Assembly: GCA_963664705.1 (NCBI GenBank)
Contig: OY761556.1
Span: 1,760,001 to 1,824,000, forward strand
Length of the DNA: 64,000 nt
Reading direction: 5' to 3'
From: Acidobacteriota bacterium
GTDB taxonomy: Bacteria > Acidobacteriota > UBA6911
Shown in pieces: positions 1 through 64,000 of this stretch; the stretch's first letter is position 1; every line of letters begins with the position of its first letter. The position numbers and the translations under genes were made by a program. A model generated the notes under the pieces. It made no database searches, had not been told where the DNA came from, and saw only the letters and a program-made list of their open reading frames with translations.

Positions 1-1052
1 AATTCTTCGGGGGTAGGGCTGATGACGAGGTCTGCCAGCTTTCCCGGTGAAAGCGACCCAAGCAGCGCATCAAGCCCAAAATGCTCCGCAGGATTCAGGG
101 TAACCATCTGGTAGGCAACTCTGGGGGGAGCGCCCAGTTTCAGAGCTTTTCTCAAAGAGCCATCCAGATATCCTGATTCGAGAAAGCCTGCCGCGTCCAC
201 GCCATCGGTGGCGAGAGCCAGTCTTCTGAAATCGATATCTTTTTGAAAAATCCCCTTCACCGCTTCCAGCTCTTTGCGGATATATCCTTCGCGAAGCAAT
301 ACCCAATAGCCAAGGCGAAGGCGTTCCAGCACTTCCGCCTCGGTAACCGGTTCATGGCAGGATGAAATACCGAGACAGGTGTAAGCCTGCAATTTTCTAG
401 CGGATGAGCCGGCAGTATGACCCTCGACAACTTTGCCTTTTTCCAGCGCTAACCCGACCAGTTCCATAAGGCGAGACTGCTGGGGGCTTTTCAAAAGCAG
501 ATTGCTCCAATAAACCTCGCCAATCCCGAGACACAAAGGATCGTCAAGTCGTGGCGCAATGTCTGACCCTGTAATAGCAAGGGTTTCTTCGGAAGCAGTG
601 AGTCCGCACATGGGAGGGAAGGTGCAAAGCATCCGGATAGGCTGATTTCTGAAGGCATCCAGGATACAATCAAACCCGGCTTTCCCGACGATTTCGCAAA
701 ATTCCACCGCTTCGGTGATGACCGTGGTGACCCCGCAGGGAATCACGTTTCTGACGAATTCTTCAATCCCATACCGGCTGCTCAAAACATGCGTGTGAGC
801 TTCGACGAGTCCGGGAAGAATAACCATGCCGCAGGCATCGATGCGCTGAGTGTTTTCCGTGGTTGCGGGATCGCTGTCCGGTCCGGCATAGGCGATCATC
901 CCATCTTTGATCCAGAGCGACTGGCCGGGAATGAACTCGCCCGTAAAGGCGTTGAAGATGGTGCCATTGGTGATGACGGTATCGGCAGGAGTTTCACCGA
1001 GGGCGACATCACTGATCTTTCGGCGTCTTTCCAGGCTTGCGTACGGTTTCAT
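1..1052 (-). CDS. ade: Adenine deaminase (amidohydrolase superfamily), 3' end truncated by window edge
   Basis: Absent from the ORF track; translated by hand from ATG at 1052. Reads MKPYASLERRRKISDVALGETPAD..., PGLVEAHTH, GVTTVITE, EGH, SCHE, LATDG, QMVTLNPAEHFGL, GSLSPGKLADLVI. No stop found before base 1. Confidence 0.85.
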   Translation of the reverse strand, partial: MKPYASLERRRKISDVALGETPADTVITNGTIFNAFTGEFIPGQSLWIKDGMIAYAGPDSDPATTENTQRIDACGMVILPGLVEAHTHVLSSRYGIEEFVRNVIPCGVTTVITEAVEFCEIVGKAGFDCILDAFRNQPIRMLCTFPPMCGLTASEETLAITGSDIAPRLDDPLCLGIGEVYWSNLLLKSPQQSRLMELVGLALEKGKVVEGHTAGSSARKLQAYTCLGISSCHEPVTEAEVLERLRLGYWVLLREGYIRKELEAVKGIFQKDIDFRRLALATDGVDAAGFLESGYLDGSLRKALKLGAPPRVAYQMVTLNPAEHFGLDALLGSLSPGKLADLVISPTPEE

Positions 1053-1105
1053 GGGTTTGATATTCCTGAAGACACATCACGCGGACTCGCCGATGATGAA
1101 GAACG

Positions 1106-1609
1106 TCAGAGCAATAATTCCATATAGATCACATCCAGCCATCGACCGAATTTGAGTCCGATCTGCTGCAGATGCCCGACTCGCTGGAACTTGAATTTGT
1201 CGTGCAGCCGCACGCTATGGGTTTGATCGGCGTCAATCACAGCAATGATGGCATGGTGCCCAATGGCTTTTCCTCGTTTGATGAGATCCTGCAGCAGGAG
1301 TGAGCCAATGCCGCGTCCATGCCAGTCTGGATGAACGTATACCGAATTTTCCACCGTATTGCGATAGGCCGAGCGCCGGTGATAGGGGGAAAGGGATCCC
1401 CATCCCACGACCTTTCTGGCGTGTTCCGCAACAATGATCGGGTGCCTCGATCCATGTTCGGAGAACCATTGATAGCGGCCGCTCAGTGGTTCAGGCTGCT
1501 CCTGGTAGGTACAGGTGGACCGCAGGACATAGTGATTATAGATATCGTTAATGGCACTCATATCCAGTTCGGTAGCCGGCCGCAGCATCACCTCTTCGCC
1601 TGAGTCCAT
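1106..1609 (-). CDS. GNAT N-acetyltransferase, phosphinothricin/methionine-sulfoximine (Pat/YncA) type
   Basis: INDIYNHYV, RSAYRNTVENSVYVHPDWHGRGIGS, GLKFGRWLD motifs. Start moved to MDSGEEV; the ORF-track extension overlaps the divergent gene. Confidence 0.88.
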   Translation of the reverse strand: MDSGEEVMLRPATELDMSAINDIYNHYVLRSTCTYQEQPEPLSGRYQWFSEHGSRHPIIVAEHARKVVGWGSLSPYHRRSAYRNTVENSVYVHPDWHGRGIGSLLLQDLIKRGKAIGHHAIIAVIDADQTHSVRLHDKFKFQRVGHLQQIGLKFGRWLDVIYMELLL

Positions 1610-1773
1610 CCTGGAGTTTTCCCTATTGCGTAGCATAACCGGAGGAGTATGTGCTTTGTATCCATGCAGGTCAAGTCCAACTCCCGTTTTTATCGGATCC
1701 CGGCATGGTACGCTGAAACGCGATTGACGATAGCGATGGTGGCAGGGAGAATAGAATTTTCCGGAGAGCAGGC

Positions 1774-2745
1774 ATGGGATTGTCTCCAAGCACGGGACCG
1801 GCAATAGACTGCCGGGATTTGCGCAAACAGTACAAAGGACGAGGCGGGGTGGTTTCAGCCGTCAACGGACTCGATCTCACGATCGATCAAGGGGAATGCT
1901 TCGGCCTTCTCGGGCCAAATGGAGCCGGCAAAACAACAACCATAGAAATATTTGAGGGACTTCTTCCTCCAACCTCCGGCGACGTACGAGTGCTGGGAAT
2001 GCGCTGGGGAGAACATGACAATGAATTACGGCAGCAAATCGGCATCTCCTTGCAGGAGACACGGTTTACAGAGCGTCTGACAGTTCTGGAGACGCTCGTG
2101 CTTTTTCGAAGTTTCTACCGCGAGGGGAACGATCCCGCAGTTGTCATGGAAGATGTCGGGTTAAGTGAAAAATCCAAATCATGGGTCGGGAAGCTTTCCG
2201 GAGGGCAGCGTCAGAGATTGGCTGTTGCCTGCGCCTTGGTTGGGGATCCGCAGCTTCTTTTTCTGGACGAACCGACAACCGGGTTGGATCCGCAGTCGAG
2301 GCGGCATTTGTGGGACATTATCAGGAGACTTCGTGAAGGAGGGCGCACTGTCCTTCTTACAACCCACTATATGGATGAGGCCGAACGCCTGTGCAATCGC
2401 GTGGCAGTTATTGATCACGGAAGAATTATTGCCCTCGGTTCCCCGGATGAGCTGATTGCGGGATTGGGTGGAGAGCATATCGTGGAAATCGCATTTGAAA
2501 ATAGTAAAGGCGTCCACGGTGTCGATCTTTCAGGGTTGCCTGCGGTTAAAGAGGTGAGACAAAACGGGGATGGAATTGCGCTGACTGTGTCGGAACCGCA
2601 CATTGCCATCCCTGCCGTATTGCGGTATTTACAGGCAGAAAGGATCGAGCTTGCGCGGTTGTCGACGCGCAACGCAAGCCTTGAAGATGTATTTGTGAAT
2701 CTAACGGGAAGGCATTTGCGCGATGACGAAGTATCATCCGTTTAG
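1774..2745 (+). CDS. ABC exporter ATP-binding subunit (DrrA/NodI-like)
   Basis: Walker A GPNGAGKTT, signature LSGGQ, Walker B LFLDEPT, TTHYMDEAE. Confidence 0.93.
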   Translation: MGLSPSTGPAIDCRDLRKQYKGRGGVVSAVNGLDLTIDQGECFGLLGPNGAGKTTTIEIFEGLLPPTSGDVRVLGMRWGEHDNELRQQIGISLQETRFTERLTVLETLVLFRSFYREGNDPAVVMEDVGLSEKSKSWVGKLSGGQRQRLAVACALVGDPQLLFLDEPTTGLDPQSRRHLWDIIRRLREGGRTVLLTTHYMDEAERLCNRVAVIDHGRIIALGSPDELIAGLGGEHIVEIAFENSKGVHGVDLSGLPAVKEVRQNGDGIALTVSEPHIAIPAVLRYLQAERIELARLSTRNASLEDVFVNLTGRHLRDDEVSSV

Positions 2746-3757
2746 AGAATTGCTGAAGACCAGGATGCGAGAGTTCATTCGGGAACCGGAGACCGTTTTC
2801 TGGGTATATGCATTTCCCGTTCTTTTGGCGGTTGGCCTCGGGATCGCGTTCAGAAACAGACCGGTAGAGCGCGTATTCGTGGATGTCGAGCAGTGTGCTT
2901 TGGCGATGGAAACGGCAAACAACCTGAAAAAATATCCGGACTTTGTTGTTTCCGTTCGTCCCCGACAGGAATGCATGGACCGGTTGCGTCTCGGCCGAAG
3001 CGCCCTGGTGGTTGTGCCGGGGGTTACCTATGAATTCGATTTTGATCCGACTCGTCCTGAAAGCGTGCTGGCACGACAGCGGGCAGATGATGCGCTCCAG
3101 CGCGCCGCTGGACGCCGGGATCCGATATTGACCGAAGACCGGCACATTACGGAACCGGGAACGCGGTATATCGACTTTCTCATCCCTGGTTTGATCGGCA
3201 TGAACCTGCTGGCCGGAAGCATGTGGGGTGTCGGATATGTCATTGTGGATATGCGAGTGCGGAAGCTATTGAAAAGATTGATAGCAACTCCAATGAAGCG
3301 ATCCCACTTCCTTTGGTCGGCACTGGGAGGACGAATCGCATTTATGGTTCCCGAACTTGTCGTGATCATGGGTTCCGGAGTTGTTCTTTTTGGCTTCCCC
3401 GTTCGCGGGAACATATTGTCCATTTTGCTGGTTTCGCTTGTTGGAGCCATCTCATTTTCGGGACTGGGAATGCTGGCGGCATGCCGTGCTCAAAAACTCG
3501 AGACCGTTTCGGGGATTATGAACGTAATCATGATGCCGATGTGGTTGCTGTCAGGTGTTTTTTTCTCTCCCGAGCGTTTCCCGGAGATTTTCCAGCCCTT
3601 TATTCAAGTCCTGCCACTGACGCAGTTCAACTATGTTCTGCGTGCAATTATCCTCGAGGGCGCAACGCTGAGCTCTCAGATTTTTAAGCTGGCTCTTATT
3701 GCCGCGTGGGGAGCTATTTCCTACCTATTGACGCTTCGCTGGTTTCGCTGGAATTAG
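2723..3757 (+). CDS. ABC-2 type exporter permease
   Basis: Overlaps the ATPase gene; multiple TM segments; YIDFLIPGL, ATPM, LSGVFF, LPLT motifs. Confidence 0.9.
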   Translation: MTKYHPFRELLKTRMREFIREPETVFWVYAFPVLLAVGLGIAFRNRPVERVFVDVEQCALAMETANNLKKYPDFVVSVRPRQECMDRLRLGRSALVVVPGVTYEFDFDPTRPESVLARQRADDALQRAAGRRDPILTEDRHITEPGTRYIDFLIPGLIGMNLLAGSMWGVGYVIVDMRVRKLLKRLIATPMKRSHFLWSALGGRIAFMVPELVVIMGSGVVLFGFPVRGNILSILLVSLVGAISFSGLGMLAACRAQKLETVSGIMNVIMMPMWLLSGVFFSPERFPEIFQPFIQVLPLTQFNYVLRAIILEGATLSSQIFKLALIAAWGAISYLLTLRWFRWN

Positions 3758-3962
3758 CCCCGATTCCTGCTATCCGGCTTATCAGGCGTGTTCGAGCCCT
3801 GTCCGGGGAGAATCCGGACCGAAAAAGTCATCCATCCGCAGATGTGAGTCAGGAATCCAGATAAATTATTTGCTGTGAATTTCTTACGGGAAATACGCCG
3901 TCAAGCCGAATAGTTTATTGGCGCTTGTTTTGTATATGCTGTGTGTTGAACCCCGATAAGGT

Positions 3963-6407
3963 GTGGATCGTATGCCGCTTAAAAAGTCACCATCTCTAAA
4001 AAACGACATTCTCCGTCATGTCGAATTTACACTGGCCTGTGACCCGCAGATGGCGGATAAATACTCCTGTTTCATGGGTCTTGCTTATTCCATTCGCGAC
4101 CGCCTGGTCGAGAGATGGATGAAAACACAGCGTTCCCTCTATGACGTCATGGCGAAACGCGTTTATTTTCTTTCCATGGAATTCCTTCCGGGCAGGTTTC
4201 TGATGAACTACCTGCTGAGCCTGAATATGGTGGAGGAAGCGCGTGTTGCCCTTCATGAACTCGGGTTTGACCTGGACGAACTGGAAGAGGAGGAATCGGA
4301 TCCGGGATTGGGGAACGGCGGACTGGGCCGCTTGGCATCGTGTTATATGGATTCCATCGCCTGCATGCAATTGCCCGGATATGGCTACGGCATTCGATAT
4401 GATTACGGAATGTTCCAGCAGATCCTTGAGGATGGATACCAGAGGGAGGAGTGTGATAACTGGGTTCGGAGCGGCAGTCCCTGGGAAATCCAGAGAAGAG
4501 AGCGGATTGTGCCTGTCCGGTTTTATGGGCGCTCGGAGCCCTATCGAGACCGTGATGGGCGCGTGCGCTTCCGCTGGGTGGATGGGGAGCAGGTTCTTGC
4601 CCTGGCCTCGGATATTCTTATCCCGGGATTTGCCGGCGATTATGTGACGAATATGAGACTTTGGATCGCCCAATCAAGCCGCGAATTCAATCTTCAGGAA
4701 TTCAGCCACGGCGAATACGTTCATGCCGTCGAAGCCAAGGTGTTGAGTGAAAACATATCCAAGGTCCTGTATCCCAGCGATGACATCGCGCCGGGCCGGG
4801 AACTTCGTTTGAAGCAGCAATATTTCTTTGTTGCAGCCACCTTGTTTGACATTATCCGTCGATACAAAAATCAGAACAGCTCCTTCGAAAACTTCGCCAA
4901 CTCCGTGGCAATACAACTCAACGACACACATCCCACCATTGCAATTCCGGAGTTGATGCGGCTGCTGATGGATGAAGAAGGTATGGAGTGGGAGCAGGCG
5001 TGGAGTATCTGCGAAAAGACATTTGCCTATACCAACCACACGGTCCTGCCGGAGGCTCTTGAAAAATGGTCCACCGAGCTTTTGGGACGTCTTCTGCCCA
5101 GGCACCTGGAAATCATATTTGAAATCAATCGGCGATTCCTGGAAGCCGTGCGGACAGCGCATCCCCAGGATGCGGATCTTGCTGCCAGGGTCTCGCTTAT
5201 TCAGGAGGGTCCCGTACAGCAGGTAAGAATGGCCAATCTGGCTGTCGTCGGGAGCCATGCGGTTAACGGAGTCGCTGAATTGCATACCGATATCTTGAAA
5301 AAGCGACTCTTTGCCGATTTTGACCGAATTTTCCCGAATAAACTGCAAAACATTACCAATGGAATCTCACCGCGCCGATGGCTGATTCAGGCGAACCCCG
5401 GCCTTACCAAACTTATTACCTCGGCGATCGGTTCCGGCTGGACCAGCGATTTGACTCAGCTGGAGAAGTTGATCCCCTACGCGGAGGACAGCGCTTTTCG
5501 CGCAGACTGGATGCGAACCAAGCAGGAAAACAAAAAACGCCTTTCACGGTACATCCTGCGCAAAACCGGAATCGGCATCAACCCGGCTACGCTGTTTGAT
5601 GTACAGATCAAACGTCTGCACGAATACAAACGCCAGCTATTGAATGTTCTGCATCTGATCACGCTGTATAATCGAATCAAATCCCGGTCGGGTGTGGATA
5701 TTACGCCGCGTACGGTTATTTTTGCCGGCAAGGCGGCCCCGGCCTATCACCAGGCCAAGCGAATCATCAAACTGATCAATTCGGTTGCTGATATTGTGAA
5801 TCGCGATCCGGAAGTGAACGGCATTTTGCGAGCGGTTTTTCTACCCAATTACTGTGTGTCCCAGGCCGAGAAGATTGTCCCTGCGGCCGACCTGTCCGAG
5901 CAGATTTCAACTGCGGGCATGGAGGCATCCGGCACGGGAAACATGAAAATGGCGCTCAATGGCGCGCTTACGATGGGAACGCTGGACGGCGCCAATATTG
6001 AAATATTGGAGGCGGTTGGAAAGCAGAATATCTTCATTTTTGGGTTGAATGCGGAAGAGGCGTCCGCACTGCGAGCCAATGGATATGATCCGCGCGGGCA
6101 TTACCAGGAGGATGCGGAGTTGAAAATGGCACTGGATATGATTGGATCGGGATTTTTCTCTCCCCAGAATCCCCGGTTGTTTGAGCCCATATTCAGCGCT
6201 TTGGTCGAGCAAGGAGACTATTTTCTGCTTCTGGCCGATTACCGCTCCTATGTCATTGCTCAGGAAGAGGCCGGACGCACTTATCTGGATACGGAGGTTT
6301 GGTCAAAGCGATCCATTATTAATACGGCGTCTATGGGAAGATTTTCCAGCGATCGTTCCGTCCAGGAATATGCCGATCGCGTCTGGAACGCAATAGCGGT
6401 GCGCTGA
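3963..6407 (+). CDS. glgP: Glycogen/starch phosphorylase
   Basis: LGNGGLGRLA, QLNDTHP, AYTNHT, QIKRLHEYKRQ, EASGTGNMK (PLP lysine), FSSDRS. Start could instead be ATG 3972. Confidence 0.97.
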   Translation: MDRMPLKKSPSLKNDILRHVEFTLACDPQMADKYSCFMGLAYSIRDRLVERWMKTQRSLYDVMAKRVYFLSMEFLPGRFLMNYLLSLNMVEEARVALHELGFDLDELEEEESDPGLGNGGLGRLASCYMDSIACMQLPGYGYGIRYDYGMFQQILEDGYQREECDNWVRSGSPWEIQRRERIVPVRFYGRSEPYRDRDGRVRFRWVDGEQVLALASDILIPGFAGDYVTNMRLWIAQSSREFNLQEFSHGEYVHAVEAKVLSENISKVLYPSDDIAPGRELRLKQQYFFVAATLFDIIRRYKNQNSSFENFANSVAIQLNDTHPTIAIPELMRLLMDEEGMEWEQAWSICEKTFAYTNHTVLPEALEKWSTELLGRLLPRHLEIIFEINRRFLEAVRTAHPQDADLAARVSLIQEGPVQQVRMANLAVVGSHAVNGVAELHTDILKKRLFADFDRIFPNKLQNITNGISPRRWLIQANPGLTKLITSAIGSGWTSDLTQLEKLIPYAEDSAFRADWMRTKQENKKRLSRYILRKTGIGINPATLFDVQIKRLHEYKRQLLNVLHLITLYNRIKSRSGVDITPRTVIFAGKAAPAYHQAKRIIKLINSVADIVNRDPEVNGILRAVFLPNYCVSQAEKIVPAADLSEQISTAGMEASGTGNMKMALNGALTMGTLDGANIEILEAVGKQNIFIFGLNAEEASALRANGYDPRGHYQEDAELKMALDMIGSGFFSPQNPRLFEPIFSALVEQGDYFLLLADYRSYVIAQEEAGRTYLDTEVWSKRSIINTASMGRFSSDRSVQEYADRVWNAIAVR

Positions 6408-6456
6408 AAACCGTGCGCGGATTTTATCGGATGGAGATGTACTTGGAAGGGCAAAT

Positions 6457-7737
6457 ATGACAACAAAGACAGCGGATATAGAACTTCCTTCGGTTTCAAT
6501 CGCCCGGCAGCCTGTTTTTGACCAGAACGGGCGCCTGTGGGGATACGATCTGTTCTGCATTGGATCCCAGGGGAATCAGGCCGGCGAGTCGGCAGAACCG
6601 CTGAATGCTGCCGTTTGCATGGCATCAGGTGCATCCATTCACCTCAAGCAAATTCTGCAGGGAGGAAAGAAGGCGATTGTTGATTTTGTAAATGAGAGCA
6701 TTGCTGAGCATCTGCCCTATGCGCTCCCTCCCGTGCTGACAGTTATCAAGATCGATGAACGTATCTCACAGCAGGATTCGGCCTTGGAAGTATTACAGCG
6801 GTTGAAGACGGATGGGTATCTGGTTGCTATTGGCGGGTTCACTGGCGATCCTATCCATGATTCGCTATACAGCCTGGCGGACATCATTGAGATTGCCGTG
6901 AAGGACAGGACCGAGAACCTGGTGGACCGGGATATTGCTTCAGCCGGCAAATTCCAGGCGCAGCTGCTTGCCAGCAGAGTTCTGGATCGCAAATCCTATG
7001 AAGCATGTCGTAAGTTCGGTTTTCACCTGTTCAGCGGGCCGTTCTTTAAATACCCGGACACAATGGTAGCCCGTCGATTGTCGTCCAATGAAGTCCTGCG
7101 CTTCAAACTGCTGGATCTCATTGAAAGCCGTGAACCGGACATGAATGAGCTTGCGGATGCGGTTCAGGCGGATGTCACGATCAGTTTTCGTCTGCTCACC
7201 TTTCTCAATTCGGCCGCGTTTGCTTTTTCGCAGCGTATCCGGTCCATTCGACACGCGATTTACCTTTTGGGATGGGCGAAAGTGCGCAACTGGCTGCGCG
7301 TGGTTCTCCTGACGGATATGAGCCAAAGCAAGGATGCCGGCGAATTGGTTCTGCTGGCTGCCCAAAGAGGTATGTTCCTCGAGCTGGTGGCGCGAGACCA
7401 TGATTTCTGGGGATTCGATCCTGAAAGCCTTCATCTCCTCGGGTTGTTCTCGCTCTTGGATACATTGCTTCGATTACCCATGCCAGAAGTTGTCAGCTAT
7501 TTGCCAATCGATGATAAGATGAAGAGGGCACTCTGCCATGAAACTGATAATGAGTACTTGCCTCTTTTGCGCCTGGCGCAATGTTTTGAGGAGGCACAGT
7601 GGCAGCAGGCAGAGGCGATGGTCCAGCAGTTGAATCTAGATCGCGCAAAAGTAAATATTGCATTCCAAAAATCGATTGAATGGGCTGGAGGATTGGATTC
7701 TCTGCAATCCGCCGGTTCGTCGAGAGGTGACGCATAA
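6457..7737 (+). CDS. EAL-like plus HDOD domain protein (YuxH-like); EAL motifs degenerate
   Basis: ARQPVFD N-terminus; HDOD features DVTISFRLLTFLNSAAF, SIRHAIYLLG, LLGLFSLLD. Confidence 0.85.
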   Translation: MTTKTADIELPSVSIARQPVFDQNGRLWGYDLFCIGSQGNQAGESAEPLNAAVCMASGASIHLKQILQGGKKAIVDFVNESIAEHLPYALPPVLTVIKIDERISQQDSALEVLQRLKTDGYLVAIGGFTGDPIHDSLYSLADIIEIAVKDRTENLVDRDIASAGKFQAQLLASRVLDRKSYEACRKFGFHLFSGPFFKYPDTMVARRLSSNEVLRFKLLDLIESREPDMNELADAVQADVTISFRLLTFLNSAAFAFSQRIRSIRHAIYLLGWAKVRNWLRVVLLTDMSQSKDAGELVLLAAQRGMFLELVARDHDFWGFDPESLHLLGLFSLLDTLLRLPMPEVVSYLPIDDKMKRALCHETDNEYLPLLRLAQCFEEAQWQQAEAMVQQLNLDRAKVNIAFQKSIEWAGGLDSLQSAGSSRGDA

Positions 7738-9038
7738 TGAATCGACGCGTGCTGGCAATGGTGCTCGCCGGCGGAAAGGGCACTCGTCTGTTTCCTCTAA
7801 CGAAGGACAGGTCGAAGCCGGCCGTCCCATTTGGAGGGAAATACAGGATTGTCGATTTTGTTCTGAGCAACCTTGTCAATTCCGGCGTTTATTCAACGTA
7901 TGTTCTGACGCAATTCAAAAGCCAATCGCTGCTGCAGCATTTGCGAGATACCTGGCAGTTCGGAGGACTATTGCCCCATCAGTTTATAATACCGGTACCG
8001 GCGCAGATGCTGTCGCCGGATGAAACCTGGTATCAAGGGACGGCGGATGCGATCTTCCAGAACATTGATTTGATTAAGCGGGCAGAACCTGACCTGGTTC
8101 TGGTCTTCGGCGCGGATCATGTGTATCGAATGAACATCCGGGAGATGATTGAGTTTCACAATGAAAAGAAGGCGGATGTGACGGTCGCCGCCATTCCGAT
8201 GGCGAAGGAACTTGCATCGGAATTTGGGGTGATGGAGCTTGCGGAAGATGGCCGGATCATTGGTTTTCACGAGAAGAAGAACGATGCGCCGACAATCCCC
8301 GGTGAGCCGGAAAAGATCATGGCCTCCATGGGGAATTACATCTTTGCCTCCGACACTCTTCAACGGGAACTCCTGATGGATTCCGCCCGGGAGGACAGCA
8401 GTCACGATTTTGGCAAGGATATATTGCCCAGTCTTATCCATCGTGCCAATGTCTATGCTTATGATTTTAGAAACAACCGTATTCCCGGAGATCCGCAATC
8501 CGTCCTGCCCTACTGGCGGGATGTAGGAACTATTGATGCTTTTTACGAAGCCAACATGGACCTGAGAGCCATTACTCCTGATTTGAACCTGTACAATAAC
8601 CAATGGCCACTGGGACCGACGCGGGAAATGTATCCTCCGGCCAAGTTTGTTTTTGACCAGGAGGGGCGTCGCGGACATGCGATCGATTCCATTGTATCGA
8701 GCGGGTGTATTCTTTCAGGCGGATTTGTGCGAGGCTCCGTATTGGGCCGTGCCGTGAGAGTGCACTCCGGGGCGATCATAGAGGATTCAGTTATTTTCGA
8801 TAATTGCGATATTGGGAGGAATGCCCGAATCCGAAGAGCGATACTCGATAAAAACGTTCATGTGCCGGAAGGGGCCGCAATCGGATATGACCGGGAAAAG
8901 GATGGGCGTTTAAATAGCGTTTCCGATTCCGGCGTGGTAGTCGTGGAAGGGGAGCATTCCTCGGTCGAGGTCACTATACTTCAGTTGTCGCAGCCGGTTG
9001 AAAGGCGGAGGAAATCCGATGTGACCAAAGGTCAATAA
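7737..9038 (+). CDS. glgC: Glucose-1-phosphate adenylyltransferase
   Basis: VLAGGKGTRLFPLTKDRSKPAVPFGGKYRIVDF, WYQGTADA, ASMGNYIF, DFGKDI, YWRDVGT. Confidence 0.97.
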   Translation: MNRRVLAMVLAGGKGTRLFPLTKDRSKPAVPFGGKYRIVDFVLSNLVNSGVYSTYVLTQFKSQSLLQHLRDTWQFGGLLPHQFIIPVPAQMLSPDETWYQGTADAIFQNIDLIKRAEPDLVLVFGADHVYRMNIREMIEFHNEKKADVTVAAIPMAKELASEFGVMELAEDGRIIGFHEKKNDAPTIPGEPEKIMASMGNYIFASDTLQRELLMDSAREDSSHDFGKDILPSLIHRANVYAYDFRNNRIPGDPQSVLPYWRDVGTIDAFYEANMDLRAITPDLNLYNNQWPLGPTREMYPPAKFVFDQEGRRGHAIDSIVSSGCILSGGFVRGSVLGRAVRVHSGAIIEDSVIFDNCDIGRNARIRRAILDKNVHVPEGAAIGYDREKDGRLNSVSDSGVVVVEGEHSSVEVTILQLSQPVERRRKSDVTKGQ

Positions 9039-9165
9039 GGACCGGTTGCCTGGAAGTAATACATAAAGATTGGAAATCTCGGATTCGCAGTGGCGCAAGG
9101 CTCCTTACAGCAAGTGATGCTCCTGGCTGCTGCAGCCGATATGGAAGTGGAAGAACGGAGGACGG

Positions 9166-10260
9166 ATGACAGACAAATTGAGAAGAATCGGAATTTTAAC
9201 CGGCGGAGGCGATTGCCCGGGACTGAATGCGGTCATCCGCGCGGTTGTAAAGACCGCGGCCTACGATCATGGAATTGATGTAATCGGCATCGAAAATGGG
9301 TTTGAAGGGTTGATCCGCGACCGCTGTCGACCGCTCAGCACAGGCGATGTCAGCGGAATCCTTGCCCGCGGAGGCACGATCCTTGGAACAAGCAATAAGG
9401 ACAATCCATTTCGAGTGCCCATTCGCGAAAATGGCGAAACTGTTTATCGGGATCTTTCAGAAGAGGCGATACGCATTGCCAAAAGACATGGGATTCAGCT
9501 GCTGATTACGGTTGGAGGAGATGGCAGCCTTTCTATTGCCCGGGATCTTGGCAGCCGCGGGCTTAAGGTCATCGGCGTTCCAAAGACAATCGATAATGAC
9601 CTTGATGCCACGGATGTGACATTTGGTTTTGATTCAGCTCTGGCGGTCGCAACCGAAGCGATTGATCGGCTGCATACCACGGCCCAGAGTCATCAGCGAA
9701 TTATGGTCATTGAGGTAATGGGACGTTACGCGGGATGGATTGCGCTTCAGGCCGGACTGGCCGGGGGAGCGGATGCCATCCTTATTCCGGAAATCCCATT
9801 CCAGATTGAGAAGGTCGCAGAATCGATTGGCGATCGCATCTATAGCGGGCGTTCGTTTGCCATTGTCGTGGTTGCCGAAGGCGCTGCCCCGGCCGGTGGA
9901 AGCATGAGCGTGCGGGATATGATTGCGGATTCCCCGGATCCTGTCCGCTTGGGCGGAATTGGGAACATTGTAGCCGGTCAATTGGAGAAACTGCTGGATC
10001 GGGAAACGCGCACTACGGTTCTCGGACATGTTCAACGAGGAGGCATTCCAACTCCGACGGATAGGATGCTGGGGACTCGCTTTGGCGCGCATGCGGTAAA
10101 GGCCGCAGTGGCGGGGGAAAATGAAGTGATGGTCCGGTTGCGCGGCCAAGTTGTGGAAACCGTTCCACTTTCAGAAGCAGTGGCCAAACTCCGCAGAGTC
10201 GACCCTGAAGGTGAATTGGTGCGCACGGCGCGAAGTCTCCACACCACATTCGGAATTTGA
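9166..10260 (+). CDS. pfkA: 6-phosphofructokinase (PfkA family, G104/K124 type)
   Basis: TGGGDCPGLN, GGTILG, GGDGS, PKTIDND, EVMGR, LGHVQRGG. Confidence 0.93.
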   Translation: MTDKLRRIGILTGGGDCPGLNAVIRAVVKTAAYDHGIDVIGIENGFEGLIRDRCRPLSTGDVSGILARGGTILGTSNKDNPFRVPIRENGETVYRDLSEEAIRIAKRHGIQLLITVGGDGSLSIARDLGSRGLKVIGVPKTIDNDLDATDVTFGFDSALAVATEAIDRLHTTAQSHQRIMVIEVMGRYAGWIALQAGLAGGADAILIPEIPFQIEKVAESIGDRIYSGRSFAIVVVAEGAAPAGGSMSVRDMIADSPDPVRLGGIGNIVAGQLEKLLDRETRTTVLGHVQRGGIPTPTDRMLGTRFGAHAVKAAVAGENEVMVRLRGQVVETVPLSEAVAKLRRVDPEGELVRTARSLHTTFGI

Positions 10261-10269
10261 TCTGGAAGC

Positions 10270-10336
10270 GCCGCCGTCCCTGTTAATGCCATTTGCAATT
10301 ACAAAAAAGGCAAATGGCATTAACAGGGACGGCGGC
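10270..10336. repeat. Perfect 27-bp inverted repeat (13-nt loop) just downstream of pfkA
   Basis: gccgccgtccctgttaatgccatttgc (10270-10296) pairs with gcaaatggcattaacagggacggcggc (10310-10336). Confidence 0.95.
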
Positions 10337-10743
10337 AGCGGCGCAATGAAAGTAGTCAGGCTGAGATGCCGGCGATCCCAAGGGCCACCTCCTGGTGTCG
10401 CATTCCGCAAATACAAATTACCGCAATAGTCAAATCCCAGTTTAGATTCCGTTCCCTTCCTGCTCCGACAAATCTTGACTCCAGAGCACCTGGATAGTTT
10501 TTCCAAACCAATTGTTGCGACCTTTTCCTGAGGCGGCGCCATTCGCGTATGGAATGGCTTGCGGATCAATGCCGGTAGTGTACACCGTCCCTAAGGCGTG
10601 CATGGACGTTGCTTTTCACGGAGGGTTGCGTAAGAATGCTGCAGGTCGCTTTTGTCTGCGATAGGAGTTTGGTCCAGGCGGATACCATTGTCGGCAATTA
10701 ATTCCAATATCCTTTTAGGACATTCAAATTTGGGGGAGGTTTT

Positions 10744-11571
10744 ATGATTCGCGCATTGGTAAGTATCGCTCTTTTGCTATGCAGCACGGCAGTGGTTCGC
10801 GCCCAGTGTACGCGTTCAATGCTCCAGGCGGCTGCAGACAGCTATATCGCGGCACAAAAGGCCGGCAATATCTCCAAGATGTCACTCGCGCCCAAAGTAA
10901 AGTTCATTGAAAACATGTCGGATACGACAAAGGAAAAAGGATTATGGAATACAGCGCTTCCGATTGCTTTACATCGGAGTATCTATGACGCTGCGCGCTG
11001 CAAGACCTTCAGTGAGGTAATTGTCACTGGAGGCGGGCATCCATATGTCATCGGGACGCGTTTGACCGTAAAAGACGGAGCCATTACGGAGATCGATAGC
11101 CTTGTTACGGACAAAGATGACTGGTTGTTTAATGCAGAGGACTATCTGAAATACTCATCCGCCGAAGATTGGCCGGTCCTGGCCGTGGATGATCGCGTCA
11201 GCCGGCAGGATCTTGTGGATGCTGCCAACCAATACTTTGATTTTGTATTTCTGGACCGGTTTATTCGACCACCATGGGGAACTCCATGCGCGCGGCTGGA
11301 GGGTGGCGCCTATACAAATGCCAAGAACGAGTCCAAGGATACCTGCCAGATACCGGCTCCATTAGGCAACATGTATGTCATTAACCGCAGCTACATTGTG
11401 GACGAGGAAATGGGTACCGTAAATGTTTTCTGCCGGTTCGGTGGGGACGCCGGTATGCCTGATTCCCATACATTCAGACTGGTGAATGGCCGGTATCGTT
11501 GGATCCACACCCTGAGTGTCAATCTGACCGGAAAACCTGTGGTTGTTCCCAAGTTCGAGCCGGAAAAATAG
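10744..11571 (+). CDS. Secreted protein of unknown function (distant paralog of 37983-38876)
   Basis: RBS ggagg, signal peptide ending VRA-Q, several Cys, shares motifs with 37983-38876. Confidence 0.8.
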   Translation: MIRALVSIALLLCSTAVVRAQCTRSMLQAAADSYIAAQKAGNISKMSLAPKVKFIENMSDTTKEKGLWNTALPIALHRSIYDAARCKTFSEVIVTGGGHPYVIGTRLTVKDGAITEIDSLVTDKDDWLFNAEDYLKYSSAEDWPVLAVDDRVSRQDLVDAANQYFDFVFLDRFIRPPWGTPCARLEGGAYTNAKNESKDTCQIPAPLGNMYVINRSYIVDEEMGTVNVFCRFGGDAGMPDSHTFRLVNGRYRWIHTLSVNLTGKPVVVPKFEPEK

Positions 11572-11904
11572 AAATTCTAGGGCAAAGCGTGGAATTCGTG
11601 GCGGAACTGCGGTCACGGATTTAGCACAAGCGAAGCGTAATTTGTGGCATAGCTTTTGGACATTTGGAGTAGAATGGATGCCATTAACCATCTGTTCTTA
11701 ACGGCGGCTGTCAACACCTTGATTCTCGACAGGGTGTTTCGGATAGAATACGTGAGAGCTATTCGGAAGCCGGACTCACAATTTGCATTCCTGGAATTAT
11801 CGTCGCGGGCAAACTGTACTTGTCCTGATTGCGATCATTGTTGGTGCTGAGGTTGGTAGTCCGATAGAAATCTGGATGCCGAAGTCTGGTATGGAGGTGT
11901 CTCC

Positions 11905-12933
11905 ATGAAAGAACAGGTTCTATTTGTGGACGACGACGGGCTCATTCTTCAAGCCATGAAGCGTGCTTTTCGACAGGATGTGGATCTGGCGGTTCTAACC
12001 GCATCCAATGCACGCGAAGCAATGCAGATCATAAGGGAAACAGAGATTCCGGTCATTGTCTCGGATCAGGATATGCCGGGGATGAGCGGTATCGAATTCC
12101 TGGAATGGGCCAAGAGGGCGAGGCCTGACAGTATTCGTATTTTGCTTACCGGGTTTGCGGATTTTGGCGTCGCCATCAATTCAATTAATCGATGCGAGGT
12201 ATACCGGTTTATCGCCAAGCCGTGGAACACAAAAGAACTTAGAGCTACGGTAAGAGAGGCGCTGCAGAAATACCGGGTTATTGCGTGTTTGAAATCCGGT
12301 CATGAATCAAAGCTCCTTTCGCTCGTTCGAACCATTGAACTGAAGGACCCCTATACGAGAGGGCATTCTGAAAGAGTGGCCGAGTATTCAATCCAGCTGG
12401 CGGATGCCATGGGACTGTCGCCGGAAGAGAAGTCGAATCTTCGATTTGGTGGCTTCATTCACGATATTGGCAAAATTGGTATTTCTGAGACTATTCTCAA
12501 TAAGAGAGAAGCGCTGACAACGGAGGAGCGGGAGATCATCAAGCAGCATTCGCGCTGGAGTGGAGAGGTCGCGGAAATGGCGGGATTACATCCTGGAATC
12601 GTGAATGTTGCGCTATATCATCACGAAAGATTTGATGGCAAAGGCTATCCCGGCGGGCTTGCCGGAAATGAAATCCCGGTTTTGGCACGCATTGCCAGTA
12701 TTGCGGATGTTTACGACGCTATGGCGCTGGATCGGCCTTATCGGAAAGGGATGGATCATGCCGCCCTCCTTGAATATCTGAAGAGCGAACGCCATCAGGC
12801 CTTTGATCCGGAAATTGCTGATCTCTTTATTGCAGAGATGAAAAAGAGAAGAAAAGGTAAAGTCATCCTCGCGCGCCCAAAAGGAAGAGAATCCAGAAAC
12901 GTTGTGCGGAAGACTGCAGCCGGACAGTGGTAA
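11905..12933 (+). CDS. REC plus HD-GYP c-di-GMP phosphodiesterase (RpfG-like)
   Basis: LFVDDD...SDQDMP...AKPW receiver; YTRGHSERV, HDIGKIG, HHERFDGKGYP, ADVYDAM, RPYR. Confidence 0.93.
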   Translation: MKEQVLFVDDDGLILQAMKRAFRQDVDLAVLTASNAREAMQIIRETEIPVIVSDQDMPGMSGIEFLEWAKRARPDSIRILLTGFADFGVAINSINRCEVYRFIAKPWNTKELRATVREALQKYRVIACLKSGHESKLLSLVRTIELKDPYTRGHSERVAEYSIQLADAMGLSPEEKSNLRFGGFIHDIGKIGISETILNKREALTTEEREIIKQHSRWSGEVAEMAGLHPGIVNVALYHHERFDGKGYPGGLAGNEIPVLARIASIADVYDAMALDRPYRKGMDHAALLEYLKSERHQAFDPEIADLFIAEMKKRRKGKVILARPKGRESRNVVRKTAAGQW

Positions 12934-12986
12934 CAGGTTAGAGGAGACATGCCAGTTCGCGTGCAGGATGCATTCGAGCGCAATGC

Positions 12987-14762
12987 CTATTGCAAATCCT
13001 GCTTGGTTCTGCTGAAGATCTTGCGTCCGCGAAAATAGGTAGCAAGCACAAAGGTCTGGTGCGGATCGCCAATCATTTTTGGCGGAGTCCGGAGAATATC
13101 CCTGTTCAAGATAACGAAGTCCGCTGATTTCCCAGCCTCAATCGATCCCGAAATATTGTCAAGCGACATCGACTTCGCACCATTGATGGTGAAGCTGTCC
13201 ATCATTTGTTCAAGGGTGCATCGCTCCCTGGGCCAGAGCACCTCTTTGCCGCTCGATCCTTCCTGGTACCAGCGAAGCACGCCGGTTTCAATGCCGATGA
13301 GCGGGTTTGGGGGAAGGGTGACGGGATAATCGCTGGAGGAAGCTACCAGGACTCCATTTTTAAGAAAGCTATGCATCGGATACTCCCGGTCAGCCCGAAG
13401 TTTTCCCAGATAGGGGACTTGTATATTCCAGAAGTAGTATTTGTCGATGACAAACCAGTAGGGCTGAACAACGGCAATAGTGCCAAGCTTCTCAAATCGT
13501 AGAATATCCTCGGGGGCAACCAGCTGCAAATGCGTGATCGACGGCGGTATTGCCGGATTGCCTGCCGCGTTTTGGGCAGCCGCGATTGCATCCAGCGCCA
13601 TGCGCACTGCCGCGTCTCCAATGGCATGATAATGAAGGCCAAAACCCGCTTTCGCCGCTGCGGTGGATGCAGAGTTCAAGGCAGCGGAAGGCCACATCGG
13701 CATGCCGCGGTACCCGGGTTGCCCGTTATATTTTGCTGCATCTGTATAGGGGTGGAGCAAGTACCCGGTATGACCTTCGATAACACCATCGACAAAAAAC
13801 TTTGCGGAAGAAACCTGAAAGAGGGGATTTGCATATTTTGCACGTTCTGATGCCGCTGCCTGTATTTGTTGGGCAAGCGGCTCTTCGGGGCTGATCACTG
13901 CAGCGGTCCGAATACGCATGGAAAGCTTGCCGGATCTTGCGAGGCTTGCAAAGGCAGCCATTTGTGGCCCGCCGAGTGGAAGCCCCGGAACGAATATCTG
14001 GGTGATGCCCAAAGGCCCTGCCACCGTTTTCTGAAAATATACAATGGCGTCTTCATATTGCTGCTGCGTGTAGGCGGGAATTACATTATTAACAAGACTC
14101 ATGGCTTCTTCGCGAAGCGTTCCTGCGGGTATGCCATTCGGCAGCCGCTCTATCTTCCCATTTTGAGGATCCTTGGTGCTTTTTGTGATGTGCGCCAGTT
14201 CCAGAGCCTTGCTGTTGATCCAAACCGAATGGCCATCCTGGGAGCGAAGAACCACGGGTTTGGCAGGAATGATCCGGTCCAGATCCGATGCCAGAGGCCC
14301 GATTCCCGGTGCGACTCCGTTAACCCAGCCCATACCGCGATACCCGCGCAGGCCGGGAAACGCTTTAGCAAAGTCACCAATTTGTCGCAGATAGTCCTTC
14401 AATGTTGCATTGATTACATCTGTAAAGGAAATTTCGTAGAGTGCCTGGATGCCACCCTGATCAAGGTGGGCGTGGGCATCGGTAAACGCCGGCATCAACA
14501 GTCTTGATTTCAGATTGATCTGAATGGTTTTGGGGCCGATGTAAGATTGAGCCCGGGAGTCGTTCCCGACAAAAACAATTTTGTCGTCCCGGATGGCAAC
14601 AGCCTGGGCAATGGCATGTGCCTTGTCTGCGGTATAAATGACTCCATTGAAAAAGATCGTATCGGCTGGGGCCGGAGTTCCGGCCAGGCCGCATTGCGCT
14701 ATTACAAATAAAAGCAGGGCAGCGAAAGCCCGATTTGCGAATGTGTATTGCCCTTGCCTCAC
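12987..14762 (-). CDS. Exported amidohydrolase, YtcJ/Amidohydro_3 family
   Basis: Signal peptide; PAFTDAHAH, KFFVDG, HAIGD, THLQ, SSDYPV, GSIEAGKSADFVIL. Confidence 0.9.
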   Translation of the reverse strand: MRQGQYTFANRAFAALLLFVIAQCGLAGTPAPADTIFFNGVIYTADKAHAIAQAVAIRDDKIVFVGNDSRAQSYIGPKTIQINLKSRLLMPAFTDAHAHLDQGGIQALYEISFTDVINATLKDYLRQIGDFAKAFPGLRGYRGMGWVNGVAPGIGPLASDLDRIIPAKPVVLRSQDGHSVWINSKALELAHITKSTKDPQNGKIERLPNGIPAGTLREEAMSLVNNVIPAYTQQQYEDAIVYFQKTVAGPLGITQIFVPGLPLGGPQMAAFASLARSGKLSMRIRTAAVISPEEPLAQQIQAAASERAKYANPLFQVSSAKFFVDGVIEGHTGYLLHPYTDAAKYNGQPGYRGMPMWPSAALNSASTAAAKAGFGLHYHAIGDAAVRMALDAIAAAQNAAGNPAIPPSITHLQLVAPEDILRFEKLGTIAVVQPYWFVIDKYYFWNIQVPYLGKLRADREYPMHSFLKNGVLVASSSDYPVTLPPNPLIGIETGVLRWYQEGSSGKEVLWPRERCTLEQMMDSFTINGAKSMSLDNISGSIEAGKSADFVILNRDILRTPPKMIGDPHQTFVLATYFRGRKIFSRTKQDLQ

Positions 14763-14775
14763 TAAATATCCTTCG

Positions 14776-14874
14776 GAAAATTCAATATCGAGGTCCGACC
14801 CCCGATATTGAATTTTCAGGTGAAAATCGGTGGAGGAGCGGGAGGTGCCCGATGGTCCATCGCACTCCCGTTCC
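14776..14874 (-). terminator. Two tandem hairpins between the SDR stop and the amidohydrolase start
   Basis: 15-bp stem gaaaattcaatatcg/cgatattgaattttc (14776-14817); imperfect GC stem about 14835-14874. Confidence 0.55.
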
Positions 14875-14877
14875 GGC

Positions 14878-15696
14878 TTAGCGGAATTGATTGCTTTCCT
14901 CGGAGGAAATGAATGTCGACTCAGTGGTCAGCATAGGCTGTCCACCAGCTACACACATAACCTGTCCGGTAACATAGGAGGAAAGCTCCGAAGCAAAAAA
15001 CAAAGCAGGGCCCGCGATATCTTCCGGAGTACCCATTCTTCCCAACGGCACTTCCTTCTTTGCCAATGCGGCGAAAAAGGCTTTCTTCTGCTCCGGGGTC
15101 ATACCCTTGGATAGTGGATCCCAGAAAGGCGTTTCAATCGGGCCCGGAACAATACAATTGGCGTAGATATTGAAAGGGGCAAGTTCGAACGCGAGGTTTT
15201 TAACAAGCCCGATGATTCCAGCCTTGGCAGAATGATAGGCTAAAACTGAGACGGATGGGCGAACGGCACCCATGGATGAGATGAAGATCAATTTGCCATA
15301 TCGCTGCTTTTTCATATAGGGCACGGCCGCCTTGCATGCCAGGAATGCGCCTTTGAGATTCAGCGCCAGCACATAATCCCATTCGTCTTCATCGGAAGCC
15401 TCCAGGCTGCCGCCTCCGGCGGCACCCGCGTTGTTGACCAGGATGTCGATTTTGCCGAACTTCTTAATGGACTGATCAATCAAGGACTTGATCTCGTTGC
15501 TTTTGGACATGTCTGCCTTGATCGCAATAGCCTGCCGTCCCGCGGATTTAATCTCATCCACAACGGTTTGTGCCTGATCCATTTTGATATCCGCGACCAC
15601 GATGTCGCATCCTTCGCGTGCGAATTTCAGGGCCATGGCCTTGCCCATTCCGTTGGCACTGCCGGTGATTACCGCCACTCTGTTATCAAGTAACAA
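14878..15696 (-). CDS. Short-chain dehydrogenase/reductase
   Basis: TGSANGMG, NNAG, YHSAK, PG motifs. Confidence 0.92.
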   Translation of the reverse strand: MLLDNRVAVITGSANGMGKAMALKFAREGCDIVVADIKMDQAQTVVDEIKSAGRQAIAIKADMSKSNEIKSLIDQSIKKFGKIDILVNNAGAAGGGSLEASDEDEWDYVLALNLKGAFLACKAAVPYMKKQRYGKLIFISSMGAVRPSVSVLAYHSAKAGIIGLVKNLAFELAPFNIYANCIVPGPIETPFWDPLSKGMTPEQKKAFFAALAKKEVPLGRMGTPEDIAGPALFFASELSSYVTGQVMCVAGGQPMLTTESTFISSEESNQFR

Positions 15697-16198
15697 GTTG
15701 AATGCCTCCGTGTTCTGGAAATGCCGGGATGTCGATCCCGGGAAAGTGACGACAGAATATATGATTTATAAAATAAAAGAAGCGAAAACCTCGACAACAC
15801 GCTTCAACATTCCGGAAATACTCATCAGGCGCTTTTGCGCTCAAACCACAATGATCGCGCGAGAGCTTTGAGGTTTTATCGCATCGAATGGATGGTACGA
15901 CTCTATGGATCCATAATGGCCGGCTATCCTGCCGCCAAATGCAAGATCCTGAGAATCAGTCGAGATCACAGCGAAAAAGTATGATGTCGTTTTGGATTTC
16001 TGTGATAAATACAGGCCGGACGACTCAATTAAGCATCTGTTTAAGACAACCGAAGGGCTGGACCTCCCTTGCGCAGCGGATTGCATTTGCAAATGCAGCG
16101 CATGGAAAAGTTCAGGGATACGCCAGTGGAATGCCCTGAAAAGGGCAAATCAAAACCAGGTTGTGAAGCCATGGGTATTGTCCGGCCAAGGAGAGACA

Positions 16199-17665
16199 AT
16201 GGAAAGATATAAAATGTGGATAGGTGGCCAGTGGGTGGACGCCGAATCAGGCAAGACATTCCGCACGTACAACCCGGCAAACGGGGAGGAGGTTGCGGAA
16301 GTTCCGCTGGGCAACAGGACAGATGTAGATAAGGCTGTTGCGGCCGCGCGAAAGGCATTTCCGGCATGGTCCAGGCGGACCCAAGAGGAGCGATCGGAGT
16401 GGGTTCTAAAGATCGCCGAAAAGATCAAAGAGCATAAAGAGGAGCTGGTGCAATATGAGATAAGAGAACACGGTGCAACAGCGCGGCATGCTCCCATGAT
16501 GATTACTTTTGCCACCAAGAATATCGAACTCGCTGCTGCCGGTGCCCGAGTTCACATGGGTAAGGTTCTGCCGGCAACGCCCAGCAAAGGCGCTGCTCCC
16601 GGCACATCCAATACTCTATGCTATTTGAAATACGAACCCTACGGCGTATGCGCGCTCATCACCCCCTGGAACGTACCCACATTACTGCTTGCCACCAAGA
16701 TCGGTCCATGTCTCGCGACCGGTAATACCTGCGTCGTCAAACCTCCAAGCATCAACTCGGGCATCGGCCTGAGACTTGCGGAGATTATCAGCGAGGTCGG
16801 ATTGCCGGAAGGCATCATCAATTTTGTCACCGGTCCAGGGAGCAAAATCGGCAATGATCTTTCCTCTCATCCGGGTATTGATTTCATCAGTTTTACCGGA
16901 AGCTCTGAGGTCGGTAAAACCATCATTGCCAATTCAAGCCAGACGGTTAAGACGCTCATGATGGAATTAGGCGGCAAGAATCCGGCTATTATCCTCGAGG
17001 ACGCCGATGTCGATGCCGCGGCTGAAGAGCTCTGCATGATCACCTTCGAAAATGTTGGGCAAAATTGCGCCCAGCCATCGCGGTTCTATGTACACGCAAA
17101 GGTTCACGACAGATTTGTTGAGAAGTTTGTTGCCACGGCAAACAGTATCAAGATCGGGGATCCGACGGACGAGGAAACGGTCATGGGGCCTGTGGTCAGC
17201 CAGGAACAACGCGATACCATTGAGCGCTATATAAAATCCGCGCTGGATGAGGGGGCAAAACTGGTATGCGGCGGAAAACGGCCAATGGGGCCGATTTTCG
17301 ACAAAGGCTTCTATCTGTCGCCCACGGTTTTTACGGATCTGACTCCCAATATGACCATTGCTCGTGAGGAAGTGTTTGGGCCGGTTGTGGGAATTTTTAG
17401 TTTTTCCTCCGATGAAAAGGTTCTGGAAGCAGCCAACGACAGTGTTTTCGGGCTGTGCGCCTCAGTTTGGACAAGGGACTATGCCCGCGGTATCAAGTTT
17501 GTAAATGAATTGCAGGCCGGTTCGGTTTGGATCAACCAGCATATGAATCTGGTCGCGGAAACTCCCTGGGGGGGATTCAAGGAGAGCGGTCTGATGAAGG
17601 AGGGGGGCGTCCTGGGGGCGGAGGGATATACGCAGCTGAAGTATGTGGTGATTAAGCATTGCTAG
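16199..17665 (+). CDS. NAD(P)-dependent aldehyde dehydrogenase
   Basis: PWN, FTGS, ELGGKN, catalytic GQNC, EEVFGP, WGGFKESG. Start set at MERYKMW after RBS aaggag. Confidence 0.93.
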   Translation: MERYKMWIGGQWVDAESGKTFRTYNPANGEEVAEVPLGNRTDVDKAVAAARKAFPAWSRRTQEERSEWVLKIAEKIKEHKEELVQYEIREHGATARHAPMMITFATKNIELAAAGARVHMGKVLPATPSKGAAPGTSNTLCYLKYEPYGVCALITPWNVPTLLLATKIGPCLATGNTCVVKPPSINSGIGLRLAEIISEVGLPEGIINFVTGPGSKIGNDLSSHPGIDFISFTGSSEVGKTIIANSSQTVKTLMMELGGKNPAIILEDADVDAAAEELCMITFENVGQNCAQPSRFYVHAKVHDRFVEKFVATANSIKIGDPTDEETVMGPVVSQEQRDTIERYIKSALDEGAKLVCGGKRPMGPIFDKGFYLSPTVFTDLTPNMTIAREEVFGPVVGIFSFSSDEKVLEAANDSVFGLCASVWTRDYARGIKFVNELQAGSVWINQHMNLVAETPWGGFKESGLMKEGGVLGAEGYTQLKYVVIKHC

Positions 17666-17757
17666 TTCTGTAATGCGGGTTCCTTCCTCTTTTGCCAAGC
17701 TGAATTCGGGAACCCGCTTCGGAATGGGCGCTTCAGTCAACAGACAAACACTTATCT

Positions 17758-18780
17758 ATGAGCCGCATGAAATTTCTTTTTGCAGGCCTTGGGGCCCTTT
17801 TTCAAATTGCCGCCCTTGCTTTTTGCATCGAAAACAGGGTAACAAGGCTGGAGTTCACCAGCGCGCTCCCATCCCACGATAAACTCAGTGCAGTTTTGGA
17901 GGATTGGTGCAGGGAACTGGAAAGACGAAGTGGAGGAAGCATCAAAGCTTCATTCCATCCCGGAGGGATATTGACGCCTTCTGCCCAGATATTTGACTCT
18001 GTTACAACAGGCATTGCGGATATAGGGTTTGGCCCGATGGGAGTAACTCCCGGCAGATTCCCCATGATGGAAATATTGGAGCAGCCGTTGGGTATTGACA
18101 GTGCTGTCATGATGACGCGGATATCCAACGATTTTCTTCGTGCCTTTCGGCCAAAAGAATTCCAAAGGGTGAAGGTTCTATTCCTCCTGAGCGCAAGTCC
18201 AGGGCTATTGCATACCAAAACTCCTGTACGCCAATTAGAAGATTTGAAGGGGATGAAGATACGATGCCTGGGCGGAAGTGCGGCAAAAGTGCTCAAGGCC
18301 CTTGGCGCGGTACCCATTGTGATATCAACGGGGGATACCTACGATGCGCTGCGGAAAGGAATCGTCGATGGCGTGATTGCCGCCTGGGATTCTCTTGAAA
18401 CCATGAAATGGGGAGAGATTCTTCCGTACACCACGGTCAGTCGATATGCCTCGGTAGGAGCCCCTGGTTTTGTGATCATGAATAAAGACAAATGGGATTG
18501 TCTGCCCGCGGAGACGAAAGCCGTGATGGAGAGCATGTCGGAAGAATATTCGGCAAAGCTCAGCAGTCTCTGGGATGAAAAAGATCAGCATACAATCGGA
18601 AAATGGAAGGCAAAGAATCATGTCTCGATATTTCTCAATGGGAATGAGGAAAGGAAATGGGAGCAGGCTGTGCTGCCTCTGTATGAGGCCTTTGTAAGAG
18701 AGAAATCCGCAAAAGGTTTGCCTGCCTCGGAAGCCTTAGCATTCTGCAAAAGCTGGGTTGAGAGAAATCGGAAGAAATAA
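17758..18780 (+). CDS. dctP: TRAP transporter substrate-binding protein (DctP family)
   Basis: Signal-like N-terminus, TPGRFP, EDLKGMKIR, YDALRKGIVDG. Confidence 0.9.
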   Translation: MSRMKFLFAGLGALFQIAALAFCIENRVTRLEFTSALPSHDKLSAVLEDWCRELERRSGGSIKASFHPGGILTPSAQIFDSVTTGIADIGFGPMGVTPGRFPMMEILEQPLGIDSAVMMTRISNDFLRAFRPKEFQRVKVLFLLSASPGLLHTKTPVRQLEDLKGMKIRCLGGSAAKVLKALGAVPIVISTGDTYDALRKGIVDGVIAAWDSLETMKWGEILPYTTVSRYASVGAPGFVIMNKDKWDCLPAETKAVMESMSEEYSAKLSSLWDEKDQHTIGKWKAKNHVSIFLNGNEERKWEQAVLPLYEAFVREKSAKGLPASEALAFCKSWVERNRKK

Positions 18781-18834
18781 AGACATCGGTTAGCGATAGC
18801 GAGTAGAAAACTGCTGATTTCCCAAGGGTTGAAT

Positions 18835-19329
18835 ATGAAGAGGCTGATGGACACTTTGGCCGGACGAATGAGCGCGTGGATGGAAGTTGTTGCGGGAAGT
18901 GCCCTCATTGCTGTGATGCTATTGATCGGGGCGGACATAATAGGAAGACTTTTCGGCCATCCTGTTCCCGGTGCATACGAAATCGTATCCCTTGCCGGCG
19001 GACTGGTTCTGGGATTAGCGCTACCGGCCACCTCGATGGCGAAGGAGCATGTGTCCACCGATTTCATGACGGCCAGGCTCTCGACGACAATGAGACGGTT
19101 GCTCCATTTCGGGACGCGGCTCATTGGGATTGGCATTTTTGCCCTGGCAGGCTATGGCATGTTGATGATGGGAGTTCGGCTGAAGGAAGCGGGTGAGGTG
19201 ACGGCAGTGCTCGCATTCCCCTTTTACTATGTGGTTTACGCCCTGGGCGGGGCCCTAATCATCCAAACCCTAGTGCTTGTGGCTGAACTGTTTGCCGGAC
19301 CCAAAGATGAAAGGACGACGCAGCCATGA
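18835..19329 (+). CDS. dctQ: TRAP transporter small permease
   Basis: 4 TM segments, DIIGR, PVPGAYE, HVSTDF; lies between dctP and dctM. Confidence 0.88.
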   Translation: MKRLMDTLAGRMSAWMEVVAGSALIAVMLLIGADIIGRLFGHPVPGAYEIVSLAGGLVLGLALPATSMAKEHVSTDFMTARLSTTMRRLLHFGTRLIGIGIFALAGYGMLMMGVRLKEAGEVTAVLAFPFYYVVYALGGALIIQTLVLVAELFAGPKDERTTQP

Positions 19330-20621
19330 ATGAGGTGCTGATCGGTTGTGTCGGGCTTGGAGCCTTGCTGGTTCTTTTCCTGACGGGAATTGAGCTGGCC
19401 TTTGCCATGACATTCATTGGTTTTGCCGGTTTTGCCTGTTTGCGTTCATTTTCGGCAGCGGTCGACCTGTTGGCCAAGGATTTCTTTGACGCGTTTGCTT
19501 CCTACACTTTTGTTGTCATCCCGCTTTTTGTTTTGATGGGGCAGGTTGCCTACAATTCGGGAATTGCCGAAAAAATGTACGGGACATCCCGGAAATTCAT
19601 TGGTCACGTTCCGGGCGGACTGGCGCTGGCAACAGTCGTGGGCGCCACGATTTTCAAGGCGATCTCCGGGTCCAGCCTTGCCACGGCTGCAACGTTTTCC
19701 AGCGTCGCCATTCCTGAAATGGATAAATGCGGTTACAGCCGACGGCTTTCAACGGGTGTGGTTGCAAGCACCGGGACGCTTGGCATTCTGATCCCACCAA
19801 GTGGAACGCTTATTATCCTGGCCATGATCACGGATCAATCTATAGGGAAGCTGTTTTTGGCAGGAATCATTCCGGGACTTCTGATTGCAGTTCTCTTTCT
19901 CATCACCATCGTGTCGTGGTGCGGAATCAATCCTTCGCTTGCGCCTCGCGGAATTGCATCGAACTGGCGTGAGAGAGTTCACTCCATACCGATGATTTTC
20001 TGGCCGCTATTGATTTTTGGCGTGACTGTCGGGGGATTGCTCGGCGGCATTTTTACTCCGACAGAAGCCGGCAGCGTAGGCGCCATTTCCGTTTTGGTCC
20101 TGACATTCCTGAAGCGCGATCTTCACTCCGAAGGGTTCAAAAAATCAATTCGGGAATCTTTGCGCATGGGATGCATGGTTTTGTTGCTCATCGGCGGATC
20201 TGCGGTCCTCGGGCATTTTGTTGTGGTTTCAAAAATTCCGAGTGTCGTGGCGAACTGGACGCTGAGCCTCTCGCTGCCTTCATCGATAATCATGATCGTG
20301 ATTTTGCTGATCTACCTGATTGGTGGGTCCTTTGTGGATGATATGGCGTTCATGATTCTGGCTACTCCTATATTCTTCCCGGTTGCCCTGAAATTGGGAT
20401 ATGACCCCATCTGGTTCTGCATTGTCATCGGGGTAACGATGATGATTGGCGTTATTACGCCCCCCGTAGCCGTGGCCGCATTTATTGTTCGAAATATTAC
20501 CCGTGAACCGATCGGACAAATTTATCGAGGCGTATTGCCGTTCCTGATAACGATGGTTCTTTGCCTGTTGCTTCTTTTTCTATTTCCGCAAATTGCAACT
20601 TATCTCCCAAAGCGGTTCTAA
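19326..20621 (+). CDS. dctM: TRAP transporter large permease
   Basis: IPLFVLMG, SGSSLAT, GTLGILIPPS, FTPTEAG, DPIWF, ITPPV. Confidence 0.93.
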   Translation: MNEVLIGCVGLGALLVLFLTGIELAFAMTFIGFAGFACLRSFSAAVDLLAKDFFDAFASYTFVVIPLFVLMGQVAYNSGIAEKMYGTSRKFIGHVPGGLALATVVGATIFKAISGSSLATAATFSSVAIPEMDKCGYSRRLSTGVVASTGTLGILIPPSGTLIILAMITDQSIGKLFLAGIIPGLLIAVLFLITIVSWCGINPSLAPRGIASNWRERVHSIPMIFWPLLIFGVTVGGLLGGIFTPTEAGSVGAISVLVLTFLKRDLHSEGFKKSIRESLRMGCMVLLLIGGSAVLGHFVVVSKIPSVVANWTLSLSLPSSIIMIVILLIYLIGGSFVDDMAFMILATPIFFPVALKLGYDPIWFCIVIGVTMMIGVITPPVAVAAFIVRNITREPIGQIYRGVLPFLITMVLCLLLLFLFPQIATYLPKRF

Positions 20622-20902
20622 ATGCGTTCATGAGCCCTTCCTCATTCGAATGAAATATTTGGACAAAATGCAAGTTCAGAGGTTGCTATTCCGCAAGACA
20701 TCTCTGAGAATAGGATCATCGAGATATAAACGATGAATTTATAAAGGAGCAGGAGGCTGTCAGCCTTCACCTGAAGGGAATCCCGATTGAGCGATGAGCG
20801 ATCAGGTTCGAGCGGTTCTACTCTGGACTGTCATTGTACAAGCGTGTAACACCAGCGTTAAACCCTGGAAGGGTTCTCTGGATAATGAGATACGGAGAGA
20901 AT

Positions 20903-21664
20903 ATGCCAAGTGAATACCAAGGCAAGGTTGTTCTGGTAACTGGAGGGGCCTATGGCATTGGCAGGGCCGCTGCCATAGGGTTTGCGCTGAGGGGTGCCAA
21001 GGTGGTGATTGCAGACCGCGATGCGAAGCGAGGGGAAGAAACAGTGCAGCAGGTTAAGGATGCCGGTGGCGATGCCCTGTTTGTTCGAACCGATGTTTCG
21101 TCTGAAACGGATGTCGAAGCGCTTGTAAAGAAAACGGTCGAAACTTACGGAAAGCTCGATTGCGCATTCAATAATGCCGGGATCCATAAACAGTTTGTGT
21201 CTACGGTTGATTTCAAATCCGCTGATTGGGATGAGATGATCAACATCAACTTGAAGAGCGTGTGGCTTTGCATGAAATACGAGATCGCGCAGATGCTCAA
21301 GCAAGGCAAAGGCTCGATCGTCAACACCTCCTCCGCTGCAGGTTTGGTAGGTGCTCCAAGCAATCCTGCATATCCGGCCAGTAAACATGGTGTGGTTGGA
21401 ATCACCAAGTCCACAGCGCTTGAGTTTGCGCGTAAGGGAATCAGGGTGAACTGTGTCTGTCCTGGGCCGACCCGAACCGGTATGAATGAGGAGCTGGTGG
21501 CCACGAATCCTGAGATTGTCAAGGCAATGGACCAGAAGGTTCCCATGGGAAGGATTGGGGAGCCGGAGGAGGTGGCTGCCGCGGCCATTTTCCTATGTTC
21601 CGATGAAGCCTCTTACATAACGGGGCACGCATTGCCGGTCGACGGCGGCATTGTCGCGGATTGA
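20903..21664 (+). CDS. Short-chain dehydrogenase/reductase
   Basis: TGGAYGIG, LDCAFNNAG, YPASKHG, VDGG. Start at MPSEYQ after RBS ggag. Confidence 0.92.
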   Translation: MPSEYQGKVVLVTGGAYGIGRAAAIGFALRGAKVVIADRDAKRGEETVQQVKDAGGDALFVRTDVSSETDVEALVKKTVETYGKLDCAFNNAGIHKQFVSTVDFKSADWDEMININLKSVWLCMKYEIAQMLKQGKGSIVNTSSAAGLVGAPSNPAYPASKHGVVGITKSTALEFARKGIRVNCVCPGPTRTGMNEELVATNPEIVKAMDQKVPMGRIGEPEEVAAAAIFLCSDEASYITGHALPVDGGIVAD

Positions 21665-21835
21665 AGCTGTAAATCGATGTCATTCGCGGGTGTATTGGAT
21701 CAACCGGGGAGTCCTTTCGGCTATTTGTGCTTTTGGCATGAACCGGAGGGAGCGCATCAGATCCGCTATCCCCGTTTACACGAAGAGATTCTGTTGCAAT
21801 AACTCGAAACTGAGAACGGAGATCAGGGGGGAGAA

Positions 21836-23314
21836 ATGAGTGCAGAATACAGAGTGTTAATTGATGGCGAATTGTGTGAATCGTCGACCAAGGAGACGAT
21901 GGAGGTAATCAATCCTGCCAATGGAAAGGTTGTGGGACTGGCGCCAAAATGCAGTTCCATCGAGATCGACAGAGCTGCCGAAGCCGCGCATAGGGCTGCG
22001 CCTGAATGGGCGGAAAAATCGCCAACCGAAAAGGCCGCCATATTCTTTAAGATGGCGGAGCTTTTGCGCAAAAATCGGGAGGAATGGGCGCGGCTGGAGA
22101 CAATGCAGTATGGCGGTCCTATTTTCAAAACATACAATTTCGATATGCGTTTCGATGCAGAGCATTTCGAATTCATGGCCGGCGTGGCCAGGGCTGTGAC
22201 TGGAAAGACTCTGCCGGTCGGGCCGCAAGCCATGTCGATGACTCTCCGCCAGCCCCTGGGCGTGGTCGGCTTAATTACTCCCTGGAATTTCCCCCTTGTT
22301 ACGGCCATATCCAAAATAACGCCCGCATTGATGATGGGGAATACGGCTGTGGTAAAACCGCCTTCCTGTGCGCCGCTGACGGTGCTCAAACTGGGTGAGG
22401 TTGCCATGGAGGCCGGGATCCCACCGGGAGTTCTCAACATTGTTACCGGACCCGGATCAACGGTGGGTGAGGCTTTGGTCAAACACCCCTATGTTGCCAA
22501 GGTCAATTTCACAGGCGACTCGGAAACAGGAAAACGTATTCTTGCCCTTGCAAGCGCCGCGGTCAAGCCGGTGGCATGCGAACTGGGCGGGAAGAACGCC
22601 TTTATCGTAATGCCGGATGCGGATATGAAGGCCGCAGTCGAAGGTGCTATCTGGGGCGGCTTTTTTAACTCGGGTCAGAATTGCGGCGCTTCCAGCCGAT
22701 ATCTGATTCACGAATCGATTTACGATGAATTTGTGGAGAAGTTTGTGGCAGCGGCGAAACTTCTGCGCGTTGGGGATCCTCTGAATCCGGAAACCATGAT
22801 CGGCCCGGTTGCCTACAAGGGACACCGGGATTCAATCGAACGATTCGTGGAGCGCGCAAAGAGGTCCAAGTGCAAGCTTCTGCTGGGTGGTGAACGCCCG
22901 AATACACCGGATACCAAGGATGGCTGTTTTGTCACCCCTACCATTTTTGGCGACTGTGATCCAAAGTCGGAAATAATGCAGGAAGAGGTATTCGGCCCCG
23001 TTGTTGCAGTGGCGCGGTTCAAAACGGCCGAGGAAGCTGTCGAGATTGCAAACGATTCCCGTTTCGGGCTGTGCGCTTCAATCTGGACAAAGGATATACG
23101 GCAGGGTCTCGTGATGACCAAGCAACTCAAGGTGGGGACCGTCTGGTTGAACCAGCACCTGTCAATCGTATTTGAGTGTCCCTGGGGTGGCTGTAAAGAG
23201 TCCGGACATAGCAAGGAAAATTCAATTATGGTTTTGGACGAATACAGCATGATGAAGAATGTATGGATTGATCTGGTGGGTACGCCGGCAACACCATGGC
23301 AGGGCCGCTTTTAG
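21836..23314 (+). CDS. NAD(P)-dependent aldehyde dehydrogenase (second copy)
   Basis: PWNFP, FTGD, ELGGKN, GQNC, EEVFGP. Confidence 0.93.
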   Translation: MSAEYRVLIDGELCESSTKETMEVINPANGKVVGLAPKCSSIEIDRAAEAAHRAAPEWAEKSPTEKAAIFFKMAELLRKNREEWARLETMQYGGPIFKTYNFDMRFDAEHFEFMAGVARAVTGKTLPVGPQAMSMTLRQPLGVVGLITPWNFPLVTAISKITPALMMGNTAVVKPPSCAPLTVLKLGEVAMEAGIPPGVLNIVTGPGSTVGEALVKHPYVAKVNFTGDSETGKRILALASAAVKPVACELGGKNAFIVMPDADMKAAVEGAIWGGFFNSGQNCGASSRYLIHESIYDEFVEKFVAAAKLLRVGDPLNPETMIGPVAYKGHRDSIERFVERAKRSKCKLLLGGERPNTPDTKDGCFVTPTIFGDCDPKSEIMQEEVFGPVVAVARFKTAEEAVEIANDSRFGLCASIWTKDIRQGLVMTKQLKVGTVWLNQHLSIVFECPWGGCKESGHSKENSIMVLDEYSMMKNVWIDLVGTPATPWQGRF

Positions 23315-23328
23315 CTAATCGATGGATA

Positions 23329-23367
23329 AAAGACCGATGCCGCTTTATCCAATCGGCATCGGTCTTT
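23329..23367 (+). terminator. Hairpin/terminator after the second ALDH
   Basis: 14-bp stem aaagaccgatgccg/cggcatcggtcttt. Confidence 0.65.
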
Positions 23368-23438
23368 CAACGCACCAATCTTAGTGCTAATTCCTTTAAA
23401 CTGAGCTAAGCTGGGAATCTTACACAAAGGTTTAACAC

Positions 23439-25145
23439 ATGAGCGTGCCTAAAAAGCAGGGGAAGTTGCTTTCGCTTCAGGAAGCGATACGACAATACGT
23501 CCAGCCTGGAATGAAATTGCATCTTGCCGGCGGTATCGGTGGACCCAGCGCGGCTATTTGCGAAATCATTAGGCAATATTGGGGCCGGAATCCTGACTTC
23601 ACGCTAATTCAAGCAACAGTTACCGGTCTGGCGCTTAACCTGGTTCACGGCAAATTGGCCAAAAAGCTGATCTGTTCGGTTTGTGCGGAAATCTCAGGAT
23701 CGGGACGGCCGAGCAAAGTCATCCAGGCTGCCTATGAAAGCAAGAAGATTGAGCTCGAAAACTGGTCCCTGCTTTCGCTGCAACAGCGATTGATGGCGGG
23801 TGCTTTCGGCGTTCCATTCATGCCGACCAAATCTGTTTTGAATAGCAGTATTGCCAGCGATAACCCGACTACCTTCAAGACAATGGAAGATCCTTTCGGC
23901 TCCGGAGAGAAGGTCGGACTGGTAGGCGCGCTGGTCCCGGATCTGTCAATTGTGCACGGGTGCGTTGCCGATGTGGACGGTAATGTCATTCTGCAAGCTC
24001 CCTATGGTGAAGATCTATGGGGTGCCCTGGCAAGCAAAGGCGGGGTCCTTGTCACCGTCGAAAAGGTGGTCTCCAAGGATTTCATCAAGAGGTATAACGC
24101 CTTGGTTAAGATACCCGCCTATGCGGTCAAGGCTGTTGTGCCTGCCCCGTTGGGGCTTCATCCCTATTCGCTTACGAATCCCGGCATTTCCGATTTCGAT
24201 CCCTATGAAAAGGATGTGGATTTTCTGAACGTGCTTTTTGAGGCCGGGAGCACTGCCCATGCATTGGAAGGCTGGGTTAAGGAATGGATTCTGCAGTGCG
24301 AAAGCCATGAGGAATATTTGGGCAAGCTTGGCGATCAAAGGGTTGCCGACCTCAAGGGGCGATCAAGACGAGTGCTTGGGGAAATAGCGATGCCTTCGGT
24401 TTCACCCGATCCGGGCAGTGCAGAATACGATCCCAAGGAAATGATGCTGGTGGCGCTGGCCCGTGAGATCCTGCGCAGTGTTGAAGCGAACGAGCATAAA
24501 TTGATATTGGCCGGGGCAGGTGCCGGCGCGACAGCGGCATTTCTGGCCTATTACCGGCTCAAGTCTTCCGGTTTTGAACTGGGTACCGGAAACGGACAAA
24601 TTGGTTATACCCCTGTTCCGGGGGAATCGATTCTTGCAAGCGAGGCCGGTGTCCGAAGTTCCAAAATGCTGACCGATACGATCATGATGCAGGGCGTGTT
24701 TGTCGGAGGTGGCAACAATCGATGCCTGAGTATTCTCGGCGCGGGACAAATGGATAAGCACGGCAATATCAACTCCACCAAGACATCCAAAGGAAAGTTT
24801 CTTGTGGGTTCCGGAGGCGCCAATGATGCGCTGAATGCGTGCGAAACCATCCTCTGCCTGGACCAATCCAAAGACCGTTTTGTCGACAAGCTTGCCTATG
24901 TTACGGGCGTTGGCCATTCGGTAACGACGGTTGTATCAACAATGGGAATCTTCAGGAAAGAGCATCCGAAGGATGACCTCAAGCTCGTCGCCTGTTTTCC
25001 TGACACGCACGGCAAGAGCCTGGAGGATAGAATTAAAGACATTCGGATGCATTGTGGATGGGATCTGAAAGTGGCAGCCGGCGTTGAAGAAGTGCCCAAG
25101 CCTGGTTTGGAGGAACTGCAGCTGCTGCGCTGGATCAAAACATAA
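23439..25145 (+). CDS. Fused alpha+beta family-I CoA-transferase-fold protein (GctAB-like)
   Basis: N-half: RLMAGAFGVPFMP, PDLSIVH, DVDGN, TVEKVV. C-half: LGAGQMDKHGNIN, GSGGAND, VVSTMG. Confidence 0.85.
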   Translation: MSVPKKQGKLLSLQEAIRQYVQPGMKLHLAGGIGGPSAAICEIIRQYWGRNPDFTLIQATVTGLALNLVHGKLAKKLICSVCAEISGSGRPSKVIQAAYESKKIELENWSLLSLQQRLMAGAFGVPFMPTKSVLNSSIASDNPTTFKTMEDPFGSGEKVGLVGALVPDLSIVHGCVADVDGNVILQAPYGEDLWGALASKGGVLVTVEKVVSKDFIKRYNALVKIPAYAVKAVVPAPLGLHPYSLTNPGISDFDPYEKDVDFLNVLFEAGSTAHALEGWVKEWILQCESHEEYLGKLGDQRVADLKGRSRRVLGEIAMPSVSPDPGSAEYDPKEMMLVALAREILRSVEANEHKLILAGAGAGATAAFLAYYRLKSSGFELGTGNGQIGYTPVPGESILASEAGVRSSKMLTDTIMMQGVFVGGGNNRCLSILGAGQMDKHGNINSTKTSKGKFLVGSGGANDALNACETILCLDQSKDRFVDKLAYVTGVGHSVTTVVSTMGIFRKEHPKDDLKLVACFPDTHGKSLEDRIKDIRMHCGWDLKVAAGVEEVPKPGLEELQLLRWIKT

Positions 25146-25240
25146 TTTCGAATTGCCAATGACGAATTTCAAATGATGGAGTTATCCGTACGGCTGTGTC
25201 AGTTCGTAATCGGTCATGGGTAATGTGAGACGGAGTCAAT

Positions 25241-26467
25241 ATGAGTGGTGGACCGCTTCAAGGTATAAGAGTTGTTGAATGTGCAGGCTATCTCAGCGCT
25301 CCTACAGCCTGTTATATGCTCGGGGATCTGGGCGCAGAAATCATCAAGATCGAGGATAGGGAAAAGGGCGATCCATCACGGGGAACCTCCGCGGTTTTCG
25401 GTTCATCCATGACATTGCCAAACGGTGAAAATATCCTGTTTGAGACTGCCAACAGAAATAAGAAGAGCATTACGCTTGATCTGAAAAAACAAAAGGGAAA
25501 AGAGCTTTTGTATGAGCTGGTTTCCAAAGCCGATATTTTTTGCACCAACTTTACCCAGTCTGCCATAAAGAAACTCGAAATCGATTTTGATACGTTGAAA
25601 AAATACAATCCCAAGCTGGTCTATGGCCTCGCGACAGGGTATGGGCTGCAGGGCCCAGAAAGCAACCGGCGCGCATTTGACAGCGTTGCTCAAGCGCGTT
25701 CAGGCATCATGTATGCGCTTGGAGGTGAGCCGGATTCGCCCCCGGCGCAGATTGGCGGTCCGGTATTCGATCAAATGACCGGCACGCTCCTGGTATACGG
25801 CATTCTGGCTGCTCTTGTTGCCCGGGATCAAAAGGGGATTGGGCAGCAGGTCGAGGTGTCGCTGCTGGGGTCAGGCATTCATTTGCAGGCGTATAATCTG
25901 AATACTGCGCTTTTGCGCGGGCGCCAGATTCCAAGACCTTCGCGACGCTCCCTGAAAAATCCAATGGCAAATCACTTTGAATGCGCAGACGGAGAATGGC
26001 TCCTGCTCTCTGAGCCTCAGGCCGATAGATTCTGGCCGGCGTTTTGCGATGCGTTGGATATCCAGCATCTTGAAAAGGATGAGAAGTATTCCGATGCTGC
26101 CCGAAGACGTGAGAACTTCAGAGAATTGCTCGTCATTATTGAGGGTGTGTTCAAGACAAGAAAGCGCGAAGAGTGGATGAAGATTTTGGATGAAAAGGGA
26201 GCCGGGATTGCCTATTCACCGGTTCTGCGACCGACGGATCTGGCTAATGATGATCAGGCATTGGCGAACGGCTACGTTGCACAAATCGAGCATCCATCAT
26301 TGGGATCCATCAAGATGGTGGGAAATCCCGTGAGTTTCACCGGAACACCCATTACTGTCGATGGGTTCGCACCTTGTTTCGGTCAGAATACGGAAGAGGT
26401 GCTGCTGGATATCTGTGGATACGATTGGGACAAGATACAGCAACTGAAGGATGAAGAAGTGATCTAG
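25241..26467 (+). CDS. Family-III (CaiB/BaiF) CoA transferase with catalytic Asp
   Basis: DLGAEIIKIE, NRNKKSITLDLK, PVFDQMTG (Asp177), GQQVEVSL. Confidence 0.93.
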   Translation: MSGGPLQGIRVVECAGYLSAPTACYMLGDLGAEIIKIEDREKGDPSRGTSAVFGSSMTLPNGENILFETANRNKKSITLDLKKQKGKELLYELVSKADIFCTNFTQSAIKKLEIDFDTLKKYNPKLVYGLATGYGLQGPESNRRAFDSVAQARSGIMYALGGEPDSPPAQIGGPVFDQMTGTLLVYGILAALVARDQKGIGQQVEVSLLGSGIHLQAYNLNTALLRGRQIPRPSRRSLKNPMANHFECADGEWLLLSEPQADRFWPAFCDALDIQHLEKDEKYSDAARRRENFRELLVIIEGVFKTRKREEWMKILDEKGAGIAYSPVLRPTDLANDDQALANGYVAQIEHPSLGSIKMVGNPVSFTGTPITVDGFAPCFGQNTEEVLLDICGYDWDKIQQLKDEEVI

Positions 26468-26544
26468 GAATGTCCGGCGTCTCCTGTTTCCGGTATGCGA
26501 TGTCGGAAAAGCGGAAGCGGGAAACAAGAAACGAGGAAGAACAG

Positions 26545-28008
26545 ATGCAGACGAAACTTACAAACAAGAGGCTGGATGAGCAAGAGTTTTTAAAAATGCG
26601 CAGCGCGGTCCTGGCACTTTGGCCGACAGGGCGTGAAGTGGACCTCGATGAAGCCATCGAATACCAGAAGAAGTTGCCGGATTCCAAAAACTGGCACAAG
26701 GTCGGACTCAAGCTTCGTAGCGATGGTCGCACCGCTATATTCCCGCGCGCGGGTACCGGACTTCTTGAGGATCAGATCAGTCTTTCCAAAAAGCTGGAGC
26801 AGTCGGGAGTCCCTTTTATCCCGGTTACCACGGATAGCTATACGCGTCAGCTGGACTTTGAAAAGGTGGATGGGCTTCTAGCCGAAATGCGCAAAACCGG
26901 CCGGAATCTGCTGAACGGATATCCAATCATCAACTACGGCGTCAAGCAGACGAGAAAGATCATTGAAAGCGTTGAACAGGGGGCCTTTAATCCAAGGCTT
27001 TCACTCAAATCCTATCCGCTCGCAACTGAGATTTCTTTTGCCGCAGGGATGACCGGCATCGCAGCCTCTTCATTCATCTCCTGGGCTGCCTATGAAAAGG
27101 ACGCTACGCTGGAGCAATCGATGGCCACCAATCAATACGTCCATCGACTCATTGGCTACTATGCGGACCGCGGGGTAATCATCTCGACCGATAATCATGG
27201 ATGGATTCTAACGGGGTTGCAGCCAATGACGGTTAACCTGGCCACAACCATTGTAGATGCCATCATGGTGGCGGAACAGGGAGGCAAAAGCATCACTTCG
27301 GTAGTGCACCTGATGGGAAACATGGCTCAGGATCTTGCATGGATGCGCGTTACGCCAAAACTGATGCGTGAGTATTTGGATAAGCTCGGATATAAGGATG
27401 TCAGTATCCCGGCTGTATTTGCGCAGCATACACCGCTATTCCCCATGCCCCAGGGAATGGGTGGGGCGTTTGCCTTTCCGAATTATACCGCGGTGGTGGC
27501 GGCGCTTGGAAAAGCCGAGGCCGTTTCGGTGCGAACCATTGACGAAGCATTGGGAATTCCTACAGAGGAATCGCATGCTCTCAGCTATGAATCCACCAAC
27601 TGGTTGCTCAACGTAATCCGAGGCCAGAACTTTGAATTCAAATCGGCGGCGGTCGATGAAGAAGCTGCAATGGCTGAAATGGAAATCCGCGCCATTATGG
27701 ACAAACTGCTCGAGATCGGCGACGGCGATGTTGTTGTTGGATGTCTGAAGGGTGTTGAAGAAGGAATTATCGATTCATGCTTCAGTCCGAACCGCCAGGT
27801 GAAGGACAAGGTAATTGGAGTCAAGGACGGCAAGGGCGCGATCCGATATCTCGATTGCGGAAACCTGCCGTTTCCGGAAGAGGTTAAAAAATTTAACAGG
27901 GATAAGATCGCCGAGAGAGAGAGAGCTGAAGGCAGAAAGATGGACTACGATGTCATCGTTCAGGACTTCTGGGCATTCAGTAAAGGTCAGCTGACTGGCA
28001 AAGCGTAG
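26545..28008 (+). CDS. Glutamate/methylaspartate mutase E-subunit homolog with a divergent active site
   Basis: WPTGREVD, PRAG, DSYTRQ, LLNGYP, AEQG, GNMAQD, EALGIPT, GAIRYLDCGNLP match GlmE/MutE across the full length. Confidence 0.9.
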   Translation: MQTKLTNKRLDEQEFLKMRSAVLALWPTGREVDLDEAIEYQKKLPDSKNWHKVGLKLRSDGRTAIFPRAGTGLLEDQISLSKKLEQSGVPFIPVTTDSYTRQLDFEKVDGLLAEMRKTGRNLLNGYPIINYGVKQTRKIIESVEQGAFNPRLSLKSYPLATEISFAAGMTGIAASSFISWAAYEKDATLEQSMATNQYVHRLIGYYADRGVIISTDNHGWILTGLQPMTVNLATTIVDAIMVAEQGGKSITSVVHLMGNMAQDLAWMRVTPKLMREYLDKLGYKDVSIPAVFAQHTPLFPMPQGMGGAFAFPNYTAVVAALGKAEAVSVRTIDEALGIPTEESHALSYESTNWLLNVIRGQNFEFKSAAVDEEAAMAEMEIRAIMDKLLEIGDGDVVVGCLKGVEEGIIDSCFSPNRQVKDKVIGVKDGKGAIRYLDCGNLPFPEEVKKFNRDKIAERERAEGRKMDYDVIVQDFWAFSKGQLTGKA

Positions 28009-28102
28009 ATCTGATTCCAGTTCGGATTTCCGGGTTCGAATCGCGTGTCAAACTTGCCGGGAACCCAGCACTGGGAACAGGGAACTCAAGGAGATTGGAA
28101 AG

Positions 28103-28525
28103 ATGAGTCAACCAACCGTAATTACTGGAACTGTGGGCAAAGATGCTCATGTCATTGGAACGAAAATTCTGTCCCGGGCGCTTCGTGATGCGGGTTTCAA
28201 CGTTGTGGAACTGGGGATTCTGACACCACCGGAAGAATTTGTAAAAGCGGCGCTTGACAACAAGGCGGATGCGATCCTGATGAGTTCCTTGTATGGAATG
28301 GGAGAGCATGATGTGCAGGGCTTCAAAGAGAAGTGCATCAGCGCCGGGTTGCAGGATGTGATCCTTTACATTGGTGGGAACCTGGGTGTGGGTAAACATG
28401 ATTTCAAAGATGACGAAGTGAAGTTTAAAAAACTCGGCTTCGACCGTGTTTATCCGCCCGCATCGGATGTAAAGACGGCAATCGCGGATCTTTGGGGCGA
28501 TCTAAAAGCCAAAGGGAAAGCATAG
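28103..28525 (+). CDS. Glutamate mutase S-type cobalamin-binding subunit
   Basis: DAHVIG (DxHxxG base-off/His-on motif), SSLYG, YIGGN, GFDRVY. Confidence 0.92.
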   Translation: MSQPTVITGTVGKDAHVIGTKILSRALRDAGFNVVELGILTPPEEFVKAALDNKADAILMSSLYGMGEHDVQGFKEKCISAGLQDVILYIGGNLGVGKHDFKDDEVKFKKLGFDRVYPPASDVKTAIADLWGDLKAKGKA

Positions 28526-28530
28526 GATTT

Positions 28531-29775
28531 ATGTTGCGCAACAGAATGCTGGCCGGATACCGGGCTTTGGATCTTACGGATGAAAAAGGATTTTTGTGTG
28601 GAAAGATCCTGTCGGAACTCGGTGTGGATGTGATCAAGGTGGAAAAGCCGGGAGGAGATGATGCTCGAAAGGTTGGGCCCTTCTGGCATGATCAGGCCGA
28701 TCCCGAAAAAAGCCTGTATTGGTTCTCTTACAACAGCAGCAAGCGCGGAATTACGCTCGATATCCGGACGGAACGTGGTAAGGAGCTCTTCCGAGAGCTG
28801 ATTAAGACCGCCGATTTCGTCATCGAATCCTTTGCCCCCGGTGAATTCGACCGAATGGGGTTCGGCTATGGAGAACTGTGTAATATCAGGAAGGATATCA
28901 TTCTGACTTCGATCACCGCATTTGGGCAGAAGGGACCTTATAGCCAATATCAGGCTTCTGATCTGGTGATCATGGGTATGGCGGGCGAACTTTTTTTGAC
29001 CGGGGACTCTGATCGGCGACCGGTGAACATCAGTTTGCCTCAAGCATGTCTCCATGCCGGCGCGGATGCCGCCGTTGGATCCATGCTGGCGCACCATCAT
29101 CGGAGGAAATCGGGCGAAGGACAGCACGTGGACGTCTCCCTGCAGCAAAGCGCTGCCTGGTTCCTGGCTCAGACCGTGCCGCACTGGGAGTTGGATAATC
29201 TTATTTTGGGGCGGGTAGGAACTTTTCGAACCAGCAGTCGAGGCACGCTCCAGCGGCAGGTATGGCCGTGCAAGGACGGTTATATTTTCTTTTTCATGAT
29301 CGGCGGGCAGCAAGGCGCAAAGACATGCCGAAACCTTGTGAAATGGATGGTCGAGGAGGGCATGCCCAACGAATTTCTGCAGGCCTATGAGTGGGAACGG
29401 TTCGATATGGCCAGCGCTACGCAGGATCTGATCGATACGATCTCGGGTCCGATCGCTGAATTTTTCAGGACGAGGACGAAGAAGGAAGCTCTGGATGCGG
29501 CAATGTCCCGGAACATCTCGATATGTCCTCTGATGGGCATGCAGGACTTGCTTGTTGATCCCAATCTGACGGCCAGAGATTTCTGGCTTCCAATGGAGCA
29601 TCCCGAACTGAATGCAACCATTCCTTATCCGAGACAGTTTGCAAGATCGTCCGAAAACGAGATGACGACCAAATCACGTGCGCCGCTTATCGGGGAGCAT
29701 AATTCCGAAATTTACGGCGAGCTTGGTTTATCGAGTGACAGTATCGCGGAGCTGAAAAAATCCGGGGTGATCTAA
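28531..29775 (+). CDS. Family-III CoA transferase, BbsE-like subunit lacking the catalytic Asp
   Basis: LDLTDEKGFLCGK, VIKVEKPGGD, KRGITLD; QACLHAG where active members have Asp. Confidence 0.88.
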   Translation: MLRNRMLAGYRALDLTDEKGFLCGKILSELGVDVIKVEKPGGDDARKVGPFWHDQADPEKSLYWFSYNSSKRGITLDIRTERGKELFRELIKTADFVIESFAPGEFDRMGFGYGELCNIRKDIILTSITAFGQKGPYSQYQASDLVIMGMAGELFLTGDSDRRPVNISLPQACLHAGADAAVGSMLAHHHRRKSGEGQHVDVSLQQSAAWFLAQTVPHWELDNLILGRVGTFRTSSRGTLQRQVWPCKDGYIFFFMIGGQQGAKTCRNLVKWMVEEGMPNEFLQAYEWERFDMASATQDLIDTISGPIAEFFRTRTKKEALDAAMSRNISICPLMGMQDLLVDPNLTARDFWLPMEHPELNATIPYPRQFARSSENEMTTKSRAPLIGEHNSEIYGELGLSSDSIAELKKSGVI

Positions 29776-29807
29776 TTTTCAGGCACTCCAAGGTGAAAGG
29801 TATGAGC

Positions 29808-31898
29808 ATGAATCCAATGTACGAAAAAATCCTCGAACCCGGCCGCATCGGGTCCGTAACGACGCGAAATCGAATCGTCAAATCCGGTGCCGGAATGCTC
29901 ATGTGGCATGAAGCGGATGTCCATATGCGTCCCGAAGTTCTGGCCTTCTATGAGGGGATTGCGAGAGGGGGCGTCGGATTATTGATCGTTGAATCGCCTA
30001 CGATCGACTACCCGCGAGGCGTGCGCTGGAAGGAACGGTATCGCATTGACGAGGACAAATATATCCAGGGGCTCAGCGAACTGGTCCAAATCATTCATAA
30101 GCACGGTTGCCCGACGTTTATGCAGATGAACCATGACGGGCCCTGGCAAGTCAAACTTCCTTTTGCCCCCGATCCTATGTATGACGGCCCGCCGATCGGA
30201 GCATCCGCAGTCAGTTTTAAGGCCGAGGCAGACTTCCATGAAGAAGTTCCCCACCCGCTGACGGTAGAGGAAATACAGGAGATCGTCGACAAATTTGCCA
30301 GCGCTGCCCTTAGAGCGCGACAGGCGGGGTTCGATGGCGTGGACATCAATGCTGCCAGCAGCCATCTTCTGCACAATTTCTTCTCGCCGTTCTGGAACAA
30401 ACGCGAAGACGCTTATGGCGGAAGCCCGGAGAATCGTGCCCGCTTTGCCATGGAAGTAATCCAGGCGGTCAAAAAGAAGGCCGGGAGTGATTTCCCTGTA
30501 TCGATCATTCTCAATGGTGTCGAAATCGGCGCGGGGATCGGAGTGCCGAACAGTCAGTGCCTGACACATGCGGATGCGCGCGAAATCGCCAAGTGCCTGC
30601 AGAAGGCGGGAGCCGATGCCATTCAGGTGCGCAGCCATTTCCTGGGCTATCACGTGGGTGCCTATCTGCCGGATGCGCTTTTTTATCCCGATGCGCCGAT
30701 ACCATTGGAGGATTTTCCAAAGGAATACAACACCAGTGATCGTGGCGTCGGATCGAATATCATTGCCGCTGCCGGAATCAAGAGCGTGGTTTCGATACCG
30801 GTTACAGTGGTTGGCAAGCTCGATGCCAATCTGGGAGAACAGCTGATCCGGGAAGGCAAGGTGGACTTCATCGCGATGACCCGCCGGCTGCTTGCTGATC
30901 CGGATTATCCAAAAAAGATCGCCGAAGGACGAGTCGACGACATTCAGCCATGCACTGGATGTGACAACTGCCTTGGGAGCAAGCGCTGCCGCATTAACGG
31001 GCTCTTAGGGACTGCCTACAACACAATCGAGAAATCTCCAAAAAAGAAAAAGGTCCTGGTCATCGGCGGAGGGCCCGGTGGAATGTCCGCAGCCAGAGTA
31101 TCTGCCATGCGTGGGCATGACGTAACATTGTTCGAAAGATCCTCTATGCTGGGGGGACTTCTGCCTCTTGCCGCCATTGTCAAAGGCAACCGACCGGAAG
31201 ATCTCACTTTGATTATCAACTATTTTACGCGGCAGCTTTCAAAGCTTGGCGTGAAGGTGGAACTGGGGAAAGAGGCCGATCTGTCTGTGGTTGACCGGAT
31301 CAAGCCGGACGTCGTTTTCCTGGCAACGGGCGGAACCTCCACCGTGCCGAAGATTCCGGGAATTGATAAGCCGAATGTTGTCAGTGGGGCGGCACTGCAT
31401 AGCCGATTGAAACTCGCGCTGAAGTTTTTTAAACCGGACACGCTGAGGAATCTGACCAAATACTACATGCCTATGGGCAAGCGGGTGATTGTCATCGGCG
31501 GAGCTATCCAGGGTTGCGAGCTTGCCGAGTTTCTGACAAAACGGGGGAGAAAGGTCACCGTTGTGGAAACCGGCAATGCAATTGGCGATGGCATGGTAGA
31601 TGCCTTGCTGGCCAACCTGCTTATCTGGTTCCGCAAAAAAGGTGTCCCTCTGATCAGCGGGGTGAAGGAATATGTCGAAATTACCGAAAAGGGACTGACC
31701 ATTATCACGCAGGACGGTGCTAGGCAAACCATTGAAGCGGACAGCATTGTGACCGCGCTGCCACTGACTCCGAACGACGAGTTGTTGGAGAAACTCAAAA
31801 CGAGGGTTGCTGAAGTCTATGCTATCGGGGATTGCCGGCAGCCGCAGCTCATTGCAGATGCTATCGGAACCGGATTGCGCACCGCCCGGGAGATTTAG
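29808..31898 (+). CDS. Old-yellow-enzyme/FadH-type FMN-[4Fe-4S]-FAD oxidoreductase (enoate/enoyl-CoA reductase-like)
   Basis: RNRIVK, RARGG-like IARGG, AGFDGV, YGGSPENR, CTGCDNC...C cluster, GGGPGG, LATG, AIGD. Start could be 29802. Confidence 0.9.
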   Translation: MNPMYEKILEPGRIGSVTTRNRIVKSGAGMLMWHEADVHMRPEVLAFYEGIARGGVGLLIVESPTIDYPRGVRWKERYRIDEDKYIQGLSELVQIIHKHGCPTFMQMNHDGPWQVKLPFAPDPMYDGPPIGASAVSFKAEADFHEEVPHPLTVEEIQEIVDKFASAALRARQAGFDGVDINAASSHLLHNFFSPFWNKREDAYGGSPENRARFAMEVIQAVKKKAGSDFPVSIILNGVEIGAGIGVPNSQCLTHADAREIAKCLQKAGADAIQVRSHFLGYHVGAYLPDALFYPDAPIPLEDFPKEYNTSDRGVGSNIIAAAGIKSVVSIPVTVVGKLDANLGEQLIREGKVDFIAMTRRLLADPDYPKKIAEGRVDDIQPCTGCDNCLGSKRCRINGLLGTAYNTIEKSPKKKKVLVIGGGPGGMSAARVSAMRGHDVTLFERSSMLGGLLPLAAIVKGNRPEDLTLIINYFTRQLSKLGVKVELGKEADLSVVDRIKPDVVFLATGGTSTVPKIPGIDKPNVVSGAALHSRLKLALKFFKPDTLRNLTKYYMPMGKRVIVIGGAIQGCELAEFLTKRGRKVTVVETGNAIGDGMVDALLANLLIWFRKKGVPLISGVKEYVEITEKGLTIITQDGARQTIEADSIVTALPLTPNDELLEKLKTRVAEVYAIGDCRQPQLIADAIGTGLRTAREI

Positions 31899-31910
31899 GG
31901 ATTGAAGATT

Positions 31911-31941
31911 TCAACTTCCGACACTCAAACTCGGAAGTTGA
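31911..31941 (+). other. Intra-operon hairpin just upstream of the RBS of the next CoA transferase
   Basis: 11-bp stem tcaacttccga/tcggaagttga; aaggag follows at about 31947. Confidence 0.55.
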
Positions 31942-31956
31942 GATTAAAGGAGATCA

Positions 31957-33174
31957 ATGAACAAGGGAGTTTTTGAGGATCTCAAGATCGCCGCGTTCAA
32001 CTGGGCGATGGTGGGTCCGCTGACTTTGAAATTCTTTGCGGACTATGGAGCAACGGTCGTTCGCGTCGAAACGAGCCTTCGTCCCTGCGTCACGCGCACG
32101 TCCGCACCCTTCAAGGATAATGTTTCCGGCATCAACCGGAGTGGCTATTTCAACCACTTCAGTGCCAACATGATGAGCCTGTCTTTGAACATGAACAACC
32201 CCGCCGGTATGGAGGTTGCGAAGGAGCTGATCGGCTGGGCGGATGTTGTCATGGAAAACTTCACTCCCGGGGTTATGGATAAATGGGGACTTGGGTACGA
32301 GGCCCTGACCAGAATCAATCCGAGAATAATTATGGTGCGGCAGAACGGGTTCGGAATCGAAGGACCCTATAAAAATCTGGCGGCATTTGGAATGATCCTC
32401 GCAGCTATTGCGGGAATTCCCCAATACATCGGCTGGCCGGATCGAGGCCCGCTTCCCGTTGGCGTTGGAGCCTATACGGACTGTATCAGCCCCCGTTTCG
32501 CATCTGCCGCATTGATCGCTGCCCTGGATTATCGCGACAGAACGGGCAAAGGGCAATTGATTGATCTGGCTCAATTTGAAACGGCGCTCTATTTTCTCAC
32601 GCCCGGCCTTTTGGACGCGGCCGTAAACAAGCGGGAACCGGCCCGAAACGGCAATGCGGTTGCCGACGCCTCTCCGCATAACGTGTATTCCTGCCAGGGA
32701 AAGGAACGATGGTGCACGATTGCGGTAAGTACCGAGGAGCAGTGGAAAGCTCTATGTCATGTGATGGGTAAGGATGCGCTGGCAACGGATCCACGATTCG
32801 CTACCCTGGCTCAAAGAAAGCAGAATGAGGCTGCCCTGGACCTGCTGCTCGAATCCTGGACATCGGAAAAAACACCCGAAGAAGTGATGACCCTATTGCA
32901 GGTGGCCGGAGTACCCGCGGGGATCGTTGAAAACTCCGCCGACCTGTTTGAAGACCCGCAATTGCGCGCGCGCGGGCTCTTCTGGCCAATGGAACATAGT
33001 GAAATCGGCACCTTTACGCATTTGGGCTCCAGCATGGTCCTATCAAAAACGCCGGCGACCGCTTCGACGGCGAGTCCGTGCATAGGCGAACATAACGAGT
33101 ATGTGCTGACAAAGCTTTTAGGAAAAACGGATGAACAGTTTGTGGAATTGCTTGCCGCAGGCGCACTTGAATAA
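31957..33174 (+). CDS. Family-III CoA transferase, BbsF-like catalytic subunit
   Basis: FNWAMVGP, GATVVRVE, ENFTPGVM, GAYTDCISP (Asp175), TGKGQLID. Confidence 0.9.
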   Translation: MNKGVFEDLKIAAFNWAMVGPLTLKFFADYGATVVRVETSLRPCVTRTSAPFKDNVSGINRSGYFNHFSANMMSLSLNMNNPAGMEVAKELIGWADVVMENFTPGVMDKWGLGYEALTRINPRIIMVRQNGFGIEGPYKNLAAFGMILAAIAGIPQYIGWPDRGPLPVGVGAYTDCISPRFASAALIAALDYRDRTGKGQLIDLAQFETALYFLTPGLLDAAVNKREPARNGNAVADASPHNVYSCQGKERWCTIAVSTEEQWKALCHVMGKDALATDPRFATLAQRKQNEAALDLLLESWTSEKTPEEVMTLLQVAGVPAGIVENSADLFEDPQLRARGLFWPMEHSEIGTFTHLGSSMVLSKTPATASTASPCIGEHNEYVLTKLLGKTDEQFVELLAAGALE

Positions 33175-33192
33175 TAGACAGGAGATTTCGTC

Positions 33193-34071
33193 ATGGAACT
33201 AGAGTTCATAAAGTACGAAAAGGACGGACAGGTTGCGTTCATTACCTTAAACAGACCAGACAGGCTGAATGCCATTGGCCCGGAGATTTATCGTGACTGG
33301 ACGGCAGCCCTGGACGAGGCAGAACAGGACGATGATGTAAAGGTGATTGTTTTCAAAGGCGCCGGACGGGCTTTCAGCGCGGGAGCGGATCTGACGGGTG
33401 TCGGTTTTGTGTATGGGATGAAGGAACCGAAGCCGGGAGAAAAAACCAAACAGCGAATTCCACTGAGAGTCAAATTCGAATTCGACAGAAGAGTATTCCT
33501 GGATTTCCACCGACGGATCCTGTACTGCAAAAAGCTCACAATCGCACAGCTGCATACCTACTGCCTGGGCATTGCCTTTAATATTGTTTCCCATTGCGAC
33601 CTCATCATTGCAAGCGACGACTGCGAGATGGGGCATGTCGAAGAACGCCTGGGACAGGGGGGGATGACCCTTACTCCGATCATGATTCTACGCTGTGGCT
33701 TTACCAGAGCCATGGAGCTTTGCCTGACCGGCCGTCGTTTTAACGGCAAAAAGGCAGCCGAATATCAGTTGATCAATAAATCGGTTCCGGCCGACAAACT
33801 GGACGAAGAAGTGCGCAATCTGGCTTACGGCTTGTGCATGCATCCCAAGGATGGCATTTCTGTGGGCAAGGCTATGCGCGAAATGATCTACACGACCATG
33901 GGGATTGATCGCGGCCTGGTAGACCATTACATCATGCATACCGTTCAGACCAACCGCGTTCTGGATGAAGGCGAAATCAACTTTTTCAAGATGCGCCGCG
34001 ACAAGGGTGTGCGCGAGGCGGCTCACGAAAAGCACGACAAGTTCAAGATACTCGATGAATTCGATAGCTAG
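33193..34071 (+). CDS. Enoyl-CoA hydratase/isomerase (crotonase) family protein
   Basis: ITLNRPDRLNA, GAGRAFSAGADL, CDLIIAS, ELCLTGR. Confidence 0.9.
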   Translation: MELEFIKYEKDGQVAFITLNRPDRLNAIGPEIYRDWTAALDEAEQDDDVKVIVFKGAGRAFSAGADLTGVGFVYGMKEPKPGEKTKQRIPLRVKFEFDRRVFLDFHRRILYCKKLTIAQLHTYCLGIAFNIVSHCDLIIASDDCEMGHVEERLGQGGMTLTPIMILRCGFTRAMELCLTGRRFNGKKAAEYQLINKSVPADKLDEEVRNLAYGLCMHPKDGISVGKAMREMIYTTMGIDRGLVDHYIMHTVQTNRVLDEGEINFFKMRRDKGVREAAHEKHDKFKILDEFDS

Positions 34072-34196
34072 GAAGCAAGCCCGGCGCCTTCATTTATCGA
34101 TCTGTTCCGGGGTTCACATTTCTGATGTTTCGTTGCCTGCCTTGCGAAAGAAGGCAGGCAACGGGACATCGATCAGCCCGTTTCCGGAGTGCATAT

Positions 34197-35567
34197 ATGG
34201 ACGCTTCCGTTTCATTTGCCCAGGTATTCGAAAATACCCAGTACGAGGACCTGCCTTCAGAAGTCGTTGAAGCAACAAAGAAGGAAATCCTCGACCTTCT
34301 TGGAGTGGCTTTCGGAGGGGCAGCCCAGCCTGGTGCCACGCACGTCTGCGCGCTTATGAAGGAGTGGGGCGGCAAGGAGGAGAGCAGCCTTATCGGGAGC
34401 CAGCAGAAGCTGCCGGCACCCAGCGCCGCGCAAGTGAATGCCACAATGGCTCATTCCCTGGACTTTGATGATGTGCACGAGGCGGCCGTGATGCATCCGG
34501 GCATTGCCGCCATTCCGGTTGCTATGGCGGTGGGGGAGGCCCGGGGGAATTTGAGCGGCAGGGACATGATAACTGCTGTAGCGCTTGGCGTTGATATGAT
34601 GTGCCGCCTGGCGCTGGCGACCACTCCCGGAAAAAGCCCGGTGGAGCTGGGATGGCACTTGACCTCCGTGTTTGGTTTTATGGGAGCCGCCGCTACGGCT
34701 GCTCGCATCCTGGGTCTGAACGCAGAAAAAATCGTCGATGCCATCGGAATCGGGTACCACCAGAGCGGCGGGAATGGGCAATGCGTAAAAGATGGTGCCT
34801 TGACCAAGCGGCTTGGCCCCGGATTTGCGGTCAAGGGTGGCATCACCGCCGCGTACCTTGCCAAGGCCGGAGTCACAGGAGCCAGGAATTCGTTGGAAGG
34901 GGAGTGGGGATTTTACCGGCAGTATGCCCACGGAGACTATAGCCGTGAGACACTGGTAACCGATTTGGGAAGGCGATTTGAGGGCGTTAATGTCGCCATC
35001 AAGCCATACCCCTGCTGCCGAGGCGTTCATCCGGCGATTGACGCGGCATTGGCGCTGGTTTCGGAGGCGGGGATTCAGACCAGGGACATAAAGAGCATCG
35101 CTCTTTCCGTTACGGATTCGCATCTGGCGCTTCTTTGCAATCCTTTTGAATCCAAAAAATCCCCCAGAAGTCCGGTTGATGCACAATTCAGTATCCCCTG
35201 GGGCGTCGCAACGGCCTTCGTGAAGGGTAAGGTTGGATTGGACGACTATACCGACAACGCAATCCGAAACAGGGATGTCCTGGATATCACCGCGAAGATG
35301 AGCGTTGATGTGGATAACTCCCTTCACAGGCCCGGCCCTGAACCCACGCGCGTGAAGGTGACGACTACGGACGGGAGCGTACTGGCCAAGGTAGTGGACA
35401 GCCCTCTTGGCAGCCTTGAGCGACCAATGTCTTTCCATGACTGTGCGAACAAATTCCGGGATTGTTCCAAGGGCATGGACCCCGAGAGGATTGAATCCAT
35501 CATCACAAAGGTTGGAGAGCTGGAACAGTTGAGAAACATGCAGGAGCTGATCAGTCTTTTGAAATAA
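34197..35567 (+). CDS. MmgE/PrpD family protein
   Basis: LDFDDVH, HPG, GWHLT, LEGEWGF, KPYPCC, AQFSIP. Confidence 0.92.
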   Translation: MDASVSFAQVFENTQYEDLPSEVVEATKKEILDLLGVAFGGAAQPGATHVCALMKEWGGKEESSLIGSQQKLPAPSAAQVNATMAHSLDFDDVHEAAVMHPGIAAIPVAMAVGEARGNLSGRDMITAVALGVDMMCRLALATTPGKSPVELGWHLTSVFGFMGAAATAARILGLNAEKIVDAIGIGYHQSGGNGQCVKDGALTKRLGPGFAVKGGITAAYLAKAGVTGARNSLEGEWGFYRQYAHGDYSRETLVTDLGRRFEGVNVAIKPYPCCRGVHPAIDAALALVSEAGIQTRDIKSIALSVTDSHLALLCNPFESKKSPRSPVDAQFSIPWGVATAFVKGKVGLDDYTDNAIRNRDVLDITAKMSVDVDNSLHRPGPEPTRVKVTTTDGSVLAKVVDSPLGSLERPMSFHDCANKFRDCSKGMDPERIESIITKVGELEQLRNMQELISLLK

Positions 35568-35626
35568 CGATGCGGGATTGTCGACATAAAATATCCTTTA
35601 TCCATCACAAATAAGGAGGCATTTGT

Positions 35627-36472
35627 ATGAGTAACGCTTTAAGTGGGAAAGTGGCGTTTGTAACGGGTGCTGCAGCAAAGCGCGGTATGGGGCGGGCGGT
35701 TGCGCTGCGATTGGCGAAAGAGGGTGCCGATGTAATGGTGACGGATAAATTTGCCAACCCCAAAAGCGCCTGGGCCGGGGATGAAGATTGGAATGGACTC
35801 CCAGATGTCGTGAAAGAAATTGAAGCATTGGGAAGAAAGGCGGCATACGCCGTAGCGGGAGTGGAGAACGGAAAGGAAGTCGAGGCGGCCGTCAAGGCAA
35901 CGATCGACAAGTTCGGTCAGATCGATATTTTGATTAACTGCGCCGGAACCCGCGGTCCGGTTGGCGTCAATATCGTTGATGGCAAGGAAGAAGATTGGGA
36001 AATGATGTTTGATGTTAACTCCCTGGGCACCATGGTGGTCTCCAAATATGTCGGCAAAGAAATGATCCGCAAAAACCAGGGCGGCAAAATTGTTCACATC
36101 GCTTCTGCGGCTGGTAAGCTCCCTTGTCCGGGAAGCGCGGCCTATGCTGCCTCAAAATGGGCGGTTATTGGAATTACCCAGGCTCTAGCCATAGAACTGG
36201 CGCCCTATAAGATCAACGTTAATGCCATCAATCCGGGCTTTTTCGCTACGAATTTGCGCGATGATGATGCCACGCTGCATAGCAAAGAGAAGGGAATCAG
36301 CATCGAGCAGTTCCGTGCGGATGAATATAAGTTCCTCTCCAATACGGTTCCGCTCAAGAGGATGGGAAAGGTGGAGGAAATTGCCGACCTCTGTTACTTC
36401 CTTGTCAGCGATCAATCGGAATATCTGACCGGTCTGAACATCAACATTACCGGTGGAACACTCATGCACTAG
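35627..36472 (+). CDS. Short-chain dehydrogenase/reductase
   Basis: TGAAAKRGMG, INCAG, YAASK, NPG motifs. Confidence 0.92.
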   Translation: MSNALSGKVAFVTGAAAKRGMGRAVALRLAKEGADVMVTDKFANPKSAWAGDEDWNGLPDVVKEIEALGRKAAYAVAGVENGKEVEAAVKATIDKFGQIDILINCAGTRGPVGVNIVDGKEEDWEMMFDVNSLGTMVVSKYVGKEMIRKNQGGKIVHIASAAGKLPCPGSAAYAASKWAVIGITQALAIELAPYKINVNAINPGFFATNLRDDDATLHSKEKGISIEQFRADEYKFLSNTVPLKRMGKVEEIADLCYFLVSDQSEYLTGLNINITGGTLMH

Positions 36473-36590
36473 ATCCCTTCCATTGACTGCGGAAAGCTGG
36501 AACACGCGACGAATGAAGGATTGTCTGCCGCGTGTTCCGGCAACTGGTCCCGTATCCTGCCAACTTCTTTGCCTGAAATGCTCTCGGGCG

Positions 36591-36619
36591 TTGACGTTGA
36601 TTTGGTCAATCCATACAAT
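36591..36619 (+). promoter_or_regulatory. Sigma70-type promoter for dapL
   Basis: TTGACG (36591-36596), 17-nt spacer, TACAAT (36614-36619), about 50 nt before the start codon. Confidence 0.65.
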
Positions 36620-36667
36620 CAGGAACTGCCCAAACTTATTTTAGGCTGAGAGATTCTCGGAAAGGAC

Positions 36668-37903
36668 ATGATGGCCACAGTAAATGAAAATTTCCTGAAA
36701 TTGCAGGCAGGATATCTATTTCCCGAAATTGGCAAGCGCAGACGTGCCTATCAGCAGGCGCACCCGGAGGCAAAAATCATCAGCATGGGAATCGGCGATG
36801 TTACGCAACCGCTCATCCCGGCCGTGATCAACGCCATGCACCAGGCGGTAGACGAAATGGCCCAGAAGGAAACATTTCGAGGCTACGATGACGGTGGCAT
36901 TGGCTATGATTTTTTGCGCGAAGCAATCCGGGTTAATGACTACCAGTCGCGTGGCGTCGCCATTGATATTGATGAAATCTTTATCAGTGACGGAGCGAAA
37001 TCAGATACCGCCAACAGCCAGGAATTGTTTGGACTCGACAATGTTGTTGCCGTTACAGATCCGGTCTACCCGGTTTACGTGGACAGCAACGTAATGGCCG
37101 GCAGAACAGGTCCCATGGACAGTCAGCGCATGTATCAGAAGATACTTTATATGCCGGCTACCGTGGAAAATGGGTTTGTCCCGGAACCCCCTGCAGCTAA
37201 GGCCGATATTGTCTATTTGTGTTTCCCCAACAATCCGACAGGAGCGGTGGCAACCAAAAAACAGCTCGAAAAATGGGTGGAGTACGCGCGAAGAAACGGA
37301 TCGGTGCTCCTTTTCGATGCGGCGTATGAAGCATATATCAGTGATCCGGATGTGCCGCATTCCATCTATGAAATCCCGGGCGCCAAGGAGGTGGCGATCG
37401 AATTTCGCAGCTTCTCCAAGACGGCAGGTTTCACCGGGGTCCGATGTGCCTTTTCGGTTGTTCCCAGAGAAGTGCGCGCGAATTCGGCCAAGGGAGAGAG
37501 TGTAGCGCTGAACCCGCTGTGGAGCCGCAGACTGTGCACCAAGTTCAATGGAGTATCCTACGTTACACAGTCAGGAGCGGCCGCCATTTACACTGCAGAG
37601 GGCAGGACGCAGATTCGGTCGATGATCGAGCTTTATATGAACAATGCCAGGATGATCAGGGAGGGACTTGCGGGCATGGGTTATCAGACCTATGGCGGCG
37701 TCAATGCGCCCTATATCTGGCTTAAAACTCCGAAGGGATTCGATTCCTGGGGATTCTTTGATCGTCTGCTGGCTGAGGCAAACCTGATTACAACGCCGGG
37801 AGTTGGATTTGGGCCTTCCGGTGAAGGTTATGTGAGGCTGACGGCGTTTGGCGATCCTGCGAACGTGAAAGAAGCGCTGGCGCGAATATCCCGTCTTTCC
37901 TGA
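36668..37903 (+). CDS. dapL: LL-diaminopimelate aminotransferase
   Basis: GYLFPEI, GIGDVTQP, ISDGAK, DPVYPVY, PNNPTG, SFSKTAGFTGVR, PGVGFGPSGEGY. Confidence 0.96.
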   Translation: MMATVNENFLKLQAGYLFPEIGKRRRAYQQAHPEAKIISMGIGDVTQPLIPAVINAMHQAVDEMAQKETFRGYDDGGIGYDFLREAIRVNDYQSRGVAIDIDEIFISDGAKSDTANSQELFGLDNVVAVTDPVYPVYVDSNVMAGRTGPMDSQRMYQKILYMPATVENGFVPEPPAAKADIVYLCFPNNPTGAVATKKQLEKWVEYARRNGSVLLFDAAYEAYISDPDVPHSIYEIPGAKEVAIEFRSFSKTAGFTGVRCAFSVVPREVRANSAKGESVALNPLWSRRLCTKFNGVSYVTQSGAAAIYTAEGRTQIRSMIELYMNNARMIREGLAGMGYQTYGGVNAPYIWLKTPKGFDSWGFFDRLLAEANLITTPGVGFGPSGEGYVRLTAFGDPANVKEALARISRLS

Positions 37904-37916
37904 AATAATCGATGAT

Positions 37917-37972
37917 AAAAATCGTGGGATTTGTGTTCTGACCTGAGTTCCATCACAAATCCCACGATTTTT
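37917..37972. terminator. Bidirectional terminator-like hairpin between convergent genes
   Basis: 19-bp stem aaaaatcgtgggatttgtg/cacaaatcccacgattttt. Confidence 0.8.
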
Positions 37973-37982
37973 CATTCAATAC

Positions 37983-38876
37983 TTAGTAGTCGGATCCGTT
38001 GCTCCATCCCGAATTAGTACTCGGCGGTACAATCTCGCAATAGGCTTCGGCTGCATGGATCTGGCCTCCATAAATTTTGAAGGAGTGCCAGACATCCAGT
38101 TCCCCATTGCCTTGGAAGAGAGAGCCCGGGCCAAAGTTCATACGAACCGCAACAACTCCAAGATCCTCATCCACAGCAAGCACGCGATGTCTGATTTTCG
38201 ATAAAGTAGGAATGGTCTGAGTCTTCATGACGTCGCAGCCCTTGAAAAACGTGCATCCGGGACCGGCCATAAGGTTTCCATTTTCATAGCGGTAGGCATC
38301 CACGGCCATAGGGGACTCTGCCTTTACGAAGCTGCCGACCTTCAGTCCGGCGGGATAAGTGACAGCGATCTTGACCATGTCGTCCCGAGTGTTCGCCTGG
38401 TCTTTTTCAACCCTGGAGGCCATTTCCTTTCTGACGGTTTTGAGGTTGGCCGGGGTGAACAACATACCTTCTTCCTTGTTCATGACCGCCGTGGTCTCGA
38501 TCTCGGATATTTTGTTGCCGGCTATTTTTAATCTGATCACATAGAGGATGGGAGCGCCGTTCTCCTCCACGACGAGAAAGGAAACTGCCACTCCCTGGCG
38601 TACATCCAGAATATCCCTGCGATAATCCGTAAGGCGAAGGGATTTCTTCCAAATGCCATCTCCCAGCTTCAGTTCTTTGGTATCCTCGGTAAAGCGTGTG
38701 TTGGCTGCAACCGGCAAACTCCCCGGGTTATGGGCTATCAGGGCATCGGTGTATTTGGTAACAAATCCTGCCAGGCAGGCACGATCGCAGTTATCTGCGG
38801 ACATGGCAGCCGGCACTCCAATGGATGCCACAAAAACCAGCAATGTAAAGAGAGCAAAAATATACCTCTTGGTCAT
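37983..38876 (-). CDS. Secreted protein of unknown function (distant paralog of 10744-11571)
   Basis: Signal peptide, CDRAC, RYENG, AVDEDLG, HSFKIYGGQI; RBS ggagg. Confidence 0.8.
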   Translation of the reverse strand: MTKRYIFALFTLLVFVASIGVPAAMSADNCDRACLAGFVTKYTDALIAHNPGSLPVAANTRFTEDTKELKLGDGIWKKSLRLTDYRRDILDVRQGVAVSFLVVEENGAPILYVIRLKIAGNKISEIETTAVMNKEEGMLFTPANLKTVRKEMASRVEKDQANTRDDMVKIAVTYPAGLKVGSFVKAESPMAVDAYRYENGNLMAGPGCTFFKGCDVMKTQTIPTLSKIRHRVLAVDEDLGVVAVRMNFGPGSLFQGNGELDVWHSFKIYGGQIHAAEAYCEIVPPSTNSGWSNGSDY

Positions 38877-39054
38877 TCAATCCTCCTGGAAGAGCGTTTT
38901 TCGGCAAAACTGCCACAGCATAACCCAAGTGGGTGGAGAAGCAATGCAGTTGTTTCGAAACGCCTGGAAAATCACGAAGCCTCCCGTAAGATATTGACGA
39001 AAAGTCATGATGAAAGGCTTTCAATTTTAAGAGAATAGGCGAAAGGCTGACGCT

Positions 39055-39525
39055 ATGCAGGGAAAACGAGTGAATGACAGTATGATCATGATTGTAAGCC
39101 AGATGACGCAGCAGGATGCGAATCTTGCGGGAAATGTCCATGGTGGTGCTATTCTGAAAAATATCGATAACACCGCGGCTATTGTTGCCACGCGACATGC
39201 CGGGACAAACATCGTTACTGCATCCATCGATAGAGTGGATTTCTATTCTCCGGTATATGTTGGGGACCTGCTCCGGCTGCGTGCTTGCGTGAACTATACG
39301 GGAAATACCTCGATGGAGGTCGGGGTGCGGATAGAGGCAGAAAATTTTATGACCGGAGAAGTGCGGCATACCGCGTCAGCCTATCTTACCTTGGTAGCGC
39401 TCGACCCGGATGGAAAGCCCATGCCGGTGCCTCAAATTATTCTCGAGTCGGAAGATGAGAAGCAGCGATATCGGGAGGCTCAAAGACGGCGCGAGCTTCG
39501 TTTCAAACAGGACCGGCCGGAATAG
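39055..39525 (+). CDS. Acyl-CoA thioesterase (hotdog fold, YciA type)
   Basis: DANLAGNVHGG, VTASID, VNYTGNTSMEVGV. Confidence 0.93.
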   Translation: MQGKRVNDSMIMIVSQMTQQDANLAGNVHGGAILKNIDNTAAIVATRHAGTNIVTASIDRVDFYSPVYVGDLLRLRACVNYTGNTSMEVGVRIEAENFMTGEVRHTASAYLTLVALDPDGKPMPVPQIILESEDEKQRYREAQRRRELRFKQDRPE

Positions 39526-39689
39526 AATCGGAGTTCTGTCCGCGAGCTCTCCTATTTACATGATGGATGCGAGGTGTAAAATTACTCATTTGTCTGCCTT
39601 GTGGTAGGCAGATCGGATGTCCGGTCAGAATGTGCACCCTGACTTGGCCAAATTGCACGCACGGGAAAACTCGGCCTAATTTATCTGCG

Positions 39690-41585
39690 ATGACTGTCCA
39701 CCCTGCCATTCTTGCAAAAAAACTCTGCTCCAGCTGGAAAAAGCTTCCGCAGAAACTACTCAGCTTTATTTGGCTCGCATTATCAGCCTGCAGCGCCGTG
39801 CTGATCGGCGAGTTACTGATCAACGCTCTCTATTTTGGAGATTGGCAGTGGCACTTTTCCGGAACACTCGCTGTCTTGGGAAACTTCCTGATTCTTTTCT
39901 GCTCTTTCCTGATCATTCTGGTTGTAGTAAATCGGACGTTTGTTGCAGCCATCCTCGGATCCGTTCTATATGGCGTGGTTATCCTGGCGGACATCCTGAA
40001 GCTCAGCAGCTTTGACAATCCAGTTCGCGTTTCAGATCTGCAATATCTGCCGGACCTCAAAGTTATAGCTAAGTCATCCCTGGGTTATCGATCCGTGTCC
40101 GTGACGCTGATTGTGTTGGTCGCGATCATCGTTGCCATTTGCCTGCTTTGGAAAAAAGAAAGGCACGTGCTGATTCCTGCGGCACGTATTCTGACGGGCT
40201 TTGCGGCCATGGCTATATTGGTTTCATTATTTGTTGTTCCCTCCTATCCCGCTCCACGGGAATGGTTGCATGACCACGGGATTGAAAAACCCGAGTGGTG
40301 GGAATGGGAACCAAGAGGATCCGCGCAGTTAAACGGACTATTGGTTGAGCTGGCCATGAATGCCGGAGAAATGTCTTTTAATCGTCCGGACCGGTACGGT
40401 TATTCCGAGGTCAGCCGCATTGGACTCCGATATCAAAAAGGTTTGGATGCAGCGCCTGTTGTTGCAAAGACTGAACCGCCTCCGAATTTGATTATTTTTC
40501 TTGTGGAATCTTTTATGGATCCGCAGGATCTTGGCGTGCCATTTACCTCTGATCCAATTCCGACGTTTCGTGCCCTTAGCAAAAAATATAGCAGCGGGAA
40601 AGTAGTGGTTCCTGTTTTTGGCGGCACTTCTGCCAACACGGAATTCGAGGTGCTTACCGCGATGACCATGAGTCTTATGCCGGAAGACAGCTGCCCCTAT
40701 CGGCAATACATTAATGCGGACTTGCCTTCTCTCCCACGGTTTCTGCACCAAAACGGATATAGAACAGAAGCCGTTCTGGCCGATCCGGCCTATCTATTCA
40801 GTCGGAAGAAGGTTCTTGGGCATCTGGGGTTCGATCATTGGGATTTTCCAGAAGGGAATCCGTCAACGCCGCGGACTCCGGATGACGAATTTGCCACGGA
40901 TGATGTTATCGCGGATGCCGCCATGCAGGCGAGCCGGAAGGGAAGTCCCTTTTTCTTTCTTGGATTTACCGGCGGGACGCACTGTCCATGGGAATATGAC
41001 GATTACGACAATTCCAGTCTGGATATTGTCGGGCCGATGGCGCAGCCCGGGCGAAAGCGGTTAAAGACCTACATCAATGCCTTGCGGGTTGCCGACAATG
41101 CATTGAAAAAAATGATCGAGTATTACGAAAAGGTGGACCAGCGAACAATGATTCTGATCATGGGCGACCACCTTCCTCCTCTGGGTGATGTCTATGATTC
41201 TGCGCATTTCTTCAAGTCCGGGGACATGGAGGAAGTGCGGCAGCGATACTCTGTTCCGGCGGTATTGTGGTCGAATTTCCCAACAGCAAAAAAGGACTTC
41301 ATCTGCAGTGCCAATCTTATTCCCGCGAAGCTGATCGAGTTGATGGAGCTTCAACCGCGTGGAATTTTTTCGCTATCGGCTGATGTTTACTCGCACTTCC
41401 CGGTGTTTTCAAGGTATGTGCAGACGTGGGATGGACACTTGTTTGATCCTGCCGCACCCGACCTGCCGCTCCGGAACCTGGTCGAAGAATATCGCCTGAT
41501 GCAGTATGACCTTCTCATCGGCAGTCAATATGCCTTGGAACTGCCGGGCTGGGGGCTGACATCTCGGAATGCTAAAATCCACTAA
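39690..41585 (+). CDS. LTA synthase/phosphoglycerol transferase family membrane protein (sulfatase fold)
   Basis: N-terminal TM helices; PNLIIFLVESF, GGTSANTEFE, GDH. Start codon uncertain. Confidence 0.85.
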   Translation: MTVHPAILAKKLCSSWKKLPQKLLSFIWLALSACSAVLIGELLINALYFGDWQWHFSGTLAVLGNFLILFCSFLIILVVVNRTFVAAILGSVLYGVVILADILKLSSFDNPVRVSDLQYLPDLKVIAKSSLGYRSVSVTLIVLVAIIVAICLLWKKERHVLIPAARILTGFAAMAILVSLFVVPSYPAPREWLHDHGIEKPEWWEWEPRGSAQLNGLLVELAMNAGEMSFNRPDRYGYSEVSRIGLRYQKGLDAAPVVAKTEPPPNLIIFLVESFMDPQDLGVPFTSDPIPTFRALSKKYSSGKVVVPVFGGTSANTEFEVLTAMTMSLMPEDSCPYRQYINADLPSLPRFLHQNGYRTEAVLADPAYLFSRKKVLGHLGFDHWDFPEGNPSTPRTPDDEFATDDVIADAAMQASRKGSPFFFLGFTGGTHCPWEYDDYDNSSLDIVGPMAQPGRKRLKTYINALRVADNALKKMIEYYEKVDQRTMILIMGDHLPPLGDVYDSAHFFKSGDMEEVRQRYSVPAVLWSNFPTAKKDFICSANLIPAKLIELMELQPRGIFSLSADVYSHFPVFSRYVQTWDGHLFDPAAPDLPLRNLVEEYRLMQYDLLIGSQYALELPGWGLTSRNAKIH

Positions 41586-41594
41586 AATTGGAGA

Positions 41595-41629
41595 ATTCGT
41601 GGCAAAAAGAGGACGCTTTTGCCACGAAT
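41595..41629. terminator. Hairpin between convergent genes
   Basis: 13-bp stem attcgtggcaaaa/ttttgccacgaat. Confidence 0.7.
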
Positions 41630-41659
41630 ATTCTCCTGAGTACGACCCTGCTCGATGTT

Positions 41660-43384
41660 TCAGTGCAGTCCACAAGACCCATCTTTACACGTGACGGGTG
41701 CCGGCATTCGGATGGGCTTTTCGTCCAGGCAGATTCCTTTCCTGGGGATCCACTTGTCTATCGATACTGTCTGCGTGTAAGTAAAATCGGTGGTTGTGAA
41801 CATGGGATTCCATTCTCCACCGACAACCACCAGATTTATGGCTGCCGGGCGCATGGCAAAAGGCCCCTGGGGTTTTTTGAGGCGATCGAGCAGCCACTGA
41901 CGAAAGTCCTCTTTTGTCTTGAATCCTTCCTGGTCTTTTAGAGCCTTTGCTGTGAGGGGATCCATGACAAATGTTCCACCCGGAGCCATTGTCTGCATGC
42001 CGTTCATGGCATCAAGCATACGACTGGCCGTTCCAAACGGACCAGGGGTTCCCATGCCCAGATGGTTGATATTCCATCCGCGGAACAGGCTGACCGTGCT
42101 TTCACCAGGCTTGAATCCCTTTTCCACACTCAGCGAATCCCAGGGCGATTCCTCTTCGTTTTCGCCCGCAAACATATTGTTGTAGTTGGTGACGTTTCCA
42201 AAAGTTGCCGTAAAATTCTGGTTAATCTTGGCATTGCCAAAATTAAGGCTCATGAATGTATACGCCCGTCCTATTACGGAATTGGCGAAATTGAATGGAC
42301 TGAAGGCGCCTGAGCCACAATTGATTGCGATCAGATTGCGAATGGGACCATTGACGATGACCATACGGCCAAAGGATGTAGTTGAGCTGGGCATGGACGG
42401 TTCCTGGCTCGCAGCCAATGCAAGGATTACAGGAAAATGCTCGGGCCTGGCGCCGGCCATTACTGCATTGATGGCCACCTTTTCAACCGTATATTCATAG
42501 CGTTCTTCATGCGTTGTTACGGACATCCTCCCTACGACTTCATCCGGCGGATGGTCCGTGCCCATCAGCATTTCAGCGACTCTTTCTTCTGTCGGAAGCT
42601 CGATAGGCATGCCATCCGTCCATCCGTTTTCGATGAACATGCGCTTGTAGTTTGCCAGCGTATCCTTTTTCAGTAATCGTGGTCGCTTTGCCCTTTTGAC
42701 GATCCGTGGATTTTTTTCGTCCTCTGTCAGAGGAAGCGTAAGCGCATCTACCATTTCCTGCATCAGGGGCATTCCGGAAACGGGATCGTTGCCATCAACA
42801 TAGCCCCGCAGCGTTTCCTGGGATACCCAGCCGACGGGATAGGGGGGAAAGGCAAGGCGAATAAGCATGCCGTGGCTGTCGGTGTCTCTTGCCACGTAAT
42901 TGGCAAACTTCGCCGTAACCACGGCGCAGGTTGGGACGCGGTGTGTATGTTCCAGCGTTCTGGTAAATTCGGCGATACTCGCCGAGCAGCCATCTCAGCC
43001 TCCAACCCCAACGATGGCAGCATCTCCCTTTTCTTCAATTTCCGCCCATAACACGGGATCGTCGGAGAAGATAGATCCTTGGGTGCTTCTCGATTCTGTC
43101 TTCACGCCCGGCATATTCCTTGAGAACCAGGCGGCAACTTCTCCCATAAAGTCCTTGGCTCCGTGAAACCCCGTTTCCACGAGATAAACCGTCTTGCCTT
43201 CCAGACTCTCCAGTCGAGGAGCCATCATCTGCCCTTGCATGGAGGCGAGTTCCTGTGTGGGTTGACGGTAGGGATCCAAAACCACGCCATTGTTTTTTAA
43301 GGTGGGGTCGGATATGCGTCCAAAAATACCGGATGGCTGGCCCACGGGATCCAAAACATTTTCGAGAATAACATCTTCTGACAC
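41660..43384 (-). CDS. Predicted selenoprotein, 574 aa (UGSC-like UxxC domain fused to a GWTDG-type domain); in-frame UGA at 42997-42995
   Basis: ORFs 42995-43384 and 41660-42922 are in the same frame, separated by one TGA. Readthrough gives AAIVGVGG-U-DGCSASIAEF. Confidence 0.82.
42969..42985 (-). promoter_or_regulatory. Putative bacterial SECIS hairpin
   Basis: UCGGCGA-GUA-UCGCCGA starts 9 nt after the UGA; the loop starts with GU 16 nt after the UGA. Confidence 0.7.
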
Positions 43385-43560
43385 GGCTCGATCTCCTTCC
43401 GCAAAGGCTGCAAATGTGCCGCCGAGAGCAATGAAACTCAGAAAGTGCTGTTACTCTTTTACTACGAAAATGGGGTGACTGTCAGCATGGATGCTTATCG
43501 AAACTGCAGATGGCAGAAAGGCGGCATTAACAGGAAGTTGGGAAGGAATAGGGGATTCGG

Positions 43561-43596
43561 GGATGAGCTTGTGACGGAATCACCACAAGCTCATCC
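43561..43596 (-). terminator. Hairpin downstream of the CheY-like gene
   Basis: 13-bp stem ggatgagcttgtg/cacaagctcatcc. Confidence 0.6.
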
Positions 43597-43628
43597 TTGC
43601 AGAGGTCAAAGAACCGCAAAGCCGGCGC

Positions 43629-44024
43629 TCACTTGATTAGTTGGAGTTTACGCAATTCTCCAAGCAGTTTTTCCTGATCGAGCGGCTTGATCAGATATGC
43701 ATCGCATTGCTCGCGGAAGGCCGACATGATGTTTGTCTTATCTTTGAGTCCAGTGGTGACCGCGACTTTGATTCCTTTGCCTGGGCCGATGCCGGACTTT
43801 TCTTCCATCTCTTTGATTTCGCGAAGAACTTCGTGTCCATTCTTTTCGGGAATCATGATATCAAGGCACATGAAATCGTATGGTTCATTCGTCTTAATCG
43901 CGTTCTCAACCGCGGCCACGGCTTCTGTCCCGTTTACTGCAATGTGCGTGGGACCATAGCCTTTCAGAATTTCCTGAAGCAGCAGGCGACATGTAAAATC
44001 GTCTTCCACGATCAGAGTTTTCAT
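43629..44024 (-). CDS. Single-domain response regulator (CheY-like)
   Basis: LIVEDD, LDIMIP, TTG, YLIKP. Confidence 0.9.
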   Translation of the reverse strand: MKTLIVEDDFTCRLLLQEILKGYGPTHIAVNGTEAVAAVENAIKTNEPYDFMCLDIMIPEKNGHEVLREIKEMEEKSGIGPGKGIKVAVTTGLKDKTNIMSAFREQCDAYLIKPLDQEKLLGELRKLQLIK

Positions 44025-44366
44025 AATTTCAAATCCTCTCTACTGTTTCATGGCAGCTTGCGACCTGCCTCTACTTGGGGTGGTGCGATTCCCGTCGGCA
44101 CAGTGCTGGGAGTGCGTCCTCCATACGGCGGGCTTCAGCAAACTTCATCGGATTGTCCTGCAATAACTTTATTTTCGCTTCTCGGGGATACTTCTGTAAA
44201 GTGCGTCTGACGCTGCTCCGAATGAGTTCGTAGATTGCGGAATCCATATTCCTATAATTGAATAAAGAATCCGTCCGATATGAATCTTGTGGGTCTCCTG
44301 TAGTGTGGATTCATTAAAAAGAGACATTTGGCGTCTTAACGGGTAGATATCGGATCTGCAAGTTGC

Positions 44367-44419
44367 AAGGCGCATTGGGCATCGGAAGTCGACATGATGC
44401 CCAATGCGCCTTTTTTTTT
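44367..44419 (+). terminator. Strong intrinsic terminator in the 5' leader of the MCP gene (possible attenuator)
   Basis: Stem aaggcgcattgggcatc/gatgcccaatgcgcctt with a 9-T run (44411-44419). No same-strand gene ends immediately upstream. Confidence 0.8.
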
Positions 44420-44489
44420 GGTCGGAAAGACATCGTTGGTTGTGCGAGTTCTGCGGGAGAGCCAATTCAACGATACGGAGGGTGGGAAG

Positions 44490-46742
44490 ATGAAGTGGTT
44501 CTATAACATGAAGATATCGTCAAAGCTGGTTTGTGTTGCAGTATTGCTGGCCTTATTTGCGGGAGTAGTCGGCTACGAAGGCATAACGGAGCTGAACAAA
44601 CTAAGCAAAGCCAACATGGACATGTACTCCCAAAGCCTTCTTTCTATTTCCATATTATCGGAAAATGCAAAATTGCTGCAGATGCCGCGCGTCTCGATCC
44701 GGGATGCCTTCCTCGATGAGAATCTTGAAAAGACCATCAAAACCGGCAGAGAGCAAATCAAGGTGGTTGCCGACAATCTGAAAGCCTACGAGCCAAGGGT
44801 GAGTTCGGCCGAGGAGCGGAAGGAATATGATGCGGTGATGTCGTTCATCGGCAAGTACACCGAGTACTACGAACAATACGTACAGATTGTCAGAGACAAA
44901 AAAAAGAGAACGGAAGCCCTTGCCTATATGCGTGGCCCGCTTCGAACCGTGGCAACAGGGTCGAGAAATTCACTGGATAAGATGTCCGAAATGAAAAGGG
45001 CTGAAGCCAAGGCCGCAATGGATTCCGACACTGCCGCAGCGAAAAAGTCCACTCGAATCATGCTGGCAATCATTGGGATTGGCATGAGCCTCGCCATCGT
45101 GCTTGGATTGTGGCTTGCGCGGATAATTTCGAGGCCGATTAAGCAGGTCGCGGAACGCGCCGAAACCCTACAGCGGATTTGTATCACCAATCTCGGAAAA
45201 GCGAGTGATGCAATGGCGCATGGAGATCTTGATGTTAAAATCGTGACGGCTACGCAACCCCTGGATATTGATACTAAAGATGAAGTCGGGGCGTTGGCGC
45301 GAAGCGTCAATGGCATCATTGCCCAAACGCAATCCACCGTGGCATCGTTCGAAGCGGCCATGGCAAATCTGCGCAAAGTCACCAATGAAATTAATGAACT
45401 CATCCAAAGCGCTCAGGAAGGCAACCTCGGCAATCGCGGAAAAGCGCAGAACTTCGAGGGCGGCTATCGTCAGATGGTTGAGGGGTTCAATTCCACACTC
45501 GATGCCGTAGTAGGCCCCTTACAGATGGCATCCGGCTATATTCAGAGAATCAGCAAAGGAGATATCCCCCCAACAATCGTTGAAAATTACAAAGGTGATT
45601 TCAACGACATCAAGAATAGCCTGAATTTGTGCATTGAAAGCCTGCGGAACTTAATAGAAGAAGATGGCGGCGCGGCATTGCTCGCAGCTGCCAACAAAGA
45701 TTTAACGGCGAGGGTCCGGCGGGATTATGAGGGTGCTTTTGGAAAGATGAAGTCCAACATCAACCTTTTGATTCAGAATCTCGATCAGGCGCTTTTGCAG
45801 GTATCGCTTGCGGCCGATCAGGTTGCTGCTGCATCGGGTGAAATTTCTTCCGGAAGCCAGACGCTTTCACAGGGGGCCTCTGAACAGGCCAGTTCCCTGG
45901 AAGAAGTGTCCAGCAGCCTGCAGGAAATGGCTTCTATGACAAGGCGCAATGCTGAAAATGCCAAAGAAGCCAGAAGCCTCTCTGATTCAGCGCTATCAAC
46001 AGCGGATAAGGGTGTGGAAAGCATGAAACGCCTTTCCTCCGCTATTGACAGGATCAAAGCATCATCGGATTCAACCGCCAAGATTGTTAAGACGATTGAC
46101 GAAATTGCCTTCCAGACGAATCTGCTGGCATTGAATGCCGCAGTCGAAGCTGCAAGAGCAGGCGATGCCGGCAAAGGATTCGCTGTGGTTGCAGAGGAAG
46201 TGCGTAATCTCGCGATGCGAAGCGCTGAAGCAGCGAAAAACACTTCCAACATGATTGAAGAATCGGTCAAAAATGCCGAAGGCGGCGTGTCGATCAACCG
46301 GGAGGTTCTGGAAAACCTGACGGAGATCAATAGCCAGGTGAACAGGGTTAATGCGGTGATGGCGGAGATCGCGGCAGCCTCGGAACAACAGAGCCAGGGC
46401 GTGGACCAGGTCAGCACCGCGGTCGAGCAGATGAATCAGGTTACGCAGCAGGTGGCTGCAAATGCGGAGGAATCCGCAAGTGCTGCTGAAGAACTTTCGG
46501 GACAGTCCGAAGAGATGAAGAGTATGGTTGCTGCATTCCAGATTAGTCAAAATGGGATGGGCCGTTCGGGGTCGTCACGCCGTTTACGGCAGGACGTGGT
46601 GGCTATGAATAACGCCTGGGGCACCCCAAAATCTGTTAAGGATAACCCGGGAAAAAAGGCAAATGGATCTATGACTGGGCATATGGATCCATCGATGAGT
46701 GCATTTGATGGTGGCGAGCAGTCGATTCTTGAAGATTTTTAA
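44490..46742 (+). CDS. Methyl-accepting chemotaxis protein (4-helix-bundle sensor, multiple HAMP)
   Basis: Two TMs; [37 protein letters not shown]; RBS ggagg before MKWFYN. Confidence 0.95.
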
Positions 46743-46849
46743 ATAAATCTGATAATCGAGGATTCCCCCGGGCTGGTAATTTATCCCGTAGAAAAGATGG
46801 CGAATATGGGAATCGACGGTGCATCGGAAACATCCAGAGGCTAAATAAT

Positions 46850-48262
46850 ATGAGACAGAGGATTGCAAAGGTTCTCTTTGGGGCCTTTGTAGCTTTGGTA
46901 GCTTGTGCCTTGACGACACAGGCCCAGGAGGCAAAGAAACCGGGACAGACGGTGACCTCAAAGAGCGGGGCGCCCGCAGATCCAAAAACGCCGACGACGG
47001 CCAAGCCGGCCAAATCGGAATCAAAAGCTGGTGAGGAATATGCCAGCTTCTGGCCTTCCTGGTTTCAAATGGCATTTACCTATAGAGGGCGACTGGAAAA
47101 TACCTCGGGCGTCGGATATACCGCAAATGCCGACGATACTTATTATTTGGGGCGGTTTCGCGTCGAAGCCAACCTCCGCGTCAACAAATACCTCAATTTC
47201 TTTGCAATGACACAGGATACGCGCGTCAATGACTACGATTATGTAGTTGCTCGGCCCGCCAGTATGCTGGACGACTTTGATTTGCGGCAGGCTTATGTGG
47301 ACGTGCATCGCGAGACAAAAGGATCCAAGATATCTTTCCGGCTCGGGACACAATATCTGGATATGGGATCCAAGCGTTTGGTTGCAGTCTCAACCTGGTC
47401 CAATTCGACGCCTGTTTACCACGCAGCGAAGCTGGCATTTTCCAAAAGCTGGATCTCCGCAGACCTGTTTGCGGCTACCAGAGTGTCTAACATCAGAGCA
47501 AGGAATTTCAATGAACCCAAGCCTGGTGAAAACATTTATGGCGGATACTTTTCTCTGAGCCGGTTGATCCCCGATGCTAAAGTGGAACCCTATATCTTCT
47601 GGCGGACGCAGCCATTGGTAACGGACGAAAATAAGCTAAAGGGCGATAGCGATCTTGCAACGTTCGGATTTCGGTTTTTGGGTAAGCTTCCGCGCCGATT
47701 TACCTATGCAACCGAAATTGCCATTCAGAAGGGCACCTATGCACAGGATGATGTATCTGCATGGGCTGGAATGTGGAATGTGGGCTATACGCTTTCAAAA
47801 TCCACCAGAAAACCTGCAGTTTCTTTTGAATTCAATTATGCCAGCGGCGATGAAACAAAAGGCGATGGGATTCGCAGCACCTTCGATCAACTCTATGCGT
47901 CGAACCATTCCAACTATGGGATTGCAGACCAGGTTGGCTGGAGAAACACGATTAATTACAAAGTTGGTTTCGAAATTGGGATCACCAAAAAGCTCAAAGC
48001 TCAATTCGATGTAAACGATTTTTATTTGGCCACACTGCAGGATTCTCTTTACACCGATAATGGCTCTGCGGTTGTGAAGAACAGCACCGCATCAAGCCGG
48101 CACGTGGGCGTGGAGCCGGATCTGCAATTGACCTATAAGGCTAACAGGAATTTGACTATTGGCGCTGGGTATGGGCGCCTTATTTGCGGCAAGTTTTTGA
48201 AGGAATCCTCCCCGGGACAATCCTTCAGCTATCCGTATGTCTACTGGGAATATCGTTATTAG
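46850..48262 (+). CDS. Alginate-export (AlgE) family outer-membrane beta-barrel protein
   Basis: Signal peptide, DLRQAYV, YASGD...TFDQLY, amphipathic strands, aromatic C-terminus (YWEYRY). Confidence 0.8.
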   Translation: MRQRIAKVLFGAFVALVACALTTQAQEAKKPGQTVTSKSGAPADPKTPTTAKPAKSESKAGEEYASFWPSWFQMAFTYRGRLENTSGVGYTANADDTYYLGRFRVEANLRVNKYLNFFAMTQDTRVNDYDYVVARPASMLDDFDLRQAYVDVHRETKGSKISFRLGTQYLDMGSKRLVAVSTWSNSTPVYHAAKLAFSKSWISADLFAATRVSNIRARNFNEPKPGENIYGGYFSLSRLIPDAKVEPYIFWRTQPLVTDENKLKGDSDLATFGFRFLGKLPRRFTYATEIAIQKGTYAQDDVSAWAGMWNVGYTLSKSTRKPAVSFEFNYASGDETKGDGIRSTFDQLYASNHSNYGIADQVGWRNTINYKVGFEIGITKKLKAQFDVNDFYLATLQDSLYTDNGSAVVKNSTASSRHVGVEPDLQLTYKANRNLTIGAGYGRLICGKFLKESSPGQSFSYPYVYWEYRY

Positions 48263-48334
48263 TCTGCGTGTAATTTGTCGTACCCTTCTCAATCTCCTTT
48301 TTCCAACTCCAATGGACTGGTAGTTGGGTATTTA

Positions 48335-48362
48335 GAAGGCCCCGGCTGCGGCTGGGGCCTTC
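48335..48362 (+). terminator. Hairpin/terminator after the porin
   Basis: gaaggccccggc-tgcg-gctggggccttc. Confidence 0.6.
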
Positions 48363-48763
48363 GCTTTAGCCGGACAAAACCCCAAAACGAACCGCATTAT
48401 CAGGGCGATGGACTATCGTCGCAGGTGCATTAATCAAGGCTGCAACGCATTGGGGATGTCGCGGTGCCGGTGGCATCAGCGCCATGCAAGCAGGCATGCC
48501 CCTTGCCGGCGGGACACCGAAGCTCCCAGTATGGCCTCAACTCAATCCAGAATAAGCTCCTTTTTGGCATGAATTTCCACAGGATGAATATTGCTTGACT
48601 CCGCGCGGAAGGTTGGGCGATTCTTCTGGCGTTTACGTATTCGAGCAATTTTCAGAAGATCCGTCTGTTTTTGTTGTCTTGATCCGCCGGGAAGCACGAT
48701 GTGCCTATTTGCGGGAGCAGACACATAAAACCCAATTACTGGAAGCGAAGTTAGGAGAGGCCT

Positions 48764-50044
48764 GTGCCTATCGCAATTGTGGGAATGCTTGATGAGCGAG
48801 AACAGGTGCTTACGCTGCTCAAGGAGCTCATTGGAAAAAGAGGGCATAAATCGGTATTGGTGGATATCAGTGTCGGCAATGGCGCAATCATTCCTGCCAT
48901 AAAGGCGGATATTACCTGCGAAGAATTGGCTGCCCTTGCTGCAAAGGAATCAACGGAAGGCGGCACCAGACCCCGCACCGCAATAATGGCGGAGGGCCTG
49001 AAAGAAAAGATCCGGTCCATGGTGCAAGCCGGCGACTTGGACGGCCTCATTGCGGTAACCGGAATGACCGGAGCACTGATTACGCTGAACGCTATGGACG
49101 CCATTCCATTCGGAATACCCAAACTGTTGATTTCCGGAGCCACCGGACAGCCGGTTCATGCCAGTCAGTTCGCCAATTATTTTGCCGTGAAAGATATCAC
49201 CGTAATGAATACGGTGGTGGATACGGTTGGAATGAACGCGCTGGTCAGGACACTTGCGGTTAATGGGGCAAACGCCATTTGCGGCATGGTGGAGGCAGGG
49301 AAGGTATCGTTGACGGAAGGAAGGCCATCGATCGCGATAACGGAATTTGGTTTCTGTGACAGGGGTGCGCACTATATTCGAGAAATACTCGAAGAAACGT
49401 ATGACATTGTTTCATTTCATGCCATGGGGTTGGGGGACAAGGCGCTGCCGGGATTGATTCACCAGGGGATTTTCAGCGCTTTTGTCGATCTTGTGCCGGG
49501 CGCTTTTACGGATCATCTCCTGGGCGGGAATCGAGGCGTTTTTGGACCCGGGCGACTCGATATCGCAAGGCATCTGCACATTCCCTACATTTTCTGTCCG
49601 GGCGGTTTTGACATCATCAGTTGCGGCCCCATCGAACGGAAGAATGGTAATGACCCGCTCTGGACATCCAGGAAACTGGCGGAGAGGAAGTTGTATTTGC
49701 AGGACGCGCACAGGGTTCAGGCCAGGATGAGCGCCGAAGAGACGGAATTCATCGCATTGGCAGCCGCTGAGCGGCTGAATCTATACGAGAATAAAAATAG
49801 GGTGAAGGCGGTTGTTCCGATTTATGGTTTTTCGGCAATCAGCTTGGAGGGCGGTCCTCTGTATGATCCTGTTGCGGATGAGATATTTGGCCTCGCATTC
49901 AGAAGCTGTCTTGATCCTGCGATAGAGTTGGTTGAAGTGGATTCCGACATTAATAGTCCTGATTTTGCCAAGGCTGTGGCAGGAGCCTTGGCAAGAGCGC
50001 TTGCCGATCAAACGAGTGCAGGGGGTACTGCAAAGGATGACTAG
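48764..50044 (+). CDS. UPF0261/Tm-1-like ATP-binding domain protein (copy 1)
   Basis: IVGMLD, PFGIPKLLIS, DITVMNTVVDTVGMN, FHAMGLG, PGGFD, INSPDFA. Confidence 0.82.
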   Translation: MPIAIVGMLDEREQVLTLLKELIGKRGHKSVLVDISVGNGAIIPAIKADITCEELAALAAKESTEGGTRPRTAIMAEGLKEKIRSMVQAGDLDGLIAVTGMTGALITLNAMDAIPFGIPKLLISGATGQPVHASQFANYFAVKDITVMNTVVDTVGMNALVRTLAVNGANAICGMVEAGKVSLTEGRPSIAITEFGFCDRGAHYIREILEETYDIVSFHAMGLGDKALPGLIHQGIFSAFVDLVPGAFTDHLLGGNRGVFGPGRLDIARHLHIPYIFCPGGFDIISCGPIERKNGNDPLWTSRKLAERKLYLQDAHRVQARMSAEETEFIALAAAERLNLYENKNRVKAVVPIYGFSAISLEGGPLYDPVADEIFGLAFRSCLDPAIELVEVDSDINSPDFAKAVAGALARALADQTSAGGTAKDD

Positions 50045-51788
50045 AATCGAATTTGTTGATCAGACAATCCGCGATGCACAGCAAAGCCTGTGGGGATTGA
50101 TGATGAGGACGGACCATATCGTCCCGATTGCGGAGATGATGGATAAGGTAGGTTATCGAGCCATCGCCACCGTGGGATCACAGGCATTTACCATTCAGGT
50201 GCGCAATCATCGGGAAGATCCCTGGGATCGGATCCGGCAGCTGTCGAAATTGCTGCCCGGCACTCCTCTTCGGGGATCGTATCAGACTGCAAGTTTATCC
50301 TCTTTCGATCTGAGCACGCCGCGAAGCATTATCGAACTGTGGATTCGGCGCTCGGTAGCCAACGGCATTCGTAGTTTCTGGATCTGTGATTATCAGGAAA
50401 ATATGGATCGATTCCGCTATTTTGCATCAATAGCAAAGGCGGAGGGTGCCGAGATTGTAACAGCGCTTATGTATACGTCGAGCCCGCTCCATGATAACGA
50501 TCATTGGGTTCAGAAAGCGCGGCTGATTGCCTCTGCGAAAGAATGCACCGACCGCATCATGATCGAAGATGCTTCTGGAGTCATGACTCCGGAGCGCGTA
50601 GGGCAGTTGGTTGGCCTGGTGCGGGAGAATTGCGACGGGATTCCGCTGGAATTTCACTGTCACTGCAATTCGGGATTAGCTCCGCTCTGCTATCTTGAAG
50701 CGGTCAAGGCTGGCGTAACGACCCTGCATACTGCGGTGGCGCCTCTTGCCAACGGGACTTCGCTGCCCGCGACCGAATCCATTGTCAGAAATATCCGGCG
50801 ATTGGGTTTTGAAACAAGCATTGACGTGGATGCCCTGGCAGCGGTGTCCAATCATTTCAGGGCGATTGCTGAAAAGGAAAATCTGCCTTTGGGCGTGCCT
50901 CGTGATTATGACCTCTTTCATTTTGAGCACCAGGTTCCCGGCGGCATGATGACGAATCTTACTCGACAGCTGAGAGAAGTGAAGCTGGAGCATCGATTGG
51001 ATGAAATCCTGGAGGAGGTTGCTCACGTTCGCAAAGACCTTGGATATCCTGTAATGGCAACTCCGTATTCGCAGATTGTGGGAAGCCAGGCGTTTGAAAA
51101 TGTGATTGCCGGCGAGCGATATAGAAATATAACGGAGGAAGTTATCAAGTATGCGCTGGATCTGTATGGAAAGCCGGCGTTTCCGTTGGACGGCAATCTC
51201 ATGGATAAGATTATGAGTCTGCCGAAAGCCAAAGAGTTCCTTGACTGGAAACCACAAGGCTATTTCAAATCGGTTGAAGAGCTGCGGCTGGAAATAGGGC
51301 CGGATCTATCTGATGATGACCTGCTGTTGAAAATTCTGATCCCGGGCAAGCAATCGCTTAAAAGGGGATCCAATCCCTCTCGGCCGGCGAAATCTGACGC
51401 TCCGCGAGTTTCCTCTGAGACAGTGACTGCAGATCGAAGCGGCTTACCGACAGAACTCTGTATTGAGGTGGATGGCGAGATTTTTAACGTCAGAATAACT
51501 GCAGCGAAACCGGGCACAGGGGCGGTTGATGTCGCTCAGCCGGAATCTCGCCATTCAGAAAAGGCGAATTCGGTGCCCGGCGCTGTTCCATGCGGAATGG
51601 CGGGATTGATACTATCGATCAATGCAAAAGTGGGAGATGTCGTGTCGGAAGGCGATCCGATAGCCGTGATTGAGGCAATGAAAATGCGGCGGCAGATTCC
51701 TTCTCCCGGACCCGGAATGGTTCATGAAATCCGAGCCAAAGAGGGGGAAATTGTCAGTGCCGAAGATATTCTGATGGTGATCCGCTAA
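50037..51788 (+). CDS. Pyruvate-carboxylase-B/OadA-like carboxyltransferase with biotin carrier domain, divergent
   Basis: DQTIRDAQQSL, HCH, HQVPGGMMTNL, TPYSQIVG, EAMKM biotinylation motif. Confidence 0.88.
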   Translation: MTRIEFVDQTIRDAQQSLWGLMMRTDHIVPIAEMMDKVGYRAIATVGSQAFTIQVRNHREDPWDRIRQLSKLLPGTPLRGSYQTASLSSFDLSTPRSIIELWIRRSVANGIRSFWICDYQENMDRFRYFASIAKAEGAEIVTALMYTSSPLHDNDHWVQKARLIASAKECTDRIMIEDASGVMTPERVGQLVGLVRENCDGIPLEFHCHCNSGLAPLCYLEAVKAGVTTLHTAVAPLANGTSLPATESIVRNIRRLGFETSIDVDALAAVSNHFRAIAEKENLPLGVPRDYDLFHFEHQVPGGMMTNLTRQLREVKLEHRLDEILEEVAHVRKDLGYPVMATPYSQIVGSQAFENVIAGERYRNITEEVIKYALDLYGKPAFPLDGNLMDKIMSLPKAKEFLDWKPQGYFKSVEELRLEIGPDLSDDDLLLKILIPGKQSLKRGSNPSRPAKSDAPRVSSETVTADRSGLPTELCIEVDGEIFNVRITAAKPGTGAVDVAQPESRHSEKANSVPGAVPCGMAGLILSINAKVGDVVSEGDPIAVIEAMKMRRQIPSPGPGMVHEIRAKEGEIVSAEDILMVIR

Positions 51789-53266
51789 TGTTTAAAAAGA
51801 TGCTCATTGCCAATCGCGGCGAGATTGCAATTCGTGTCATGCGGGCCTGCCGGGAAATGGGAATTGCTTCCGCCGCGGTATTCTCGGAAGCGGACAGGAA
51901 TGCACTGTTTGTAAAATATGCCGATGAGGCTTACTTTATTGGGCCGGCCCCGGCCTCCCAAAGTTACCTGGATATCGCCAAGGTGATCAATGCGGCCAAG
52001 GAATGCAATGCGGATGCAATTCATCCGGGGTATGGATTTTTGGCCGAGAATCCGGCTTTTGCAAAGGCCTGTTCTGAATCGGGGTTGAAATTCATCGGTC
52101 CTTCAGCCGAAGTGCTCGCGCTGATGGGAGACAAGATTGCGGCCAGGCGTGAGATGGAAAAGGCCGGCGTTCCGATGGTACCCGGATCGAAGGATTGCAT
52201 CACAGGTGTCGATGATGCCAGGCGAGCGGCTGCGGAGATCGGCTATCCGGTCATTATCAAACCTTCCGGTGGCGGAGGCGGAATCGGAATGACGGTTGTT
52301 GAATCCGAGGCAGAACTTGCCAATGCGCTGGAATCCACACAGGCGATAGCCAGGAACACGTTCGGCCTGGCGGCTATATACATTGAGAAGTATCTTCGAA
52401 ATCCCCGCCACATCGAATTTCAAATCCTTGGAGATGCCTCCGGAGCCGTCATTCACCTGGGTGAGCGGGAATGCTCCATACAGAGACGGCATCAGAAACT
52501 AATTGAGGAATCGCCTTCCACCGCGCTAACTGAAGAAATGCGATCCAGGATGGGTGAGGTTGCGGCCAGGGCTGCTCAGTGTGTGGGATATCAGGGAGCA
52601 GGGACAGTCGAGTTTTTATATTCATCTGGAAAATTCTACTTTTTAGAGGTGAATGCGAGAGTTCAGGTGGAACATCCCGTTACTGAAATGGTAACGGGAA
52701 TCGACATTGTCAAGGAGCAGATTCGAATTGCATCCGGGCTCAAGATGAATGTGCGGCAGCCGGATGTCAAGATCAACGGCCATGCAATAGAATGCCGGAT
52801 AAATGCGGAAGACCCCTTGAACGATTTCGTTCCGACCCCTGGCAAAATCACCGGCTATTATGCTCCGGATGGGCCGGGTGTCCGGGTAGACAGTGGCGCG
52901 TACAGTGCATGCGATATATCGCCATTTTATGACCCGTTGATTGCCAAGGTAATCTGTTGGGGACGAAGCCGGGAAGAGGCTGTTCGTAGAATGGAGCGGG
53001 CGCTTTTCGAGTTTTCAATTTCCGGAGTCCGGACCAATATCCCTTTTCATCAGGCCGTTATGGGGAATGCGAATTTTGGAAAGGGTGATTTGGGAACGCA
53101 ATTCATCGAGAGAGAAAACTCACTCTTCGAGAATATGCGGAAGATCGCGGAAAGCGGACAAACCTTGGCTGGTAGAATTCCCCAGTTCGATGAGAGGAAG
53201 AAGCGGGCGGCTGTGATCGCTGCCGCGGCTTTTGTGGCAGGAAGGCGGGGAGACGGTTCAAGTTAG
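51788..53266 (+). CDS. Biotin carboxylase subunit (PycA/AccC type)
   Basis: IANRGEIA, HPGYGFLAEN, GGGGIGM, ERECSIQRRHQK, EVNARVQVEHPVTE, RINAED, YDPLIAK. Confidence 0.95.
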   Translation: MFKKMLIANRGEIAIRVMRACREMGIASAAVFSEADRNALFVKYADEAYFIGPAPASQSYLDIAKVINAAKECNADAIHPGYGFLAENPAFAKACSESGLKFIGPSAEVLALMGDKIAARREMEKAGVPMVPGSKDCITGVDDARRAAAEIGYPVIIKPSGGGGGIGMTVVESEAELANALESTQAIARNTFGLAAIYIEKYLRNPRHIEFQILGDASGAVIHLGERECSIQRRHQKLIEESPSTALTEEMRSRMGEVAARAAQCVGYQGAGTVEFLYSSGKFYFLEVNARVQVEHPVTEMVTGIDIVKEQIRIASGLKMNVRQPDVKINGHAIECRINAEDPLNDFVPTPGKITGYYAPDGPGVRVDSGAYSACDISPFYDPLIAKVICWGRSREEAVRRMERALFEFSISGVRTNIPFHQAVMGNANFGKGDLGTQFIERENSLFENMRKIAESGQTLAGRIPQFDERKKRAAVIAAAAFVAGRRGDGSS

Positions 53267-53324
53267 TTTTGCCGGCAAATGGAGTTTCGGTAGGTAAATG
53301 CTGCGGGAACGCATGGGGGTGGTC

Positions 53325-54569
53325 ATGAGCCAGAAGCCGAAAGTGCTGATGATTGTCACGCTGGATACCAAGGAGGTTGAGGCCGGATTCATCAAGCAGT
53401 GCCTTGAAGAACGGGGAGTTGAGGTATATCAGCTTGATGGCAGCGTGCGGCGAAATGTGAATGCTGCGGCGGATATCACGCCGGATCAAATTGCGGCAGC
53501 GGCGGGAACAACGATGCCGACAGTGCGAGCCCTCAACCAGGAAGCCGAATCTCTCGAAATCATGATCAGGGGTGCGGTGAAATGTGCGCTGGAATTGCAT
53601 GCCAGAGTCGGACTCTGCGGAATTATAGGCATTGGCGGCTCTCTGGGTACTGATCTGGGCACTGCAGTAATGCGGGCTTTTCCTGTCGGATTGCCCAAAG
53701 TGATGATTTCGACTATGGCTTCCGGCATGGTTCGACCGTTTGTGGGCACTAAAGACATAATGATGCTTCCCTCCATTTGTGATATCGCGGGCATGAATGC
53801 GGTTACACAATGCGTCCTCCGAAATGGAGCATTGGCATTGGCCGGAATGGCACTGGGATATAAGCCTGTCCAGCCTTCTGAACGGCCGCTTGTCGTCATT
53901 TCCACTCTGGGTGCCACTGAAAAGTGTTGTGGCGCAATTCGCCATGCACTCGAGCTGCATGGGTTCGATGTCATGGTTTTCCACACACAGGGCGTGGGTG
54001 GGGTTGCCATGGATGAGGCTATCCGTGAGCAGAATGTTTCCATTGCGGTGCATCTATCACTGATTGAAGTCAGCGATTATCTTTGCCATGGCCTTTACAG
54101 TGGGGGGCCCGATAGATGCAAGGCTTCGCTCGAAAAGGGAATTCCGACGATATTCGCTCCCGGCAATATAGACTTCATGGTCGCCGGGCCTATTGAGGAT
54201 GCACGAGTAAGGTTTCCTGGAAGGCGATACCATGTGCACAATGCCGAGTTAACTGCCGTACGCTCGGAAGCCGGCGAGTTCAAGCGAATGGCAGAGCATA
54301 TGGCCGGCCTCATCCGGGAAGCCAGGGGGCGGGTTGCCTTTTTTGTTCCATTGCTGGGTTTCTCGGCACACGACAGTGAACAGGGACATCTGCACGATGT
54401 ATCCTTGCCGCCGATCTTTGCGGAGCACTTAAAACAGGTAATGCCCGAAGGGATACCGATTGAAGTCCTTCACAACCATATCAATGACGCGGCGTTTGCC
54501 AATAGAATCACCGAGCAGGTGCTTGCTTTCCAGAGAGATACTGTCGCGGTAAAAGTCAATGCGCCATAA
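53325..54569 (+). CDS. UPF0261/Tm-1-like ATP-binding domain protein (copy 2)
   Basis: TLDTKEVE, IGGSLGT, PVGLPKVMIST, SICDIAGMN, FHTQGVGG, PGNIDF, HNAELT, HINDAAFA. Confidence 0.88.
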   Translation: MSQKPKVLMIVTLDTKEVEAGFIKQCLEERGVEVYQLDGSVRRNVNAAADITPDQIAAAAGTTMPTVRALNQEAESLEIMIRGAVKCALELHARVGLCGIIGIGGSLGTDLGTAVMRAFPVGLPKVMISTMASGMVRPFVGTKDIMMLPSICDIAGMNAVTQCVLRNGALALAGMALGYKPVQPSERPLVVISTLGATEKCCGAIRHALELHGFDVMVFHTQGVGGVAMDEAIREQNVSIAVHLSLIEVSDYLCHGLYSGGPDRCKASLEKGIPTIFAPGNIDFMVAGPIEDARVRFPGRRYHVHNAELTAVRSEAGEFKRMAEHMAGLIREARGRVAFFVPLLGFSAHDSEQGHLHDVSLPPIFAEHLKQVMPEGIPIEVLHNHINDAAFANRITEQVLAFQRDTVAVKVNAP

Positions 54570-54708
54570 TGGCGTGTCCGCAGATATGACGGCAGGATGG
54601 GATTCGTTATGGCGGTTGAAGAGTCTGCAATAAGACTAATCTGGAGAACGCACGCGGTCGATCAAGAATATTTAGTGGCGTCTTTGGGCGCGTTGGAGAG
54701 TCATCCAG

Positions 54709-55086
54709 ATGGCACGTATTCTGATAATTGATGACGAAGAGCCGGTTCGCAGGCTGCTGCTGAAAACGCTGGAGCGGGCGAAACACGAAGTCTACCAGGC
54801 AGACAACGGAAAGAGCGGGCTGCGGCAATGCTCCCAGGTTCCAATTGATCTTGTGATCACCGACATCGTCATGCCTGACGGTGAAGGACTCGAAACCATA
54901 ATGCAGCTAAAACAGCTGCATCCCGGCCTAAAGATCTTTGCGATGTCAGGAGCTCAATTCAATATGGGATTGGACGTTCTGGCTCTTGCCAAATCACTCG
55001 GAGCTGCGAGAATTTTTCAAAAACCATTCACCATTGAAGAAATCATCAAAGCGGTAAATGACGAAACCTCGGCCTCTTCGCTGTAA
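54709..55086 (+). CDS. Single-domain response regulator
   Basis: ILIIDDE, ITDIVMP, MSG, QKPF. Confidence 0.9.
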   Translation: MARILIIDDEEPVRRLLLKTLERAKHEVYQADNGKSGLRQCSQVPIDLVITDIVMPDGEGLETIMQLKQLHPGLKIFAMSGAQFNMGLDVLALAKSLGAARIFQKPFTIEEIIKAVNDETSASSL

Positions 55087-55143
55087 CTTGACCGGATAAT
55101 TCCAGCCTTTCACTGTCCGCCGCAAGCTCGTTTTTACCACCGG

Positions 55144-55587
55144 CTAAATCGCTGTATTTTTATCCTTAACAAGCTTATTAACCCAGAGCGTGATGCAGTT
55201 GCCACGGCGGTTATGTGCAAGTCTGTCGGAACAGGATGCCATGATGCAAAGTCCGCGGCCGCTGGTGGCTTCGAAATCGGGAAAGGGCAGCCGGCGAAGC
55301 TTTCTCCAGTTAAACCCCGGGCCATCATCCGCTACGGATATTCGAATCCATTTCCTTCCAATGTGAGCATCCAGCCTAACGCTTTTCGTATTCTGATTGC
55401 GATTGCCGTGAAGAATGGCATTGTTCAGAGCTTCGCGCAGAGCCAGTTCAAGAAAGAACCAGCGGCCATTCAATCCCTCGGACTCGAGGAATTTGCGTAT
55501 CTCACCACAAAGGATGTCCACCTCAGATACATTCGAAGGACTGATTCTGTGGTATGAATTCGGGCCAATTTCCGATTGAGAAGTCAC
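55144..55587 (-). CDS. RsbW/SpoIIAB-like anti-sigma Ser/Thr kinase (HATPase_c_2)
   Basis: EALNNAILHGN, DDGPGF, SGRGL, GNCITL. Confidence 0.87.
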   Translation of the reverse strand: MTSQSEIGPNSYHRISPSNVSEVDILCGEIRKFLESEGLNGRWFFLELALREALNNAILHGNRNQNTKSVRLDAHIGRKWIRISVADDGPGFNWRKLRRLPFPDFEATSGRGLCIMASCSDRLAHNRRGNCITLWVNKLVKDKNTAI

Positions 55588-56696
55588 ACTTCAACTCCCA
55601 TTAGTACAATATCATCCTGCGGAACCAGGCCCGCCGTAACCGCGCGCATGATCTCCGTTGCCGAGTCCTGCAGCGGTGTATTGGCCGACTGGCTGCAGGC
55701 ATCGGCCAGACGCTGTATGCCGTCATCGCGATTGCCGCCAATTTCTATTAGGCCATCCGAGTATAGAATGAACCGGTCTCCACGCTGTACCTGCAGTTCT
55801 GCGGTGCTAAAGACCGCATCATGAAAGGCACCCAGGACATCGCCTTCCTGATGCAGGATTTCAGCCGCGTCGTTCTGCTTGCGTACAACAATCATGGGGG
55901 GATGGCCTGCATTGACAATGATCAACTGTCCGCTTCGACGGTTGAGCCGCGCATAAATAAGGGTAACAAAAACGCCGCTCGGCAAAACGCGGAAAAGGGC
56001 ATCATTGATCGACTGCAGAATTTGCCTGGGCGTGTTGACCGTTTTTGCATAGGCAACAAGCAGGGTTTTGAGCGCTGCTGTCCAGAACGAGGCTCCGATA
56101 TCGTGGCCGCTGACATCCGCTACCAGATAGTCCACAATCGCATGCCCGATGGGGATAACATCATAAAAATCTCCGCCTGCTTTTAGGACCTGGTTGAGGG
56201 CAATGGAAAACCCTGCTTCAGGTAAATCTGCAGGTTGGGGCATGATGGCTTCCTGGGCAACTACCAATTGCTGGATGCGTTCGGACTGCAATTCGACAAG
56301 CATCTGGTAGGTATGTCGCAATCGAAGATGAGTGCTGACTCGGGCAATGATTTCGGCCGCCTCCACGGGCTTGCTGATGTAATCCACACCACCCGCCTCA
56401 AACGCCTGGACCTTTATCGAAACATCATCGTAGGAGGAAAGAAAGATGATGGGAATTTGAGAGGTTGGCGATGAGCTTTGAAGTCGCTTACACAAATCAA
56501 TGCCATTCCCGTCCGGCAGGCCAATATCCAAAAGGATGATATCCGGTGACTCTGTGCGTGCTCGAGTTTCGGCGCCGGCAATGTCAAATGCGGAAATGGT
56601 CTGGAAACCCTCATACCTCAGGACCGATTCAATGATGCTGTTGGTGATGGAGTCATCATCCACAATGAGTATCAGGGGAGATGTGTTGCCGGCCAT
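55584..56696 (-). CDS. REC plus PP2C (SpoIIE/RsbU-like) phosphatase
   Basis: Receiver domain, then GGDFYD, ADVSGH, NAGHP, YSDGL, DDIVL. Confidence 0.92.
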   Translation of the reverse strand: MAGNTSPLILIVDDDSITNSIIESVLRYEGFQTISAFDIAGAETRARTESPDIILLDIGLPDGNGIDLCKRLQSSSPTSQIPIIFLSSYDDVSIKVQAFEAGGVDYISKPVEAAEIIARVSTHLRLRHTYQMLVELQSERIQQLVVAQEAIMPQPADLPEAGFSIALNQVLKAGGDFYDVIPIGHAIVDYLVADVSGHDIGASFWTAALKTLLVAYAKTVNTPRQILQSINDALFRVLPSGVFVTLIYARLNRRSGQLIIVNAGHPPMIVVRKQNDAAEILHQEGDVLGAFHDAVFSTAELQVQRGDRFILYSDGLIEIGGNRDDGIQRLADACSQSANTPLQDSATEIMRAVTAGLVPQDDIVLMGVEV

Positions 56697-56726
56697 TATG
56701 CTATCTATTCCTTTTCCATGTTTTCT

Positions 56727-59700
56727 TTATTGGGATGATTCGGTGATGGCTGCGGATATTTCCTGCGATGTTATCTGAAATTCCCGTTCGAGATCTGCCA
56801 CCATCCCTGCAATAGCGGTCGATGACACCTCTGTGGCGGACTTCTCCAGTGACTGCGCGACAGCCCGGAAGGCCTCGCAGCTCATATTGGCTGCAGCCCC
56901 TTTGATCCGATGCGCCAGGCGGCTTATTTCCTGAACGTCTCCTTTGGCCATGGCCGTTTTGAGGTAATCTATCTGAACTGGCATATCGCTCAGGAATGCA
57001 TCCTTCAATTTGCAGGCAAGAGCGATGTTATTTCCAATTCTGCGAAGCAGGCTATCGCGGTCAAAGGCCTTGACTACTTTCTGTGCGGATGGATCTTTAG
57101 GTATGCCGGAAGGGATGATGATCGCGGGAGCCTTTTTATCGGAATCTTTGACTGAGACGGCAATGGGCGCGCTGCTGCCGTGGGTCCATCGGCGGATCGT
57201 CTTTTCCAGGGTCTCGGGATGAATGGGTTTTGTCAGATAATCGTTCATGCCCGCATCCAGGCAGGACTGCCTGTCCTTGCCGGTCGCAAAGGCAGTCAGG
57301 GCGATGATGGGAAGCGTTTTGTTTTGCTCGCCGGCTTCTCCCTGGCGTATGCGGCGACTTGATTCAAAGCCATCCATTTCGGGCATTTGACAATCCATCA
57401 GGATAAGGTTGTAGTCATATCTTGCCAGTGCATCCAGAACCTCGCGGCCATTGGTAACTGCTTCGGCCTCCAATCCGAGTTGCTCCAAAATGGCAACCAT
57501 TAACATACGGTTGGTGTCATTGTCGTCCGCCAATAAAATACGGATCTGCGCTGACCCTTCCGCCAAGCCGGTGAGCGAGCTATTCTGGGTGTCTTTTTTG
57601 GGCAATATTCGTCCGGCATATGAATCCTGTGCACGGCCGAAAACAGCAGTAAACCAGAATGTAGAACCCAAGCCCTCTTTGCTCTCCACGCCAATGGCGC
57701 CGCCCATAAGCTCGCAGAGCTCTTTCGAAATGGCGAGCCCAAGACCGGTACCCCCATATTTGCGGGATGTAGAACTATCTAGTTGGGTAAAGGGTGAAAA
57801 CAGCGAGGCCACTCTGTCTTCAGGTATGCCGATTCCCGTATCCCGGACAAAAAAGCGAAGCCTTATTTCGTGATCGAAATCATAATCCTGGATGACGTGA
57901 ATGGATATTTCTCCGCGGCTTGTAAACTTTACAGCATTTCCTCCAAGATTGAGCAGGATTTGCCGCAGGCGGGTTGGATCACCATTAAGAAAAGGAAGAA
58001 CGTTGGAATCGATCTGGTATTTGAAGTCCAGATTTTTGGTGTGCGCAATAACGGAAAGGATTTCGGAAGTCTCCGAAAGGATGGCTTCCAAATCGAAATC
58101 AACGTGCTCCAGCTCAAGTTTGTGCGCCTCGATTTTGGAAAAATCAAGGATGTCGTTAATGATTGCCAGCAGTGACTCGGCGCTTGAACAGGCAAGCTCC
58201 GCGAAACGATGCTGCTCGGGCGGAAGGGACGATTTCATCAGCAGTTTGGTCATGCCGATGATGCCATTCATGGGCGTTCGGATTTCATGGCTCATGTTGG
58301 CCAGGAATGCGCTTTTGGACTGGTTCGCCTGCTCTGCCTGTTCTGCAAGCTGGCTGGAACGGCTGATGGCTTCCTCGAGTCGATGATTGGCCAGGCGGAG
58401 TTCCTGCTCTGCATTTTTCCGGTCTGTAATATCACGCATGATGCCGACGGCATGCCATTTTCCTTTGATTCGGAGGGGAGCCAGGGAAAGCTCAACAGGG
58501 AACTCACATCCATCTTTGCGAACGGCGGACAGCTCGAGTGTCTGCCCAACCGCCGCGCCCTTGCCTGTCTCCCAAAAGGTTTTAACACCCTCTTCGCAGG
58601 AAGGTGGATAGCTTGCAGGAGCAAGCAGCGCATGCAGGTTTTGCCCCAATGCCTCGGTTTTCGAATATCCGAAAATGCGGGCGGCAGAATCATTCCAGAG
58701 GGAAATATTGCCCTGAAAATCCGACATGATAATGGCATCCTGTGCCGCGCTGATCAATTGGTTCAGGCGCTCCTGGCTTTCAATCAGCAACTCCTCTGCC
58801 TTTTTGCGCTCGGAAAGATCGATAAAGCACTCCAGCAGTTTCTCCTGGCCGTTTAGGATGATTCTCTTAACGGTTTTAAGAATTGGAAGACGGCTGCCAT
58901 CGGCGCAAAGCATTTCTCTTTCGGAATGATCGATGTCTTTATTCAGATCACAGACAGGGCAAGCATTATCAGGGGCAGGACAAATCAACTGGTGGCAGCG
59001 CCGGCCCACCAGGTTGTCGATTGAAACACCCGATAAAATGACGGCATGATCATTGGCGCGCTCAATAATCCTGGTTTTAGGGTCAACAACGGTGACTGCT
59101 ACTGGAAGTGTCGACAGGAGCGAGCGCTGCAAACCCTCGCTTTCCCGAAGTGCGTCCTCCGCCTTTTTTCTTTCGGTAATATCGCGAATGACGCCGATCA
59201 CTCCGATAATGTCCCCGGAGGAGCTGATTTGTGGACTATAAACCGCGGAGACCCAGGCAGTTTTTCCATTATCGGGGACGACGACATACAAATCCGGCAA
59301 AACTACGGTTTCTCCGGACAATACTCGAAGAATAACCTCCTCGGATATCGGAGTAGGAACCGGAGCATCCGGACCAAAGGCCTGCTTGCCCAATACTCTG
59401 TGTGCCGGGATGTCGGTAACGGCCTCCAGTTGCTTGTTCCACAGAACATATTTGAGATCTTTATCGAAGGCCACAATTGAGTCCATGGCGCTGTCAATAA
59501 CATTGCGAATGAATTGCTCTCTTTCGCGCAGTTCCGAGGATCGGGCATGGACCTGCAATTCCAGCAGAAGATGACGATTGCTTTGGGAACCGATAAAGAC
59601 GGTCAATGTTGCTGTGATCAGCAGTCCTGCCAAAAGCATGCCGATTTCGCTCCATTGCGCATTTCCAATCTCAAAGGAGGCTCCCGGATTTACTGTGATT

Positions 59701-61901
59701 GCATATGTTTTATCGAATGCAAAGAACGGCACGACAATCTTTTGTTCGGAGTTTTCATCGGGAGAACCTGAAATGGCGGCAGCATTCGAGGCGGATGTCG
59801 CGAGAAGTCTTGGCTTTCCGCCGTCCACCAATTGCCAGAGAGATACATCGGCCGATTCCAAATTTCGGCCGGCTCGGTTCAGGCTGGTTCGAAGCAGCGA
59901 CTCGAATCGCAATGCAGCAACGACATGACCGCGAAGGCGTGGACCGTCCCTGGGTTCGGTGGGAGCATCGGATGTGTTGGCATACACGGGATAACAAACC
60001 AACGCGCCCTGTTGCGAGGAATTCCCCTGAATCAGTGTCAGCGCATCTGTCATGGTCGGCAGTCGGTCGACCTGCGCATCGGTGAGCGCATGATGGCGTG
60101 ACGATTCCGAACTCAGATCCAGGCCAATCGCAGCCTCATTTCCAGACAGTGGCTCCGCGTAGAGTACCGGGTGGTGTTCTGTTAGGGGTGTATTCATATC
60201 TGCAACAGGTTCATGGCTTAGTGAAAAGACCCGGAAGCGATCAAAACCTGCCTCTCGCCGTGTTTTGCTTTCAAAACCCTCTAAATCGGAATCTCTCACG
60301 CTGGGAACCCATTCCCATGCCTGGACCGCGGCCGATTGTGCCATGGGTAAGGCAAAGTTCCGGAATGTTTCGTGGTCTATAGCTTCATTGGATTTGATGA
60401 AGCGTGCGAGCCCAGGCAATTGGTCGTCGCGAATGGCCTGCAAAGCCTGGATGAGACTTCCCGTTTCAGCGTCGGCCAACTGGGAAAGAGCTTTGTGATA
60501 GGAATAGGAAACGGAAGTATGCACAAATAGCGCCGCGCCGACTGTGATTGTAAGGCCAATCACCGCGACCATGACCGCTTCGGTATAGCGATAGGATTTC
60601 CTGTATTTGGCGGGCATTTGCTGCCGTCTGGCCAAAATAACATTTCCCGCCAACAGAACAAGGATGAGCGCGAGTGTAATGGCAATAGGAATAAAACGCT
60701 GATTTTCAATCTTCTGGCGCCAGCCCGCGATGGGAAAGTCCATGCCGATAAGCATGATCACATTTCCGGTACGCCAGTCTATCACTGGAGCAAAGGCGGA
60801 AACAAAGGTCCCATACTCATCGGTATAGGGTCCGGCCGTTGTCGCTATTCCGGTGGAATAGATTTGATGCAATTCCTCGGGGGGCTTGTTATAGACGGCG
60901 CCTGGAGGCGATGCCAGCGGATCTCCCGGATCAAAGATTTCCGGGCCAAACACAAAATGGTTATTGCGCAGAGCAATGCTATAAACACTCCGGTACGACA
61001 TGTTTTTTGCATAGACACGCATCTGCTTGCAAAGCTGAATATAGCTGGGATTTGTGCGATCGGAGGAAGCAAACTGAAGATCCTTGGCCCGTCGCGGGTC
61101 GATCGTGCGGGCAATGGCATTGGCCTGCGATACGGAGTGAAGGCGCATTTGATCTTCAGCCGTGTGTCCGAGAATGCCGGCCGAGATCCATCCGGCCGTT
61201 ATCAAACTAAGCAACAATCCTGTGGTCAGTGCAAAGCGGCGCCAATTGAATGGTTCCTTGTTTCCGTATGGCCGTATGGTTCCTAATCCGAAAGCCACTG
61301 CACCCAGCAGGATCAGGCTTATAATCTCCCCCGGAAATCCCAAGATTGCACTGAAAGCACCGAGGTTTATTTGCGAGGCAGGGAAAAAAGAGGTGGCCGG
61401 CACTAATATCCCTTCCATAAACCCAAAAAGCAGGAATGCCACTGCGGTGATTCTAAGTCTGCGACGGTTTGAAATGTCATGATCCTGTGAAGCCAGCAGC
61501 AGGCTTCGCGCGGTTAACACTACACCGGGAAGTGCAATAAAATATCGATGGGCGGCAATCAGACCATCCGCGCCATATTTCAGTCCGAGGATCAGCAATC
61601 CTGCAGCCGGAATGAATGTAAGTCGGATCGCCAGCTTCCGGCATCGCTCACCCAGTCCGCTAAAGCCGGAATAGAGCAGAAATATATAGGCAAGACTTCC
61701 CAATGTGATCACGAACCAGGAAAGCAGTGGGGTTGGACTGCAGCCCAACGCAGTCAACACAAGAAACTCGCGGCAGCCGCCGGAAATGGCAAAGCCGATC
61801 AGCCATTTTCTTTGTGTTGCCTCAATCGACCGATGCCTGCTGACAAGAATGGCCGCAAGGATGAAGAAGGATAAACTGTATATAAAATGGACAATGTCCA
61901 T
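56727..61901 (-). CDS. Membrane hybrid sensor histidine kinase (TM/periplasmic sensor, CHASE-like, 3 PAS, HisKA, HATPase, REC, Hpt)
   Basis: FLANMSHEIRTPMNG, NAVKFT, DTGIG, GGTGLGL, LMDCQMP, AHRIKGAA; YTDEYGTFVSA and EPLSGNEAAIGLD sensor motifs. Confidence 0.93.
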   Translation of the reverse strand: MDIVHFIYSLSFFILAAILVSRHRSIEATQRKWLIGFAISGGCREFLVLTALGCSPTPLLSWFVITLGSLAYIFLLYSGFSGLGERCRKLAIRLTFIPAAGLLILGLKYGADGLIAAHRYFIALPGVVLTARSLLLASQDHDISNRRRLRITAVAFLLFGFMEGILVPATSFFPASQINLGAFSAILGFPGEIISLILLGAVAFGLGTIRPYGNKEPFNWRRFALTTGLLLSLITAGWISAGILGHTAEDQMRLHSVSQANAIARTIDPRRAKDLQFASSDRTNPSYIQLCKQMRVYAKNMSYRSVYSIALRNNHFVFGPEIFDPGDPLASPPGAVYNKPPEELHQIYSTGIATTAGPYTDEYGTFVSAFAPVIDWRTGNVIMLIGMDFPIAGWRQKIENQRFIPIAITLALILVLLAGNVILARRQQMPAKYRKSYRYTEAVMVAVIGLTITVGAALFVHTSVSYSYHKALSQLADAETGSLIQALQAIRDDQLPGLARFIKSNEAIDHETFRNFALPMAQSAAVQAWEWVPSVRDSDLEGFESKTRREAGFDRFRVFSLSHEPVADMNTPLTEHHPVLYAEPLSGNEAAIGLDLSSESSRHHALTDAQVDRLPTMTDALTLIQGNSSQQGALVCYPVYANTSDAPTEPRDGPRLRGHVVAALRFESLLRTSLNRAGRNLESADVSLWQLVDGGKPRLLATSASNAAAISGSPDENSEQKIVVPFFAFDKTYAITVNPGASFEIGNAQWSEIGMLLAGLLITATLTVFIGSQSNRHLLLELQVHARSSELREREQFIRNVIDSAMDSIVAFDKDLKYVLWNKQLEAVTDIPAHRVLGKQAFGPDAPVPTPISEEVILRVLSGETVVLPDLYVVVPDNGKTAWVSAVYSPQISSSGDIIGVIGVIRDITERKKAEDALRESEGLQRSLLSTLPVAVTVVDPKTRIIERANDHAVILSGVSIDNLVGRRCHQLICPAPDNACPVCDLNKDIDHSEREMLCADGSRLPILKTVKRIILNGQEKLLECFIDLSERKKAEELLIESQERLNQLISAAQDAIIMSDFQGNISLWNDSAARIFGYSKTEALGQNLHALLAPASYPPSCEEGVKTFWETGKGAAVGQTLELSAVRKDGCEFPVELSLAPLRIKGKWHAVGIMRDITDRKNAEQELRLANHRLEEAISRSSQLAEQAEQANQSKSAFLANMSHEIRTPMNGIIGMTKLLMKSSLPPEQHRFAELACSSAESLLAIINDILDFSKIEAHKLELEHVDFDLEAILSETSEILSVIAHTKNLDFKYQIDSNVLPFLNGDPTRLRQILLNLGGNAVKFTSRGEISIHVIQDYDFDHEIRLRFFVRDTGIGIPEDRVASLFSPFTQLDSSTSRKYGGTGLGLAISKELCELMGGAIGVESKEGLGSTFWFTAVFGRAQDSYAGRILPKKDTQNSSLTGLAEGSAQIRILLADDNDTNRMLMVAILEQLGLEAEAVTNGREVLDALARYDYNLILMDCQMPEMDGFESSRRIRQGEAGEQNKTLPIIALTAFATGKDRQSCLDAGMNDYLTKPIHPETLEKTIRRWTHGSSAPIAVSVKDSDKKAPAIIIPSGIPKDPSAQKVVKAFDRDSLLRRIGNNIALACKLKDAFLSDMPVQIDYLKTAMAKGDVQEISRLAHRIKGAAANMSCEAFRAVAQSLEKSATEVSSTAIAGMVADLEREFQITSQEISAAITESSQ

Positions 61902-62271
61902 ACTATTCCTGGCTTCGATCGCATCCGGATCTAAAAAGAAAAAGACGGATCGGGTTTAAGTGATTATTTGCTGGGATTGCTCAAGTTACACGCCCTCTGC
62001 TTCTCATCGGATCCGAGAGGGAAGGACTTTAGCTCCAGACTTGAGCGGTTTGAGAGAAACCTGAAAGGAATTCAGCGGGCTAGGTTTTCAGTCGGTAAGC
62101 CATGCAATCATTTGCAACTGATTTGCTTTACATCCAACTGTTTTTGGCGAGATACTTTCGCATGTCAGTTATTATGAACAGGCTGTGAGGATATAGGCTT
62201 CTCAGCAACACCATACCGTCTTTCAGCCCAAGCTGAGAGCCGTCAACCAGATTTATGCGGGAGGACACAGA

Positions 62272-62982
62272 ATGGCTGTCCAGAAAATATATTCCAATTG
62301 CGCCTCCGCCGTGGCGGATATTTTCGACGGCGCCGTCATCATGATCGGGGGATTCGGTTCTTTTGGAGGATTGCCCACGCACTTGATTATGGCTTTGGCG
62401 GAACAGGGGGCGAAAAACCTGACCGTTATTGCCAACCAGGGTGGTGTCGGGTTTGAGCTAAGCAAAAAGATAAAGCCGGGTGGGTATCCGGATATTGGCG
62501 CATTGTATGCCAAAGACCAGGTAAGAAAGTTTATCGGATCGGTTCCAGCCCTGGGTGGAATGCCTCCGAATTCTCCCATCGAGGTGGGTCATCGCGAAGG
62601 GAAAGTCGAGATCGAAATGGTTCCTCAGGGAACGTTGGCAGAGAGGATTCGTGCGGGCGCCGGCGGATTGGGGGGATTTTACACACCCACCGGTGTAGGG
62701 ACACCGGTGGAGGCTGGGAAAGAGAAGAAGATCATTAACGGCCGGGAATACCTTTTGGAATTGCCCCTGACCGCTGATTTTGCCTTAATAAAGGCTCACA
62801 AGGCGGACACGCTGGGAAATCTTGTGTATAGAGGGACGGCACGATGCTTCAATCCCGTAATGGCCATGGCTGCCAAAACGACTATCGTTGAAGTGGATGA
62901 GATTGTGCAGCCGGGCGAACTGGATCCGGAATGCATCGCCACCCCGCATCTGTTTGTGCGCCGTATCGTGGAGGTGAAATAA
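62272..62982 (+). CDS. 3-oxoacid CoA-transferase subunit A (ScoA/PcaI/AtoD type)
   Basis: IMIGGFG, PQGTLAERIRAG, FYTPTGVGT, KADTLGNL, FNPVMA. Confidence 0.92.
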   Translation: MAVQKIYSNCASAVADIFDGAVIMIGGFGSFGGLPTHLIMALAEQGAKNLTVIANQGGVGFELSKKIKPGGYPDIGALYAKDQVRKFIGSVPALGGMPPNSPIEVGHREGKVEIEMVPQGTLAERIRAGAGGLGGFYTPTGVGTPVEAGKEKKIINGREYLLELPLTADFALIKAHKADTLGNLVYRGTARCFNPVMAMAAKTTIVEVDEIVQPGELDPECIATPHLFVRRIVEVK

Positions 62983-63644
62983 TGAAGACGCGCCTTGATG
63001 AACAGACGATTGCTTTGAGAGTAGCCTGCGAATTTGAAGACGGCATGGTCATAAACCTCGGATACGGCATGCCCGGGCTTTGCGCCAATCTGATTCCGGA
63101 TGACAAGACCATTTATTTTCATGCGGAAAACGGAGTTCTCGGTTACGGATCGCTTGGAAACGATCAGGATAAGGATTACGAATTAATCAATGCCTCAGAC
63201 CAGCCCGTCATGCGAATGCCGGGGATGTGTTTCTTCGATAGCGCGGCTTCGTTTGACATGATTCGCGGCGGACATGTCGACCTGGTGGTTCTGGGAGCCT
63301 ACCAGGTATCAAAAAATGGAGATCTTGCCAATTGGGGACGTCCCGGAAGACCCGCCACCGGCATGGGCGGGGCAATGGACCTTGCTGCCGGATGCAGACG
63401 ACTGCTTGTAATGATGCTGCATACGACAAAGGAGGGCGGGGCTCGCATTGTCAACGAGTGCAGTTTTCCGCTGACAGCCAAGGGCTGCGTTCACAAGATC
63501 TTTACCGACATCTCGGTCATAGATGTCACAGATAAGGGATTGGTCTTGAGGGAGGTAGCTCCGGGTTGGACCGCTGCGGACGTTCAGGAACTTACAGAGG
63601 CCAAGCTGATCATTGCCGATGATTTGAAGGAAATGAGCTTTTAG
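62982..63644 (+). CDS. 3-oxoacid CoA-transferase subunit B
   Basis: NLGYGMP, HAENG (catalytic Glu), IRGGHVD, GDLANW, GMGGAMDL; TAATG coupling to subunit A. Confidence 0.92.
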   Translation: MKTRLDEQTIALRVACEFEDGMVINLGYGMPGLCANLIPDDKTIYFHAENGVLGYGSLGNDQDKDYELINASDQPVMRMPGMCFFDSAASFDMIRGGHVDLVVLGAYQVSKNGDLANWGRPGRPATGMGGAMDLAAGCRRLLVMMLHTTKEGGARIVNECSFPLTAKGCVHKIFTDISVIDVTDKGLVLREVAPGWTAADVQELTEAKLIIADDLKEMSF

Positions 63645-63662
63645 GTGAAGCCGCTGCAGCGT

Positions 63663-63698
63663 CACGAATTTCACGAGGCCATCCCCGTGAAATTCGTG
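63663..63698. terminator. Hairpin between convergent genes
   Basis: 13-bp stem cacgaatttcacg/cgtgaaattcgtg. Confidence 0.7.
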
Positions 63699-63713
63699 GT
63701 CCCTGCGCTGTTC

Positions 63714-64000
63714 TTAGTGCATCGACAGACCGCCATCATGAACAATCAACTGGCCCGTCACCAGTTTGCTGTCGTCGGTGGCCAGATATAAAGCCGTCCC
63801 AACAAGATCCTGTGGGTAGGTGGGGCGTTTGAAGCTGCGAAGCGGAATTTGCAGATCGTCGAGCGGCACACCGGGAAACTTTTTGTCTCGGTCAAACTCA
63901 TCGCCGCCTTCTGAATGCGTAAAGCCGGGGGCTATCGAGTTCACGTTGATATTATAATCTCCCAGCTCGCGTGCCATGCCGCGCGTGAGCGCAATCACAG
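63714..64000 (-). CDS. SDR, C-terminal part (5' end outside window)
   Basis: LTRGMARELG, VNSIAPG, VTGQLIVHDGG. Confidence 0.85.
   Translation of the reverse strand, partial: VIALTRGMARELGDYNINVNSIAPGFTHSEGGDEFDRDKKFPGVPLDDLQIPLRSFKRPTYPQDLVGTALYLATDDSKLVTGQLIVHDGGLSMH

What the first reader, a model, noticed from the sequence alone, without database searches (positions are those of the whole stretch)
26545..28525. Glutamate-mutase-like AdoCbl enzyme with a rebuilt active site: likely new substrate
Compared with recalled clostridial GlmE. Kept: the carboxylate-binding arginine claw (PRAG for R66, YTRQ for R100, NPR for R149), Y181 (AAYEK) and E330 (DEALG). Changed: RHGTPD becomes RLSLKS; TSNEGGGISYNVPY becomes TGIAASSFISWAAY, so the amine-binding base E171 is Ala (codon 27061) and Y177 is Ser; REPFG becomes TDNHG; HQWMGGFP becomes AQHTPLFP. 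The S subunit keeps DxHxxG. Inference: an active radical mutase for a non-amino dicarboxylate (for example hydroxy-, oxo-, methylene- or otherwise substituted glutarate/succinate), which would be a new B12 carbon-skeleton rearrangement. Automatic annotation would call it methylaspartate mutase.
Basis: partly seen in the sequence, partly recalled or inferred. Interest (0 to 1): 0.88.

Follow-up and report, generated by a model that had tools for sequence, protein, structure and literature searches.

The report
B12 mutase feeding benzylsuccinate-like pathway
These two genes encode an intact vitamin-B12 enzyme of the glutamate mutase family that has lost the residue that grips glutamate's amino group and sits among genes resembling benzylsuccinate breakdown, so it likely rearranges a different, possibly plant-aromatic, diacid in an undescribed anaerobic pathway.

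Summary
Observation confirmed. The E subunit (26545-28008) folds like clostridial GlmE (TM 0.95). It keeps the arginine claw, Y181 and E330; E171 is Ala (codon 27061), Y177 Ser, F216 His. The S subunit keeps DxHxxG. These changes mark a well-supported clade under purifying selection: His at F216 in 296 of 296 rows, Glu171 in 1. Methylaspartate ammonia-lyase is missing from 30 of 30 genus genomes and present in 5 of 5 control genomes with canonical GlmE. Glutamate mutase function is therefore unlikely (~7%).

The conserved operon encodes proteins whose nearest solved relatives include both benzylsuccinate CoA-transferase subunits and BbsD, plus a PrpD-family succinate-backbone enzyme, a crotonase, reductases and aldehyde dehydrogenases. 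A sister branch pairs the mutase with an unclassified glycyl radical enzyme and includes the ferulate-using isolate Sporobacter termitidis.

Best guess (0.4): a glutarate-type ⇌ benzylsuccinate-type skeleton shift on an aryl diacid. Aliphatic diacids come next (0.3). No substrate is shown. The scan noted this family before on other genomes (7 notes). New variant of a known kind; interest 0.72.

The parts
26545..28008 (+). E subunit (GlmE-fold TIM barrel, 487 aa) of the putative AdoCbl mutase
26746..26997 (+). Arginine claw codons: R68 (26746), R101 (26845), R151 (26995) = GlmE R66/R100/R149
27061..27093 (+). Rebuilt beta-4 loop: A173 (GlmE E171), S179 (Y177), Y183 kept (Y181)
27190..27198 (+). 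Clade signature D216-x-H218 (GlmE E214, F216); candidate new acid/base pair (role inferred)
27532..27546 (+).
28103..28525 (+). S subunit, B12-binding Rossmann domain; DxHxxG starts at 28142 (D14, H16)
23439..25145 (+). Fused GctAB/AibAB/IpdAB-fold protein. N108 lies at the position of IpdA's catalytic Glu, and an invariant T-G-N-G lies where GctB has its catalytic Glu (both positions recalled; the GctB register was read by eye). Probably not a class I CoA-transferase
25241..26467 (+). Family III CoA-transferase CaiB1, catalytic-type Asp177 in 41 of 41 homologues
28531..29775 (+). CaiB2: best PDB hit benzylsuccinate CoA-transferase chain 9FN0_A (220 bits, next 148); no catalytic Asp (BbsE-like)
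29808..31898 (+). OYE-family flavin/Fe-S oxidoreductase; best PDB hit NCR 6QKG (250 bits, next 173)
31957..33174 (+). CaiB3: best PDB hit 9FN0_B (270 bits, next 187); Asp175 in 26 of 26 (BbsF-like)
33193..34071 (+). Crotonase-family protein with one catalytic-position Glu (E150) and an invariant R152
34197..35567 (+). MmgE/PrpD-family enzyme; keeps H86, D89, H100, H154, K204, K269 (17 of 17), lacks the second-base Tyr
35627..36472 (+). SDR2, carveol-dehydrogenase-like fold with YxxxK; not BbsC-like by fold search
14878..15696 (-). SDR0; best single-domain PDB hit BbsD 7PCS_B (194 bits, next 181); its orthologue ends the operon in relatives
16202..17665 (+). Aldehyde dehydrogenase ALDH1
17758..20621 (+). 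TRAP transporter DctP/Q/M; nearest solved binders 4N6D, 4NAP, 4PGN, 7NR2 (their aromatic-acid ligands are recalled)
20903..21664 (+). SDR1
21836..23314 (+). Aldehyde dehydrogenase ALDH2

Best explanation
The two genes encode an intact glutamate-mutase-fold B12 enzyme pair with a rebuilt amino-group pocket, which likely swaps a glutarate-type aryl diacid for a benzylsuccinate-type diacid that the neighbouring Bbs-like enzymes would then split into an aroyl unit and succinyl-CoA. Shown: fold, kept claw and cofactor motif, loss of E171, invariant D216/H218, conserved operon, absent ammonia-lyase. Inferred chemistry: AdoCbl binds His-on through S-subunit H16. The adenosyl radical takes an H from the carbon next to the carboxylate held by R101/Y183, and the other carboxylate-bearing fragment, held by R68/R151, moves one carbon. 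With 3-arylglutarate this would go by fragmentation to a cinnamate plus a carboxymethyl radical and give a benzylsuccinate. With 2-benzylideneglutarate it would go through a cyclopropylcarbinyl radical, as in methyleneglutarate mutase, and give a methyl-phenylitaconate; that variant would explain why no BbsG-type dehydrogenase is present. Neither route needs an amine base, which fits a small, variable residue at 171. H218 would take over substrate contact or partial protonation. Inferred downstream steps: CaiB2/3 transfers CoA from succinyl-CoA; the OYE and crotonase do redox and hydration; SDR0 oxidises the carbinol; the GctAB-fold protein or the crotonase would do the C-C cleavage in place of the thiolase; ALDH/AOR and CaiB1 deliver the aroyl acid or CoA ester to the host's benzoyl-CoA pathway; the PrpD protein would isomerise or dehydrate a free succinate-backbone intermediate.
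For: Claw, Y181 and E330 kept; E171 lost in 295 of 296 clade rows and H218 present in 296 of 296 (rows include some duplicates). CaiB2 and CaiB3 each hit a different chain of benzylsuccinate CoA-transferase best, with clear margins. SDR0's best single-domain hit is BbsD. The Bbs steps are as described in PMC10818641 (passages). All characterised PrpD-family enzymes act on 1,4-dicarboxylate backbones (PMC12290011, passages), and the six binding residues are kept. In 31 loci of 15 kb or more: CoAT1, CaiB1, CaiB2 and CaiB3 each in 28, crotonase 27, PrpD 25, OYE or FAD reductase 21, ALDH or AOR 25, ammonia-lyase 0. The FAD neighbour in relatives scores best on vinylphenol reductase VprA (351-390 bits, next about 200, cut-off 600). 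The genome has Oah over its cut-off beside AOR-family and HdrA-like genes, read as a class II benzoyl-CoA reductase cluster. It also has an adenosyltransferase and methylmalonyl-CoA mutase. The sister clade includes Sporobacter termitidis (P0478), which uses ferulate and trimethoxycinnamate (PMC8143322, passage). Precedent for an aryl-diacid CoA mutase: IaaGH benzylmalonyl-CoA mutase (PMC8360864, passages); that its radical is benzylic is my inference.
Against: No substrate evidence of any direct kind. No acyl-CoA dehydrogenase (1 of 101 loci) or thiolase (0 of 101) is in the core. The thiolase and ACAD about 13-18 kb from the G794 mutase are not Bbs types (BbsB 198 vs cut-off 750). SDR2 is not BbsC-like. 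The BbsD margin is thin (194 vs 181 bits), and solved structures are biased towards aromatic degraders. Oah was not found in 6 of 22 genus genomes with this mutase, two of them 97-100% complete, nor in 3 of 3 with the glycyl-radical type, nor in 4 of 8 further genomes. GlmE's site is a tight cage (PMC9545868), and whether an aryl ring fits could not be modelled, as no coordinates were available. An unstabilised carboxymethyl radical is costly and a benzylic radical may be a trap (chemical reasoning). No common natural source of such a diacid is known to me (sphagnum acid, a 3-arylglutaconate, is recalled as one example). The Sporobacter enzyme is only 48% identical, with a different pocket, and I did not see its neighbours.
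Confidence: 0.4

Rival explanations
1. Same kind of skeleton mutase, but for a small aliphatic non-amino diacid: a 2-hydroxy-, 2-oxo- or 2-methylene-glutarate, or a 3-substituted glutarate. His218-Asp216 would act as the base or proton donor. The PrpD protein would play the part of methylaspartate lyase by removing water from a methylmalate-type product, or the part of methylitaconate isomerase.
For: The intact three-arginine cage suits a C5-C7 diacid. The PrpD protein is one-base, like dehydratases and decarboxylases. CaiB1 and CaiB3 score on succinate-glutarate and mesaconate CoA-transferase models below cut-off. The GctAB fold includes the 3-methylglutaconyl-CoA decarboxylase AibAB (second hit; function recalled). 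Oah is missing in some carriers.
Against: It does not explain why the nearest characterised relatives of five partners (BbsE, BbsF, BbsD, NCR, VprA) are enzymes for aromatic compounds. Several large pocket residues became small and variable, which suggests more room.
Confidence: 0.3
2. An AdoCbl radical enzyme that does not shift a carbon skeleton but eliminates water or another group, cleaves a C-C bond, or opens a ring in a diacid (for example a cyclobutane hydroxycinnamate dimer), giving an aldehyde or enoate for the ALDH/AOR and reductases.
For: New invariant polar residues D216, H218 and, mostly, H255. Aldehyde-oxidising enzymes in 25 of 31 long loci. The sister clade sits with a glycyl radical enzyme, Fe-ADH and ALDHs.
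Against: Known His-on DxHxxG enzymes with this barrel are mutases (fold hits; established knowledge). A GlmL reactivase lies beside it in 15 of 101 loci. The diacid claw is complete.
Confidence: 0.15
3. A true glutamate (methylaspartate) mutase in which His218 replaces E171 as the base, with methylaspartate handled by another route.
For: Claw, Y181 and E330 kept; TM 0.95. One clade member keeps Glu171 (L077). E171 mutants keep some activity (recalled; the papers were not held).
Against: E171, Y177, H150, F216, H291 and M294 all changed. Below the TIGR01503 cut-off. Ammonia-lyase in 0 of 30 genus genomes against 5 of 5 controls and 0 of 101 loci. No amino-acid enzymes in the operon.
Confidence: 0.07
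4. A catalytically dead or purely structural GlmE homologue.
For: No GlmL in this genome.
Against: Strong purifying selection, invariant catalytic residues, S always adjacent or fused, GlmL kept in 15 loci, and an adenosyltransferase in the genome.
Confidence: 0.03

Closest known systems
Glutamate mutase GlmES/MutES (EC 5.4.99.1), Clostridium cochlearium; PDB 1CB7, 1CCW, 1I9C, 6H9E
   Same: Fold (TM 0.95, about 37-41% identity), separate E and S subunits, DxHxxG, R66/R100/R149 claw, G68, N123, Y181, E330; GlmL in some relatives.
   Different: E171, Y177, H150, F216, H291, M294 and K326 changed; new D216/H218; gene order E-S(-L) rather than S-L-E; no methylaspartate ammonia-lyase; separate long-branch clade.
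Benzylsuccinate beta-oxidation module BbsEF/G/H/CD/AB of toluene degraders (PMC10818641, passages)
   Same: BbsE-like plus BbsF-like transferase pair, a crotonase, and a BbsD-like SDR.
   Different: No benzylsuccinate synthase, BbsG or BbsAB in the operon; SDR2 is not BbsC-like; extra mutase, PrpD, GctAB-fold protein, OYE and ALDHs.
2-Methyleneglutarate mutase of nicotinate fermentation (Eubacterium barkeri; recalled)
   Same: AdoCbl mutase on a free non-amino C5-backbone diacid, followed by an isomerase/hydratase.
   Different: Not a GlmE-family sequence (recalled; not compared here); no nicotinate genes seen in the loci.
IaaGH benzylmalonyl-CoA mutase with IaaL phenylsuccinyl-CoA transferase, anaerobic auxin degradation (PMC8360864, passages)
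   Same: B12 mutase coupled to a family III transferase on an aryl diacid.
   Different: IaaGH acts on CoA thioesters; the query keeps three arginines that suit a free diacid; no IaaF, hydantoinase or Mo enzyme.
MmgE/PrpD family: methylsuccinate isomerase PA0881, IDS epimerase, cis-aconitate decarboxylase, 2-methylcitrate dehydratase (PMC12290011, passages)
   Same: The operon's PrpD protein keeps the six residues that bind a 1,4-dicarboxylate.
   Different: It lacks the Tyr of the two-base isomerases; its reaction is unknown.

Membership tests
GlmE structural family (PF06368) | Pfam match over gathering score and TIM-barrel fold like GlmE | tested here: met
   422 bits vs 26.6; TM 0.95
His-on AdoCbl mutases | DxHxxG B12-binding subunit | tested here: met
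   D14-A-H16-V-I-G; passes TIGR01501 and PRK02261
Glutamate mutase (EC 5.4.99.1) | TIGR01503 equivalog cut-off | tested here: not met
   369.9 vs 390.1 bits
Glutamate mutase (EC 5.4.99.1) | Arginine claw R66/R100/R149 | tested here: met
Glutamate mutase (EC 5.4.99.1) | Amine-binding E171 and Y177 | tested here: not met
   A173 and S179 in ungapped phmmer and hhalign registers; invariant E171 in 11 canonical sequences
Glutamate mutase (EC 5.4.99.1) | Methylaspartate ammonia-lyase partner in locus or genome | tested here: not met
   0 of 30 genus genomes, control 5 of 5; 0 of 101 loci; only a 28.9-bit partial enolase-fold hit in G000
Glutamate mutase (EC 5.4.99.1) | Falls in the clade of E171-bearing GlmE | tested here: not met
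   Own clade of 12 rows, SH-aLRT 100, stem 0.69 (quick IQ-TREE run)
Glutamate mutase (EC 5.4.99.1) | Glutamate/methylaspartate turnover | not testable with these tools
   needs enzyme assay
Bbs (benzylsuccinate beta-oxidation) operon | BbsEF-type heterodimeric CoA-transferase | tested here: inconclusive
   Best hits to both 9FN0 chains, Asp pattern fits; similarity is distant and specificity is untested
Bbs (benzylsuccinate beta-oxidation) operon | BbsG acyl-CoA dehydrogenase and BbsAB thiolase | tested here: not met
   1 and 0 of 101 loci; G794 candidates are not Bbs types
Bbs (benzylsuccinate beta-oxidation) operon | BbsCD dehydrogenase pair | tested here: inconclusive
   SDR0 nearest to BbsD; SDR2 not near BbsC
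2-Methyleneglutarate mutase | Sequence membership | not tested

The most novel reading that the evidence does not exclude
A new B12 radical carbon-skeleton rearrangement that converts lignin- or hydroxycinnamate-derived aryl-glutarates into benzylsuccinates. It would give anaerobes a second entry into benzylsuccinate-type degradation without fumarate addition. In a large clostridial sister branch the same mutase (E-S fused) would work with an undescribed class of glycyl radical enzyme that lacks the CxE motif, making a two-radical-enzyme pathway testable in the cultured Sporobacter termitidis.
Probability: 0.3. Interest if true: 0.9.

Novelty: new variant of a known kind. Interest (0 to 1): 0.72.

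Why it matters
Only a handful of B12 carbon-skeleton rearrangements are known, and glutamate mutase is the only solved, characterised member of its family found here. This clade is abundant: 120 or more proteins at 80% identity or above, and 25 of 30 genomes of the host genus. Most members are named methylaspartate mutase, which misleads pathway reconstruction. Its conserved partners give a short, testable substrate list and would define a new anaerobic catabolic route, probably for aromatic diacids. The wider family is a reservoir of new radical chemistry: of 113 full-length representatives at 50% identity, only 31 have Glu at 171.

Tried and rejected
Register alternative (ISW aligned to ISY, making Y177 a Trp): not favoured by phmmer or hhalign; the glycyl-radical branch does have Trp in that column.
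'Complete bbs set around the mutase in G794': rejected, its thiolase and ACAD are generic. SDR2 as BbsC: rejected.
Tannase or carboxylesterase neighbours as a substrate clue: rejected, the genome gives 13 and 16 tblastn hits to these families. HCHL assignment of the crotonase: not decisive (90 bits vs 107 for a generic hydratase).
Sphagnum acid as the substrate: kept only as an example; the paper search found no link to a mutase (listing only).
Expression: no RNA holder listed; this is no evidence either way, and no reads were laid. ESM Atlas: unavailable for P0001 and P0005. Promoter and terminator scan: no excess over shuffles. No complex prediction was run (E+S is a textbook pair).
The tree is the quick run, 38 rows after dropping 14 near-identical rows; L035 was labelled canonical by motif only, and its genome has no ammonia-lyase.
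Not held: Marsh-lab papers on E171, E330/K326 and substrate analogues, the QM/MM paper, and the TRAP ligand survey. The Gruber 2022 supplement, with the substrate-contact figures, could not be read and may refine the pocket assignments.
Ten paper searches (listings only) showed no description of this clade; the library omits most subscription journals.
Full report
Observation. The region holds two ORFs on the + strand: E, 26545-28008 (487 aa), and S, 28103-28525 (140 aa). The only solved relatives of E are the C. cochlearium glutamate mutase chains, and its predicted structure (pLDDT 92.4, 40-sequence alignment) overlays them with TM 0.95. Counting along the alignment, E keeps R66, G68, T94, R100, N123, R149, Y181, F297, E330 and I334 of GlmE. 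It changes H150>L, E171>A, Y177>S, R213>T, E214>D, F216>H, G253>H, H291>A, M294>T and K326>R. A profile-profile alignment of 17 clade against 11 canonical sequences gives the same ungapped register through 171-181. Gruber et al. 2022 (PMC9545868; Introduction and part of Results read) assign R66, R149 and E171 to the glycyl fragment, R100 and Y177 to the acrylate, Y181 to the methylaspartyl radical, and G68 and N123 to adenosine. S carries D14-x-H16-x-x-G and passes TIGR01501, while E falls just under TIGR01503.

A conserved clade, not decay. The first homologue search found 946 proteins among 7995 scored; the best 120 are 80-95% identical, and all 120 share the query's residue at 26 of 27 checked positions. 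Against 10 orthologues pN is 0.08-0.12 and pS is saturated. A quick IQ-TREE run on 38 rows puts 12 clade members on a 0.69-long branch with SH-aLRT 100, apart from the E171-bearing GlmE. Over 296 clade rows (120 near homologues, 56 locus-derived, 120 from the sister branch; some duplicates), R68, R101, Y183, H218 and E334 are invariant, R151 is kept in 295, D216 in 290, and Glu at 171 occurs once. Position 171 varies among A, G, S and P, so it is an open wall and not a new catalytic residue. The new invariant feature is D216-x-H218. Family-wide, of 113 full-length representatives out of 150 listed, 31 have Glu171 and 54 the full claw, so this is one of many unstudied GlmE branches.

Host and distribution. 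The relatives named by title are Acidobacteriota (16 loci), Dehalococcoidia (4) and one Ramlibacter. In the host's family, 25 of 51 genomes match, all in its genus (25 of 30): 22 carry this type and 3 the sister type. In wider samples the clade was found in 3 of 401 phylum genomes, 4 of 401 Dehalococcoidia-class genomes and 1 of 401 genomes of the Ramlibacter's order. The host genome has one GlmE homologue, no GlmL and no ammonia-lyase. Ammonia-lyase is missing from 30 of 30 genus genomes but present in 5 of 5 genomes with canonical GlmE. The genome encodes a cobalamin adenosyltransferase and methylmalonyl-CoA mutase, so AdoCbl supply is plausible.

The operon. In the window the order is SDR0 (divergent), ALDH1, TRAP, SDR1, ALDH2, a GctAB-fold fusion, CaiB1, E, S, CaiB2, OYE, CaiB3, crotonase, PrpD, SDR2. 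The core order is kept across Acidobacteriota and largely in Dehalococcoidia. In 31 loci of 15 kb or more, out of 101, CoAT1, CaiB1, CaiB2 and CaiB3 each occur in 28, the crotonase in 27, PrpD in 25, an aldehyde-oxidising enzyme in 25, a flavin reductase in 21, GlmL in 7 and ammonia-lyase in 0. CaiB2 and CaiB3 match the two different chains of benzylsuccinate CoA-transferase best, with Asp absent and present as expected of BbsE and BbsF (the chain-to-name assignment is my inference). SDR0's best single-domain hit is BbsD, the OYE's is NCR, and the FAD neighbour in relatives scores best on vinylphenol reductase. DctP is nearest to binders recalled as carrying aromatic acids. The PrpD protein keeps the residues that bind a four-carbon 1,4-dicarboxylate but lacks the second-base Tyr (PMC12290011 passages). 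The GctAB-fold protein appears to lack the catalytic acids of GctB and IpdA (positions recalled). Against a plain Bbs reading: there is no BbsG or BbsAB, SDR2 is not BbsC-like, and Oah was found in 16 of 22 genus carriers but in 0 of 3 sister-type and 1 of 5 non-carriers.

A sister branch with a glycyl radical enzyme. At about 48-51% identity the mutase, often fused E-S, lies next to a glycyl radical enzyme and its activase, with ALDHs, Fe-ADH, SDR0, PrpD or an OYE. No family III transferase homologue was seen in these loci (L042, L184, L187/L188, L204, L205). This enzyme fits no NCBIfam class and has C-L-G where the six C-O eliminases have CxE (PMC13450708 passages). It has 263 homologues at E 1e-150 or better. 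Named carriers are mostly clostridial families, and one is Sporobacter termitidis DSM 10068. That isolate uses ferulate and makes acetate from trimethoxycinnamate (PMC8143322 passage; its narrow diet of methoxylated aromatics is recalled). Its pocket shares D216/H218 but has Pro at 171 and Trp at 177, so its substrate may differ.

Mechanism. Shown: fold, cofactor motif, claw, loss of the amine pocket, new His-Asp, operon, missing lyase. Inferred: a free diacid is clamped as in GlmE and isomerised between a glutarate and a substituted-succinate skeleton, since PrpD and BbsEF-type partners both act on succinate backbones. The aromatic leaning of five partners and the Sporobacter link make an aryl substituent the lead guess. 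The options are 3-arylglutarate to benzylsuccinate by fragmentation-recombination, or 2-benzylideneglutarate to methyl-phenylitaconate through a cyclopropylcarbinyl radical. CoA transfer, hydration, oxidation and cleavage to an aroyl unit plus (methyl)succinyl-CoA would follow. I put this at 0.4, an aliphatic hydroxy/oxo/methylene diacid at 0.3, non-skeleton radical chemistry at 0.15, glutamate at 0.07 and inactivity at 0.03. The chief doubts are the size of the cage, which could not be measured, the radical energetics, the missing dehydrogenase and thiolase, and the unknown natural source of the diacid.

Comparison and novelty. It works like glutamate mutase and 2-methyleneglutarate mutase, and belongs to the GlmE structural family. 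It fails the defining tests of EC 5.4.99.1 (E171, equivalog cut-off, lyase partner, clade). Ten literature searches listed no study of this clade. The scan itself noted the family on seven other genomes; those notes are not independent support. Verdict: new variant of a known kind, likely a new B12 reaction, substrate unproven; interest 0.72.

Noticed in passing
L042:9677-12196, L184:3244-5751, L188:1345-3867: Unclassified glycyl radical enzyme family (Cys loop without CxE, Gly-rich following strand, several conserved Arg/Lys); 263 homologues at E<=1e-150; adjacent to the sister mutase, mostly in clostridial families.
   Followed up: partly
P0123-P0272; G412, G438, G456, G445: The GlmE family is largely non-canonical: 82 of 113 full-length representatives lack Glu at 171, and several Dehalococcoidia-class genomes carry two or three divergent paralogues with different pockets.
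   Followed up: partly
L077:9135-10592 (G794): Only clade member seen that keeps Glu at 171; no CoAT1 or close CaiB1 homologue in its locus.
   Followed up: partly
window 14776-14817, 23329-23367, 31908-31944, 34124-34170: Short inverted repeats (14-20 nt arms) fill four intergenic gaps of the cluster; a fifth lies inside SDR1; no shuffle control.
   Followed up: partly
window 10744-11571 and 37983-38876: Two likely secreted proteins with no Pfam match, giving 14 and 27 tblastn hits in the genome.
   Followed up: no
window 48785-54566: Two PRK02399-family genes flank a pyruvate-carboxylase-B-like gene and a biotin carboxylase: an unexplained carboxylase module.
   Followed up: no
window 62272-63641: 3-oxoacid CoA-transferase A and B subunits, followed by an SDR fragment; a similar pair lies near the mutase cluster in L021 and L157.
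   Followed up: no
G000:C1:3808000-3831000 (L202, L203): Cluster read as class II benzoyl-CoA reduction (Oah over cut-off, AOR-family and HdrA-like genes) in this acidobacterium; Oah found in 21 of 51 family genomes.
   Followed up: partly
L005, L017: Several operon genes are split by frameshifts in these assemblies, including E in L017; probably sequencing errors.
   Followed up: no
L076:3494-3952, L011:20035-20460, L042:6275-6736: Small proteins with no Pfam match (cupin-like by eye) recur beside the cluster in both branches and have about ten relatives in G000.
   Followed up: no
window 12987-14762: Amidohydrolase_3 gene with a likely signal peptide, next to SDR0; a distant homologue is near the cluster in only one other locus (L150).
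   Followed up: no
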